A model generated the notes under the pieces. It was not told the DNA's origin, did not search any database, and saw only the letters and a list, made by a program, of their open reading frames with translations. A DNA stretch of 53,573 nucleotides from an uncultured Verrucomicrobiota bacterium (GTDB taxonomy: Bacteria > Verrucomicrobiota > Verrucomicrobiia > Chthoniobacterales > SZAS-18), in the NCBI GenBank assembly GCA_937859745.1, contig CALMAQ010000348.1, positions 1 through 53,573 on the forward strand. The letters run 5' to 3'. Of the stretch, positions 1-53,573 are shown piece by piece (position 1 is the stretch's first letter; each line of letters starts with the position of its first letter). Both the position numbers and the translations under genes were made by a program.

Positions 1-49
1 GATCGGTGACGTTGGGGGTTGGGATGCACGGGGTTTCGATGGTATTCAT
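1..49 (-). CDS. Possible 5' end of an unknown gene continuing off the window (MNTIETPCIPTPNVTD...)
   Basis: ATG at 49-47 on the minus strand, open to the window edge, same orientation as the upstream operon. Too short to identify. Confidence 0.3.
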   Translation of the reverse strand, partial: MNTIETPCIPTPNVTD

Positions 50-202
50 GGTTTGGCCGCCGCGCGGCGGCGATTGGTCTGAGTTCTCCTGTGGCTTGTG
101 GTCTGCGAAGGGGTCTCGCGCGGGCGTGATGCCCGACGCGTCCCTTTACTCCTTTTGATCGGAGCAACCGGACCAACCCGGAAAACCAAAGTACGAATTC
201 TT

Positions 203-3200
203 TCAGACCAACTTCACCGTGCCTGTCGGCGCTGCCGGGCAGATGAAAAAATGCGGGCACCGCGGGCATCGCACCGCGTCGATTTCCATAGGGAAATGCC
301 CGTCGAGAATGTTTTTGAGCACCGTTTCGAGCTTCTCACGCCGGTTGGCGAGTTTTTGTGCAGTGATCTGGATCGCACTCGTGGCTTCATCCGTGAGATG
401 GATCGCCTCGACCAAATAAGTCCCTGGGTAATGCTGCTCAGCCGCCAACACGTAAAGCGTGTACTCGATCCGATCGTACTCGCCGCTGCGCTGCTTGCCG
501 GTATGAACATGGCGCAGCACCACCGTGGCATCCTCTAATTCGGCCATCTCGTGAGGTTCGACGAGGATCTCGCCGTTGCGGAATTTTACCGCTAGCGACT
601 GAGTAAGTCTAAATTTCCGATCCGCTCCCCAATTGATCAACGTCGCGATTAGGCGGGACGCCAACGCTCGGTAGTCAGCGGCAAAAGCATGGGTAACTGG
701 TCCACGCTCTTGCCAAATCCGCTCGAATTCACGCTCGGCATCCTCTACGGAAACGTGGGCTTTGAGGCGTGTTCCATACAGCCACCGCATCAATTCATAC
801 AAGGAATCATGCGTGCGCGTAAAAGCCGTCTGCTGGCGTGCACCACCCAGATGCAAAACATGCGTGTAGAAGAAGCGCCTAGGGCATCCGTCGTAAGCTT
901 TGATGCGTCCATCGGTCAACAGCTGGCGCTGGTTCCAGTCCACCGTGATGAACGCCCGATCTCCTTGGCCTGAGGGTGCGGGGATACATGGCGGTAAGAG
1001 ATTTTCTGACAATGCTTGTGGCGGGAGCCATTTTAAAAAACTCGAAGGCGAGCGATTTCGCCCGTCCGATGTCTTGTTCGTTCGATATAGCCGCACGTGC
1101 CGTCGTGCCCTGGAGATCGCCACGAAAAACAAACATTCTTCTTCCACCGCGTGGGCGCGTTTTGCCTCGTCGCGTGGCAGCAATCCCTCCGTGTCGTCGA
1201 TCATGCCGTTTGGGGGCAGACACGGACGGTATCGATCGGAGGTCGGAAAACTTGATGTTGCCATTCCCGGCACGTGAACGGCATCGAATTCGAGTCCCTT
1301 GCTGCCGTGCACGGTCATCAGCCGAACCGCGTCCATGTGCAGGGCGGCAGCGGGCACTTGACGCAGATCGCGCTCCTCCGCGAGCAACACCATCTGTCGC
1401 ACCCTTTCGAGGGTTCGGTGAATCGGCGAACCCGAGCCTGCCACCGGCTGCTCTCTGACGAAGTTCAGAAACTGCCAGATGGCAATGCCCTTCATCCGAT
1501 CAGAGATTTGCTCGGAGCGCGCCAGGTCGGCAAAGGCATGCGTGTGATCGAGCAGGTAGGTCAGCAGGAATTCCCACGCAGTCGCGTGCGCCGATACCGT
1601 ACGGAGGTCAGCGGCCAACTGTCCTAAGGCCGCAACCGCTTTGGCGGAAAGATTGGGGGTGGACGCAAGCGAAGTGAGCTGCGTGGCAGCGGGATCTTTA
1701 GAATGGTGCAGTCGGTCGGCGAGCAGATACACGTCCTGCAAGCTGAAGTCGTACCGGGGCCAAGCTGCCAGCCGAACCAGCCCTTCGCCGAAGGGACTTA
1801 CGCTGAGGCTTAAAAGCGAGAGAAGATCACGAACTTCCTCCCGCTCAAAAAGGCTGCCGAGGTGCAAAACAGGAACGCCTCGTGCCTCCAGGGCCGATGC
1901 GATCTGATTGAGCCGGCCATTCGAGCGACAGAGGACGGCTTGGTCGCGCAACTTGATGCCATCCCCTTCCAGTTCGCGTATCGCGGCGGCGACACCCGCC
2001 GCCTCGTCGTCAAGGGAGTTGAATACTCTCGTCTCCATTCGACTCTCCGGCTTCTTCTCGTATGCCGTTAACTCCAAAGGAAAACTCGGATCGGACGCTC
2101 CCATGTGCGTAGCGAACTCGACAAAACTGTTTACGATAAGTTCCGAGGAACGATAGTTGACCGAGAGTTGCCCGCGTTGAGCACCGGGATAATCGGCGGG
2201 AAACTTCCGCATGTTGTGGGACGATGCGCCCCGGAATCGGTAGATGGATTGCCTTGCGTCGCCAACAACCCACAAATGGTCGCCCTGACCAGCGATGCTC
2301 CGCAGCAGTCTCGCGCTGGCGCGATTCACGTCTTGATATTCATCAACCAGCACGTGCCGGTGGCGAGCCCGAATGGTTTGGCAGACGCTTGCGTCCGTTT
2401 CGAGCAGAAGGGTCGGCCGCATGATCAGATCGCCGAAATCGACCGCTTCCCGTTCGCGCAGCGCGTGTTCGTACAGCGCGTACACGTGTGCGACTTCCAA
2501 ACATTTCTCGGCCGCCTCACGAGCATCCGCATCGCTGCCGGCTTCGGCCAGCATGGTTTGGGAAAGGATTTGGTAGCGATGATGATCTACCAGTTCATCC
2601 TTGGCGCGGGAAATCGCGCCGACGATATCACGTAAAACAATTGTGGGGTCCCACAGATTGCGGTAGTGAACGAGCGGCAGGGTCGGCAGGATTTCTTCCA
2701 GCACGCTGATAGCATCACTGCGATCAAAAAGGACGGGATTCGCCGGTAATCCAAGGCGATCATGGTAGCGCCGTACCAGATCGAGACCGAAAGCGTGAAA
2801 AGTGCCGATCCACAGCTTTTCGACGGAAGTTTGAGCAGCTCTCGAAAGCCGCTCAGAAATTTCCCCGGCGGCGCGGTTCGAAAACGTCAGCACCACGATT
2901 GTTGAAGGATCAACCCCTTGGCCGATAAGGAATTCTACCCGTTTGACTAACGTGCGAGTTTTTCCTGTCCCCGGACCTGCTTGAAGTTGAAAGGCTGATC
3001 CGAGATGGATGGAGGCGCGATCCTGTGAGGAGTCTGGCGCAAGAATGCCTGCGGGGATCGCCGCCGCCTCGTCGTTCTCCAGGGTGGGCAATTCCGGGAG
3101 CAACAGCGCATCGAGCAGTTGTTGGCGAACAACGTCTTTGGATAAACCCGTGCGCTCGGCGATACCGGAAGCGGACATCGCTTGATCGAGGTACAGAAAC

Positions 3201-3640
3201 CGCGCCCACGGCCGTGGTAACAGGAACTCGCGGGCGAACACGTTCGCTTGCAGTTCCTGGCGCTCGCGCACTCCGTAATCCTCGACCCGTTGCAAACCAA
3301 CAGGCGCGGCTTCGGTGGAACGGGAAACATCGATGTCCTCCGAGACGCAATCACAGGTCGCGCCGTGGAATTTCGCGTGACCAATTTCGTGCGCGGCCAG
3401 CATCGCGCGTTGCGCGTCGCTGCCAACATCCTCACAACAGATTAGCCCACTCTGGTCGTCGTATGAAGCACGTGCGCCCTTCAGCGCCGGGTCCGTTGGT
3501 GGCAACCAAGCGATTTCAAGGCCGAGTTTGCTGACGGCAGCTTCGATCAAGGCGCTCGGACGCCAAGGATCGATCCCATCGGCAACAAGTTCACCATGCA
3601 GCCGAGCGGCGATGTCACGTATCGGCTGGAAGGCGTCCAT
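203..3640 (-). CDS. Fusion of ImmA/IrrE-like metallopeptidase, UvrD/Rep SF1 helicase and C-terminal PD-(D/E)XK-like (AddB/Cas4-like 4-Cys) domain
   Basis: N-terminal AAHEIGH (HEXXH) followed by ELQANVFAREFLLP. Helicase motifs AGPGTGKT, GTFHAF, LVDEYQD, VGDARQSIYRFRGA, NYRS, MTVHGSKGLEF and FVAISRAR. C-terminal CPRRF...CPRCPHFFIC. Confidence 0.9.
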   Translation of the reverse strand: MDAFQPIRDIAARLHGELVADGIDPWRPSALIEAAVSKLGLEIAWLPPTDPALKGARASYDDQSGLICCEDVGSDAQRAMLAAHEIGHAKFHGATCDCVSEDIDVSRSTEAAPVGLQRVEDYGVRERQELQANVFAREFLLPRPWARFLYLDQAMSASGIAERTGLSKDVVRQQLLDALLLPELPTLENDEAAAIPAGILAPDSSQDRASIHLGSAFQLQAGPGTGKTRTLVKRVEFLIGQGVDPSTIVVLTFSNRAAGEISERLSRAAQTSVEKLWIGTFHAFGLDLVRRYHDRLGLPANPVLFDRSDAISVLEEILPTLPLVHYRNLWDPTIVLRDIVGAISRAKDELVDHHRYQILSQTMLAEAGSDADAREAAEKCLEVAHVYALYEHALREREAVDFGDLIMRPTLLLETDASVCQTIRARHRHVLVDEYQDVNRASARLLRSIAGQGDHLWVVGDARQSIYRFRGASSHNMRKFPADYPGAQRGQLSVNYRSSELIVNSFVEFATHMGASDPSFPLELTAYEKKPESRMETRVFNSLDDEAAGVAAAIRELEGDGIKLRDQAVLCRSNGRLNQIASALEARGVPVLHLGSLFEREEVRDLLSLLSLSVSPFGEGLVRLAAWPRYDFSLQDVYLLADRLHHSKDPAATQLTSLASTPNLSAKAVAALGQLAADLRTVSAHATAWEFLLTYLLDHTHAFADLARSEQISDRMKGIAIWQFLNFVREQPVAGSGSPIHRTLERVRQMVLLAEERDLRQVPAAALHMDAVRLMTVHGSKGLEFDAVHVPGMATSSFPTSDRYRPCLPPNGMIDDTEGLLPRDEAKRAHAVEEECLFFVAISRARRHVRLYRTNKTSDGRNRSPSSFLKWLPPQALSENLLPPCIPAPSGQGDRAFITVDWNQRQLLTDGRIKAYDGCPRRFFYTHVLHLGGARQQTAFTRTHDSLYELMRWLYGTRLKAHVSVEDAEREFERIWQERGPVTHAFAADYRALASRLIATLINWGADRKFRLTQSLAVKFRNGEILVEPHEMAELEDATVVLRHVHTGKQRSGEYDRIEYTLYVLAAEQHYPGTYLVEAIHLTDEATSAIQITAQKLANRREKLETVLKNILDGHFPMEIDAVRCPRCPHFFICPAAPTGTVKLV

Positions 3641-3650
3641 GGAACGGTCG

Positions 3651-4310
3651 TCATAGGCCGAGCAGATGTTCTTGCTGCTCCTTGGTCAGATTTGATGCGC
3701 GGACCGCATCGGCGAACGACTGTTTACCGGCCGCTTCCGGTTTCTGCTCGGCTTTGTAGTTTGCGCGAAGCGGGACTTGGGCGACTGCGGCAAAATGTGC
3801 TTTGAGGGTCTCTGGGGCGGTTTGCAAAAGGTCTGCAACATGCCTGATGAAACCCTCGCTGATTGTCTGTGCGTCGATCAATCTATCGCGCAGTCTTGTC
3901 ACGAATAGCGTACTCGCATTAAGTTGGGATCGAAAGACTTGCAATGCTTTTCTGTCGAGGTGCGCGAATGGATTTATGGCTGGAATGGCAGAACTTTCAG
4001 AGTGGGTTTGCGCCTCCATTTCTGCGCGCCTCGCGCGCAGCTGTTCGTCGAAACGAAGCAGAGCACTGGAAACCGAATGGCTTGTCTCCTGAGCTGACGG
4101 CCAACGTGCGTCGATTTCCGATGGAATGGCAGGTTCGGCGGCGTCGAGCGCTGTATGCACCGCGAACTCTCTAAGCGCAGCGGCGTGTTGTGGATAGCGC
4201 TCTAAAAAATCGTTTAGCAACGCCGCGTCAGGCTTCTCTTTGGCGAGAGAGAACTCGTGCAAAATTTCCTGGAGGGCGAGCTGCTGCCGTTGCACAGGTC
4301 TTGGCTTCAT
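3651..4310 (-). CDS. Hypothetical protein, middle gene of the sigma-like/helicase operon
   Basis: 219-aa ORF; ATGA overlap with the upstream gene's stop and a 10-bp gap to the helicase. Confidence 0.8.
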   Translation of the reverse strand: MKPRPVQRQQLALQEILHEFSLAKEKPDAALLNDFLERYPQHAAALREFAVHTALDAAEPAIPSEIDARWPSAQETSHSVSSALLRFDEQLRARRAEMEAQTHSESSAIPAINPFAHLDRKALQVFRSQLNASTLFVTRLRDRLIDAQTISEGFIRHVADLLQTAPETLKAHFAAVAQVPLRANYKAEQKPEAAGKQSFADAVRASNLTKEQQEHLLGL

Positions 4311-5101
4311 TTTTTCAACTGTTTGAGGGTGCTCAGCGCACGAGCCAGGCGATTTCTGATCGTGCGGCCCGAAACTCCGCAGATCGACGCCACGGTGCGT
4401 TTTGAGGGGTCTTCTGATTCGATCTCATATCCAAGGCGATAATGAAGGGTGACGGCGTGGCGTTCGTCCGCAGGTAACCTCTTGATCGCGTCGAACACCT
4501 CATCCCGGAAAGCAATTTCGCTCGGCGAGGCATTTTCGAGCCGATCCGATTCCACTAGGTTGGTGAGGGACTCGTCGTCGGAAAACGACTGGGTCTCCAG
4601 TTCCGATCCTTCCTCGGTATCCCCAGCGTAGCTCTGCAAGGGCCGAGTTCGACTGCTCTCGGCACGGACCCGGTCCACATAAAAAGCCGCGAATGCCTTG
4701 TTGAACCTGATCTCGTAGAAATCGAGCTTCGTAGCGTCGGGATTTGCCCAATTTTCTACAAACAGGCTCGCGAAGTCGGACAGGATCTCGGTGCGAAGAA
4801 GCGCGGCGTCGGGAAACGCGTCTTCGGCGACATGACGCTTCAAGGTAAATTCACAACGGTCCAAAAGCATCTTCAGCAGCGCCCGGTATCTGGATTCATC
4901 CTTCTCGCGTAACGCTTCGCGCACGAGATACACCAAACATTCCGACGGGAGATAACCGTCGGCCTTTGGATGTCGGACGGTCGCACGCGCGAGGATCGTC
5001 GCCAGACTTTGAGCTGAAACCACCGAGATAGCAGCTTCCACGTCGGAATCACGGCGGTATTTCTTGCCTTTTTGAGTGCTTTTACGAAGGGGCGTGACCA
5101 T
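4307..5101 (-). CDS. Sigma70-family (ECF-like) factor or region-4 HTH protein
   Basis: C-terminus AIKRLPADERHAVTLHY...VASICGVSGRTIRNRLARALSTLK is typical of sigma70 region 4. Confidence 0.75.
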   Translation of the reverse strand: MVTPLRKSTQKGKKYRRDSDVEAAISVVSAQSLATILARATVRHPKADGYLPSECLVYLVREALREKDESRYRALLKMLLDRCEFTLKRHVAEDAFPDAALLRTEILSDFASLFVENWANPDATKLDFYEIRFNKAFAAFYVDRVRAESSRTRPLQSYAGDTEEGSELETQSFSDDESLTNLVESDRLENASPSEIAFRDEVFDAIKRLPADERHAVTLHYRLGYEIESEDPSKRTVASICGVSGRTIRNRLARALSTLKQLKK

Positions 5102-5246
5102 TTAGGCACTGGTAGATAGGCCGACCAAAATTATTGCATCCGTACTTCTTATATTAAACACCTACTTGGGTGACGATTGTCAAGAAAAGCGCAAACCGAG
5201 AACGATCACCATTTGTCTTACTCCGTCGTTTTAGAACATACCTTTT

Positions 5247-5276
5247 TAAGGTTGATAAAAAGCATTATCTCCCTTA
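5247..5276. promoter_or_regulatory. Putative tyrosine-recombinase core site (imperfect 12-bp arms, 6-bp spacer)
   Basis: TAAGGTTGATAA-AAAGCA-TTATCTCCCTTA, lying 11 bp before the recombinase ATG. Confidence 0.55.
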
Positions 5277-5287
5277 GAAGAGGGGAG

Positions 5288-6268
5288 ATGAACGCGAAAG
5301 ATGGCGAATTGATCGTGGTAGCCGCCGGCGGGCGCGAACTCGCCGACGCAAGCTTTTACCAGCTCAACGACGTGCCGCCCGAGCTGGAATGGTTCGCCAA
5401 CATCGCCAACGCGCACACCCGCCGGGCGTACCGCAACGATGTCGCCGGGTTCATGGCATTCTTCGGGATCAAAGACGCTCGGCAGTTCCGGGAGGTCACG
5501 CGCTCCCACTTACTCGCTTGGCGTAAGCACTTGGAACGGTCCGGCAGCGGCCCCGCGACGATCCGGCGCAAGCTCTCGGCGCTGGCTTCGCTCTTCGATC
5601 ACCTCTGCGAGGTCAACGCGGTGACACACAACCCGGTGCGTGGCGTCAAACGGCCGCGGGCTGAGACCGGCGAAGGCAAAACCCCGGCGATTGCCGATGG
5701 ACAGGCGCGTAAGCTCCTCGACGCACCGCCTGAAGGCACGCTGAAGGGCAAACGCGACCGCGCGATTTTGGCGGTGCTTTTTTTCCACGGTCTGCGGCGC
5801 GAGGAACTGTGCAAGCTGCGTGTCAAAGACGTGGAACAACGCCAGGGCGTGGCGCACCTGCGCGTCCACGGCAAGGGCGGCAAGATTCGCTTTGTGCCAG
5901 CGCACCCGGCGGCGCTGGCGCGGATTTCGGATTACCTGCAAGCCTGCGGTCACGGCGACGATGCCGCCGGGGCGTTGTTCCGGCCCGTGAAAAACCCGCG
6001 CGAGCGGGGAAAGCTCGACCGGGCGCTTACCCCCGGCAAGGTCGATGAGTGCGTGGTGCGGTATTATTCCCGGCGGCTGGGGATCAATGCGGCTGGCTTC
6101 GGCCCCCATGTGGCCCGGGCGACGGCGGCCACGCACGCCCTGGATCGAGGCGCAGACATCGCCAAGGTGCAGGAATGGCTGGGACACGCCAGCATCGCCA
6201 CTACCCGCATCTATGATCGTCGGCGGTCACGTCCGGACGAAAGTCCGACTTTTCGGATGAACTACTGA
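5288..6268 (+). CDS. Tyrosine recombinase/integrase (resolvase-type)
   Basis: RDRAILAVLFFHGLRREE (R), GKGGK, HVARAT (HxxR), LGHASIATTRIYD (H, Y). Start placed at ATG 5288 after a purine-rich RBS. Confidence 0.92.
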   Translation: MNAKDGELIVVAAGGRELADASFYQLNDVPPELEWFANIANAHTRRAYRNDVAGFMAFFGIKDARQFREVTRSHLLAWRKHLERSGSGPATIRRKLSALASLFDHLCEVNAVTHNPVRGVKRPRAETGEGKTPAIADGQARKLLDAPPEGTLKGKRDRAILAVLFFHGLRREELCKLRVKDVEQRQGVAHLRVHGKGGKIRFVPAHPAALARISDYLQACGHGDDAAGALFRPVKNPRERGKLDRALTPGKVDECVVRYYSRRLGINAAGFGPHVARATAATHALDRGADIAKVQEWLGHASIATTRIYDRRRSRPDESPTFRMNY

Positions 6269-6303
6269 GCACGACGGGCCTCCCTTCCGCGGGGAGACTT
6301 TCT

Positions 6304-6585
6304 TTACATCCACAAGGGTTCCAAGGCTGGATCGTCCAGCAAAGCCAGCCGCCGCTCGGGGGCGATCCTGGCGAGCCGGTGGATGGCCACCTTCGCCTCG
6401 GGCAACCTGCCGAGCGCCACGAACGCTCGCGCGCGTTGGTGCAAAACGGCGGGATCATGTTGGCAGGCCGGTTCCACGGTCGTCAGTTCTTCCAAGGCGG
6501 CCTGCGCCGCGCCGAGAGCGAGCCAGCCCTCGGCGGCTTGGACGGCGCGCTGCACTCGAAAGTCACGTTGGCTTAATCGTTCCAT
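6304..6585 (-). CDS. Short TPR-like protein
   Basis: Helical repeat pattern AAEGWLALG...ALEEL...RARAFVALGRLPEAK...ALLDDPALEPLW; I recall similar short TPR proteins being common in Verrucomicrobia. Confidence 0.6.
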   Translation of the reverse strand: MERLSQRDFRVQRAVQAAEGWLALGAAQAALEELTTVEPACQHDPAVLHQRARAFVALGRLPEAKVAIHRLARIAPERRLALLDDPALEPLWM

Positions 6586-6634
6586 TCTGTTGTGAGACGA
6601 GTGCCGAGGTCAGTCCGCCGTTCGTGCGCTTGGA

Positions 6635-7006
6635 TTATGCGGAAGGTCCGCCCGACTTCTTTGGTGGCCGCAGATGGCTCTGCGGAGCGCGGGGGACGAT
6701 CCGCGTCGTCCGCTTTCCTCGAAGCGAGGTGGTTGCCGTCGTCTCGGCGTGGATTTGCCTCTTGAGTTCCGCGACTTCGTTCTCGGCGAGCGTCGTCAGC
6801 CGGACGTTGCGCTTGGCCCGCTCGTTGGCGATGGCGGCGGCCAGGGTGTGGAGATCCCAATTCACGACGGCTTTGGCTGCATCTCCGATGGTCCAGCCGC
6901 AGGCCATCAGGACCTCGCCCATCCGCAGCCCGTTTGACCGGTGCTCGCGGACGATGGCTTCGTAAAGTTCCGGCGGGTGCGAGAATTCTGGAAGAGGTAA
7001 ACACAT
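6635..7006 (-). CDS. Hypothetical protein
   Basis: 123-aa ORF with protein-like composition, collinear with its neighbours. Confidence 0.5.
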   Translation of the reverse strand: MCLPLPEFSHPPELYEAIVREHRSNGLRMGEVLMACGWTIGDAAKAVVNWDLHTLAAAIANERAKRNVRLTTLAENEVAELKRQIHAETTATTSLRGKRTTRIVPRAPQSHLRPPKKSGGPSA

Positions 7007-7086
7007 CGCGATCGGGCGTTGGAAAAAAGCGGTGGGCGGCAGCAGGCGAAACCTTGATTCTCACGCCGTCCACGAGATCATCCGGG

Positions 7087-7449
7087 TCATGCCGGTAGGA
7101 TGAGCGTCCTGCCGGTCGCGTCCTCGCTCTCCCCGTCGTCCCCGGCCGCGCCGGGCGGCGCTTCCTCTTCGCCGTCCAAGGCAAACTCAAACATCTTTAC
7201 GACCACGGCGGGCGTTAGCCAGGCGGGGGGCGGGGGCGGCAGTTTCCAGTGCAGCAACGGATACACGGTGGACAGGCCGAGTCGTTCGCGCTCCACGGCG
7301 ATGCGGTTGGCCGGAAAATGCCACGGCATCCGGCTCAAAAGGGCCACGTCGTCGGCAGGCACTTCTAGAGCAAACAAGATTTCTGTCATGCACGGGACGC
7401 TCTGGTCGTGCTCGTGGTAAATGCTCTCCAAGATCGTTGGCGGATACAT
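7087..7449 (-). CDS. Hypothetical protein
   Basis: 120-aa ORF with Pro-rich and acidic segments, divergent from the XRE gene. Confidence 0.5.
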   Translation of the reverse strand: MYPPTILESIYHEHDQSVPCMTEILFALEVPADDVALLSRMPWHFPANRIAVERERLGLSTVYPLLHWKLPPPPPAWLTPAVVVKMFEFALDGEEEAPPGAAGDDGESEDATGRTLILPA

Positions 7450-7478
7450 GGTGTTGGGTTCAAAGGCGCACCGCTTTA

Positions 7479-7515
7479 ATAACCAGATATAGCATAACCA
7501 GATAAAGCATAAAGC
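7479..7515. repeat. Tandem 15-bp direct repeats in a divergent promoter region
   Basis: ATAACCAGATATAGC, ATAACCAGATAAAGC, then partial ATAAAGC. Confidence 0.6.
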
Positions 7516-7526
7516 TGGCCGCTTTT

Positions 7527-7763
7527 ATGCGTGGCAGCGTTGCGTCCCTTCATTCGGCTCCTTACAAACGGTTTCTGCGGGAAATCAAGGCGATGCGCAT
7601 GGAGGCGCGGCTGACTCAGGAACAGCTTGCCAAGAAGCTGCGGCAATCGCAAACCTACGTCTCCAAGAGCGAGAGCGGCGAGCGGCGGCTCGATCTGGTC
7701 GAATGGCTGGCCTTCTGTAAAGCGTGCCGTCAGGACCCGAAAGAATTTCTCGACCGGCTTTGA
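7527..7763 (+). CDS. XRE-family HTH regulator
   Basis: RMEARLTQEQLAKKLRQSQTYVSKSESGERRLDLVE. Confidence 0.88.
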   Translation: MRGSVASLHSAPYKRFLREIKAMRMEARLTQEQLAKKLRQSQTYVSKSESGERRLDLVEWLAFCKACRQDPKEFLDRL

Positions 7764-7905
7764 ACGCTTTGTCACTCCGAACCGCCGCCGTGCATCGTGA
7801 TTGCGAGATAAACGCATGCCATGTGCCCGGGATTGACGCCAAGGCGAATGTCCCAGAACTAGGACCCAGCAGCAAGCCTTTTGGGACGACGATCCGGTCC
7901 CAGAA

Positions 7906-8202
7906 ATGGCACATCGCTCCACTGGGTCGGCTCCTCTTCGCAACGTGCTTGCCAGCCGTATCCGGCGGGCGCGTGAGAAGTTGGGATGGTCGCAGTCCGA
8001 TCTGGCGCGCGAGCTGCAACTGGTGGGCTGGGACGCCGGGCGCACGCTGATTACGAAGATCGAACTGCGCGAGCGGTGCGTGACGGATTACGAACTGATC
8101 GTGCTGGCGCGGGTGCTTTCGGTTGGCCTGGATGACCTGACGCGCGGTGCCTACAAGGAAGCCCTGCGCCTGGCGCAGCCCGGCGGCGGGTCCACGCCGT
8201 AG
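7906..8202 (+). CDS. XRE-family HTH regulator
   Basis: RIRRAREKLGWSQSDLARELQLVGWDAGRTLITKIELRERCVTDYELIVLARVL. Confidence 0.85.
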   Translation: MAHRSTGSAPLRNVLASRIRRAREKLGWSQSDLARELQLVGWDAGRTLITKIELRERCVTDYELIVLARVLSVGLDDLTRGAYKEALRLAQPGGGSTP

Positions 8203-8215
8203 CGGCTTGGCCTTT

Positions 8216-8515
8216 CTAGTGAAAATCACGAGAGGAAAGTTTCGTGGACAGCAGACAGGCGGGCCGCTCGATCCGCGTGGCGCGCACCAGCAGCGGACCC
8301 TGACCGGTTTGCGCGATATCGGTGGTCTGGAGGAATTTCTCTTGGGTGGCCGTTAGACGTACCCGCTCGAAGAGGTCGGGCGGCACCACCGCGTTCGCCA
8401 CGCCGGACCCATCTTCGAGCGAGATGAACACGAGTTCTTTGGCCGTGCCGGGGCGCTGCCGACAGATGACCACCCTGGCAACCGTGATCTCCTCGCCGTG
8501 GACGGCGTTGCTGAC
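8216..8515 (-). pseudogene. dnaE2: C-terminal OB-fold remnant of error-prone DNA polymerase DnaE2
   Basis: HGEEITVARVVICRQRPGTAKELVFISLEDGSGVANAVV and a terminal SRDFH are characteristic of the DnaE2 C-terminus; the rest of the gene is absent. Confidence 0.75.
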
Positions 8516-9019
8516 TTATCGCTTCGTCTTCCCGACGCCGGACACCGCCGCGACCTGTTTCATCCAATCCGCGATCTGGCGTTCGTCGAGGTCGTCCAAG
8601 GTGGCAATCTCCACGCCCCGCGTCGCTTTGCCCATTGCCACCGGCGTCACCGGCGGGACCGGCTTGAGTGCCGCACCTCCGATGAACATAAGTTTGATGA
8701 GGCCAGCAAAGTCGCCGCAACAAAAGCACCAGCCGTCGCCGACGCCGTAGTACGACATGCCCCACTTCACGGAGCGTTGCAGACCAGGCAGCGTCCTGGC
8801 CGCCAAGGCATCGACCCTTTCGGCGATAGCACGCTGCGGCTGCGGCAGGCTGGCGATGTAGGCAAAGACCGGCTTGTCGCCGACCGCCGCCTTCGCGGGG
8901 CTGATCTTGCCGGTCACAGCTCCCAGCAGCGTCGTGGTGGCTTTGGCTGGTACCGCTGTGCGCTTGGCCGTTTTCCGGACGGCGGGTTTGGGAGTTTCTT
9001 CTTTCTTGCGAGCAGGCAT
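8516..9019 (-). CDS. DUF1801-domain protein
   Basis: Lys/Ala-rich N-terminus, then VFAYIASLPQPQRAIAERVDAL...VKWGMSYYG...DERQIADWMKQ. Confidence 0.75.
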   Translation of the reverse strand: MPARKKEETPKPAVRKTAKRTAVPAKATTTLLGAVTGKISPAKAAVGDKPVFAYIASLPQPQRAIAERVDALAARTLPGLQRSVKWGMSYYGVGDGWCFCCGDFAGLIKLMFIGGAALKPVPPVTPVAMGKATRGVEIATLDDLDERQIADWMKQVAAVSGVGKTKR

Positions 9020-9136
9020 TGGTAATATTAAGTAGTGCACGGCCGCTTTTGCCGCGTTCCTTGTTCGACAGCATGAAGTGATTCAGGCTGCGCGGCAAGG
9101 CGTCAAGCCCGCTGGTAAATGCTCAACGTTGCTGCC

Positions 9137-9775
9137 TTACCGCCCGCAGTCTTTCGCTTTTTCCCTCGCTTTCGTCTGCTTTAGCACCTTTGCCGGAACG
9201 GCCGATGTCGCCGTCTTGAAGCTGGCAATGGCTCCGTCCAAGCGGCCTGCTTGAGCCTCGCGCGAGATGGCCACCATCGTTTCACGCGAGATCGACTGGA
9301 AATCGATTTTATATCCCGCCTGTCTGGCGATGTCGCCGAGCATCACACGTTGCGTGCGGCCGTTGCCTTCTCTGAAAGGGTGGAGAGCGTTGATTTCTCC
9401 AAAGTAGTAAGCCAGCCGATCACAAAGGCTATCCTGCGGAAGGGAACGGAGCATGTTCTCCTGACGGAGTTGATCGAAAATACGCTTGCCCTCCGAGGCA
9501 AGGAATTCGTGACGGCAGAACAGGCTCGCGCCTTTGCTCATGGAGACGGTTCGCAATTCTCCCGCCCAAGAATACACGTCACGGAAGATGTGACGGTGGA
9601 TATCGCGTAGATGATCCAGATCAAACTTCCCCGCGACGGGCCTGCGTTGGAGCTGATCGAGCCGGAGAACGGTGATCCGCGCTTCTGCCTTCGACAGGTC
9701 GGCCTGGGCGCGGAAGCCGAACGAATTCTGGAGAACGTCCGACTGCGAATAGCAGTAGGGATCTTGTTCGCTCAC
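9137..9775 (-). CDS. Fic-domain toxin (FicT/VbhT-like adenylyltransferase)
   Basis: Canonical HPFREGNGRTQR motif; N-terminal DPYCY. Confidence 0.93.
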   Translation of the reverse strand: MSEQDPYCYSQSDVLQNSFGFRAQADLSKAEARITVLRLDQLQRRPVAGKFDLDHLRDIHRHIFRDVYSWAGELRTVSMSKGASLFCRHEFLASEGKRIFDQLRQENMLRSLPQDSLCDRLAYYFGEINALHPFREGNGRTQRVMLGDIARQAGYKIDFQSISRETMVAISREAQAGRLDGAIASFKTATSAVPAKVLKQTKAREKAKDCGR

Positions 9776-9993
9776 GCGGAACCGTTTCTCAGCTTCTCAA
9801 GCGTATTCTCAATCGCTTTTTCAAGCGTGATCTCTCCACGAATCCAGGCGTCGGCCTCCGCGTCATCCTCCGCCGTCAGAAAGCCATCCAGACCTTCCAA
9901 GCGCAAGCTGTGCCGTGAATCCTCGTGGATCGCCCGCCTCGACCGCATCTCTTCTTCCGAGATCGGGGGAAGGGGTCGGTCGGGCGTGCTCAC
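9772..9993 (-). CDS. FicA/VbhA-like antitoxin
   Basis: 73 aa with the inhibitory SLRLEG motif ((S/T)xxxE(G/N)) and GEITLE; 4-bp overlap with the fic gene. Confidence 0.85.
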   Translation of the reverse strand: MSTPDRPLPPISEEEMRSRRAIHEDSRHSLRLEGLDGFLTAEDDAEADAWIRGEITLEKAIENTLEKLRNGSA

Positions 9994-10042
9994 AGGGAAA
10001 TATTATGTCGAAATCGTGAACGTCTCGCAAACCTATACGCCA

Positions 10043-11026
10043 CTATTTTCGCATCGCGGCAACGGCTCGCAGGGCCGCGTTTTTGACAGAGTTTCCACCG
10101 CTGGCAGCAAGCGAAGTACCTCCCGTAGCTACGGCTGCGATGCCCTGTGCTGTGAGACTAGCTGCCCCCATTAATGTGCCCATCGCGCTACCGGGTGCGC
10201 CGATGTGATTATGGGAAACGAGACCAGCTACCATGGCGGGCACTTTGTCTACGAGCATGGCCACAATCACAAGCAGCGCCAGAGTGGAAAGGGCGTTGTC
10301 AATTTGCCCCATGTCTGCATTCATGGCGTTCGTGACCAACTGAATCGCTGTGTTCATCAAAAGATTCAGCGTGAACAGCCTCAAGCCAGCCGCGATCACG
10401 GCTTTGTAGTAGCTGATCGCCATCTCGGAGGTGTACTTCGATCCGCCGAAACCCAATACGAAGATTCCGGCATACACCAGTGTCAACGCGGTGATTCCAG
10501 CAATGATGATGGTCACGACGAGGTAGCAGCCAAGCACGACGCCGATAATTGCTATCAACGACCATAAGAGCGCCATCTTGGGGTCCCAAAGGCTCACGTT
10601 GCTAACCGCTTGGTGGCTGAAAGCGAGAGCCAACTGCAATACCGTGTTGCCTTGGCCAGCCCCGCCCCCACCTCCAACGGTGGCTCCTGCCTGTTGAAGG
10701 CTGGTGACTATCGAAGCGGCTATTGTCGTACCGTTCGTCAGCAGCCAGTAGAAAAATCCTGTTGTGATGATGAACCGGACCAATTCCGCAAAAAAATCCA
10801 TCATGTCAGCTTTTCGCAAAGCGAGCATTGCGCCCGTCCAAACGAGGGAAATCGCTGCCAGCGACCAGAACAATCGTTCTGCGTAAGCCTCGATTTGGGT
10901 TCCGAACCCTTTGATCGCGTTTGCAAATTGACTTGTTACCTGCGAACCGATGTCCGTTCCCTGCCCGTAAGCCATCGATCCAAAGCAGAGCAAAACCAGG
11001 ATTGTCAGCGGGAAGGCTTTCCGCAT
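10043..11026 (-). CDS. trbL: P-type conjugative transfer protein TrbL (VirB6-like)
   Basis: AERLFWSLAAISLVWTG...DFFAELVRF...FFYWLLTNG...GFGGSKYTSEMAISYYK; position after trbJ and trbK. Confidence 0.9.
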   Translation of the reverse strand: MRKAFPLTILVLLCFGSMAYGQGTDIGSQVTSQFANAIKGFGTQIEAYAERLFWSLAAISLVWTGAMLALRKADMMDFFAELVRFIITTGFFYWLLTNGTTIAASIVTSLQQAGATVGGGGGAGQGNTVLQLALAFSHQAVSNVSLWDPKMALLWSLIAIIGVVLGCYLVVTIIIAGITALTLVYAGIFVLGFGGSKYTSEMAISYYKAVIAAGLRLFTLNLLMNTAIQLVTNAMNADMGQIDNALSTLALLVIVAMLVDKVPAMVAGLVSHNHIGAPGSAMGTLMGAASLTAQGIAAVATGGTSLAASGGNSVKNAALRAVAAMRK

Positions 11027-11235
11027 CAGTGCTGGTCCTCGGGCTTCGGTGTGGGCGATGCCGGCGTCCCCATGGACAAGTCTAGGGGGACTGGCGTGTA
11101 GTTCCCGGCATTCGCTTGGGTTCCCTGCTTTGTTTTCTCACGTTCAGCCTGCAACTTCGCTTTCTCGGAGTTGTCGCAAGCTGCCGTAGTGACGATGCAG
11201 AAAACTGCTAAAGAGATGAGGAGATAGCGGTTCAT
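11026..11235 (-). CDS. trbK: Entry-exclusion lipoprotein TrbK-like
   Basis: Small ORF with a signal peptide and lipobox-like TAAC, between trbJ and trbL. Confidence 0.65.
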   Translation of the reverse strand: MNRYLLISLAVFCIVTTAACDNSEKAKLQAEREKTKQGTQANAGNYTPVPLDLSMGTPASPTPKPEDQH

Positions 11236-11251
11236 TTGCGGCGCATTCAAG

Positions 11252-12013
11252 TTACTGCATTGAGAAGTTTAGTGGGGCCGCGGTGTAGGCACCGGCGTTG
11301 ACACGCATACCGTTTTGCGTTGCAGCGGCCTCTGCGGCTTCCTTATTCGCCAGACTCGCATTGCGTGCGGTGGTCGCATCGGCGAGGTGGACAAGCAGCC
11401 CACGCAATTGCTGCAACTGCGCGACCTGCGCGCTGGCGAGCTGCATCCCGGCCTGCAACGCCTGGAGTTCACCGGAAGCTCCCTGCGCGCTGGCGGTCAT
11501 CTTGCTCAAGACGGCGGCATCGTGGGCCATGTTCGCGTTCTGGGCGGACAGGTTCTGCACGACGGCCCCGTAGGAGGCGATTTCCGTGGCTGAACCATTG
11601 GCCATGCTCTGGCGGTAAGCCACCAGCGTGGGCGGATGCTGATTCCACTGTGCCTGGGTCTGAAACTGCGTGAGGAAACTGTTGTAGGCCCCGGTGGTGC
11701 CGTTGACCGTGCCGACCAACTGGTTGAGCGATGTGCTGGCGTCCGCCCACTTGTAAGTCCCAAGCGCCTGTAAGTTCTGGAGCTGCGCTTGGTATTGCTG
11801 GAGCTGGGTCTCGTACTGCTGCACCTGCTTGGCGTACTGGGTGACCTGCTCGGCGTAGCTCATCACGTGCGAGCCTGCCGTGATGGTGGCCTGCACAGTG
11901 TTGAGCGGGTCGGTGACGACGTACTGCGCCCGCGCCTGCTGAGCGTGGGAAAGCCAGCCCGCGCCGAGGAGGAATGCGGTGGCCAAGGAATGTGTTCTGC
12001 GATGGGTTTTCAT
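11252..12013 (-). CDS. trbJ: TrbJ (VirB5-like)
   Basis: Signal peptide, Gln-rich coiled coil (QLQQYQAQLQN) and GELQALQAGMQLASAQVAQLQQLRGLL. Confidence 0.85.
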   Translation of the reverse strand: MKTHRRTHSLATAFLLGAGWLSHAQQARAQYVVTDPLNTVQATITAGSHVMSYAEQVTQYAKQVQQYETQLQQYQAQLQNLQALGTYKWADASTSLNQLVGTVNGTTGAYNSFLTQFQTQAQWNQHPPTLVAYRQSMANGSATEIASYGAVVQNLSAQNANMAHDAAVLSKMTASAQGASGELQALQAGMQLASAQVAQLQQLRGLLVHLADATTARNASLANKEAAEAAATQNGMRVNAGAYTAAPLNFSMQ

Positions 12014-12020
12014 TTTGGAG

Positions 12021-12033
12021 TTTAGCGGCTAAA
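12021..12033. promoter_or_regulatory. KorB-type operator (O_B)
   Basis: TTTAGCGGCTAAA, an exact match to the IncP-1 O_B consensus. Confidence 0.85.
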
Positions 12034-12045
12034 CCAGCGTGGAAT

Positions 12046-13323
12046 TCACTTTGCCAAGCGGTATTGAAAGTCCTGGTACGGGGTCATCTCGAAGTCTTTG
12101 ACCACCAAAATATTGAACCGGTAACCCGGCCGGATTTTGATGGTGGGCGCGACGTTGAGATTTTTCTGGATCATCTGGGCGATGACGTTGCCAAACACGT
12201 TGCCAAGCGATTGGCTCAGGTTTTGTTGCAGCCCGTTGTTGCTGTAGGTGGAGGCGCTCAGGTTCGCGTTGGCCGCCGGCACGCTCTGGGCCAACTGCTG
12301 GCTGTACGACACCCCGCCCACGACCGCGGAAAGCAGGATGGCGGAGCCGAACGTGCGCAGGTAGTGGTTGTCCACCTGGTCAGCGAATCCGGCGTACCCT
12401 CCCCCGTCGGTGCCGGGTTGCGAGCCCACGTCCAGCGCGCGACCGTCGGGAAAAATGATCCGCTGCCAGGCGATGAACACCCGGTCCTGTCCGTAGCCCA
12501 CGTTGGCCGAGTACGCGCCGACCAGGCGGCTGCCCTGGGGCAAGAGCAGGTACTGGCCGGTCGGCGTGTCGAACACGTTCTGGGACACCTGGGCGATGAT
12601 CGTGCCGGGCAGCTCGGAATTGACGCCGGAGATGAGGACGCCCGGAATGACGCTGCCGGTGCGCAGGATGAAGCGCGAGGGGTTCTCGATGCGCGCGTTG
12701 GTCTGCCAACGGTGCGGACTGACCGCGTCGAACTGGCTCAAACCCGTAAGGTCGGCCTGGGGCGTGGCCGCGCCCAGTTCACCGGCGGTTTTGTCGTCCC
12801 GGTCTTTGGCTAGAATTCCCCGCAGCAACGCGAGCTTGCGCGCCTCCGGGTCGTTCTCCCCTGTCCCGGCGGCCGGCGTCGTCTTGGGCAGCGCGATGCC
12901 CTCGACGTTGGGCTTGGCGGAGAGCGCGGTCTGGAGCGCCTGCATCCGCGCGTTGTTGACGGGGTCGGCGGGCGGCTCGGGCGGGACCGGCGGCGGCAGC
13001 ATCGCCGGCACGACCGGCGCGGACTTCGGCACCGGCGTTGGCTCAACCGGAGCCTGGGTCCAAGCGAGCTGCTTGGGAATGATGCTGTCCGCCTGTTTGG
13101 CGGCGCTCGTGTGCTGCTCGGTATTCTGGGCGATCTGGCGCTTGCTGCGCGAGTACATGACCCCGATCACTACGAACAGGAAGAGCACCATCAAAACGAA
13201 GATGATGACCATCGGCGTGTTGTTGATGCGCCGGGTGCCGACCTGCGAGCGGCCAGCGCCGGAGGGCGAGTTCTCGGGCGACAGATCCGGGTCCGAGGCC
13301 GGAGGGGGAGCGTTATTTTCCAT
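12046..13323 (-). CDS. trbI: TrbI (VirB10)
   Basis: TM segment and Pro-rich linker, then LRTGSVIPGVLISGVNSELPG...GYAGFADQVDNHY...PTIKIRPGYRFNI. Confidence 0.95.
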   Translation of the reverse strand: MENNAPPPASDPDLSPENSPSGAGRSQVGTRRINNTPMVIIFVLMVLFLFVVIGVMYSRSKRQIAQNTEQHTSAAKQADSIIPKQLAWTQAPVEPTPVPKSAPVVPAMLPPPVPPEPPADPVNNARMQALQTALSAKPNVEGIALPKTTPAAGTGENDPEARKLALLRGILAKDRDDKTAGELGAATPQADLTGLSQFDAVSPHRWQTNARIENPSRFILRTGSVIPGVLISGVNSELPGTIIAQVSQNVFDTPTGQYLLLPQGSRLVGAYSANVGYGQDRVFIAWQRIIFPDGRALDVGSQPGTDGGGYAGFADQVDNHYLRTFGSAILLSAVVGGVSYSQQLAQSVPAANANLSASTYSNNGLQQNLSQSLGNVFGNVIAQMIQKNLNVAPTIKIRPGYRFNILVVKDFEMTPYQDFQYRLAK

Positions 13324-14578
13324 CGCGGGCTTTGGAAGACTTGGTCTGCGTGGTGGTGGTCGTCGTGCGGGTCGTCACCGGCTTCGGCGCGACGACCTTC
13401 TTGGTCAGCTTCACCTCGTCGCGCCCGATGACCATGACGGCGCGGTCGATCACCGAATCCACGATGTAGCGGTTGTGCTGGACCCGGTAATTGACGATCA
13501 CCTTGTCGTCGCCCCACAAGCCCTTGCCACGGCGCAGCACGAGCAGGCTCGGAGCCTCCGTCTGGCTCATGGTGGGCGGCATCTGGATGTAGGTCTTCAC
13601 GCCGTCCGTGTAGGCGTAGAGCGGCTGCCAGGGCGCGCTGCCGTCGATGCGGTAGGCAACCGTGGGCACCGCCGGTCCCGGCACGGCGGGCTTGGGCAAT
13701 TTCGCCTGCGACTCGGCGCGAGTGCGGGCGGCCGTTTTCTGGAGCGCCGCCAACTCGGCGTCGCGCTTCTGCTGCAACGCCGCCACCTCCGGGTCTTCGG
13801 GGTAGGTGAACGTCACGTAGTGCATGAACCGGTCGAAACTCGACTGCAAGAGCAGGTGGTAGGTGCGTTTGGTCGTCGTCACGACGAGCGAGGTTTTGAG
13901 TCCCTCGTCCAGGGGTTTGATGATGAGGTGCGCGCGCTGCAACTCACCCTCCTGGGAATTGGTGACGGCGATCACCCAGCGGGCCGTGTCGCCGACGTTG
14001 ACCGAGGTGACGGCCTCGCCGGGCTGCAACTCCACGTCGGTCAATTCGAGCACCGCCGCGGTGAGCGTGGGCAGCGCGGAATTAAACGTGAGCACGACCG
14101 AGCCGTTGACTTTGGACTGACTCTGGAAATCTGCGCTCTGCGCCGCCCAATCGTCCGTCATTTTGACACCGACCTGTTCCTGTGGCGTGAGCGTGCGCTC
14201 GCTTTCCACGCGAGCCTGCTTGGTCACAAGATCGACCCTCCGTTCCGGGGAAAGCGGCACATCAACAGCGCGGAACGCCGGGACCGGATAAATCTGCCCC
14301 TGGGGCGGCAGGCCGCCGCCGATGACCTGCGTCTGCGCGCCCGCGCCCGCCACGCCGGGCGTCGGGGTAGGATCGGGCTGCGGAAGGTCTGCGGGGACGG
14401 GAGGCGTCGGGACCGGCACTTGCACCGTGGCGGCGGTGCTCCCCGGCGGCAGCAGCAAAGGGGGCGGTGTTTGTGCGGACTGGTCCGCCTCCTGCGCGCA
14501 GCCGGTCGGGCGGGGTGCGATCACGGCGAGCGCCAGCGCCCCAGCGAACAACGTGGATTTCATGGTGGTGGCCTTCAC
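13313..14578 (-). CDS. trbG: TrbG (VirB9)
   Basis: TDVELQPGEAVTSVNVGDTARW, TSLVVTTTKRTYHL, DGVKTYIQMP and VNYRVQHNRYIVD. Confidence 0.93.
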   Translation of the reverse strand: MKATTMKSTLFAGALALAVIAPRPTGCAQEADQSAQTPPPLLLPPGSTAATVQVPVPTPPVPADLPQPDPTPTPGVAGAGAQTQVIGGGLPPQGQIYPVPAFRAVDVPLSPERRVDLVTKQARVESERTLTPQEQVGVKMTDDWAAQSADFQSQSKVNGSVVLTFNSALPTLTAAVLELTDVELQPGEAVTSVNVGDTARWVIAVTNSQEGELQRAHLIIKPLDEGLKTSLVVTTTKRTYHLLLQSSFDRFMHYVTFTYPEDPEVAALQQKRDAELAALQKTAARTRAESQAKLPKPAVPGPAVPTVAYRIDGSAPWQPLYAYTDGVKTYIQMPPTMSQTEAPSLLVLRRGKGLWGDDKVIVNYRVQHNRYIVDSVIDRAVMVIGRDEVKLTKKVVAPKPVTTRTTTTTTQTKSSKARDGK

Positions 14579-14581
14579 GTC

Positions 14582-15265
14582 CTAGAAACCGATTTTGCTC
14601 CAGTTAAAATCCTTCACGTACAGACCGATGGGATTACGCTGAATGTCCTGTTCGCTGGTGGCCGCCGTCGCGGGCACGAGGTAGGTCGTGACTAACGCGC
14701 GCATGTTGGTGACGCTCTCCGGGTGGCCGTCGCGGCTGACGACCGTCTCGGTCCAGTCCACCTGCCAGGAGTTCTGCGACTGCGGGATGACGGCGTTGAT
14801 GGACGCGCTCACCAGCACCTTGGTCGCGCGGTTAAACGGGTTGTTTTCCTTCGTGCCGTTGAACCATTCGTTCATCTTGGCGGTGGCCGGATCGGAGTTG
14901 GCCAAGAGCGCGTACACGTCCCGGATGGAATTGGCCTGGAGCTGCTGGTCGGGCGTGACGAGCCGGGCCTTGGTGATGAAGGTCGCCAGCTCCGCTTTGA
15001 CGACCGCCGTCAGGTTCGCCGCATCAATGACCGACGCCTGCCGCACCGCGGCGACCTGGCCCAGCTTATCGACCTCCACGATGTACGGGACGAATCGGCT
15101 CTGTTTGGCGACGGACACCATGCCGACCACGGCGATGCCCGCGACGCAAAGGCTGCCAATGCCGACCGCCTGCCAGATTTTCGTGGCGCGCACGACCTGG
15201 CCGACGTGGTCGTTCCACGAACGCCGGGCGTTGAAATAAGGACTGACAGGTTCCTGAGTTTTCAT
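14582..15265 (-). CDS. trbF: TrbF (VirB8-like)
   Basis: SPYFNARRSWND...FVPYIVEVDKLG...WQVDWTE...RNPIGLYVKDFNWS. Start set at ATG 15265. Confidence 0.93.
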   Translation of the reverse strand: MKTQEPVSPYFNARRSWNDHVGQVVRATKIWQAVGIGSLCVAGIAVVGMVSVAKQSRFVPYIVEVDKLGQVAAVRQASVIDAANLTAVVKAELATFITKARLVTPDQQLQANSIRDVYALLANSDPATAKMNEWFNGTKENNPFNRATKVLVSASINAVIPQSQNSWQVDWTETVVSRDGHPESVTNMRALVTTYLVPATAATSEQDIQRNPIGLYVKDFNWSKIGF

Positions 15266-15294
15266 TGAGAGAAAGGGAAAGAGAGCGAAGACGG

Positions 15295-17727
15295 TCAAAG
15301 TGCGGGAAGGTTCCGACTGGCGAGCCACGGGTTGACCCACCCCTTGCGTCCATACTTGGCGACCAACTGGCGGATGACGGCGACGGATTCCTTGTCGCTG
15401 GCTCCCACGAACGCGAGGGCCAGCTTGCCCAAGGACAACTCGTAGAGCCGTCGCCCCCTCTCTGATACGTAGTAGTACTGGCGCTTGGGGATCGCCTCCG
15501 AGAGCAACTGAATCTGGCGTTCGTTCAGGCCCATGCGACGGTAGAGTGCGCTGGCGTCCTCCTCGCGGGCGTAGGCGTTGGGCAGGAAAATCTTGGTGGC
15601 CGTGCTTTCCACGATCACGTCGAGAATGCCGGAGTGCGCGGCGTCGGTGAGCGACTGCGTGGCCATGAGGATCAGGCAGTTGGCCTTGCGCATGACTTTG
15701 AGCCACTCGCGGATTTTGCCCCGGAACGTTTCGTGCCCGAGCATGATCCAGGCTTCGTCGAGCACGATAGCGGCGGGCTGGCCGCGCAGAGATTTCTCGA
15801 TGCGCCGGAAGAGATACAGCAGCACCGGCAGCGCGTACTTTTGCCCGAGGTTGAGCAGTTCCTCGATCTCGAACGCCGTGAAATCCGAAAGCGAAAGCCC
15901 GTCTTCCTTGGCGTCAAGCAAATGCCCCATCGACCCCGCGATGGTGTACTGCTTCATCCCCTCGCGGATGGCCTGATCCTGGATCGTCAGGCAAAAGTCC
16001 GTCAGGGTCCGCGCGCCGCTGGCGTGCATGTTCTCCAGGGCGGAAACGATCTCGTTGCGCTGCGCGGAACTGATCTGAATCTGGTTCAGGTTAAGAATCG
16101 TCTCGATCCACTCGGCGGCCCACGCGCGGTCGCTTTTGCTCTCCAGGTGTTGCAGCGGGCAAAATGCCAGTTCGTCCCCGTCGCCGCCCACCGTGTAATG
16201 CTCGCCGCCGGCGGCCATCGCCAGGGGATAGATGCTCAGGCCCTTGTCGAAGAAGAAAATCGACATGTCGCGGTAGCGGCGAAGCTGCGCCACGATGAGG
16301 CCCAAGTGCGTGGATTTGCCCGCCCCCGTCGGCCCGAACATGATAGTGTGGCCGATGTCGCGCACGTGGAGGTTGAGCCAGAACGGGGCACTACCGCTGC
16401 TCAGGCAACTCATGAGCGCCGGGGAGAGCGCGGGATAGAACGGGCAGGGCGCGCTCCCCTCCCCACTCCAGATGGAACTGGTCGGCATGAGGTCGCCCAG
16501 GTTCAGCGTGTTCATGAGCGGGCGGCGCACGTTTTCGTCGCAGTGTCCGGGCAGGCTGCCGAAGAAGGCGTCGAGCGTGTTGGTGTCTTCCACCCGGGCG
16601 TTGAAACCGAGTTCGTTGATGGCCTTGGTCACCCGCTTGGCCGTGGCGTCGAGCGCCTTGCGGTCGGCGTCGAAGAGCACGACGACGCTCGTGTAATATC
16701 CCACCCCGACGATGCCGCCGTTGAGTTCGGTCAACGCCCCGTCGATGTCGTCTACCATGTCCTGGGCGTGCTGGTTGATCCGCCCGGAATTGGTCTGGAA
16801 AAGCTGGTCGAAAAACCCGCGGACTTTCTGCTTCCATTTCTTGCGGTATTTCTCCAGGTGGCGCACGGCCTCGTGGCCGTCCATGAAGATAAAGCGCGTG
16901 CTCCAGCGGTACTCGCACGGCAGTTCGGCGAGCTTGCCCAGGATGTTCGGGTGAGACTCCAAGGGAAAGCCGTCGATGGCGACCACCTGCAAGAACGAGT
17001 CCCCCACCCGCGGGATGACGCCCCCGTGCATCTCCTGGCCGAACAGGCGGTCCAGGTAGATGGGATTATTGGGAAGGTTGACGCTCTGGCTGCGCCCGCT
17101 CATGCACCGCCACAGGTGGGAAAGGAAATCGTCCCTGGTCTCCGTGGACCCGTCCTCGTTGTGGACTTTCCGGCCCGCCAGACGCTCCAGCTTGAAACAC
17201 AGAGACAGCCGGGATTCGAGCGCGTCGATCTCGTGCTGAAACTGGGTGATGAGGTCGTGGGTGCGGATGCGGTTGGTCGGGGCCGAGTTGTCGTCGTCGA
17301 ACATGAGTTCAACGAACTTGCGCTCCGCGAGCATCGGCGGGAACCAGGTCGCCGTGATGTAGAAAGCCTGGAGGTACGCTTGGCCCGCCCCGGAAAACAT
17401 CGCGCGGCGCTCCTCGTCGATGGCGCGGGTGACGCGGTCCGGGAAATGGGAAAGCTCGCGCTGGCTGTAATTTGTCGTCGGCGTGCGGACCACGTCCACG
17501 TGGACCGCCCAGCCGCTTTTAAGCGGGGCGAGCGCCTGGTTGACCCGGAAGGCCACGACCTCCTTGTCGCGCTCGCCGCTGCTCTCGGCGTCCGCGCCGC
17601 TGTAACGCCACGCGGCCATGAAAGAGCCGTTCTTGTTGACGATCACCCCATCGTCAACCACGGCCGCGTAGTTGAGCAGGTCCACGAAGCCGTCGCCGGT
17701 CTGCCGGTAGGGAGCGAGTGCCTTCAT
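15295..17727 (-). CDS. trbE: TrbE (VirB4 ATPase)
   Basis: DLLNYAAVVDDGVIVNKNGSFMA, Walker A GPTGAGKST and Walker B IVLDEAW. Start set at ATG 17727. Confidence 0.96.
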   Translation of the reverse strand: MKALAPYRQTGDGFVDLLNYAAVVDDGVIVNKNGSFMAAWRYSGADAESSGERDKEVVAFRVNQALAPLKSGWAVHVDVVRTPTTNYSQRELSHFPDRVTRAIDEERRAMFSGAGQAYLQAFYITATWFPPMLAERKFVELMFDDDNSAPTNRIRTHDLITQFQHEIDALESRLSLCFKLERLAGRKVHNEDGSTETRDDFLSHLWRCMSGRSQSVNLPNNPIYLDRLFGQEMHGGVIPRVGDSFLQVVAIDGFPLESHPNILGKLAELPCEYRWSTRFIFMDGHEAVRHLEKYRKKWKQKVRGFFDQLFQTNSGRINQHAQDMVDDIDGALTELNGGIVGVGYYTSVVVLFDADRKALDATAKRVTKAINELGFNARVEDTNTLDAFFGSLPGHCDENVRRPLMNTLNLGDLMPTSSIWSGEGSAPCPFYPALSPALMSCLSSGSAPFWLNLHVRDIGHTIMFGPTGAGKSTHLGLIVAQLRRYRDMSIFFFDKGLSIYPLAMAAGGEHYTVGGDGDELAFCPLQHLESKSDRAWAAEWIETILNLNQIQISSAQRNEIVSALENMHASGARTLTDFCLTIQDQAIREGMKQYTIAGSMGHLLDAKEDGLSLSDFTAFEIEELLNLGQKYALPVLLYLFRRIEKSLRGQPAAIVLDEAWIMLGHETFRGKIREWLKVMRKANCLILMATQSLTDAAHSGILDVIVESTATKIFLPNAYAREEDASALYRRMGLNERQIQLLSEAIPKRQYYYVSERGRRLYELSLGKLALAFVGASDKESVAVIRQLVAKYGRKGWVNPWLASRNLPAL

Positions 17728-17744
17728 TTTTTTGAGCGCAACGG

Positions 17745-18041
17745 CTACGGCTGCTTGAGGGACTTGAAGGGGGTGGACTGCGCCGGGTAAAACGCTTTGT
17801 AGCGGCGGTGGCGCAGGTAAACGTGGCGAAGCTGCGGGTCGTTTTTCGCCATGAGGCGCAGGAGGTAGAGCGCCACCGTCCAGAGCACGACGCCGAACAC
17901 GCAGGCGAACCATTCCTGCGCCGCGAAGATGAGAGCGACGGCCAACAGTGCCGTGAACATCACCAGTTCCCGATCCCCGCCCATGAACAGGTTGGGCCGG
18001 TTGATGGCGCTATGGATCGGGATCATGCGGCGGTCTTCCAT
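17745..18041 (-). CDS. trbD: TrbD (VirB3)
   Basis: IPIHSAINRPNLFMGGDRELV...MAKNDPQLRHVYLRH. Confidence 0.93.
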   Translation of the reverse strand: MEDRRMIPIHSAINRPNLFMGGDRELVMFTALLAVALIFAAQEWFACVFGVVLWTVALYLLRLMAKNDPQLRHVYLRHRRYKAFYPAQSTPFKSLKQP

Positions 18042-18091
18042 AAAGACGGTTGTTTTCGTTTAGAATCCTCCCCTACCCCTCCGGCGCTGTT

Positions 18092-18481
18092 TCACACGGC
18101 GAATGCGCCGTTGACCCACGGCGAGCCATGCATAGGCGGCAGCGGGCTGTAGACGACGGCACCCGTGCCAAAGAGGCCTGACATCATGGTGTTCGCCCCG
18201 ACCAGGAGCGCCATGACGAGCACGATGAAAACCAGCGTGCGCAGGAACGCGTTGAGTTCGCCGCCGAAAATCAGAACGCCACCGGCCCCGACGATGCCGA
18301 TGAGCGACACGCTAAACGCCACGGGTCCCGTCAAGGATTCCTGAAGCTTGGTGAGCCACGCCTCGTACGGCAGCCCGCCGCCAGCCGCGGCTGAGGCATG
18401 GGCGTAGCTCGCGAAGGCGAAAGTAAATCCAACGATGAGGAGAACTTGGAGTTTTGTATTGCTGAATTTTGAAAGTTTCAC
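18092..18481 (-). CDS. trbC: TrbC pilin precursor (VirB2)
   Basis: [23 protein letters not shown]...[16 protein letters not shown]. Start uncertain (GTG 18481 or TTG 18520). Confidence 0.92.
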
Positions 18482-18586
18482 GGGCGCGATGATTCCGTCC
18501 CACGAGAAATTTGTCAACAAAAGATCCGGGGGTAGCGCAGAAAATCAGCAATAAAGTGCTGCCGCCGCCGATGCTGGGCGGGACGG

Positions 18587-18599
18587 TTTAGCCGCTAAA
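18587..18599. promoter_or_regulatory. KorB-type operator (O_B)
   Basis: TTTAGCCGCTAAA between trbB and trbC. Confidence 0.85.
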
Positions 18600-18607
18600 C
18601 TCAATTT

Positions 18608-19558
18608 TTAGCGGTTCTTAGTGAGATACCGCCCGTCCTGAAATCCCTGGACGGCCACCACCGAATTTATTTTGCGTGAGCCCTCGGCGGTCTTCGTGAT
18701 GTGGATGAGTAAGTGGACCGCCTCACCGATTAACGGCTCGCTGGGGTGGGGCGAGTCTGGGTGCATGGAAATCAGGGCCGAAAGGCGGCTCAGGCCCGCG
18801 TGCGCGTCGTTGGCGTGGATCGTAGCCACGCCGCCCTCGTGCCCCGTGTTCCACGCCATGAGCAGATCGAGCGCCTCTGGGCCGCGCACCTCGCCGACCA
18901 GGATGCGGTCGGGGCGCATCCGCAGGGTCGTACGCAGAAGCTTGGTCATCGGGATCTCGCTCGTCGTGTGGTAGGTGACGCTGTTGGGCGCGGCGCACTG
19001 GATTTCGCCCGTGTCCTCGATGATCACGAGCCGCTCGTGCGGGTTCTGGGTGACGATTTCCTGGATGATCGCGTTGGTGAGCGTCGTCTTGCCGCTGCCC
19101 GTCCCGCCGACCACCAGGATGTTGCGGTGCGCGGCGACCGCCTCGGCGATCACGGCGCGGTGCGCTGGCGTCATGAGGCCGCCCTCCACGTACTGCTCTA
19201 GCGTGAAGATGGCGCTCGCCTTTTTGCGGATGGCAAAGGTCGGCGCTCCCACGATGGGTGGAAGCTGACCGGCAAAACGCGAGCCATCCAATGGGAACTC
19301 GCCCTCCACGACCGGGTACTGCGCGGTGACGGTCACGCCCAGCGATCCCGCGACCGTGCGGATGATCGCCTCGCCCTGCGCAGGGGTCATGGTGCCGATG
19401 ACGCCCAGGCGCTCCCCAAGCTTTTCCTGCCAAAGCTTGCCGTCGGCGTTGAGGAGAATTTCGATGGTCCGGGTGTCCTCCAGCGCCTTCAGGAACACCT
19501 CCCCGCATTCGCGCCGGAGTTTCTCGTGCCCCCGCGCCTGCGTGGCCGTTCCGGTCAC
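18608..19558 (-). CDS. trbB: TrbB (VirB11 ATPase)
   Basis: GGTGSGKTT, IIEDTGE, LRMRPDRILVGEVRG and NTGHEGG. The GTG start overlaps the traC stop (GTGA). Confidence 0.95.
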   Translation of the reverse strand: MTGTATQARGHEKLRRECGEVFLKALEDTRTIEILLNADGKLWQEKLGERLGVIGTMTPAQGEAIIRTVAGSLGVTVTAQYPVVEGEFPLDGSRFAGQLPPIVGAPTFAIRKKASAIFTLEQYVEGGLMTPAHRAVIAEAVAAHRNILVVGGTGSGKTTLTNAIIQEIVTQNPHERLVIIEDTGEIQCAAPNSVTYHTTSEIPMTKLLRTTLRMRPDRILVGEVRGPEALDLLMAWNTGHEGGVATIHANDAHAGLSRLSALISMHPDSPHPSEPLIGEAVHLLIHITKTAEGSRKINSVVAVQGFQDGRYLTKNR

Positions 19559-21768
19559 CGGGAGCCGTCTCCCCTCCCCGTGCGTGCCTTGCCCTGTACC
19601 TCGCGCTTGGCGGGGCGTTCCTGGGAAACCGCGCGGGTCGGCTCGGGCGTCGGGAGCGCCGCGTCCAACGCCGTTTCGATCTGTTCTTTGAGTCCGTCGA
19701 TCCCGAGGGTGCTGTTGACCTTCACGTCGCAAAAGTCGCTGAAGCGTTTTGGGTCGCTGGCCTGCTCGCCGCTGGCGAAGGTCGGCAGGATCAATTTGGC
19801 ACCCACCGCCGCCGCGGCCTTGGTGGCTTGGTCACGCCCCGGATTGCGGCCCGGCTCGCGGCGGTCGTCGTCGCCCGCCACGACAAGAACCTTGTCGGGG
19901 AATTTTACCCGCAACGCCCGGGCCACGGGTTCCAGGTTCCCGGCGTCAAATGCGCTGACGACGGCTGCCCTGCGCCCGGCGGCCTCCGCGATGACGCTGG
20001 CCGTGGCGTAGCCTTCGGCGATGACGATGGCGGGGGCTTTGCTCAACTCCCCCATCCCGCCCACGACGTGGAAGCAGCCTTCCTTGCGCGTGCCCTTGGC
20101 AAAGCGCTTGGTGCCGTCTTCCTGGATGTATTGGGCGGTCCAGATTTTGCCCTCGGCGTCGTACCCCGGGACGACGAGCGTCTTGTTTTCCTGGTCGGCG
20201 AAAATGCCTTTGGTGGCCGTCGCCTGTTTCGCCTCCAGGTAGGGCGCGCGGCGCGCCTGCTTCGCCCCGCGTAGCTGCTGCTCGACCCGCCGGGCGGCTT
20301 CGGCCTGGCTTTCGCGGGTCTGTTCGTCACGGAGCTGGAGCTTGGCCGCCGCGTCCGCCGCCAGGGACGCCTTCTGTTCCTCGGTCAGCGTGTAGCCCTT
20401 GGCCTTCCAACGCACCTCTTCGCCGGTGCGGTTGTTTTTGGCGTAACCGGCGGGATGGCCGTCGCCATAGCAAACGTAGAAGCCGGCGGCCTCCCCCGCT
20501 CGGTCGCCATCGACCACGACGCGGTGGGGCTTGCCGTCGAGGTACGGGTGCTCGCCGTCGATCTGCATCCCGATGGCTTTCAGAGCGGCGGCGAACTCGT
20601 CGCGCGGGAGGAGCGGGCTCCCCTGCCCTGCGTCTGCCTGGTTGCCCGGCAGCCAACGGCTGAGCCGGACGGCGTCCGTCTGGGTCGGGGCGTACCACAA
20701 TTTGCGCTCGGCGTCCCACCGGGCACCGAGCGATTTGGCGGCGTTCTTCTCGCCGAAAGGCACGGCGAGGTAGGTGCGTTTGGAAGGCGAAGCGGACACC
20801 GGCGGGGTTTCCTTGGGGGTGGGTTGTAGTGGTTGCGCGTCGGGCGACGCGGGAGCGGTTTGGCCGGCTGCCTGCGAGGCCGCGCTGCGCTCTCCGGTTC
20901 TCTCGGTGATGTAGGCCCGGATTTTTTCGGCCTCGGCCGCCGCGCGAAAAATCTCCAGCGGCTGTTCCTGCAAGTCTTTTACCCAAGAAGCGACGTAGGC
21001 GGCGGCATTGCGGCCGGGTTCGTGGCCGATGCCGATCTCCTCGCCCATGAGCAAACTGGAGATTTCCGCGCGCAGCTCCTCGCGGGCATATTCCGGAGAG
21101 CCGAAAGGATTGCCGCCTTCCCGGTCCATCCGGCTCGGGTGCCCGCTCCAGTGCGCCAGCTCGTGCAGGCCGACCCGGTAGTAGCTGAGCGCGTCCGCGA
21201 ACTGCCCGCGGCCCGGCAGGTGGATCGTGTCGGTGGAACGCCGGTAGAACGCCTGGTCGGCCTGGTCGTGTTTGACCGTGGCGAGGTTCAAGCGAGCCTC
21301 GGCCGCCTGCTCGACGTTCCAGGTCGCGGATTTGCGCGCGAGCGGCGGCAGCCCGTCGATCTGTTCGGCGTTGAAAACCGTGGCAAAGAAAACGCGCGGC
21401 TGGCGCAGCCGGGCGACTTCGGTCGTCTGCTGGCCGGCGGCATCGAGCACGGGTTTGCCGTCCGCGCCTTTGACGGCGCGCTCCTCCTCGAACTTCCAGT
21501 ACTGCACCTGGGTCCCCTTCTCTCCCTTGCGCACCTGCGCCCCCTCCGCCTGGGCCTGTTTGTACGTGAGCCAGCGCGGATCGCTTCGCTCCTCTGAGAG
21601 CAACTGCAAGCTATTGATCCCTTTGTAGGTCTTGTCGGTCGTCGGGTTGTAGGGCAGGTAAGATTCGCCCGCCGCCCACGGTTTTTGCCAGGGTGCGGTC
21701 CCCCGCTCAAGCTGGTCGATCAGCTTCTCGGCCAGGATGAGGTGGAACGCTTTTTTCTCGTCAGCCAT
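19555..21768 (-). CDS. traC: TraC-like primase: ArdC-like ssDNA-binding and zincin domains, DUF5710-like segment, Toprim domain
   Basis: APWQKPW...YKGIN...WLTYKQA, HELAHWSGH, YAREELRAE, AKSLGARWD, IAEGYATA and VAGDDD. Confidence 0.9.
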   Translation of the reverse strand: MADEKKAFHLILAEKLIDQLERGTAPWQKPWAAGESYLPYNPTTDKTYKGINSLQLLSEERSDPRWLTYKQAQAEGAQVRKGEKGTQVQYWKFEEERAVKGADGKPVLDAAGQQTTEVARLRQPRVFFATVFNAEQIDGLPPLARKSATWNVEQAAEARLNLATVKHDQADQAFYRRSTDTIHLPGRGQFADALSYYRVGLHELAHWSGHPSRMDREGGNPFGSPEYAREELRAEISSLLMGEEIGIGHEPGRNAAAYVASWVKDLQEQPLEIFRAAAEAEKIRAYITERTGERSAASQAAGQTAPASPDAQPLQPTPKETPPVSASPSKRTYLAVPFGEKNAAKSLGARWDAERKLWYAPTQTDAVRLSRWLPGNQADAGQGSPLLPRDEFAAALKAIGMQIDGEHPYLDGKPHRVVVDGDRAGEAAGFYVCYGDGHPAGYAKNNRTGEEVRWKAKGYTLTEEQKASLAADAAAKLQLRDEQTRESQAEAARRVEQQLRGAKQARRAPYLEAKQATATKGIFADQENKTLVVPGYDAEGKIWTAQYIQEDGTKRFAKGTRKEGCFHVVGGMGELSKAPAIVIAEGYATASVIAEAAGRRAAVVSAFDAGNLEPVARALRVKFPDKVLVVAGDDDRREPGRNPGRDQATKAAAAVGAKLILPTFASGEQASDPKRFSDFCDVKVNSTLGIDGLKEQIETALDAALPTPEPTRAVSQERPAKREVQGKARTGRGDGSR

Positions 21769-21789
21769 ACGCTCTCGGGCACTCCGGCG

Positions 21790-21978
21790 TTACGGCGTCT
21801 CCACGGCGCTTTCCTTGGCGTCTTCTTCGCTCAAGGCATCTTCGCGGAAGGCTCCCGCCTCGTCGGCTTCGTCCAAGGTGAATTCCGCCTCGAACCCCGG
21901 CGTGGCGGCATCGAGAAATTTCGCTTCGATGATCTCGATGTCGGCGGGATCGATGTCCTTGGTTTTCGGTGCGCTCAT
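21790..21978 (-). CDS. traD: TraD-like small acidic protein
   Basis: [29 protein letters not shown] resembles IncP TraD; directly upstream of traC. Confidence 0.7.
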
Positions 21979-22153
21979 GGTGGTACTTCTCGGTTGGTGT
22001 GCAACTGAACTCGGGCGGGAAGTAACCAGCAATTTGGATACCTCCTGTGCCCGCCGGGTGTCGTCACACGGCGGCGCGATGTTCGAGTTTTGGCACTTTC
22101 TCAACTGGAAAACACAAAGTTTGGCAAGACAAATTTGATCGGCGGTTGCCTGG

Positions 22154-22166
22154 TTTAGCCGCTAAA
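22154..22166. promoter_or_regulatory. KorB-type operator (O_B)
   Basis: TTTAGCCGCTAAA between traF and traD. Confidence 0.85.
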
Positions 22167-22232
22167 CTGCGACGTTGGTGAGCATGTAAACGGTTGATTC
22201 CGCGATGGACGGGAGGATCGGGCGGCGTCGGT

Positions 22233-22718
22233 TCACCATGTCAGGAGAGGTTCGACCACGGAGATTACGCGGCTGCTTAGGACCGGCCCGAAATAGCGGC
22301 TGTCGAAGGATCGCGGGTTGTAGGTGCTCATGGTCAAGAGTTCGCCGGGCCGCAACGTGTAATCGGCCAACGTCAGACGGGGTAGCGGCACACCGTCCCG
22401 GTCCACCGGCAGCGGGACGCTGTTCGCCAAGGTGCGGCCGTTGACCTGGACACCCTGGGCGTCGATGCAAACGTGATCCCCCGCCACCGCGACGACCTCT
22501 TTGATCAGATTGTGGCGGGCGAAGGGCCGCGCGGATAGTTCGGACGGTGGCAGCCGGAAGAGCACGAAACACCCCTTCCCCACCGAACGGTCCGTCTTGC
22601 GGTAGAACCCTTCCGGCAAGCTCGGCGTATCGTTGATGACGACGCCCGCCGCCAGCAATGCGGATTGGATCACGGCAGCGCACACGAGTGCCGCGATGGG
22701 CAGAAGGAACCGTTTCAT
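22233..22718 (-). CDS. traF: TraF pilin-maturation peptidase (S26)
   Basis: INDTPSLPEGFY (Ser), LIKEVVAVAGD (Lys) and SFDSRYFGPV. Confidence 0.9.
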   Translation of the reverse strand: MKRFLLPIAALVCAAVIQSALLAAGVVINDTPSLPEGFYRKTDRSVGKGCFVLFRLPPSELSARPFARHNLIKEVVAVAGDHVCIDAQGVQVNGRTLANSVPLPVDRDGVPLPRLTLADYTLRPGELLTMSTYNPRSFDSRYFGPVLSSRVISVVEPLLTW

Positions 22719-23011
22719 GCGTTCTGCAATTGGTAGACGCCATCGGCAATCAGATAAACCAGCCGTTGATGGTCCCGCTCCGTCACGGTTTCCGACGAGG
22801 GATTTATCACGCTCCCGGCCACGACGCTTGCGGCGGCGCGAACTTCCATGCCGCCCTGCACGAGCCGGTGCGCGAGGGCCGTCAGCGCCGCCACGTCGAA
22901 GCGGCTCTCGAAGCCCGGCTGCGGTTTGTTGCGCCGTTCCAGGAAAAGGTGGAGTCCCCCACCCGCCGCAAAGAACACCAAGAGGCCGAAAAGGTTTTGG
23001 GCAATGCTCAT
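22715..23011 (-). CDS. Small hypothetical membrane protein between traG and traF
   Basis: N-terminal hydrophobic segment; ATGA overlaps with both neighbours. Confidence 0.7.
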   Translation of the reverse strand: MSIAQNLFGLLVFFAAGGGLHLFLERRNKPQPGFESRFDVAALTALAHRLVQGGMEVRAAASVVAGSVINPSSETVTERDHQRLVYLIADGVYQLQNA

Positions 23012-24861
23012 AGCGCAACCGTCTCCTTGGCCGTCTGGGTCTGCGCGGCGGTGATGCGGTCGCTCTGTTTGGGCGCGGGGATCTCCGCGCGTTTCTGGAA
23101 CACCCGGTCCCGGTAATAGAGCGGCTGTTTGCCGTAGATTGCCGGGAAGCCCGCCACGTACACCACCATGTCGCCCGGCTCCTTGATTCCGCCGTCCGCG
23201 TCACGGCGCGGCCCCGGCATTCGCAGGGCCTCGTCGGTGGTGAGCAGCGGCCGTTGCACCTCCTGGAAGGTGGTCGAAACCTGGCCCAGCCACATGCCTA
23301 GGCGCTTGCCGCTCGTCGTGGCCTGCTCTTTGATGATCGTGGTCGTGCCGGTGAGTTTGGAAAGGTGGTCGGCGGTTTCCAGGCGGTTCGGGGGAAACGC
23401 GTTTTGGATGTGGCAATTGCTCGTCAGCGATTCCTCTTTACCGTAGGCGGCATGGAGCTGGCTCAAGTCCTGGATGACCAAGTAGCATTTGATTCCGTAG
23501 CCCGCGATGAAAGCGAGCGACTCCTGCATGATGTCCAGTTTCCCGAGGGCCGGAAACTCGTCCATCATGAGCAGCAGGCGGTGTTTGTAGCGCGCCTTGG
23601 GCCGGCCGTTCTCGAAGTCCATCTTGTCGGCGGAGAGTCGCACGATCATGTTGATGAGCACGCGCACGAGCGGACGCAGACGGTCCTTGTCGGTCGGCTG
23701 CGTGATGATGTAAAGACTGACGGGCGTCGCGTGGTTCATGAGATCCTTCACCCGGAAGTCCGAGCGCGAGACGTTGCGGCCCACCACGGGGTCGCGGTAG
23801 AGCGAGAGGTAAGACTTCGCGGTGGAAAGCACCGAACCCGCTTCCTTCTCCGGGCGGTCGATCATGTCCCGGCCGACGGCCCCGACCACCGGATGCACTT
23901 CGCCGCGGACGTGGCCGTACTCGATCATCTCGTTCCAGAGTTCCTCGATGGGCCGGGAAGGATCGGCCAGCATCCGGTCCACCTCTGGCAGCGTGGCCGG
24001 CGGGCCGTCGCCGTTGCGGGCGCGCAGGATCGTGTGCAAGATCACGCCGACCAACAGTGCCTGCGCGGTCTTCGACCAATGGTCGGCCATGCCCTTGCCG
24101 TCGGGATCGACGATCAAGGTGGCGAGGTTCTGCACGTCGCCGACCTCGTGCTCGGTGCCGACCCGGATTTCATCCAGGGGGTTCCAGGCGACCCCGCCGC
24201 TCAGGGAAGCGGGTTCAAAGCGCAGCACCTTCTGCCCGGCGTGCTGTTTTCTCCATCCGGCGGTGAGCGCCCACAGTTCACCTTTGAGATCGGTCACAAC
24301 GGCGGACTGGGTCCAGGCCAGGAGGGTGGGGATGACCAGACCCACTCCCTTGCCCGAACGGGTGGGCGCAAACGCCAAAACGTGTTCCTGGCCGTTGTGC
24401 CGTAAGTAGGTTTGCCTGCCTTGGTCATCGATCCACGAGCCGACGTAAACGCCGTCCTCGGCCAGCAACCCCGCCTCGGCGATGTCCTTGCGCTCCGCCC
24501 ACCGGGCCGAGCCGTGGAGGTTCGCCAACGCCTGCCCCGAGTGCCGTGCGGCCGTCTGCAAGAGTGAAATCGAGAGGATGCCCACGCCGAGCACCAGCAC
24601 TCCCGCACCCCACGCCGGCGTCAACTGCCGTTGGGTGGCCGCTCCCCACTGCCATTGCCAGAGGAGGATTTTCCAGGGGAAATAGAAGTGCTGCCAGTTC
24701 GGCCCGAGGGCAGGGGAGAAGTGAACCCTCCAGGCAAACACCTGCGTGGCGACGGTCAACGCCGCCACAATCGAAAGGGCGAATAACCCGATCTTTCGTC
24801 CGGTGGCGAGGGTGGGGACGCGTTGTTGAATCTGGGGATGGCTGGCTCGGCCGAATTTCAT
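23008..24861 (-). CDS. traG: Type IV coupling protein TraG (VirD4)
   Basis: LHGSARWA, APTRSGKGVGLVIP, MMDEFPALG and IQDLSQL. Confidence 0.96.
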   Translation of the reverse strand: MKFGRASHPQIQQRVPTLATGRKIGLFALSIVAALTVATQVFAWRVHFSPALGPNWQHFYFPWKILLWQWQWGAATQRQLTPAWGAGVLVLGVGILSISLLQTAARHSGQALANLHGSARWAERKDIAEAGLLAEDGVYVGSWIDDQGRQTYLRHNGQEHVLAFAPTRSGKGVGLVIPTLLAWTQSAVVTDLKGELWALTAGWRKQHAGQKVLRFEPASLSGGVAWNPLDEIRVGTEHEVGDVQNLATLIVDPDGKGMADHWSKTAQALLVGVILHTILRARNGDGPPATLPEVDRMLADPSRPIEELWNEMIEYGHVRGEVHPVVGAVGRDMIDRPEKEAGSVLSTAKSYLSLYRDPVVGRNVSRSDFRVKDLMNHATPVSLYIITQPTDKDRLRPLVRVLINMIVRLSADKMDFENGRPKARYKHRLLLMMDEFPALGKLDIMQESLAFIAGYGIKCYLVIQDLSQLHAAYGKEESLTSNCHIQNAFPPNRLETADHLSKLTGTTTIIKEQATTSGKRLGMWLGQVSTTFQEVQRPLLTTDEALRMPGPRRDADGGIKEPGDMVVYVAGFPAIYGKQPLYYRDRVFQKRAEIPAPKQSDRITAAQTQTAKETVAL

Positions 24862-24863
24862 GG

Positions 24864-24876
24864 TTTAGCCGCTAAA
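24864..24876. promoter_or_regulatory. KorB-type operator (O_B)
   Basis: TTTAGCCGCTAAA, 2 bp upstream of the traG ATG. Confidence 0.85.
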
Positions 24877-24907
24877 CTACAAAGCGGCTTTCATGAATTT
24901 AGCTGTA

Positions 24908-26704
24908 TTAACGACCATCTGTCCATCCTTTCGAGCGTTCGACGCGTTTTTGAGGCTCGTTCTCCCTTCCACGCATGGTGCCATTGCGTGTCACATACCG
25001 GGCAGCAGGCCCAGCCTGGCTCACGGGTTTTTCCGCTTCGCCTTTGCTTCCTCCTTGGCCTTTGCCCTCGCCTGCTTGGCGGCCAGTTCCAACAACGCCA
25101 TTTCCCTGCCGTCGCATTGTAGAATCGGTGCCGCCGCCGACTTCCGATCCCAGACGATCAGGTTCATGCGCGCGCAAAAGCACTTCAGTTCGCGGGCGCT
25201 CGTAAACCACATCGACACCGGACAGGTCTCGCACGCCGGTGAGGGGTCGGGCCGGTCCTTTTCCTCCAGCGCGGCCAAGACGGGACTGCAATAAAGCGGC
25301 GGCTCGTCGAAGGAGTCGGGCGGCGATGGATGGTCGGGCGGCGTAGTTCGGCCGGCAGGGGAGGGGAGCGCGGTGGAGGTCGGGCCGGCCGTAGTCGGGC
25401 CGAGAGTTGGCCCTCGCTTTGGCGAGGCCGGGACGTTGGTAGTCGGGTCGGGCATGAGATTTCGTGGTCGGTTTGGCGGGTGGAATCAGGGACGGCGGAC
25501 CGGGCGGCGGCTTCCCGGCCACCTGGCGCGATTGCAGGAGAGTGCGCGCAGCCGCATCGCCGTTTGCCGCTTGGGTCATGAGCCAGTCGTTCCAAGCCAT
25601 GAGCTTCGCCTCCCGGTAGATGGCGCTGCGCTCGGCACGGTAAGCGGTAAAACTGGCCGCGAGCTTCGACTTGAGATTGGCGCGGTGCAGTTGCAGCATG
25701 ATGGCATTCACCGTGCCCCGGCGCGTGAGTCCGATGATCGTCCGCTGCACCTGATACGCCGTTTTCGCGTGCCGCATCCGCTGGCGGTGCGTGGCCAACG
25801 CTTCAGCCATTTGGTCGGCTTGTGCCTTCTTGGCGTCACGTCTGGCAGCCTGGTATTTCTCGTAAAGGCTCGCGCTTGCCTGTTGCAAGGGACGCGCGAC
25901 GTAAGTTTTCCCTGGCGCTGTCACCTTCGCGCCCTGGGCCATCTCCTGGTAGCGGCCATACCGCTTTTCCAGAGCAAATTTGGAAAGCTCCCGAAAGCAA
26001 CTCGATGCCTTGGCCGTGATCCCATTGGATTCGACTACCAACCCGTTGCCCCGCGCCCGCAGGGTAACGCCCACGCTGGCGAACACCTCGTGCAGTTCCT
26101 GCCAGGACCGGGCGGAAGCCGTCGCCATCCCGAGCGAGCGCTGGACGTAGCCGATGAGGCTTTCCACCCCGGCGATTTTCTCCATGCACGCCGCCCGCGG
26201 TTGAACGAATGCCTTCTGCTTTGACGCGGCGCGTTCGGACTCCAGGCCGTAGCGCGCTTCAAGCTGCCGACAGAGCTTGGCCCGCGTGTGGTAATCGTTG
26301 AAAGGCTCGTGCAGCGTGCATTTCGTGGGGTGGATTTTGTTGATGGCGACGTGCATGTGCAGGTTGTCGGTGTCGCGGTGCACCACGCAAACCCGCTGAT
26401 GCTCCGCGAACCCGAGCACGCGGCAAAACTCGTCCTCGATCTGCACGAGCGTTTCGCGGGACGGGTCTTCGCCGCTTCGGAACGAAACGACCAGGTGGTA
26501 GGTCCGATTCCCTTTCGCCCTCTGGTTTCGGCTCTGCACGGCCTGCATTTCGTGGATCGCCCACGCCGGATCGTCCGAGTGGCAGTTCGTCACCGCCACC
26601 GCCGCCACCCGGTCGCTTTTGCCCTTTTGATCGAGGAGGTAATTGACCAAATGGCCGATCTTACCCTTGGCCGCCGCCTTCACGGCAGCCTTCTTGGAGA
26701 TCAT
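24908..26704 (-). CDS. traI: MOBP relaxase TraI
   Basis: Motif I LVNYLLD, motif II TYHLVVSF and motif III HRDTDNLHMHVAINKIHP. Confidence 0.94.
   Translation of the reverse strand: MISKKAAVKAAAKGKIGHLVNYLLDQKGKSDRVAAVAVTNCHSDDPAWAIHEMQAVQSRNQRAKGNRTYHLVVSFRSGEDPSRETLVQIEDEFCRVLGFAEHQRVCVVHRDTDNLHMHVAINKIHPTKCTLHEPFNDYHTRAKLCRQLEARYGLESERAASKQKAFVQPRAACMEKIAGVESLIGYVQRSLGMATASARSWQELHEVFASVGVTLRARGNGLVVESNGITAKASSCFRELSKFALEKRYGRYQEMAQGAKVTAPGKTYVARPLQQASASLYEKYQAARRDAKKAQADQMAEALATHRQRMRHAKTAYQVQRTIIGLTRRGTVNAIMLQLHRANLKSKLAASFTAYRAERSAIYREAKLMAWNDWLMTQAANGDAAARTLLQSRQVAGKPPPGPPSLIPPAKPTTKSHARPDYQRPGLAKARANSRPDYGRPDLHRAPLPCRPNYAARPSIAARLLRRAAALLQSRLGRAGGKGPARPLTGVRDLSGVDVVYERPRTEVLLRAHEPDRLGSEVGGGTDSTMRRQGNGVVGTGRQAGEGKGQGGSKGEAEKPVSQAGPAARYVTRNGTMRGRENEPQKRVERSKGWTDGR
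25021..25455 (-). CDS. traH: TraH relaxosome protein, overprinted inside traI in another frame
   Basis: SPVLAALEE...CETCPVSMWFTSARELKCFCARM...CDG matches the Cys pattern of RP4 TraH, which also lies within traI. Confidence 0.8.
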   Translation of the reverse strand: MPDPTTNVPASPKRGPTLGPTTAGPTSTALPSPAGRTTPPDHPSPPDSFDEPPLYCSPVLAALEEKDRPDPSPACETCPVSMWFTSARELKCFCARMNLIVWDRKSAAAPILQCDGREMALLELAAKQARAKAKEEAKAKRKNP

Positions 26705-26706
26705 GG

Positions 26707-26719
26707 TTTAGCGGCTAAA
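26707..26719. promoter_or_regulatory. KorB-type operator (O_B)
   Basis: TTTAGCGGCTAAA, 2 bp upstream of the traI ATG. Confidence 0.85.
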
Positions 26720-26746
26720 CTGGCCAACTGTTTACAAGATCAGGCT

Positions 26747-27112
26747 TTAGCGGCCTAGCCCCCGGACCTTTTCTAATAGGAGCGCCTGTGCTGCCTCCAT
26801 GGCGGCGACGAGCGCAGCGATCCGGCCTGCGTTAAACGCCCGGTCGCGGTCCGCCAGCCATGCTTTCAGAACACTCCCGAGCCTGCCGAGATCGCCGTTA
26901 ATTTTGGCCAGTTCGAGAACCGCCTCCTGATCCAGGGTGCTGCGCAGCGGCATGTCCAAACCCAGCGACCGCAAATACGCCGAGTCACTCAGGGTATGCG
27001 CTGCCGCCTTCGCCTGGATCGCCGCTTTCTCCGAGGGCAGCAACCAAACCTTGATGTGGGGGCTGGCCCGGCGGGTGGGGGTGGGGCGCGGCGGTGTGTC
27101 GGAAGGTTCCAT
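26747..27112 (-). CDS. traJ: TraJ oriT-binding protein (ribbon-helix-helix/MobC-like)
   Basis: IKVWLLPSEKAAIQAKA...SAYLRSLG...ELAKINGDLGRLGSVLKAWL. Confidence 0.9.
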   Translation of the reverse strand: MEPSDTPPRPTPTRRASPHIKVWLLPSEKAAIQAKAAAHTLSDSAYLRSLGLDMPLRSTLDQEAVLELAKINGDLGRLGSVLKAWLADRDRAFNAGRIAALVAAMEAAQALLLEKVRGLGR

Positions 27113-27180
27113 CGGTCGATGCCAAGGGCAGCAGGACGGCACCCCGTTGAACGCGAAAGCCGTGAATCAAGGGTGCATGC

Positions 27181-27227
27181 TGTCGGACGCGCGGCTTTGC
27201 CGTAGTCCTACATCACCTGTCCTGCCC
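27181..27227 (+). other. IncP-type oriT: inverted repeat plus nic site (predicted nick between 27224 and 27225)
   Basis: CCTACATCACCTGTCCTG^CCC versus RP4 CCTACTTCACCTATCCTG^CCC; preceded by the imperfect hairpin TGTCGGAC..CGGC-TTT-GCCG..GTCCTACA; lies between divergent traJ and traK. Confidence 0.85.
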
Positions 27228-27393
27228 TAATCTGATCAAATAGAAACTGGTTCGCAAGGCGCGTTTTCCTAATTTTTACTCGAATATTAGCGAATTTATG
27301 GAAAACTTGCCATCGTTGTGAGAAAGTGCGGCCAAGTATTGAGACTTCCGCCGACTCCTCGAAAACCACCCCAAATTGCTGAGAATTCGTGGG

Positions 27394-27717
27394 ATGCCTG
27401 CCCGAAAAAGCCTGCTCGATCTGCTCAAAGAAGAAGATTTTTCCGCCGATAAAAACCAGAAGAATCTGGCCGAGTTCATCGCAGAGAAAAATGAAATCCA
27501 GGAGGCCCTCGACGCTTACTGGGCTGTTCGGAACGTCTGGAAAGTTCTCACGAAGGCCGGTCGCATCACGATGCCGTACTCGACCTTTTGCCGACTGGTC
27601 AGGACACGAATAAAAACGCCGAAGGAAGCAGCCAAAAATGACACCAAACCCAGCCGATCTCCCAAGCCGGACGGCTTCACCCACAACGCCACTCACAACC
27701 CGACCGATCTAATCTGA
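27394..27717 (+). CDS. traK: TraK oriT-binding protein
   Basis: EFIAEKNEIQEALDAYWAVRNVW...GRITMPYSTFCRLV...GFTHN...DLI; position between oriT and traL. Confidence 0.8.
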   Translation: MPARKSLLDLLKEEDFSADKNQKNLAEFIAEKNEIQEALDAYWAVRNVWKVLTKAGRITMPYSTFCRLVRTRIKTPKEAAKNDTKPSRSPKPDGFTHNATHNPTDLI

Positions 27718-27745
27718 TCTAAACTTCCAAGCCGCACTTCTCTTC

Positions 27746-28477
27746 ATGCCCCACACCCACTTCGTCCTCCAAGGAAAGGGAGGCGTTGGCAAATCGTTCG
27801 TCGCCAATCTGCTCGCTCAATCCTTCCTCGCCAAGGGCACGCCGGCGCTCTGCATCGACACCGACCCGGTCAACGGCACCCTCCACGCCTTCGCCTCGCT
27901 GGCGGTCCAACGGATCAACATCCTCGAGGGCGACGAAATCAACACCCGCCAGTTCGATACGCTCATCGAAAAGATCGCCCAGTCCAAGACGGACGTGATC
28001 GTGGACAACGGCGCGTCCTCGTTTGTCCCGCTCTCGCATTACCTCATCAGCAACGAGGTGGCGTCCATCCTCCAGGAACTCGGGCACACGGCCGTGGTCC
28101 ACACGGTCATCACGGGCGGCGAGATGCTCATGCCGACCCTCGCGGGATTCGCATTGCTGGTGACGCACTTTCCGGCTTCCGTCCCCTTCGTCGTCTGGCT
28201 CAACCCTTACCACGGCGTCATCGATTACGAGGGCAAGGGGTTCACGGACACCAAGGTCTACAAGGAGAACAAAGCACGCGTCGCCGGCATCGTGCAGATC
28301 CCCGACGTGAAGAAGGAAACCTTCGGCATCGACATCGAGAACATGCTCAAAGCCCGCCGCACCTTCGAGGAAGAACAGCAGGCCAAGGGTGTCGTGCTCA
28401 TGGCCAAGCAGCGGCTCAAGATTTTCGAGCGCAAAGCCTACGCGGCCATCGGCGCTGGGATGGGGGCACTGTCATGA
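27746..28477 (+). CDS. traL: TraL P-loop NTPase
   Basis: HFVLQGKGGVGKS, CIDTDPVN, VDNGASSFVPLSHYL and VHTVITGG. Confidence 0.93.
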   Translation: MPHTHFVLQGKGGVGKSFVANLLAQSFLAKGTPALCIDTDPVNGTLHAFASLAVQRINILEGDEINTRQFDTLIEKIAQSKTDVIVDNGASSFVPLSHYLISNEVASILQELGHTAVVHTVITGGEMLMPTLAGFALLVTHFPASVPFVVWLNPYHGVIDYEGKGFTDTKVYKENKARVAGIVQIPDVKKETFGIDIENMLKARRTFEEEQQAKGVVLMAKQRLKIFERKAYAAIGAGMGALS

Positions 28478-28932
28478 ACGGCAACGACGATGGCATTGAC
28501 GATTTGCTGGCCGAACTCGCCCGCAAACACAAGGTTGCCCTCGGGGCGGATGACCCGGTGGCGATGCTGCTCACGGTCAACCGCTTTCTCTTGCGCGAAA
28601 CGGCGGCCTCGCAGGACCAGCTTTTGCAGGGTTTCCGCGAGGCGATTGCCACGGCGTCGAGCGATTGGAACAAGCTCGCCAACAAGCGAACCGAAGCCAT
28701 CCTCAACTCCACGATCTTCGCCGCCAAGAACGCCGTCGCCGCCGGGGCGGAGGAAGGTGTGGCCGCCGGAGTACCGGCACTCATCCAGGCGACGGAAAGA
28801 GTTTCCGGGCGGATTGAGGGCCAACTCCGGCAAGTGTGGAGGCTGGTGGCCGTGGTCGCGGTGATGCTGGTCGTGCTGCTGCTGATCTTGGGTCTAACCT
28901 CCGCCGGCGTCGTGTTCCACTTGCACCCCTGA
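28474..28932 (+). CDS. traM: TraM
   Basis: IDDLLAELARKHKVALGADDPVAML, C-terminal TM segment, follows traL. Confidence 0.85.
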   Translation: MNGNDDGIDDLLAELARKHKVALGADDPVAMLLTVNRFLLRETAASQDQLLQGFREAIATASSDWNKLANKRTEAILNSTIFAAKNAVAAGAEEGVAAGVPALIQATERVSGRIEGQLRQVWRLVAVVAVMLVVLLLILGLTSAGVVFHLHP

Positions 28933-28973
28933 GGCGCGGGGGCTCAAACGCTGCCAAGCGAACCGTGCCTTCC

Positions 28974-30008
28974 TCATCCGTTGATGGCGCTTTCCGCTTC
29001 TTTGAGCGTCGCGATGATCTGCGCAAAAGCCGACGGCTCCTGAAAATACATGACCGCCATCCGCCGGTAGTCGTCTTCCAGCTCCTTGATCCGCGCATCC
29101 ACGGGGCAGAGCCGGAGCGTTCCCGGCCGCGCCAGTTCGTATTGCGCCCGCTTCGACGGGTAATACCGGGACTTGAAGGCGACCACGCGTGACAGCAGCT
29201 CGAACTGCGTGCGTGCCGGCAGGGCGGAGGGATGGTTCCAGAGCGCGGCGAAATCCGCGTAGTGGCGCGCCATCCGGTCGCGCAGCGGCAGGCCTTCCGG
29301 ACGATGGAATTCGGCGTGCAGGATCGTCGCCTTCTCCCAGAAGGTCCGCTCGACTTCTAGGGCCACCACCTCGCTGGAAAAATCCTCGAACGAACCGTCC
29401 GCGACGATCTCCGCGAGGAGGGGTGTCACGCGGTGCCGTCCGGCGGGGCGCTGGTCCGTGAGGGAGCCCAATTCCATCTTCACGCTTTGCTCGATGTAGC
29501 TGGCGCTCGCCTCCGGCGCGATGACCGCCGGGTAACGAAACCGGAGCACCGGCGATTTGGTGGCCGCTTCGAGTTCGTATTCCAGCCAACCGCCGCCGCC
29601 CCCCAAGCGGACGCCGAGAGCGGCGCGAATCGCGTCTTCGATCCACCGCCGGAATTCGTTTTGCACGTAGGCCGCGCATTTTGCCTCCACCTCTTCCAGG
29701 TGCCGGCGCGTCCGGCTGGCCGAGGCGTTGGCGGCGAGAAAAGATTCTTCGTAGCCCAGGAGCGGCAGACCGATGGACAGGTCGATGTCCTCGGAAAAGC
29801 GTCCGATGACCTTGAACACCTTCGAGAGCGAGGTGCCGCCCTTGAACACGAGGTCCCGGGCGAATTCGGGCCGGGAAAACAGCAGCCGCAAGGTCCAGCA
29901 CACCCAGAAATCCTTTTCCACGATCTGCGGGGCGACGTTGAGTCGGGCCGCCGTCTCCCGCACATAGATTTCCTGCTCGTTCGTCGGCAGGTCGGTGAAG
30001 CGGCTCAT
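28974..30008 (-). CDS. AbiEii/AbiGii nucleotidyltransferase toxin
   Basis: VEKDFWV, VFKGGTSLSK, RFSEDID, RTFWEKATILH and RHYAD. Confidence 0.92.
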   Translation of the reverse strand: MSRFTDLPTNEQEIYVRETAARLNVAPQIVEKDFWVCWTLRLLFSRPEFARDLVFKGGTSLSKVFKVIGRFSEDIDLSIGLPLLGYEESFLAANASASRTRRHLEEVEAKCAAYVQNEFRRWIEDAIRAALGVRLGGGGGWLEYELEAATKSPVLRFRYPAVIAPEASASYIEQSVKMELGSLTDQRPAGRHRVTPLLAEIVADGSFEDFSSEVVALEVERTFWEKATILHAEFHRPEGLPLRDRMARHYADFAALWNHPSALPARTQFELLSRVVAFKSRYYPSKRAQYELARPGTLRLCPVDARIKELEDDYRRMAVMYFQEPSAFAQIIATLKEAESAING

Positions 30009-30619
30009 CGGTCTTCCTCCTCCTTCCCCGAGGCAATCCGGCGCAGGTGCGGGTGCATCCAGGCCGGAGCGAGGCGCAGGTCTTTGATCAGGCGGCGGCC
30101 ATCGCTCCTTGAAAGCAGTTTCTGTAAACCCGACACCCGTTCCGGCGTCACGTTGCGTTGGCCGATTTCACGCAAGGCCGCGAACACGAGGCCGCTCATG
30201 CGCCCGGCGGCGGCCATTCCGCGTGGCGAGCGGTGTTGCAGCTCGATGGTGCGCTGGCCTTCCTTGATGGTCCTGGATGCCCCGTCCGTTTGGTAAACCA
30301 TCCGCGCGGGCACCTGTTCGGTGAGCTGTAACAGGTTAGCGGCCTGCGCGCCGGAGGGCTGGTAGCGGCTGCCGAACCGGCGCGAGGCAGCTTCCACGAT
30401 GGCCTCCGGCCGCGGCGAGAGCGTTCCCAGCACCGGATGGGTGCGCGGCAGTTCGTACAGGCCTCGGCCGATCCGGCGGATTTTGCCGGCGTTTTGCATC
30501 CGGCCAAGGATCATGCCCACGTTGTCCGTGGTGCCCAGGTCCAGGAAGTCAGCGCGGGAAAACACGGCTCCCGCGCCCATCTTATCGATCCGCCTGGAAA
30601 TCTTTTCTGAGGTTGTCAT
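30005..30619 (-). CDS. AbiEi-type (DUF6088-like) antitoxin
   Basis: VFSRADFLDLG...GKIRRIGRGLY...SGAQAANLLQLTEQVP...TDGASR; ATGA overlap with the toxin gene. Confidence 0.88.
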   Translation of the reverse strand: MTTSEKISRRIDKMGAGAVFSRADFLDLGTTDNVGMILGRMQNAGKIRRIGRGLYELPRTHPVLGTLSPRPEAIVEAASRRFGSRYQPSGAQAANLLQLTEQVPARMVYQTDGASRTIKEGQRTIELQHRSPRGMAAAGRMSGLVFAALREIGQRNVTPERVSGLQKLLSRSDGRRLIKDLRLAPAWMHPHLRRIASGKEEEDR

Positions 30620-30640
30620 TCGGATTCTGCCTGTAGGTTT

Positions 30641-30668
30641 GTTATAAATATACTCGTTTATTTATAAC
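30641..30668. promoter_or_regulatory. Perfect 10-bp inverted repeat upstream of the AbiE operon (probable autoregulatory operator)
   Basis: GTTATAAATA-N8-TATTTATAAC. Confidence 0.7.
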
Positions 30669-30818
30669 GGCAATCCTCTGGAGTTTGTCTGTCGGCCACC
30701 CCTTTGTGTTCCCGCTCGCTTGGGTTTGCGGCGGAACCGAAGGTCGAGAGTGAATCTGGCAGTGTGGTGCCAGCCACTTTTCCCACTCCGATGACTTTAT
30801 GCAAAGGTCCGCTACGGT

Positions 30819-31223
30819 GTGCAAAAGATGATTCCGAACTTCCACAAAGGGCCGTTGCTCGTTGGCTGTGTCTGGGGGCTTCTGACCGGGATCACGCCCT
30901 TCTTCCAATCCATCGATCCCACCGCCCGCTGGACGTTGGGCCTGGGCCTCGGTCTCTCCTACGCGAGCATCGGGCTCTTGGTGGCGGTCCTTCCCGACAT
31001 CGGCCACGGCCAAGGGCGCGGCTGGTTCCAGGGTGCCGTCGCCGGATTGCTCTACAGCGTACCCGGGGCGGTGTTCACCATGGTGCCTTACCCGTTGCGC
31101 GACGACGCGCCGCGGTACTGGCACGAGTTCGCCGCGGGCGGCACACGCGCGTTTTTGCTGACGCTGGCTTTCGGTGCGGTGGTCGGCGCGACCTGCGGGG
31201 CAGCGCGCAAGCGTCGCTTCTGA
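30819..31223 (+). CDS. Small integral membrane protein of unknown function
   Basis: About four Gly-rich hydrophobic segments and a basic C-terminal tail. Confidence 0.65.
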   Translation: MQKMIPNFHKGPLLVGCVWGLLTGITPFFQSIDPTARWTLGLGLGLSYASIGLLVAVLPDIGHGQGRGWFQGAVAGLLYSVPGAVFTMVPYPLRDDAPRYWHEFAAGGTRAFLLTLAFGAVVGATCGAARKRRF

Positions 31224-31244
31224 ATGGGGCTAGTGCCTGGGCGT

Positions 31245-31871
31245 TCAGGCTGCCTGAGCGAGGCTCCCCGACAACAGCCGCTCCAGGTCTGACGGGGACT
31301 GGAGATTGAAGCGGCGCAAAAACTCGCCCGTGGTCATCCACACGGTGCGACCGTTTTTCCCCGCCGTGCGGCAGTCCACCAATCCCAGGTGCTGCAAGCG
31401 CAGGACGACGGAGCGCTTGTCGGTGGAAAAATACCCATTGATCTCGACCATGGAGAGCGGCTGCTTGAACGCGATGCAGGCGAGCACCTCCAGGCCCGTG
31501 GTGCTCAGCGGCCCGTCCTCTTCCTCCTGTCCCTCCTGGCCGTTGGCACGTTCGGTTTTGATCTGTTCGGCCAGGACCGCGAAGTAGTTGCGCAGGGCGG
31601 GGGGACGCACCTCGGCGGTAGTGAGCCGCACGCCGCCGGCGCGCATGTCCAGGCGCAGACCCAGCTTTTCGAGCTTCTGGGTTGCCTTGAGCAGGACTTG
31701 CAACAACTCGAAGCTGCCCACGCTGGCCGCCGCGCGCACCGTGGCGTCCGGCTCCTGGACGAACAACTCGCGCAGCTTCTCGCGCAGGCCCTCGATGGAA
31801 AACTCCCGGCCCGAGACGAAGAGGATCTGCACGACGGCCCGCTCCAGAAACGTGTTTTCGCTCGGTGTCAT
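31245..31871 (-). CDS. scpB: ScpB-like (SMC-kleisin KITE) protein
   Basis: ILFVSGREFS...LSTTGLEVLACIAFKQPLSMVEI...TTGEFLRRFNLQSPSDL follows the ScpB pattern; ATG 31871 overlaps the recombinase stop. Confidence 0.8.
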   Translation of the reverse strand: MTPSENTFLERAVVQILFVSGREFSIEGLREKLRELFVQEPDATVRAAASVGSFELLQVLLKATQKLEKLGLRLDMRAGGVRLTTAEVRPPALRNYFAVLAEQIKTERANGQEGQEEEDGPLSTTGLEVLACIAFKQPLSMVEINGYFSTDKRSVVLRLQHLGLVDCRTAGKNGRTVWMTTGEFLRRFNLQSPSDLERLLSGSLAQAA

Positions 31872-32857
31872 GCCTGCTCCTCCAGGTCCGGCCTGCGGCT
31901 GCCTGCCATCATTCCACCACTCTTGCGAGGCGAGGGCAAGCTGCCGCCGAGCGCGTCGAGGGTCGAGCGCGTGTGCTCGTAGGCAACGTGGGTGTAGCGG
32001 GCCGTGGTCCGGATATCTTTGTGGCGAAGGACCTCCTGCACCTCGCGCAGGTTCTTGCCGTGGTCGTTGAGCAAGATGGTCGCCGCGCTGTGGCGCAGCC
32101 CGTGGGCGGTGAGGATGCAAGGCAACCGCAGATCCTTGCAGGCGAGGCGCAGATGATTGTTGAAGGAGCGATTGGTGTACGGCTCTCCGCCCGGTCCGGC
32201 GAACACGTATTCCGAGCGGCAGAACTTCAGCCCCCGCGCGGCGAAGACCTTCATGCCGCGGTGCTGGTCCTGGATCGTGCGCCACTGCGTCAACAACTCG
32301 CCCAAGGTGCCGGTGACAGGCAGGTTGTAGTGGCCGCCGCCTTTGCCGCGGATGCGAACTGCCACCGGACGCCCGACGGGGTCGAGCAGGCAGTCGCTCC
32401 AGCGCAGGTTGGCGATCTCGGAAAACCGTGCGCCGGTGAAAAACAGAGCATTGGCGAGATGAAAGGAGAGACTCTCACCGTAGGTGGCCTGCCGGTCGCC
32501 CAGGTGGCCGAGCAGGCGCGCGAGGTCGTGGGCCTGGAGGAAGTCGGCGGGCGGGGGAGGGGTACTTCGTGGCGGTTTGATGCGCGTGAACGGATTGGGC
32601 ACGTCCCAGTGATCGTAGGCGAACGCCAACGCCGCGCGTGCCTGCACCTGGCTGCTGGCGGCCGTGCGCCCCGAGGCGGCCACCATTTCGCGGTAGAACC
32701 GGGCAGCGTCCTCTTTCGTCAGCGCCAGCGGATCGAGCTGGTGCGCGCCGGTCCAGGCGAGGAGCCGCTGCCAGGCGCGCTGGTAGGCGTACCCCAAATT
32801 AGCTTCCAAATCCGCGTTTTTCCGCTCGGGGGGGGGGGCTGGGTTGGGGTTTTCCAC
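31868..32857 (-). CDS. XerC/D-like tyrosine recombinase
   Basis: TGARFSE (R), GKGG, AHGLRHSAAT (HxxR) and LRHKDIRTTARYTH (H, Y). Confidence 0.92.
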   Translation of the reverse strand: MENPNPAPPPERKNADLEANLGYAYQRAWQRLLAWTGAHQLDPLALTKEDAARFYREMVAASGRTAASSQVQARAALAFAYDHWDVPNPFTRIKPPRSTPPPPADFLQAHDLARLLGHLGDRQATYGESLSFHLANALFFTGARFSEIANLRWSDCLLDPVGRPVAVRIRGKGGGHYNLPVTGTLGELLTQWRTIQDQHRGMKVFAARGLKFCRSEYVFAGPGGEPYTNRSFNNHLRLACKDLRLPCILTAHGLRHSAATILLNDHGKNLREVQEVLRHKDIRTTARYTHVAYEHTRSTLDALGGSLPSPRKSGGMMAGSRRPDLEEQA

Positions 32858-33407
32858 GGAAAAGCTCGTTTTCGGAGCATCCTACAGAGGGGAAACGGAA
32901 TTTCCAATAATAATCCTTATTGCAAACATTTAAGATATGCGGGTGCAAGCCCGTTGTTATTGGGAATCCAGAATTTTTGTCGAAAATCACAACACTAAAG
33001 AGCGTCTGGAAAGTGGGTGTTGGTGGTTTTTGATCCCTCCGAGCAGGCGAGTCTGGTCAACAACGCCAAGTTTGGGGGACTGGGCCTCGGGCTGGCGATT
33101 GAAGGCCGTCATGGACATGCTGGGGGCACGACCCGGGCGCAGAGCGACGGCCCGGCCGCGGGCAATCTTCCAGGTCTCGTTGCAGGGGACGGAGCGTCTG
33201 CTGGGCGTGGCCAAGGGAGTTGGCAACAACGCTTCGTCGGCGCTCTGCGGCCAAGCCGGGGTGCATTGGACGCGGCCGAGTCGCTGCGGCTCCTGCTGGT
33301 GGAGGATCCGGACGCAAATGGACGAGGTGAATCGAGTGTCGCTTGAGTTTTTGGGTTCCTGATGAGATTGCGATGGAAAACGGAAGGCGACGCCAAGTCA
33401 ATGAGGC

Positions 33408-34100
33408 TCAAAGTTGCACCAATCCCCGCTTGGCACCTGCGGCCACGGCTGCGGTACGCGAGGTGACTCCGAGCTTGCGCATGAGACGTGTCAGGTGGCC
33501 TTTTACTGTCGCCTCACAGACAAACAAGGCGGTACCAATTTCCTTGTTCGAGCGACCCGCGGCAATCAGCTGGAGAATCTCCGATTCCCGCTCCGTCAGG
33601 TCCGGGTGGCTGACTCGCCGCATGAGCTTCTTGACCAAAGGCTGTGGCAGGGATTGTTCACCGGCGGCCACGGCGCGGATCGCCCCGAGGATCTCCTCAC
33701 GCGGGGCATCCTTGAGCAAGTATCCTTGCGCTCCACCTTGGAGGGCGCGGAAAATGTCCTCGTCACCGTCGTAGGTGGTGAAGATCAGCACGCGGGTGGC
33801 GATGCCGGCCGTGTTGGTGCGCAATTGGCGCAGGGTTTCCAACCCACCCATGCCGGGCATCCGCAGATCGAGCAGGATGACGTCAGGACACAGTTCGCGG
33901 TGCAAAGCAAGGGCTTGTTCCCCACGGCTGGCTTGGGCGACGACTTCCATGTCTGGTTGCAAGCCGATGATGAAGGCAAGACCCTCGCGCGTGGCGGGAT
34001 GATCGTCGGCGAGCATCACCCGCAAAGGCTCTGGCCGATCCGTCGCTTCAGGATTGGGCGCGGACGAAGCCCGGCGGGATCGGTGGGTAGTGACGTTCAT
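33408..34100 (-). CDS. NarL/FixJ-family response regulator (REC plus LuxR HTH)
   Basis: LADDH, LLDLRMP, GYLLK and LTERESEILQLIAAGRSNKEIG. Confidence 0.95.
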   Translation of the reverse strand: MNVTTHRSRRASSAPNPEATDRPEPLRVMLADDHPATREGLAFIIGLQPDMEVVAQASRGEQALALHRELCPDVILLDLRMPGMGGLETLRQLRTNTAGIATRVLIFTTYDGDEDIFRALQGGAQGYLLKDAPREEILGAIRAVAAGEQSLPQPLVKKLMRRVSHPDLTERESEILQLIAAGRSNKEIGTALFVCEATVKGHLTRLMRKLGVTSRTAAVAAGAKRGLVQL

Positions 34101-34133
34101 AGGAAAAATCAGGTACGACAGACCGGTCAGGCT

Positions 34134-36026
34134 TCACGGCGTTGAGCCAGCGTCAGCCGTGGGCACACGGGCCACGACGATCGTGCCATGCCGGGGTGCG
34201 TTGGACAAAAACAACTCACCGCCGAGCCGCGCGGCCCGCTCACGCATAAAGCATAGGCCGGCACCATCGGCGAGGCTATACCCGTCCATGCCCGGGCGTC
34301 GCGGCAGACCGCAGCCATTGTCAGCCACCCGCAGTTCGACGCGGCCGCTAAAATATTTCAGGGTGATGGTGATGCGGGTGGCGCGGGCGTGGCGAATGGC
34401 ATTACGCAACGCTTCCTGACCGATCCGTACCAGTTCACTCTCCATCTCGGGCGGCAGCGGCCGGACGGCTCCCACCAGCCGGAAGCTGGGGCGAGGTGCG
34501 GCGGCGGACATCACGATTTCTGCGCGCAGGGATTTGCTCAGCCGGGATAGCGTCGTCGGCAGATCCTCAAAGGTCGCTTCTTGCGGGGCGGGAGCACGCA
34601 GGGTCCACACGGAGCGTCGCGCTTCGGCGAGGCTGGAACGGGCCAACACCTTGATTTTTTCCAACATCGCCGGCAGTTGCGCCGGGGCTCGCCGGAGTGC
34701 CTCCGCGGCTCCCTCGGCATGAAGCAGCATTGAGGCGAATCCTTGGGCCAGCGTGTCATGGATTTCGCCGGCCAGGCGGTTGCGCTCCTGCAAAGCGGCG
34801 CTGGCGCGCTCCTGAGCGGCCTTTTCGCGTTCCAGGATGACCGCGCTCTCACGAGCCCGTTCTCCCAAGCGGGTGAGTTCCAAGGCGAGCACCAGTTGCC
34901 GGGACAAGATGGCCACGGTCTCCCGCTCCACCTCGCTGAACTCCCGGTCGTGGGTCAGCGACAGACAGAAAAAGCCGAGCACCTGGCCCAACAACACCAA
35001 CGGGAAGCGCCAGACCACCTGATGGCCGCGCGCGATGTGGTAGTCGTAAGCAATGCGACGGTGACGGCGCATGTCTTTTACCTTGATGATAGAATTCTCC
35101 CCGTGCGCCAGGCTGGAAAAAACGCCGTCCGGGTCGGCGGCGGAGATCTCCTCCAAACGGCCGAGGAATGGATCCGCTGCCACTGTGTCAGTCGAAAGTA
35201 CCGTGCCCTCCCAGGATGCCAACAGCCGGAAAGTGGTCGCGTTTCCAGGCACGCGCAAACTAACCGAACCCGCGTGGGCACCCACCAGCCTGACCGCCGC
35301 AGCCAGGATGGCTTCAACGAATGAACTGACGCGCTGATCGGCGGCCAGCCGCTCCGCGCCGCGCAGCAGTGTCTCGTCCGCCCGGCGCAACAAGGCGCAA
35401 CGCTCCTGGCCAGCGGCCAGTTGCCCGGCGAGTCGCTGACGCTGTACGGCCGCGCCGATCACGTTGGCCGCCGCCGTGAGCGCATCCACCTGCGGCGCTT
35501 CCCAACGCCGGGAGGGCATTGCGCCGTCTTCGAAGGCCAGACAGCCGGCGTAGCAGCCATCCACAAAAAAGGGTGCGCAGCCAATCGACCGGATGTCCAG
35601 ACGCTTGAGAATCCTCCGTAGGGGCGGGGTTGCTTCGTCGATGCACGTCCAGAAAAATTCGTTGCGATAAAGTGCCGCCAGCAAATCCGGCGTGGCTGCC
35701 GAAGGAATGACGCCCAAGCCGCACTTGGCGTGAGTGCGTACCCGCGGCGCGCACCACTCCAGCACCGCTTGGTGCTCGCACCGCCCCTGGTGCGTTGGGT
35801 CGGTTTCCTCGTATAGAAGGACGACCCGGCGCATACCTGCCGCCCTCCCTAATTGTCCCAGGATGGCGCGAGCGGAGACGTGGAACGAACGCGCTGCGGG
35901 CAGCGTTTTGGACGACACAGCCACGATCCGCCACAACCGCTCATTGAGATTGGATCGGGCAAACGTCCTGGTTCGCTTTTGTTCCGGCGCGGGGCAGCGC
36001 CTTTGAATTGGTAGGGTCGCGCTCAC
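34134..36026 (-). CDS. Cytoplasmic GAF-GAF sensor histidine kinase (HisKA_3/NarX type)
   Basis: ERNRLAGEIHDTLAQ, QEALRNAIRHA and VADNGCG; two GAF-like input regions; no TM segments. Confidence 0.9.
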   Translation of the reverse strand: MSATLPIQRRCPAPEQKRTRTFARSNLNERLWRIVAVSSKTLPAARSFHVSARAILGQLGRAAGMRRVVLLYEETDPTHQGRCEHQAVLEWCAPRVRTHAKCGLGVIPSAATPDLLAALYRNEFFWTCIDEATPPLRRILKRLDIRSIGCAPFFVDGCYAGCLAFEDGAMPSRRWEAPQVDALTAAANVIGAAVQRQRLAGQLAAGQERCALLRRADETLLRGAERLAADQRVSSFVEAILAAAVRLVGAHAGSVSLRVPGNATTFRLLASWEGTVLSTDTVAADPFLGRLEEISAADPDGVFSSLAHGENSIIKVKDMRRHRRIAYDYHIARGHQVVWRFPLVLLGQVLGFFCLSLTHDREFSEVERETVAILSRQLVLALELTRLGERARESAVILEREKAAQERASAALQERNRLAGEIHDTLAQGFASMLLHAEGAAEALRRAPAQLPAMLEKIKVLARSSLAEARRSVWTLRAPAPQEATFEDLPTTLSRLSKSLRAEIVMSAAAPRPSFRLVGAVRPLPPEMESELVRIGQEALRNAIRHARATRITITLKYFSGRVELRVADNGCGLPRRPGMDGYSLADGAGLCFMRERAARLGGELFLSNAPRHGTIVVARVPTADAGSTP

Positions 36027-36333
36027 GCGGAGAGGTACCTATCAAACGTCATACAAAATGTTTGCACTTCGCGGACACGACGGCCGGACGAGCCGCCTGA
36101 AGGCCGCGTCGCAAGAAAACACGACCAAAGTCGTGTGTCCAAGCGCCACTTTCGTCCCGGCAAAAAACAGACCAACGATGCTTAGTATCCGCAGGAGGTC
36201 GCGTGAATGGTTAGAGCTTCGCCCTTGGTCAACTTCTCTCTTTCCGTTCCAGGCGCTCGCATGCTTGGACAGAAAGATCGGACGAGGCGAGACCTGACCG
36301 AACCTTTTACTTGCACCCACCAACCACACCACG

Positions 36334-36903
36334 ATGCCCGAGAACCCTGATTTTGGCACCTTTGGACGCTACGTAGAAACCCCGGTGGACGAGATGCCCG
36401 CCGACATGAAGGAAGCATACGACTTCACCGTAAAACTGCGTGGGCAAGTGCCTGGCCCGCACAAGATCTGGGTCTGCAATCCGACGCTATCCAAAACGTT
36501 CGTTCCCGTAGGGGCCTACTACCAGAAGGAATCCACCCTGACGAAGGCGGAGATCGAGATCACCACCAATCTCATCAACGCCCGTTGGCTGGCCGCCTAC
36601 TCCAACTACGAGCACGAGAAGATCGGCGAGGAGCAGGGCCACCTGCCGCCCGAGAAGGTGCAGGCGCTCATCGCCGGGCTGCCGACCTCCTTCGACGATC
36701 CCCGCCAGCAAGTGGTCTACGAATTGGCGTCTGCTCTGGCTACCCCACGCGTGGTGCCGCTGGGGCTTTACCGGCGCGCCAAGGAATTGCTGGGCGACGC
36801 GGGCATCGTGGACGTGACCATGTTGATGGGCTGGTTCACCGGCGTGTCGCTGACCCTCATGGCCTTCGACGTGCCCTCCGACGCGATTGGCCTCAAGCAA
36901 TGA
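36334..36903 (+). CDS. Carboxymuconolactone decarboxylase/AhpD-like protein
   Basis: PGPHKIW...YSNYEHE...LGDAGIVDVTMLMGWF; no CxxC. Confidence 0.8.
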   Translation: MPENPDFGTFGRYVETPVDEMPADMKEAYDFTVKLRGQVPGPHKIWVCNPTLSKTFVPVGAYYQKESTLTKAEIEITTNLINARWLAAYSNYEHEKIGEEQGHLPPEKVQALIAGLPTSFDDPRQQVVYELASALATPRVVPLGLYRRAKELLGDAGIVDVTMLMGWFTGVSLTLMAFDVPSDAIGLKQ

Positions 36904-36944
36904 GCGGCGGGTAGAGGCCCATCATCATAAGCGGAGAAAACAAG

Positions 36945-37538
36945 ATGCCTGACGAACACGAAACTTTGGGTGGCCGGTTGCCGCTGTTGGACCCGCAGAC
37001 ACTGTCTGCCGAACAAAGAAAAGTCTATGATCTTCTCAACGAAACGATGCTCCCGTGGGCGGATATATCCGGTTTTCAGAGCAAGACGGAAGGCGGCAGA
37101 CTCATCGGTCCGTTCAACCCCATTCTTTTTAGTCCCGGCATCAGCCGTGCTTTCATCCAGCTTCAAGTCGATGAGGCAAAGTACACGACGCTGAGCGAAC
37201 GCGTCCGTCAGGTGGTGATCCTCACCGTCGGTGCCGTGTGGCAGTCCGACTACGAGCGTTACGCCCATGCGGCGGTCGCCCGCAAGGCCGGGATTTCGGA
37301 GGAGGCTATCCGCACGTTGTCTGCCGGCGGCCTGCCTGATGAACTCGACGCATCGGAGAAACTCGCGCAGCGTTACACCCGGCAACTCTCGACCGAGCAC
37401 AGGGTCGACGACGCCCTCTACCGCGACGCCGAGCAAGCCTTCGGGCACGAAGGCCTGGTGAACCTCGCCTACTTGGCTGGCATCTATCATCTCGTCTGCG
37501 GGTTGTTGAGCAGCTTCGAAATCCCCGTGCCCGCCTGA
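36945..37538 (+). CDS. Carboxymuconolactone decarboxylase/AhpD-like protein
   Basis: GRLIGPFN...VILTVGAVWQSDYERYAH...FGHEGLVNLAYLAGIY. Confidence 0.85.
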   Translation: MPDEHETLGGRLPLLDPQTLSAEQRKVYDLLNETMLPWADISGFQSKTEGGRLIGPFNPILFSPGISRAFIQLQVDEAKYTTLSERVRQVVILTVGAVWQSDYERYAHAAVARKAGISEEAIRTLSAGGLPDELDASEKLAQRYTRQLSTEHRVDDALYRDAEQAFGHEGLVNLAYLAGIYHLVCGLLSSFEIPVPA

Positions 37539-37560
37539 CGATTCGTGCCGTCGGTGATCC

Positions 37561-38568
37561 GTGTCCAATCATCCACCCATCATTATGCCATCCACGCACC
37601 TTGCCCAAGCCAAGCTCACCACGGCCGCTTACTTCCCAAAGAAGTACTTCCTTGAGAACCTTGCCATCCGCAGCGATTGCTCAGTGCTGGTCACGGTACT
37701 GAACCGCAACGAGCTTTGGTACGTTCCACCGGTCAACGGGCGGCTGCCGGTGGAGCCGGTGCATGTCCACACCTTCGGCGAACCTGCGCTGGCCATCGTC
37801 GAGATCGAACCGGATGTCTTCTACATTGCTACTTCCAACGTCTACACAACCCACGAAAGCTACCTCCAAAGGCTTGACATGCGCGGCTGGGCACCAGGCC
37901 AGCCGCTCAGGCTGGAGACGGTCTTCCAGTTTCCCGACACGGCTCGGGGTTTGAACGGCGCTTGCCTGATCGCGCCCAAGATCATGCTGGTGTCGGATTG
38001 CTTTGCCAGCTTGATCTGGCGGGTCGATCTGCCAGCGCAGGAAGGCGGTAAACCCACCGCGCGGGTCTGGCTCGAACACGAGAGCATGGGGTACTATCCA
38101 GGCGAGCTCAAGCCCGAGCAGCCGGGGGTCAACGGCGTGCGATTCGCAACGAAGACCAACCATCTCTACTATTCCGCGACGGCCAAAAAACTCTTCATGC
38201 GCGTGCCCGTAGATCCCCACACACACAAGCCTGCCGGTGAGCCGGAACTCGTGGTCGCAGGCCGCATGGGGGATGATTTCTGTCTTGATGAAGACGCCGG
38301 GGTTATTTACCTGACGACCCACCGTCAAAACACGATTGATCGCGTGTCGATGGAGCCGGGCAAAAACAGCGGCTTCACCCAAAGCGTGGCGGGTGATCCC
38401 TATACCGAGCAGTTGATCGGTCCTTCCAGCGCCGCATGGGGACGTGGTCCGGGTGAGGCAGGCAAGATCGCCTATTTTACGACCGACGGTGGCACCGCTT
38501 CGCCCCCGCCAGACGGACCGCATCCTGCAACGCTCGTGCGGGTGGAGTTCCCAAGCATCTCTGGGTGA
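37561..38568 (+). CDS. Six-bladed beta-propeller protein (SMP-30/gluconolactonase-like)
   Basis: FLENLAIR, GLNG, GVNGVR, GDDFCLD and GPSSAAWGRG blade motifs. Confidence 0.75.
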   Translation: MSNHPPIIMPSTHLAQAKLTTAAYFPKKYFLENLAIRSDCSVLVTVLNRNELWYVPPVNGRLPVEPVHVHTFGEPALAIVEIEPDVFYIATSNVYTTHESYLQRLDMRGWAPGQPLRLETVFQFPDTARGLNGACLIAPKIMLVSDCFASLIWRVDLPAQEGGKPTARVWLEHESMGYYPGELKPEQPGVNGVRFATKTNHLYYSATAKKLFMRVPVDPHTHKPAGEPELVVAGRMGDDFCLDEDAGVIYLTTHRQNTIDRVSMEPGKNSGFTQSVAGDPYTEQLIGPSSAAWGRGPGEAGKIAYFTTDGGTASPPPDGPHPATLVRVEFPSISG

Positions 38569-38676
38569 TCCTGAACGCGCCGGACTATCACGTAAGTCCT
38601 TCACCTTCGTTGAGGCCGGATGTTCCAGAGCCGACGGGGATAGATTCCATGTCGTCTACTCCAGTCAGATGATCAT

Positions 38677-39678
38677 ATGCGTACCGTCGCCCTTGAAGAG
38701 CATTTCAACTTACCGTCCCTTACCAAACGGATCCCTCCGACCGCTCTGCGCCAGCGTGGTTACCCGCCACCGGAGGAGACCCCCTCCATCGTGCACACGC
38801 CACAGGCCAAACTGCCCGACGTGAGCACCGCACGCCTCGATGACATGGATGCGAACGGCATCACGGTCCAGGTGCTTTCGCTAGCCGGGCCCGGTGCTGA
38901 TTTGTTGCCAGGTGAAGAGGGCACGGCTTTCGCTCGCGAAGCCAACGACGCGCTCGCTCGTACCGTGGAAGGTTACCCTGATCGCTACGCTGGATTTGCC
39001 CACCTGCCGATGCAAGAGCCCGCCGCAGCGGCGGACGAACTCGAACGCAGCGTGAAGATGCTCGGCTTCAGCGGAGGGATGGTCAACGGCCTAACCCGAG
39101 GGAGTTTTCTGGATGACCCGAGCTTCGACGGATTGCTCACCCGCGCGGAGCAATTGGGGGTGCCGCTTTATCTGCATCCAAATCTCCCCCCATCAGCGGT
39201 GCACGACGCGTATTACGCGGGAATGCCGAAGCCTGCGATCAGCAATGCCTTGGCCGCCGTGGGCTGGGGGTGGCATTCGGAAACGGCGATCCACATCCTG
39301 CGGCTTGTCCTGAGTGGCGCAATGGATCGGCACCCCCGACTCCAACTGATCATCGGTCACATGGGCGAGATGCTCCCGGTCATGCTGGAACGCTGTGACG
39401 ATGCGCTTGGCCCAGACGCGGCTTCCTATCTCCAGCGTCCGGTTTCACAGACTGTTTTGGACCAGGTTCACGTGACGACCAGTGGAATCTTTGCGCGGCC
39501 AGCGTTCGAGGCCCTGCTGGCAACCTTTGGAATCGAACGAATCATGTTCTCGGTCGATTATCCCTTCCGCTCTAACCAGGCGGGACGAGCTTTTTTGGAT
39601 GGTCTGTCCTTGTCCCCCGACGATTTGGCCAAACTGACGCACGGTAACGCCGACCGTCTCCTCAAACTGAAATCCTGA
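38677..39678 (+). CDS. Amidohydrolase_2 family protein (ACMSD/aromatic-acid decarboxylase-like)
   Basis: VALEEH, LYLHP, IIGHMGE and MFSVDYPF. Confidence 0.92.
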   Translation: MRTVALEEHFNLPSLTKRIPPTALRQRGYPPPEETPSIVHTPQAKLPDVSTARLDDMDANGITVQVLSLAGPGADLLPGEEGTAFAREANDALARTVEGYPDRYAGFAHLPMQEPAAAADELERSVKMLGFSGGMVNGLTRGSFLDDPSFDGLLTRAEQLGVPLYLHPNLPPSAVHDAYYAGMPKPAISNALAAVGWGWHSETAIHILRLVLSGAMDRHPRLQLIIGHMGEMLPVMLERCDDALGPDAASYLQRPVSQTVLDQVHVTTSGIFARPAFEALLATFGIERIMFSVDYPFRSNQAGRAFLDGLSLSPDDLAKLTHGNADRLLKLKS

Positions 39679-39769
39679 GGCTGTTCAGCGCTCCGTTTCT
39701 TCCCCGCAAGTGGCACGAGCATTGAGGGAAAATCTCGGTCTACAGCCGGACGTTTACTCAAACCACCTA

Positions 39770-40862
39770 CTGACCCTTGCTTAAAAAAGTCATCACCCCG
39801 GGCTGAACGGCGCGCTACGTTGAGCGGTGAAGCCACGCTCGCAAGATCAGCCGGTAGGATGGCGCGCCGGGAGACGCAAACGCGCCTTTGAGTTGCACGC
39901 GCAGGGTTGGAGCCAGCACCGCATCGCACGGGCTTTGGGCGTCTGCCAGGCAGCGGTCAGCCGCTGGCTGGCGAGTGGAGGCTGGCAGAGCCGTGCGCCC
40001 GAGCGACGCGGCGTCAAAGCCAGGCTCGACCCCAGGAGCCTGCGGCTGGTGCCCGACTTGCTCAGCCACGGCGCGGAAGTGTGGGGCTTTCGCGGGGAAC
40101 TCTGGACGTGTGCGCGGGTGGCTGCCGTCATTGAGGAGGAGTTCGGCGTGCGCTACAGCCGCGCGCATGTCTCGCGTTTGCTCAAAGCCGTGGAGTGGAC
40201 GCCGCGGCGGCCCATCGAACGCGCCAGCCAGCGTGACGAGGCCGCCATCGCCCGCTGGCGCATCGAGCGGTGGCCGGAGTTGAAATAAACGCGCGCGCCA
40301 ACGGTTGGCGCGTAGTCTTCATCGACGAGAGTGGCTTTTACCTGCTGCCATCGTTGGTGCGGACCTACGCGCCGGCCGGTTAAACGCCCATCCTGCACAC
40401 GCCCTGCCGCTACGAGCATCTCTCGGTCATGGCGGCGGTGACGACCAAAGGCGAATTTTTTACCCGCGTGCGCGACCACTCCCTGCGCAGCGAGGACAGC
40501 GTGGCGTTTTTGCGCCGCCTGTGCGGCCACCAGCCCGGCGGCAAGCTCCTGATCATCTGGGATGACTCGCCCATCCACCGCCACAAGGCCATGCGCGCCT
40601 TTCGCCTCAGCGCAGAAGCCGAGAACTTCGTCTTCGAGTCGCTGCCCGGCTACGCCCCAGACCTCAACCCGTTGGACACCGGCATCTGGCACCACCTCAA
40701 GAACGTGGCTCTGGCCAACGTGTGCTGCCACGACCTCCAGGAACTCCGCGAAAAGCTCTCGACAGCCATCCTTGGCCTGCGGCGCAAGCCCCGCCTCATC
40801 CACGCCGCCTTTGCCAACGCCAAACTCGACTTGGGGCGATGACTTTTTTATGCAACGGTCTG
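39770..40862 (+). mobile_element. IS630-family element with an inactivated transposase
   Basis: 25-bp terminal IRs with 3 mismatches (CTGACCCTTGCTTAAAAAAGTCATC / GATGACTTTTTTATGCAACGGTCTG); TA at 39768 and 40863; HTH ORF plus DDE segments FIDESG, IWDDS and YAPDLNPLD. Confidence 0.9.
39827..40842 (+). pseudogene. IS630 transposase pseudogene
   Basis: First ORF stops at 40288 where an A-run frameshift site is expected (GAAATAAAC); the second frame has an in-frame TAA at 40381-40383. Confidence 0.85.
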
Positions 40863-40864
40863 TA

Positions 40865-41210
40865 GGTGGTGACTACCTGACTGTTGTTCTCCGCTGGACG
40901 GCCAAGTTGTAGGTGGTGATGAAGAGGTGGATGGCGTCGAGGTGGTTTTCGGCGTGTTTGGAAAAGGAGTAGGTCTTGCGGATCAAGCGGCTCACCCTCG
41001 CTCGCAAGGTGCCGAACCAGCGTTCCACAGGGTTGGTTTCTCCGTCCGCTTTGCCGCAGCAGCGGTGAGTTTTCTTTGGGAACGCGGCGGCGTAGGCCTC
41101 CCAATAGTCACTGCGGGTGGCGCGGCCCCGGAAGCTTTTGGGCAAGGAAGCTCGCAGCTCGCTGGCACCTTGTAAGCTGCGGTCGCCCCGGGTCCAACCA
41201 CCAGCGAGGC
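40865..41210 (-). pseudogene. IS1-family transposase (InsB-like) 3' remnant with its terminal end
   Basis: GDRS...SDYWEAY...GETNPVERWFGTLRARVSRLIRKTYSFSK; the 5' part is missing. Confidence 0.8.
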
Positions 41211-41364
41211 GAGAATGAGCCTCACCCCGCTTTTGGAAAATATATACTGTCGGTAGAGGCACGTCCCGCGCGAGGCAAATGGCAACGAGTCGAGTGCCGA
41301 GACAGGCGGACCGGGCGCGATTTGCGGATTGACTTCCGCGCGAGAACCGATAGTCCAAGCAGCC

Positions 41365-42093
41365 ATGAACAAACACATGGCGGGTTCTTTCGCAATTAGG
41401 GGATTAACAGGGGCGATTGCGCTCGCCGGCGCCACCCGGGCTTACGGCGCGGTCGTGCAGGCGAATCCCCCTTTGACCAACACGGTCACCGGCACCGCTC
41501 AGAAGGGCACGGGCGGGTTCACCGCGTGGGACGTGGACGGCGACGGGGTGCTGGACTTCACCATCGGCGCGGTGGTGTTCCGGGCGGGCGGGTCTCCGCC
41601 GCTCCAGCAACCGGACTCCACCACCAGCATCAACGGGTTTGACCAATCCAATGCAATGACCGTGGGATACGTCCGCTACAGCCCGGTGTTCGGAAACAAC
41701 ACCTACTGCTCCAACCTGCCGGTCGGCAGCACGGTCGGTCCGAACAGCGCGTTCACGGGACTCACCGACAAGTACGGCTTCCTCGGCAACCAGTACGGCA
41801 CGACGGCCAACGGCCAGTTCCTGAACAAGACCGGATACATCGGCTTCGAGTTCACGAACAGTAGCGGCCTGCACTACGGCTTCGCCGAATTCAGCAGCCT
41901 GCTCTCCGGCAGCACCAACGCGGACGCCACCTGCACGATTACTTATCTGGGCGCGGAATACGAGACGCTGCCCAACACGCCCATCGTCGTCTCGGCGGTC
42001 CCCGAGCCGGGTTCGCTGGCGGCGCTGGCCTTCGGGGTGGCCGGCGCGGCCGGCGTGGCGGCCTGCCGCCGACGCCAGACGGTGACGGCGTGA
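41365..42093 (+). CDS. Secreted PEP-CTERM protein
   Basis: Signal peptide, DVDGDGVLDF motif, GYIGFEF...HYGFAEF and C-terminal VPEPGS-TM-RRR. Confidence 0.9.
   Translation: MNKHMAGSFAIRGLTGAIALAGATRAYGAVVQANPPLTNTVTGTAQKGTGGFTAWDVDGDGVLDFTIGAVVFRAGGSPPLQQPDSTTSINGFDQSNAMTVGYVRYSPVFGNNTYCSNLPVGSTVGPNSAFTGLTDKYGFLGNQYGTTANGQFLNKTGYIGFEFTNSSGLHYGFAEFSSLLSGSTNADATCTITYLGAEYETLPNTPIVVSAVPEPGSLAALAFGVAGAAGVAACRRRQTVTA
41959..42082 (+). repeat. 124-bp perfect direct repeat, copy 1 (copy 2 at 42807-42930)
   Basis: Identical DNA encoding YETLPNTPIVVSAVPEPGS...RRRQT in both paralogues. Confidence 0.92.
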
Positions 42094-42209
42094 CCGGCAG
42101 AACCGCCCTCGGCACAGGACATGCCGTCCTCGCCCACAGCCGGACGGCAAGACCTCCAGGCGAAGATTTTCTTTGACGATTTCAGAAATATCTATATTCA
42201 CCAGCGGTC

Positions 42210-42950
42210 ATGGATAAACACAGGGTAGATGCTTTCACGATCACAGGGTTGACGGGGGCGGTCGCGCTCGCGGGCGCCACGCAGGCATACGGAGGCGTGG
42301 TGCAAGGCATCGCGCCGGCCTCGACGGTGCTCAAGTCCACGCCCATTCACGGTCTGGACCACGAGCGATGGGACATCGACGGCAACGGCACGCCCGACTT
42401 CCTGCTCGGCGCGAACACTTTCGCGGCCTTTCCACAGTACGGCGTGCCGAACGCAAATTCCTTCGGCGGCTTTGCCGGGTATAACACCCCGGCCACCGGT
42501 AACGGGGTGGCCAGCACCTATCTCACGTACGCCGGCAGTTTTGGCAAGGTCGCCTTTGCGACCAACTTCGCGCCCGGCACGAGCGTCGGACCCACGACGC
42601 AGTTTAAGTACCAAAACGGCAACTACACTTTCCTGGAGGAGCGTCAGAACGGGGTCAACTCGGGCCAGTTTTCCACGGTCGGCTACAGCGGGTTCAAATT
42701 CATGGAGAGCGACGGACTCCACTACGGATTCGTCGAGTTCAGCGTCGTGTTGACCGGCAGCACCAACACGGATGCGTCCTGCACGATCACCTACCTGGGT
42801 TCGGAGTACGAGACGCTGCCCAACACGCCCATCGTCGTCTCGGCGGTCCCCGAGCCGGGTTCGCTGGCGGCGCTGGCCTTCGGGGTGGCCGGCGCGGCCG
42901 GCGTGGCGGCCTGCCGCCGACGCCAGACGGCGGCCTCGCCAACGGCCTGA
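42210..42950 (+). CDS. Secreted PEP-CTERM protein (paralogue)
   Basis: Signal peptide, DIDGNGTPDF, GYSGFKF...HYGFVEF and VPEPGS-TM-RRR. Confidence 0.9.
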   Translation: MDKHRVDAFTITGLTGAVALAGATQAYGGVVQGIAPASTVLKSTPIHGLDHERWDIDGNGTPDFLLGANTFAAFPQYGVPNANSFGGFAGYNTPATGNGVASTYLTYAGSFGKVAFATNFAPGTSVGPTTQFKYQNGNYTFLEERQNGVNSGQFSTVGYSGFKFMESDGLHYGFVEFSVVLTGSTNTDASCTITYLGSEYETLPNTPIVVSAVPEPGSLAALAFGVAGAAGVAACRRRQTAASPTA

Positions 42951-43016
42951 TCCTGTTGGCATCTGTCCGGGTGGGTTCTTTGCCGTCCCGACGCTTCGTT
43001 CGGGGCCGCAGAGAAT

Positions 43017-45107
43017 TTGCTGGCGACGCCGCACAATCCTTTTTTCGTGCCTTCCTCACCTCACGCCACGCGTGTCCTGCTCCTGGGCTGGGACGCGGCG
43101 GACTGGAAGATCATCAGTCCGCTGATGGACGCGGGGGCGATGCCCGTGCTCCAGAGCCTGGTCGAGCGCGGCAGCAGCGGCAATCTCGCCACCCTGTACC
43201 CGATCATCTCGCCCATCCTCTGGAACTCCATCGCCACGGGCAAGCGCGCGGACAAGCACGGCATCCTAGGTTTCACCGAGCCGACACCGGACGGCCACGG
43301 CGCACGGCTCATTTCCTCCACTTCCCGGCGGGCGAAGGCGCTCTGGAACCTCCTTGGCCAGGCCGGGCAGCGCAGCGCGGTGGTCAACTGGTTCGCCTCG
43401 CACCCCGCCGAGCCTATCGCCGGGACCGTGTTCACCAACCAATTTCCCGAGGTGCTGCAGCAGCCTGACGGGTCGGTCGCGCCGCTGGATCGCTGCGCCA
43501 TCCATCCGCCGGAGCTTTACGAACTGGCGCAATCGTTTCGCGTGCTGCCCAAAGACATCACCCCGCGGCAGATCCTGCCGTTTCTCGCGGGCGTGGTGCC
43601 GTCCGACCGGGAAGACCCCCGCCTCGGGATGATGGCCAACGTGCTGGCCAAGTGCGCCAGCATCCAGAACGCCGCGACGTACCTCGCGGCACAGGACGAC
43701 TGGAACCTGCTGGCCGTCTACTACGACACGATCGATCACGCGTGCCACGGGTTCATGGAATACCATCCGCCGGCCATGGCGCACGTCAGCGCGGAGGACG
43801 CCGCGCTCTTCGGGCCGGTGGTCGCGGGCGTGTACCGCTTCCACGACATGCTGCTGGGGCGGTTGCTCGCGCTGGCGGGGCCGGAGACGACGGTGCTCAT
43901 CCTCTCCGACCATGGCTTCCACAGCGATGGTCTGCGTCCGCCGGTCGGGCGGCACACGCGCGAGCCGGGCGAGAAGTTCGGCCCGGAAATGAACCCGGTC
44001 GCCTGGCACCGCGAACAGGGCATCCTCGTCGCCGCCGGCCCGGCGATCCGGCGCGACGAAATCATCCATGGAGCCACGCTGCTCGACCTCGCGCCCACCA
44101 TCCTGAGCCTGCTTGGAATTCCTGTTCCCGGCGACATGGACGGACGCCCGCTGACGAAACTCTTCGTTGACCCACTCCCCGCGACCCAGGAAAAAGTCGC
44201 CTCTTACGAAGCTCCACATCCGCTCGACGGGATGCACCGCGACCTGCTGGCCGAGGAATCCGATCCCTGGACGGCGCGGCAAGCGATGGAACAACTCGCC
44301 GCGCTGGGTTACATCGAGATGCCCAGCGAAGGCCCCGCCAAGATGGCCGCCGCCGCCGACTGGGAGCGGCGCTGGAACCTGTCGCAGGTCTATCTGCACT
44401 CCAACCGGCCGGCCCTGGCCGAGCGCCTGCTGCGCGGGATGCTTGCCGAGCGGGATGAACCGGCGGTGCGCACCCATCTGACCTCCTGCCTGCTGGCGAT
44501 GGACCGGCCGGCCGAGGCGGCCGAGATCATCGCGCCGCTGCTCGCGGGCGACGCGGTCGCGCCGGCCGCGCACCTGCTGATGGGCCGCGCCAAGCTGCGG
44601 CTGCGCGACCTTGCCGAGGCGTTGCGCTGGTTGGAGCCTTTGCGCGCGAACGAAACCCAGTTGCCCGCCCTCTCGCTGGCGCTAGGCCAGACCTATCTGC
44701 GGTGCGAGATGCTGCCGGAGGCGGAGGCGGCCTTCCGACGCGCTCTGGAGCGCGATAACCACAGCGCGCAAGCGCACGACGGGCTGGGCGTCGCCTTGCG
44801 CCGGCAAGGCCGTTACGAGGATGCCGTCTACGAACACATGCGTGCGGCCTCTCTCCAGCACAACCGGGCGCAAACCCACGCGAACCTGGGGATCGCGCTG
44901 GCGCGCACCGGGCAAGTGGACTGGGCAATCCGGGCGTTCGAGCAGGCCGTGGAGCTCGCCCCGGACGAACCGTTTCCACACCGTTGTCTCGCCCGGCTCT
45001 ACCACGGACCGAAACGGGACCGTGAGCGTGCTCGGGAGCACGCCGCCGAGATGCTGCGCTGCCGCCAACTGCTCCGTGCCCGCCAGGCTGCCGCGCCCAC
45101 CGGGTAA
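43017..45107 (+). CDS. Alkaline-phosphatase-superfamily (NPP-like) protein with C-terminal TPRs
   Basis: LLGWDAADW, ISPILWNSIATGK, DHACH, ILSDHGF, DLAPTIL and LAALGYI, followed by TPR motifs. Confidence 0.9.
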   Translation: MLATPHNPFFVPSSPHATRVLLLGWDAADWKIISPLMDAGAMPVLQSLVERGSSGNLATLYPIISPILWNSIATGKRADKHGILGFTEPTPDGHGARLISSTSRRAKALWNLLGQAGQRSAVVNWFASHPAEPIAGTVFTNQFPEVLQQPDGSVAPLDRCAIHPPELYELAQSFRVLPKDITPRQILPFLAGVVPSDREDPRLGMMANVLAKCASIQNAATYLAAQDDWNLLAVYYDTIDHACHGFMEYHPPAMAHVSAEDAALFGPVVAGVYRFHDMLLGRLLALAGPETTVLILSDHGFHSDGLRPPVGRHTREPGEKFGPEMNPVAWHREQGILVAAGPAIRRDEIIHGATLLDLAPTILSLLGIPVPGDMDGRPLTKLFVDPLPATQEKVASYEAPHPLDGMHRDLLAEESDPWTARQAMEQLAALGYIEMPSEGPAKMAAAADWERRWNLSQVYLHSNRPALAERLLRGMLAERDEPAVRTHLTSCLLAMDRPAEAAEIIAPLLAGDAVAPAAHLLMGRAKLRLRDLAEALRWLEPLRANETQLPALSLALGQTYLRCEMLPEAEAAFRRALERDNHSAQAHDGLGVALRRQGRYEDAVYEHMRAASLQHNRAQTHANLGIALARTGQVDWAIRAFEQAVELAPDEPFPHRCLARLYHGPKRDRERAREHAAEMLRCRQLLRARQAAAPTG

Positions 45108-45471
45108 AGCGGTTTCGGGCACAAGGGGTACACATGGCTTTCGAGGTTAGCGGCTCGGTCACGGAGATCTCTCATCTGGAACGAGGCAAACGCAGGGAGA
45201 ACGTGCAAGGGCAAAAAGTCGGGCATCGCAACTCACATCAAAACATGAGCAAGAAGATCACCAAGAAAACACTCCGAGCGTTTTCAACCCGAGCCAGTTT
45301 TGCGGGCATCCCGTTCGTCGCCCGGGCGGCGGGAACCCAAGCGCAAACAAGCGCCGGGGCCGCAACTGACGCTCGGGACCAGTAGGGAGATTTTTTCTTC
45401 GACTGGGATTCTCCGCGTCTGCCTAGAACGAGGTGTCAACGTGGAGCGCCGGGTTGGAGAGATGGACACTA

Positions 45472-46625
45472 GTGTGCTGTCAGCGAAGTGAGCGACACAA
45501 TGTTTTGCTGTGACAGGACGGGCAGACGTAGGCTTGCAGAATGAGCCGAGGCCGCCCCATCCCGCCGTTGGAACTGACCGCAGACGAAAAGCAGTCGCTG
45601 GAGTTGATCGTGCGTCGAAGTCGCTCGACTCAGGCCGAGGCCCGGCGGGCCAAGGTGGTTTTGCTCTGCGCCGCCGGCCACAGCAACCTGGAGGTTAGCC
45701 GCCGCACGGGCGTCTGCCAGCACGGCGTTGGGCAGTGGCGACGTCGGTTTCTGAGTGACCGCGTCGACGGGTTGGCCGACCTGCCCGGCCAGGGCGCTCC
45801 CCGGAGCATCAGCGACGACCAGGTGGCCGAGATCATCCGCCTGACCCTGGAACGTGCTCCTGCCCAAGCCACGCACTGGAGCACCCGCTCGATGGCCAAG
45901 CGCAGTAGCCTCTCGCACGACAGCATCGCGCGCATCTGGCAGACCTTCGGTTTGAAGCCCCACCGGCAGGACTCCCTCCAGCTTTCCACCGACCCGTTCT
46001 TCGTGGAGAAGGTGCGCGACGTAGTCGGCCTCTACCTGAGTCCGCCGCAGAACGCCCTGGTGCTCTGCGTAGACGAGAAGAGCCAGATCCAGGCGGTGGA
46101 GCGCAGCCAGCCTATTTTGCCGCTGGCTCCCGGCCGGGTCGAACGGCGCAGCCACGGTTACTTTCGTCACGGCACGCTCTCGCTCTTCGCCGCCCTGGAT
46201 GTGAAGACCGGAGAAGTTTACGCCCGGTGCCAGACCCGCCACACGCACCGCGAGTTCCTTTGCTTTTTGCGCCAGATCGAGGACCAAACCCCGGCGGGCC
46301 TTGATCTGCACATCGTTCTGGACAACTACGCGGCGCATAAAACCGTGCAGGTGCGCCGCTGGCTGGCGCGTCATCCCCGCTGGCACATCCACTTCATTCC
46401 TACCCACTCCAGTTGGCTCAACCAAGTCGAACGCTTCTTCGCCAAGATCACCCAGCAACGTATCCGACGCGGTTCATTTCGCAGTGTCACCGAACTGCGG
46501 ACGGCTATCGTCAGCTACATCGACGCGCATAACCTCCAACCCAAGCCGTTCCGCTGGAGCGCATCTGCGGAACTCATCCTCGGCAAGGTCGAGAAAATAT
46601 GTCGCTCACTTCGCTGACAGCACAC
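45472..46625 (+). mobile_element. IS630-family element, apparently intact
   Basis: Perfect 26-bp IRs (GTGTGCTGTCAGCGAAGTGAGCGACA) with TA on both sides, within a CTAG target. Confidence 0.95.
45541..46617 (+). CDS. IS630 transposase
   Basis: HTH, THWSTRSMA, CVDEKSQIQA, VLDNYAAHK and SSWLNQVERFF. Confidence 0.95.
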   Translation: MSRGRPIPPLELTADEKQSLELIVRRSRSTQAEARRAKVVLLCAAGHSNLEVSRRTGVCQHGVGQWRRRFLSDRVDGLADLPGQGAPRSISDDQVAEIIRLTLERAPAQATHWSTRSMAKRSSLSHDSIARIWQTFGLKPHRQDSLQLSTDPFFVEKVRDVVGLYLSPPQNALVLCVDEKSQIQAVERSQPILPLAPGRVERRSHGYFRHGTLSLFAALDVKTGEVYARCQTRHTHREFLCFLRQIEDQTPAGLDLHIVLDNYAAHKTVQVRRWLARHPRWHIHFIPTHSSWLNQVERFFAKITQQRIRRGSFRSVTELRTAIVSYIDAHNLQPKPFRWSASAELILGKVEKICRSLR

Positions 46626-46627
46626 TA

Positions 46628-46780
46628 GAAGCAATCTCATAAATATCGGCGAAGCAAAATCTTGATGCAGCCGAGGTAGTTTTCGGCGTGGTACTCGCGC
46701 CGGGTGAGGATGCGCCGGAAGTTTTGCAGCCAGGCATTGAGCCGCTCCACTTTCCAGCGGCAGCGATGGCGGCGGTGGAT
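46628..46780 (-). pseudogene. IS5-family transposase 3' remnant and probable terminal end
   Basis: [30 protein letters not shown]...ILLRRYL, then ...TTATGAGATTGCTTC-TAG. Confidence 0.75.
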
Positions 46781-47030
46781 CTGGTAAAGGTCGATGTAGT
46801 CGGTGCCCAGCCGCCACAGGCTATGGTCGATCTCTTCCATGATCGCCTTGCGCGACAGGCTGAGGGCGTTGGGGCCGTGGCGTGTTGGCGCGAAGACCTT
46901 GGTGGCGATGACCACGGCGTCGCGGTTAGCGAATTCGTTGAGCGCCCGGCCCAGGATTTCCTCGCTCGATCCGTTCGAATACAGGTTGGCAGTGTCGAAA
47001 AAGTTGATCCCTGCCTCGACGGCTTGGTAT
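46781..47030 (-). pseudogene. Aldo/keto reductase internal fragment
   Basis: [21 protein letters not shown]...VIATKV...[16 protein letters not shown], fused in frame to the IS5 remnant. Confidence 0.85.
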
Positions 47031-47536
47031 GATCCAGAGTTCAAGGACACCTACCGGTGCCCGCTCGGATTCAGTCCCCAACAGCTTTTGACCTACGTGC
47101 ACTGCGGCCTACTCGTCATAGCCGTCCTGCTGTTCGTTCTTTAGTAGGACTCCTGCTGACCGGCCCGGGCGGTGTGCTGCGACCGGCGTTGGAAAATTTA
47201 CAGGGTAGCCGGTTCCAAATGCCGGTACGGTCTACAGGATGTTGGCGCGCTCAGCCGCGGCGACGATGGCGCGGATCGTGCGCTCCGCGTCGCCTTTGAT
47301 CTCGAAAGAGTGTTCCTGGAATGTCCAGAGTGAAGCGCAGCCTGTCACCGGAGCGTACGTGCTCGATGGCGAGGTGGCGCGGCACGAACCGGGCCGGGAG
47401 GGTCGGGCCTAATTTTTCGTGTCCATGGCCTGACCTTGCTCATCGAGCACGCACTCCAGGGCAGCCCGGGCGGGTACAAAGCACATGTCCACGCCTTGGT
47501 GCGGAACCTGGGCAAAGACCACGCCAAGGGAATCGG

Positions 47537-48022
47537 TCAGTTCTTCGTCTTGGACCGCGGTGGTCGCTCGACTCGGCCTCCGTCCCTGGCGCGGTCCGCT
47601 TCTTCGAGCATCTTCGTGGACTGCGCCAGAAAATCGGTGATCGTGCGGAACTCCTCCTCGCTGCAACGCGCGAGCAGCTTCGACATGCGCCGATGCTGCG
47701 GGGCGTACAAACGCTCGATCTCGCCGAGTTTCTTCGGGTTGGCGTGGACGGTGACGCGGCGGCGATCCCGGCGGTCGCGCTGGCGGACGGCGTAGCCCGC
47801 CTGTTCGAGCCGGTCGATCAGGGCGGTCACCGCCGCCCCGGTCAGGCCAGTCTTCGCGCCGAGTTCACCCGGTGACAGGGCTTCTGTCCCCAGCAACTGG
47901 ATGGCCTTGAGGTCAGAGGCGTGCAAGCCGAGCTGATCCGAGAGGCCGGTGTGGTACAGGAACACCCTGGCCACAAACTTCTGGATCAGAGGAATGTAAA
48001 TCCTCATGCGTGGGTTTGACAT
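47537..48022 (-). CDS. MarR-family regulator
   Basis: LSPGELGAKTGLTGAAVTALIDRLEQAGYAVRQRDRRDRRRV. Confidence 0.92.
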   Translation of the reverse strand: MSNPRMRIYIPLIQKFVARVFLYHTGLSDQLGLHASDLKAIQLLGTEALSPGELGAKTGLTGAAVTALIDRLEQAGYAVRQRDRRDRRRVTVHANPKKLGEIERLYAPQHRRMSKLLARCSEEEFRTITDFLAQSTKMLEEADRARDGGRVERPPRSKTKN

Positions 48023-48025
48023 GGG

Positions 48026-48050
48026 ATATATTTAGATTATCTAAACATAT
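48026..48050. promoter_or_regulatory. Palindromic operator, probably bound by MarR
   Basis: ATATATTTAGAT-T-ATCTAAACATAT in the divergent intergenic region. Confidence 0.7.
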
Positions 48051-48092
48051 GATTATCGAATCATCCTGCTATCTGCAACCAAGGAGGGACTC

Positions 48093-49733
48093 GTGGGGAC
48101 GCTGAACACGGAGGGCATTTCGCTCTACTACGAGGCGCTTGGCAAGCCTGAACACCCACCCGTGCTGCTCCTCTCGGGGCTCGGGGGCGTGGGGCAAAGC
48201 TGGGGACCGCAGATCGAGCGTTTTGCCGAACGCTACCACGTCCTCCTGCCCGATCAGCGGGGCACCGGGCAAAGCACCCGCGCCCAGCAGGGCTACACGA
48301 CCGAACAACTCGCCGCCGACATGGCCGCCCTCGTGCGGCACTTGGAACTCGGACCCGTGCATGTCGTCGGTTCCTCGACCGGCGGGGCCATCGCCCAGCA
48401 CATGGCATTGGACCATCCCGAAACCGTCCGCTCCCTCGTGCTGTCGTCCACCTTCGCCCGCTTCGATGCCTTCGCCCAGCGCGAGTTCGCGGTGCGACGC
48501 AGGATCGCGGCGGAATGGGATCGACCAGCGATGTTCGCGGCTTACGCGCTCTTTCTGTTCTGTCCGCGGTACACGCGCGAACACCCCGAGCGGGTGGCGG
48601 CGTGGATCGAGCGCGCCGCCGGCCACCCCGAACGGCCCGGAGACCGCGACATCGCTCTCCAGCGCATCGACATGATCGCGGCGCACGATGCGCTCGCCCG
48701 GCTGCGCGAGATCCGCCAGCCGACGCTCGTGCTTTGCGGCGACCTCAACCTTTGCACGCCGCTGCCCCTCTCGGAGGAAATCGCCCGGGCCATCCCCGGC
48801 GCCGAACTCGTCGTCCTGCCGGATGCGGGCGAACTGATCGAACTGGAGAAGCCAGACCATTTCTTCGACGCCGTGCGCACGTTCATCGCCAAGCATCACG
48901 CAGAGGAGGCGCTCCGGGAAGACGGGGATTTGCAACCGAATCCTGGCGAGCGGTTCGTGCCCGGGCAAGCGCAACCGGGTTCTCCTGCCGGCAACCCACC
49001 CGGGGACGCGGTCGTGAGTAGGTCCATCGAGATTCCCTCGTCCGATGGAACGGGCGCGTTCACCCTGCACATCGCTGAGCCAGCCAGGAAGCCGTGCGCG
49101 GTCATCCTGGTCATCCAGGAAATCTACGGGGTGAACACGGACATCCGCCACAAGTGCGAGCGGCTGGCGCGGCAGGGCTATCTCGCCGTCGCGCCGGACC
49201 TGTTCTGGCGGCTGGAGCCTGGCGTGGCGCTCGACCCTTACGACGCGGCCACCTGGGACCGCGCGATGGCACTGGCAAGGCGCTTCGACACGGAGGCAGG
49301 CGTCCGCGACATCCAGACCACCATCGACGAGGTGAAAAAGTTCGCGGGCCGAGACACGAAGATCGGTCTGATCGGGTATTCCCTTGGTGGCCGGCTGGCA
49401 GCCCTTGCCGTAGCGCGCACGAAGATCGATGCGGCCGTCGGTTACTATGGCGTGCGCATCCAGATCATGCTGGGCGAGGCCGACAAAATCTCCCGCCCGC
49501 TGATGCTTCACATCGCCAGCCTCGACAAGTATGTGGACCAAGACGCGCAGGCTCAACTGCACCGCGCCCTCGACGATCACCCCTTGGTCACGCTGCACGA
49601 TTACACCGACCAGCACCACGACTTTGCCTACGGGTCCGGCACCCTGCGAGCGCGGGAGGCGGCAACGCTCGCCGATCAGCGAACCATGTCGTTCCTGGAG
49701 GCCAAGCTGGGCCTCACTGCCCCGCGACGATAG
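48093..49733 (+). CDS. Tandem fusion of a RutD/PcaD-like alpha/beta hydrolase and a dienelactone-hydrolase-family domain
   Basis: Domain 1: DQRGTGQS and VGSSTGG. Pro/Gly linker. Domain 2: QEIYGVN, APDLFWR, GYSLGG and HDF. Confidence 0.85.
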   Translation: MGTLNTEGISLYYEALGKPEHPPVLLLSGLGGVGQSWGPQIERFAERYHVLLPDQRGTGQSTRAQQGYTTEQLAADMAALVRHLELGPVHVVGSSTGGAIAQHMALDHPETVRSLVLSSTFARFDAFAQREFAVRRRIAAEWDRPAMFAAYALFLFCPRYTREHPERVAAWIERAAGHPERPGDRDIALQRIDMIAAHDALARLREIRQPTLVLCGDLNLCTPLPLSEEIARAIPGAELVVLPDAGELIELEKPDHFFDAVRTFIAKHHAEEALREDGDLQPNPGERFVPGQAQPGSPAGNPPGDAVVSRSIEIPSSDGTGAFTLHIAEPARKPCAVILVIQEIYGVNTDIRHKCERLARQGYLAVAPDLFWRLEPGVALDPYDAATWDRAMALARRFDTEAGVRDIQTTIDEVKKFAGRDTKIGLIGYSLGGRLAALAVARTKIDAAVGYYGVRIQIMLGEADKISRPLMLHIASLDKYVDQDAQAQLHRALDDHPLVTLHDYTDQHHDFAYGSGTLRAREAATLADQRTMSFLEAKLGLTAPRR

Positions 49734-49766
49734 CAACGGCAGATACCTCGGCAGAACCGGTTGACG

Positions 49767-50472
49767 ATGAAGATAATCGCGTTGGAAGAACATGCCGTTC
49801 CGCGCCAGATCAGCGAGGCGTGGACGGCCGCCGCCGCACGGCAGGGTCTCCGCCTCCCACCAGGCGGCAGCCAAGGCCCGCATGAACAGCGACTGGAGGA
49901 TTTGGGTGAACGCCGCCTCTAGGACATGGAGGACAGCGGCGTCGACATGCAGGTGCTGTCGGTTCCATCGTTTCCCATCCATGACTTCGGTCCGAGCGAG
50001 GCTGTGCCGCTCGCCGTGAACTCCAACGATCTGATCGCCTCGGTGGTCGCGGGCCACCCGGACAAGTTCGAGGCGTTTGCGACGCTGCCGGTCACCGATC
50101 CGCACGCTTCTGCCAGCGAACTGGAGCGGGCCGTCACGAAACTCGGCCTGAAAGGCGCTCTGCTTTGCGGGCGCGTCGGGGATCGCAACCATGGACCCCC
50201 GCGACTTCGATGCCATCTACGCGACCGCGGCCCATCTGCGGGTTCCGCTGTACATCCATCCAGGAATCCCGAACCCCGCCGTTGTGAACGCCCACGACAC
50301 GGGCTTCTCGCCGAAGGCGGACGCCCTGTTCGCGCGCAACGCCATCGGCTGGCACTACGAGACCGGCATCCAGGCGCTCCGCATGGTCATGGCCGGGTTG
50401 TTCGACCGCCACCCCAAATTGCAAATCATCCTCGGTCACTGGGGAGAGGTTGTCTTCTTCTATCTCGACCGC
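49767..50472 (+). pseudogene. Amidohydrolase_2 pseudogene
   Basis: MKIIALEEH start, in-frame TAG at 49920, frameshift near 50190, LYIHP and LGHWGE; truncated. Confidence 0.85.
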
Positions 50473-50586
50473 AGGATAGAGGTTGGTGAATGCTACGTGG
50501 CCGATTATGAGTTGATCGCCCTGGCCAAAGGTTTGAACGTCTCCACGGCCTGGTTGCTGGGCGAGACAAACTCGCGCAATAAATAA
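50473..50586 (+). pseudogene. XRE regulator C-terminal fragment
   Basis: RIEVGECYVADYELIALAKGLNVS closely parallels KIELRERCVTDYELIVLARVLSVG in the 7906-8202 protein. Confidence 0.7.
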
Positions 50587-50664
50587 CGTCACGCCCGCCG
50601 TCGGGCCACGTCGAAGACCTAGCCCATATGATGGACGGGAGGTGTATGGGGCAGCAACGTCCAG

Positions 50665-51110
50665 AGTCTGCGGTTGGGCGACTCCGGGCGGCCAGAGGAC
50701 GGTTACGATGGGCGCAACGCTGCGGAGGACATTTACCAACTCGTCGCCGCGCTCGGGTTCAAGCAGATTGACCTCGTCGGTCACGAGGTGGGTGCCTGGG
50801 TGGCCTACGCTTACGCATCGGCCTATCCTGCGGAAGTTCGCCGACTGGTTGTCGCGGACGCGAGCCTGTCGAGCCTCGGCTCGGAACCCGGCGCGATGAT
50901 CTCCACGGCCGTCAACGTGAAGACGTGGCACTTCGCCTTCAACACCCTGCCCGAGTTGCCCGAGGCACTAATCGCCGAGCGCGAGGACGTTTACCTGCAC
51001 TGGCTTTTCGCTCGTAGAGGCTTCCACCCCGAGGACATGGCGGTCTACACGCGCGCCTACCAGCAGCCCGGCGCGATGACGGCCGGGTTCGCTTACTACC
51101 ACACCATCTC
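50665..51110 (+). pseudogene. Epoxide-hydrolase-like alpha/beta hydrolase fragment
   Basis: LRLGDSGRPEDGYD...LVGHEVGAWVAY...WHFAF...AYQQPGAMTAGFAYY; both ends are missing. Confidence 0.75.
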
Positions 51111-51124
51111 CGCGAGAGGCGCGG

Positions 51125-51727
51125 TCAGGCACGGGGGCGCAGGCCCAGGACGATCCGCTCGATGACCTCGCCGACCAGGGTGTCCAGGGGCACGCCCTTG
51201 AACTTGCCGCCGGCGGTAAGGGCGATCAACCCCTGCACGGCCGCGTAGCCCGCCAAACCGATGCGCGCCGGGTCACCGGCCACCACCTCGCCCCGTGCCT
51301 GGCCATCGGTGAAGATCGCCGTCGCCGGGGCAAGCGCCTCCTCGCTGGCTTGCCGCAGCGCGTCCGGCGCGTCCGGCCGCCCCTTGGCCGCGAACATCAA
51401 ACCAAAGAGCACCGGGTGCCGCCGCGCGAAACGGACGTGGACGCGAGCGAACCGGGTCAAACGCGCCTCGAAACCAGCCTCCTTTCCCCGCGCGGCCCGG
51501 GCCAGGGCGGCCCCCAGCCGCTCGAAGCCCCGCTGGGCGAGCGCGTCGAGCAGCGCCTGCCGGTCGGCGAAGTGGCGGCGCGGCGAGGCGTGGCTGACGC
51601 CGATTTCACGGCTGAGTTCACGCAGCGTGAGGTTGCCCGCCCCGATGGTTTCGACGGCCCGCTCGGCCGCTGACAGGAGCGCCTCGCGCAGGTTGCCGTG
51701 GTGGTAGGGACGCCGGGACGTTTTCAT
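51125..51727 (-). CDS. TetR-family regulator
   Basis: YHHGNLREALL...LTLRELSREIGVSHASPRRHF. Confidence 0.93.
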   Translation of the reverse strand: MKTSRRPYHHGNLREALLSAAERAVETIGAGNLTLRELSREIGVSHASPRRHFADRQALLDALAQRGFERLGAALARAARGKEAGFEARLTRFARVHVRFARRHPVLFGLMFAAKGRPDAPDALRQASEEALAPATAIFTDGQARGEVVAGDPARIGLAGYAAVQGLIALTAGGKFKGVPLDTLVGEVIERIVLGLRPRA

Positions 51728-51839
51728 GCCGGGAGTTTACACGCGCGGGCAAGCGCCGCGACCATGTTTGCGTTGACAACATTGTTTTATCTGGCAACAT
51801 CCTCCTGCGCCCGGCCACCATGAACCCAGCCCCACCACC

Positions 51840-52604
51840 ATGAAACTCTCCGACAAAACCGTCCTCATCACCGGCGGCTCCAGCGGCATCGGCCTCGCGC
51901 TCGCCCGCCAACTCCTGGCCCGTGACAACACGGTGCTCGTCACCGGCCGCGACCCCGCCCGGCTCGACGCCGCCCGGCAAGCCTCGCCCGCGCTGCACAC
52001 CTTTCAGAGCGACGCCAGCGACCCCGCCGCCATCGCTGCGCTGCACCGCGAGGTCCTGGCGCGCTTCCCGGCGCTGGACGTGCTCGTCAACAACGCTGGG
52101 ATCATGCGCAACCTCGACCTCAACACGGTGCGCGAACCGCGCGACGTGCTGCGCGAGATCGACATCAACCTGCGCGGCCCGCTGCTGATGACCCAGCAGT
52201 TTTTGCCGCACCTGAAAACCCGTCCGGGCGCCTTGATCGTCAACGTCACCTCCGGGCTGGCCTTCGTCCCTTTACCCCTCTCGCCGGTGTACTGCGCCGC
52301 CAAGGCCGCGCTGCACTCCTACACGCTGTCCCTGCGCGTGCAGTTGCGAGGCACGGGCGTCACGGTCGTCGAACTGGCCCCGCCCGGCACGGAGACGCCG
52401 CTCTTTCGCACCGAATTCGAGCGGGAAATGAAGGGGCAAAAGGCGATGGACCCGGCCGTGCTCGTCAGGAAAGCCATCGCCGGCATCGAGTCCGGCCGAC
52501 TGGAAATCCGCCCTGGCCTGGCCAACGTGCTCAAGGTGATGAGCCGCGTCGCCCCGGCGTTCATGCTCGGGCAGATGGCCAGGATGTCGCGGCTCAAACC
52601 GTGA
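51840..52604 (+). CDS. Short-chain dehydrogenase/reductase (DltE-like)
   Basis: TGGSSGIG, NNAG and YCAAK. Confidence 0.94.
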   Translation: MKLSDKTVLITGGSSGIGLALARQLLARDNTVLVTGRDPARLDAARQASPALHTFQSDASDPAAIAALHREVLARFPALDVLVNNAGIMRNLDLNTVREPRDVLREIDINLRGPLLMTQQFLPHLKTRPGALIVNVTSGLAFVPLPLSPVYCAAKAALHSYTLSLRVQLRGTGVTVVELAPPGTETPLFRTEFEREMKGQKAMDPAVLVRKAIAGIESGRLEIRPGLANVLKVMSRVAPAFMLGQMARMSRLKP

Positions 52605-52671
52605 AGACCAGACCAGGAGGGATCATCCTGCACCACGTCGGCGCGGGAGGAACCCCGACGCGCCCGTGGCT

Positions 52672-53573
52672 TCAGGCTCCGGGCTGTTCCAGGAAATAGC
52701 GCAGGGCCGGAGCGATGAACTCGGTTCGCTCCCAGGTCGGGTGCTGTGCGCGCACCTGCTCTGCCAGTTCGCGCGCCCCTTCCGCCCCGACGGCTTTGCC
52801 CGGGCCGGAGGCGGCCGCCAGCTGGCGGGTGTCTTCCAGGTACGCGCGCACCTGCTCGGCGATCTCCGTGCCGCCCAGGTTGCCGTGGCCGGGCACGACG
52901 ATGCGGGGGGCCTGGGCGGCGATCTTCGTCAGCGCCGTCTGCCAGGTCCGCACGTCGATGTCCGCCCCGGCGATGAGCGGCGGAAAGAACGGCACGATGG
53001 GAAACATGCGTTCCTCGATGAGATCGCCGGCGAACATCACCTTTTGGTCGGGGACCGTGATGACCTGATCGCCCGGACTGTGCGCGGTGCCCAGGGTCCA
53101 GAACTCCACCTGTCGCCCGCCAAGATCCAGGGAAGCGTGGTCGCCCTCGTAAACGTCGTCGGCCAGCGTGACCTTGACCCCGTCCAGCAGCGAACCGTGG
53201 TCGGGCGGCAGCATGGAGCGGAAGCCCACCAGCAACTTTTCGCCGTCGCGCGCCAGGTAATCGCGCTGGAGTTTGTTGTAGTGGATTCTGGCCTGCCCTT
53301 GGAACACCTGCGCGCCGAAGGTGTGTTCGGGGTGCGCGTGCGTGACCGTCAGGATCAACTCGCGCCGGCCCGCGAGGGCGCGCGCGGCCTCCAGCACGTT
53401 GCGCCCGCTCTCGGGGTTGAAGCCGCCGTCGATGACGAGCACGGCCTTGCTGCCCTCGACGATGCCGATGTTGGGCACGAGGGGGGTACGCTTGTCGGGG
53501 ATGAGCCAGACCCCGTCGGCGATCCGGCAGGGAAAGCGCGCGTCCACGATGGGCAAAGGCGGCTCGCTGACGG
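52672..53573 (-). CDS. MBL-fold metallo-hydrolase (start may lie beyond the window)
   Basis: THAHPEH, AHSPGD, FAGDL and VPGHG. Confidence 0.9.
   Translation of the reverse strand, partial: VSEPPLPIVDARFPCRIADGVWLIPDKRTPLVPNIGIVEGSKAVLVIDGGFNPESGRNVLEAARALAGRRELILTVTHAHPEHTFGAQVFQGQARIHYNKLQRDYLARDGEKLLVGFRSMLPPDHGSLLDGVKVTLADDVYEGDHASLDLGGRQVEFWTLGTAHSPGDQVITVPDQKVMFAGDLIEERMFPIVPFFPPLIAGADIDVRTWQTALTKIAAQAPRIVVPGHGNLGGTEIAEQVRAYLEDTRQLAAASGPGKAVGAEGARELAEQVRAQHPTWERTEFIAPALRYFLEQPGA

Follow-up and report, generated by a model that had tools for sequence, protein, structure and literature searches.

A predicted ECF sigma factor, a putative anti-sigma/XRE partner and a peptidase-helicase fusion as a candidate switch for bacterial ubiquitin-like operons

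The closest described systems include peptidase-regulator pairs and protease-controlled sigma factors. In CapH/CapP, as in DdrO/IrrE and in ImmR/ImmA, an HExxH M78 peptidase with a conserved cysteine after the motif is paired with an XRE-fold partner. CapP-type peptidases are activated by single-stranded DNA, C113 of CapP is a cysteine switch, and CapH is cut at F82/R83 (Lau et al., 10.1101/2022.04.27.489752). CapP is a stand-alone protein of peptidase-HTH-GAF architecture, and the main text of Lau et al. makes no mention of a helicase. CapH joins an N-terminal XRE domain to a C-terminal dimerisation domain; the pair lies beside CBASS, Bil and Bub operons, is divergent from the operon it controls and acts by derepression. 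In CalpL-CalpT-CalpS and Craspase-Csx30-CASP-sigma, a SAVED-Lon or TPR-CHAT protease of type III CRISPR systems forms an immune switch with an anti-sigma and a sigma factor of ECF-like type; the CalpT-type cut leaves the sigma-bound part, and further degradation is then needed (10.1101/2024.05.08.593097). CapK + CapS and CapW/BrxR, which are DNA-damage-responsive repressors using kinase/STAS or WYL chemistry, control the immune operons beside them, Bil and Bub among these; according to the same source, Bub operons are not known to protect against phage (PMC13373217). Type I Bil was expressed with arabinose in Hör et al. (10.1101/2023.09.04.556158), and the accessible text of that paper does not address its native control.

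The window, a 53,573-nucleotide stretch, contains a cassette of three genes:

4307-5101, minus strand, sigma gene (264-aa ORF)
3651-4310, minus strand, partner gene (219-aa ORF)
203-3640, minus strand, gene for an M78 peptidase-UvrD helicase-Fe-S nuclease-fold fusion (1145-aa ORF)

The ORF positions bear out the first-pass annotation, which had described a 4-bp overlap between sigma and partner genes and a 10-bp gap before the fusion gene. Its remark on base composition also holds: GC content is 57.4% in the locus, 63.4% in the transfer region and 65.3% in the genome, and GC3 is 0.56-0.64 in the three genes as against 0.73-0.87 in six flanking genes. The cassette is part of a defence island carried by a conjugative element; a XerC-like recombinase and a trb/tra region adjoin it back to back. 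Whether the trio would recur in other genomes had been set as a point to check; 53 of the 57 related loci (the best-scoring matches, with close kin among them) carry all three genes together and in this order, so the arrangement is not due to chance. Across these loci the upstream neighbours vary and the downstream operon is constant, and here as in the relatives the cassette is co-oriented with that operon. PADLOC has no model matching the sigma or partner gene and matches the fusion only with generic helicase models; capP is absent among its best 25 rows, and none of the 45 window ORFs scanned is a CRISPR gene. Literature searches found no description of the cassette, in keeping with the earlier statement that it was not recognised as a named system. 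Overall, the trio looks like a regulator rather than a weapon.

The fusion matches Peptidase_M78 at aa 55-175 (E 4.5e-9), UvrD at aa 205-485 (1e-63), UvrD_C, and PDDEXK_1 (PF12705) at aa 912-1135 (E 1.9e-8) in Pfam, giving the following layout:

3116..3478, minus strand, IrrE/ImmA/CapP-type zinc peptidase domain (PF06114) with H84, E85, H88 and E129
1001..3028, minus strand, SF1A (UvrD/PcrA-like) helicase in which motifs Q, I, Ia, Ib, II, III, IV, IVa, V and VI are all intact
236..907, minus strand, AddB/Cas4-like fold (PF12705) with four invariant cysteines

Together with the conservation across 49 full-length relatives, these matches confirm the proposed union of an HEXXH ImmA/IrrE-type peptidase, a complete UvrD helicase and a four-Cys AddB/Cas4-like tail. 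H84, E85, H88 and E129 are present in 49/49 relatives, as are C919, C1125, C1128 and C1134 of the Fe-S staple; HEIGH, E129, GPGTGKT, DEYQD, the other SF1A motifs and the four cysteines are invariant or nearly so. C98, kept in 48/49, is a candidate cysteine switch by analogy with CapP. Unlike CapP, the peptidase is here fused to a helicase, which begins at aa 205, and to an Fe-S fold; the fusion has no GAF match. The catalytic motif of RecB/AddB/Cas4 nucleases is D..D-Y-K. Its DYK position reads HVH in the fusion and RVR across the family (R1044 in 43/49, R1046 in 45/49), in a register that rests on a low-probability alignment to DYKTG of an AddB-like ORF. Since the catalytic DYK is replaced, the fold is likely inactive as a nuclease. 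Gabija GajB and AddAB have the UvrD core and AddB-like four-Cys fold in common with the fusion, but the matches are generic helicase ones and the nuclease residues are missing from the fusion. Membership in Gabija was rejected, as no GajA OLD nuclease lies beside the fusion and the neighbours lack a PADLOC match.

The sigma protein had been described as a sigma70-r4 protein. Region 4 is indeed present (Pfam Sigma70_r4_2, E 1.5e-7; TIGR02937, 1.3e-8), and in structure comparison it aligns with region 4 of sigmaE over 65 aa (Z 9.6, rmsd 1.4). It does not stand alone, however: the structure model (pLDDT 88.7) also shows sigma2. All of the top Foldseek rows are ECF sigma factors, in alignments that span 196-243 columns (prob 0.99-1.00, E 0.004-0.02). 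Sigma2 is seen by structure only, in whole-length alignments to ECF sigma factors over aa 52-264, and Pfam gives no sequence match to Sigma70_r2 in the 264-aa protein. The product of 4307..5101 (minus strand) is thus predicted, from the model, to be a full ECF-type sigma factor with sigma2 (about aa 52-152) and sigma4 (aa 193-264), without sigma3 and with a family-specific N-terminal extension.

The partner had been called unknown. It has no meaningful Pfam match, and its family comprises 1431 representatives at E<=0.001; modelling makes a two-domain anatomy recognisable, that of a predicted anti-sigma/XRE hybrid:

4017..4274, minus strand, sigma-binding domain (aa 13-98), modelled as a three-helix bundle, a flexible linker and a fourth helix
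3786..3980, minus strand, degenerate XRE/lambda-repressor-like helix-turn-helix (aa 111-175), from fold search
3738..3758, minus strand, linker motif Y185-K-A-E-Q-K-P191, a site that the fusion peptidase may recognise or cut

In the predicted complex, aa 13-98 of the partner contact both sigma2 and sigma4. The complex scores 0.80, compared with 0.00 for the best of three controls, and modelling therefore supports the pairing of the two small proteins that had been suggested. The mark applied is one reached by 116/157 solved pairs and 2/215 mismatched pairs; sigma/anti-sigma complexes have been solved, so that the score may stem from resemblance to these. The runs share at least 95% of contacts, with a partner pLDDT of at least 74. 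Class I anti-sigma domains (RseA/ChrR type) consist of a three-helix bundle and a fourth helix that contacts sigma4 and sigma2. By prediction only, the partner N-domain (model helices 13-23, 29-38, 40-58 and 78-105) fits this anatomy in both helices and interface; solved anti-sigma domains give no sequence match in the partner and are not among the top 50 folds for aa 13-98.

The second domain bears on the first-pass view that the partners here depart from the XRE repressors usual for such peptidases. No XRE domain is detected by sequence. In VIA-align, aa 111-175 match XRE domains with Z values of 4.5-6.1, which are weak; these domains include the CapH NTD (7t5u; Z 4.8, rmsd 2.6, 60 aa), DdrO (6rnz; Z 4.8) and ImmR (7t8i; Z 4.5); the partner homologue P0130 has an Atlas structure match to PF13560. 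As the partner appears to bear an XRE-like fold, there is therefore no departure from the rule. In contrast to CapH, this fold is internal, behind a sigma-binding domain of 100 aa.

Regulation of the neighbouring operon is suggested by a bipartite, non-palindromic motif with the consensus TTCCGG-N16-CGAT(C/T)A and a gap of 15-17 nt. Two sites lie in the locus:

156..183, minus strand, promoter-like site TTCCGG-N16-CGATCA, just past the fusion stop and 106 nt before the next gene
4483..4510, minus strand, second promoter-like site, within the sigma gene and some 170 nt ahead of the partner gene

With scores of 29.9 and 28.2, these rank first and second in the entire 4.13-Mb assembly (next best 20.8), and both are in the cassette locus. 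Among relatives, the strict motif is found in 44/55 bilA-upstream and 43/53 sigma-upstream regions. A matrix trained on bilA sites only reaches at least 14 in 51/53 sigma-upstream regions versus 2/570 control windows. Lineage-specific variants are common to both sites of a locus (box identity 16.4/19 versus 14.2 when shuffled, 0/5000). ECF sigma factors have a bipartite promoter motif and are usually autoregulatory. In front of the studied sigma gene the best score is just 3.2, and feedback at this locus would run through the site inside the gene; that site coincides with partly conserved codons and reaches at least 14 in only 7/53 related sigma genes. The distribution of sites also bears on an ImmA/ImmR-like control of the mobile element, in which DNA damage would switch on the neighbouring tyrosine recombinase along with the transfer genes. 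The back-to-back position of the cassette would suit such a role, as would the control of ICEBs1 excision by ImmA (Lau et al.), but the studied contig holds no other site of at least 14, and it is the downstream rather than the upstream neighbourhood that stays constant. This reading is scarcely credible.

What follows the cassette is nearly always a ubiquitin-like operon. A bilA gene comes next in 55/57 loci and at least three of the four bil genes in 51/57 (PADLOC BilA-D); the locus L057 has a full type I Bub operon (BubAB-BubCD-BubE) instead. A Bil or Bub operon directly follows, behind the motif site, in 56/57 loci. The downstream, possibly anti-phage genes that had been anticipated are thus ubiquitin-like operons, probably anti-phage, with a putative sigma-type promoter motif. 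A stand-alone abortive defence, with the freed sigma factor or the fusion toxic to the infected cell and the operon a mere island neighbour, is very unlikely. Such a role would recall the growth arrest of E. coli by free CalpS (10.1101/2024.05.08.593097) and suits the defence-island setting; L009 and L098, moreover, have no ubiquitin-like gene next. Both exceptions, however, adjoin insertion-sequence-type disruptions, and the near-constant operon behind its site, the degenerate nuclease motif, the two small genes that PADLOC does not match and the merely generic helicase matches of the fusion all argue against this reading.

The association was also approached from the operon side. In a BilA search in which the cassette was not a criterion, 16/18 type I Bil loci have cassette genes upstream; the remaining two are without the motif as well, and in one of them a divergent XRE + HExxH pair is present. 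None of 15 other Ubl-E2-JAB/E1 operon loci has the cassette, or the motif site before its Ubl gene; the motif therefore travels with the sigma gene, not with the output operon. Where upstream DNA is available, XRE + M78 pairs of CapH/CapP type precede the same operon in 3/7 of those loci. This shared slot, the closeness of the partner fold to the CapH, DdrO and ImmR domains, and the predicted sigma70-family factor adjoining capH + capP in 24 CBASS systems (Lau et al.) are what a CapH-like repression would predict, with the partner binding the motif as an operator, the fusion cutting it and the sigma-like protein a mere co-factor. We consider it quite unlikely: the motif is non-palindromic, its gap and its placement upstream are those usual for -35/-10 boxes, both promoter-binding domains are present in the sigma model, the partner N-domain is predicted to wrap both, and the cassette is co-oriented with its target where capH/capP is divergent.

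A second point on which the first-pass annotation has to be amended is that the fusion is not obligatory. In 7/18 Bil loci, forming one clade (support 0.96), the sigma gene, partner, motif and BilABCD are present and the fusion is absent; it was found nowhere in those genomes (0/7; positive controls 3/3). Because these genomes keep sigma, partner and promoter, this shows that the fusion is dispensable and that the pair can persist without it. K/R186, A/S187, K/R190 and P191 are found in 56/56 aligned partner proteins, and K/R186 in 0/7 partners of the fusion-less clade. The linker motif has disappeared in precisely those genomes that lack the fusion, whereas RDR and SF remain; as the seven form one clade, this loss is a single event. 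The motif is a candidate cut site, and its Y185/K186 recalls the aromatic-basic F82/R83 pair of CapH (Lau et al.). All seven genomes carry IetAS (AAA ATPase + subtilase) downstream, and IetA-like genes occur in only two other loci among those examined.

These genomes invite the reading that the fusion is itself an output, acting on phage DNA or another protein, with sigma freed by a different cue or protease. The fusion gene lies behind a motif site, the candidate cut site falls outside the predicted interface, and the clade retains sigma gene, partner, motif and BilABCD without the fusion, always with IetAS. Yet the M78 peptidases characterised to date have XRE proteins as their substrates (Lau et al.) and the partner has an XRE-like fold, the linker motif disappeared with the fusion when RDR and SF did not, and IetA-like genes are rare elsewhere among the loci examined. 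This explanation is unlikely.

The preferred reading, which we hold to be reasonably probable, is that the trio is a DNA-triggered proteolytic transcription switch turning on the downstream ubiquitin-like operon. The earlier proposal is supported, in that co-occurrence, predicted complex, motif and Bil/Bub operons all agree with it; the two amendments concern the XRE-like fold of the partner and the dispensable fusion. On the model, the partner would hold the sigma factor through aa 13-98. By analogy with CapP, IrrE and ImmA, the XRE-bearing partner would be the peptidase substrate; the helicase would meet abnormal DNA, with single-stranded DNA or DNA ends as the signal, and its engagement would lift the C98 switch and render the fused zinc peptidase active. 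The likely inactive Fe-S nuclease fold may be a DNA-binding or threading module. The fusion-less clade points to a cut at or near Y185/K186. Such a cut would leave the sigma-binding domain whole, so release would need a further step, and the cut might, as with CalpT, expose a degron or break an oligomer. Once free, the sigma factor would drive transcription of the downstream operon at a dedicated promoter.

Like the Calp and Craspase systems, the cassette would combine protease, anti-sigma and ECF-like sigma factor; it differs in its M78 peptidase, the absence of a CRISPR link, the predicted helicase sensor, and a target promoter and operon visible next door. Whereas CapH/CapP derepresses, the cassette is predicted to activate through a dedicated sigma factor. 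Beside CapH/CapP, CapK + CapS and CapW/BrxR, it would be a fourth controller family, and the first among them built on a dedicated sigma. More tentatively, the cassette could be the main native type I Bil controller, in which a helicase sensor unlocks its own protease and an F/Y-K cut of the anti-sigma/XRE hybrid frees a private sigma for a small island regulon (Bil/Bub and, in some loci, Mre11-Rad50-like, caspase or AddAB-like genes), with outputs and activating protease (IetAS in one clade) swappable behind the same promoter. The cassette offers a precise promoter, a surface predicted to bind the sigma factor and a candidate cut site, so that native switching-on of type I Bil becomes directly testable. 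The helicase-gated protease and orthogonal sigma/promoter could also serve as a reporter of DNA damage or infection.

In most relatives the output would be type I BilABCD (Hör et al.), which is not the cassette itself; in the studied genome it would be a Bub-like operon instead:

1..49, minus strand, initial 16 codons of the multi-ubiquitin gene that lies downstream, overlapping contig C63
C63 (L058:118-2690), Bub-like operon encoding Ubl (247 aa), E2-like protein (131 aa) and JAB-E1

Contigs from three public runs (X1, X2, X3) bridge the join to C63. The operon matches Multi_ubiq and ThiF. Its JAB-E1 fusion matches BubCD (E 1.6e-22), the crossover-loop Tyr included in the alignment, and is a feature shared with type I Bub as described by Ye et al. 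(10.1101/2024.11.21.623953). In type I Bub, Ubl and E2 are fused and a DUF6527 gene is present. In the studied genome Ubl and E2 each have an ORF of their own, and what comes next is not a DUF6527 gene but a restriction enzyme gene on the opposite strand. The C-terminus of Ubl reads DDNS, as in 7/7 homologues listed, and the E2-like protein carries SRRS instead of SxH.

Three genes on the minus strand form the cassette at the left end of the window, at the positions claimed for them in the first-pass annotation:

4307-5101, minus strand: ECF-type sigma factor, 264 aa
3651-4310, minus strand: partner, a predicted anti-sigma/XRE hybrid, 219 aa
203-3640, minus strand: fusion of M78 peptidase, UvrD helicase and Fe-S nuclease fold, 1145 aa

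Also confirmed are the tight coupling reported there (sigma and partner genes overlap by 4 bp, partner and fusion genes are 10 bp apart) and the lower GC content: the locus has 57.4% GC, the transfer region 63.4% and the genome 65.3%.

The window, contig C348 in an assembly of 401 contigs, ends 202 nt past the fusion gene, and bases 1-165 align with the start of a second contig, C63, at 146/165 positions. The 19 mismatches in this overlap (window 1-165, L058:1-166, where L058 is C63) are consistent with assembly-end errors; in contigs from public sequencing runs, the letters near both ends differ. Run X1, a possible source run, has a contig of 16,988 nt that contains window 1-6400 and C63 5-3000 in register, and contigs of runs X2 and X3, ~95% alike and from two other studies, also span the join. 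An exact-pattern metagenome scan for the junction found nothing. The gene order on C63 is: a multi-ubiquitin gene; an E2-like gene; a JAB-E1 fusion; a type II restriction system; a patatin; and a type II CBASS. The JAB-E1 fusion matches Citrobacter BubCD (E 1.6e-22), with the crossover Tyr aligned. The operon downstream of the cassette is Bub-like, without a Ubl-E2 fusion and without BubE.

In this operon (L058:118-2690), Ubl and E2 are separate genes, SRRS occurs in E2, and Ubl ends in DDNS rather than Gly, as do 7/7 homologues shown. A PDB sequence search gave no useful match for the C63 Ubl or E2. The defence island beyond (L058:2716-12002), which extends the window's left end, holds a BsuBI/PstI-type restriction-modification pair, the patatin, and the type II CBASS, composed of SMODS cyclase, E2-E1, JAB and SAVED-endonuclease effector.

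The related loci place the cassette ahead of ubiquitin-like operons more generally. The set comprises 57 loci from the best 80 matches (47-65% identity), and leans toward close relatives. Sigma, partner and fusion follow in this order in 53/57; the exceptions are three loci cut by contig ends and L051, which is without its 5' part. The next gene downstream is bilA in 55/57, and at least three of the four bil genes follow in 51/57, one representative of each matching PADLOC BilA-D. Of the individual loci, L057 carries type I Bub in place of Bil, and L009 has a broken fusion and no detected downstream output. In G413, a genome of the same genus, the downstream operon is the Bil version; its locus probably duplicates one member of the 57-locus set and is counted once.

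A non-palindromic, promoter-like motif, TTCCG(G/C)-N16-CGAT(C/T)A, lies both past the fusion stop and ahead of the sigma gene. Its strict form is present in 44/55 bilA-side and 43/53 sigma-side regions of the best-matching loci. A matrix built from 32 bilA-side sites, at a threshold of ≥14, recovers 51/53 sigma-side regions versus 2/570 control windows. The two sites of one locus also resemble each other (n=56 distinct pairs: 47 with scores ≥12 at both sites, plus 10 divergent loci placed by hand, less one duplicate). The boxes are identical at 16.4/19 positions versus 14.2 when shuffled (0/5000 shuffles), and the spacers are less alike, at 4.7/12 versus 3.5, with kinship raising both box and spacer values.

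In this genome, 36 sites score ≥14. The best is at window 156-183 (score 29.9), the second at window 4483-4510, within the sigma gene (28.2), and the third scores 20.8. No site lies ahead of the sigma gene in the window, where the best score is 3.2. The intragenic site is favoured by partly conserved codons and reaches ≥14 in 7/53 relatives; these include L057, which is also without a site ahead of its sigma gene. The region upstream of the sigma gene (window 5102-5290) is AT-rich and shared with a divergent XerC-like recombinase (5177-6268); it contains no clear ribosome-binding site for the sigma gene and no family promoter. The X3 contig has the same arrangement up to 5223. A scan for sigma70 promoters and terminators is at chance level (2 found versus 1.8, and 9 versus 8.0), and at 5183 a TTGACA with a gap of 19 nt is given no weight.

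Additional sites occur ahead of other genes. Five loci (L026, L030, L031, L036 and L040 (~3460)) have one ahead of a gene pair encoding an Mre11-like phosphoesterase and an AAA_27 (Rad50-like) protein, immediately upstream of the sigma gene. Others precede a caspase-domain gene (L008 and L042 (~6700)) and, more weakly, an AddB/AddA-like pair (L008 and L027 (16522)).

The structural models suggest how sigma could be restrained. The sigma model (pLDDT 88.7) matches ECF sigmas over 196-243 columns in the top Foldseek results (probability 0.99-1.00, E 0.004-0.02), several chains aligning over aa 52-264, and its sigma4 superposes on sigmaE region 4 (Z 9.6, rmsd 1.4). In this model sigma has both promoter-reading domains; by sequence, sigma4 only is found. 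The modelled partner consists of: a three-helix bundle (aa 13-58); a flexible linker, then a long helix (aa 78-105); a compact domain (aa 111-175); and a short C-terminal hairpin. The predicted sigma-partner complex scores 0.80, the best of three controls 0.00; 116/157 solved pairs and 2/215 mismatched pairs reach this mark, a calibration that applies approximately, since the prediction used the analysis's own alignments. The score may owe something to likeness, because sigma/anti-sigma complexes have already been solved. The runs share ≥95% of contacts, with partner pLDDT ≥74. In the predicted interface, partner aa 13-98 contact sigma2 as well as sigma4. Class I anti-sigma domains contact both of these regions in a similar layout.

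The partner family comprises 1431 representatives at E≤0.001. The 219-aa protein has no Pfam family, and Pfam shows no consistent domain across 39 representatives. One candidate member, P0275, was rejected as an unrelated repeat protein (Pfam). Foldseek finds nothing in the PDB at E≤0.001 for the model, and a PDB sequence search of the family gives no useful match. For the compact domain, XRE repressors make up most of the best folds, CapH, DdrO and ImmR among them, at a weak Z of 4.5-6.1, suggesting an XRE-like domain. The Atlas assigns HTH_31 to one homologue. The window's two XRE proteins gave no profile match to the partner (probability 0.5 and 0.1); the XRE call therefore derives from structure only.

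The fusion belongs to a large family of ~1140-aa proteins, and Pfam assigns it Peptidase_M78 (aa 55-175), UvrD (aa 205-485 and C-terminal parts) and PDDEXK_1 (aa 912-1135). Among the best-matching 57 loci, 49 ORFs are full-length (8 broken or truncated ones excluded). H84, E85, H88, E129, Walker A, DE(Y/F)QD and the four Cys are invariant in 49/49, and the remaining SF1A helicase motifs nearly so. RecB-family nucleases carry a catalytic D-Y-K motif. At this position, in a register taken from a low-probability (4%) alignment to an AddB-like ORF, the window fusion has H-V-H and the family R-V-R. An active nuclease is rejected on this basis, and because of the replacement the tail is likely an inactive, DNA-binding Fe-S fold. 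A PDB sequence search gave no useful match for the peptidase domain or nuclease fold. C98, 14 residues past the first His, is present in 48/49 fusions; in CapP, the cysteine switch C113 lies 17 residues past H96 (main text of Lau et al., 10.1101/2022.04.27.489752).

The most likely mechanism, of which we infer the trigger, cut, release and transcription, involves: holding of sigma by the partner, as modelled; engagement of the helicase with ssDNA or DNA ends from damage, restriction or phage replication, which would lift the Cys switch; cutting of the partner by the peptidase near Y185/K186; and freeing of sigma by further degradation or lost oligomerisation of the cut partner. The last step would follow CalpT, for which such release is shown (excerpt of 10.1101/2024.05.08.593097). 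Freed sigma would then direct transcription of its own cassette as well as the ubiquitin-like operon. Anti-phage activity is proven for type I Bil (Hör et al., 10.1101/2023.09.04.556158); for Bub, the excerpted text of PMC13373217 has phage protection as not yet demonstrated.

The partner linker is strongly conserved. Across 56 aligned proteins (six with genomic context not known), K/R186, A/S187, K/R190 and P191 are present in 56/56 and an aromatic residue or His at 185 in 54/56; the strict motif occurs in 104/132 full-length family representatives. CapH is cut at the comparable F82/R83 (Lau et al., main text, 10.1101/2022.04.27.489752). In a clade of seven genomes (L100-L106), the fusion peptidase part is absent from 7/7 (positive controls 3/3), and sigma, partner and paired sites are all kept, so the fusion is not obligatory. 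The linker motif is gone from 7/7 of these partners, and RDR and SF are kept. This fits a role for the motif as recognition or cut site for the fusion peptidase; because the seven genomes form one clade (support 0.96), the loss counts as a single event. Their loci comprise sigma, anti-sigma, BilABCD, a 250-aa gene without assignment, and IetAS, which is downstream in 7/7 (in pieces in L102); that IetS is a replacement protease is speculation. Several of these loci repeat the promoter-like site ahead of bilA.

The output operons served as starting points for further controls. The Ubl-E2-JAB/E1 variant occurs in at least 15 metagenome loci; in 15 of these, neither a cassette gene nor a site immediately ahead of the Ubl gene was found. 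Upstream DNA, available in 7/15, contains three XRE-M78 pairs, one M78 gene, two ribbon-helix-helix genes and, once, nothing annotated. In L066, L074 and L077, the Bub-like operon is preceded by a divergent small gene, of ribbon-helix-helix type in L066 and L077; in L074 and L077 a divergent ~210-aa gene without assignment accompanies it. The arrangement is possibly another controller. Searching 797 scored genomes (five unscored) of one order and one family for BilA yielded 20 loci, of which two are search centres; some may repeat members of the 57-locus set. Among the other 18, the fusion is directly upstream in 9, sigma and partner occur without it in 7, and 2 have none of the three and no motif either, one of them with a divergent XRE-HExxH pair. 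A wider reading of six divergent fusion loci detects the partner in 5/6 and sigma in 4/6; the two without detected sigma show weak whole-length likeness instead.

The cassette would work like CalpL-CalpT-CalpS, with parts of the CapH/CapP type, and belongs to neither group. In PADLOC the fusion matches generic helicase models only, and the sigma and partner genes match none. A Gabija identity is rejected: no GajA lies next door, and the nuclease residues are missing. The closest published hint comes from 24 CBASS systems in which capH and capP occur together with a sigma factor (Lau et al., main text, 10.1101/2022.04.27.489752). The word 'helicase' is absent from the main texts checked on related systems, including Lau et al. 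and Hör et al. A literature search found no description of the cassette; supplementary tables of the Corbett preprints and Millman et al. 2022 may list such neighbours.

The distribution of the cassette is sporadic: it is present in 1/40 relatives and on 5 plasmid records, and was not found in 400 other genomes sampled from the phylum. Phage records gave no match for sigma. In the window, a conjugative element carries the cassette, which lies back to back with a tyrosine recombinase; a trb/traG/traI transfer region is identified by Pfam. Control of this element by the cassette is rejected, as no motif site ≥14 occurs elsewhere on the contig. The conjugation region (window 10043-26704) comprises an IncP-like trb cluster, an ArdC/Toprim fusion, TraG and a relaxase. 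Window 7527-8473 holds a pair of small XRE genes along with an OB-fold fragment that looks like the end of a DNA polymerase III alpha-like gene. At L111:3358-4741, a second sigma-like and a second partner-like gene stand in tandem upstream of the cassette. Either side of the window's conjugation region are a Fic toxin preceded by a small partner (9137-9993) and an AbiEi/AbiEii type IV toxin-antitoxin pair (28974-30619).
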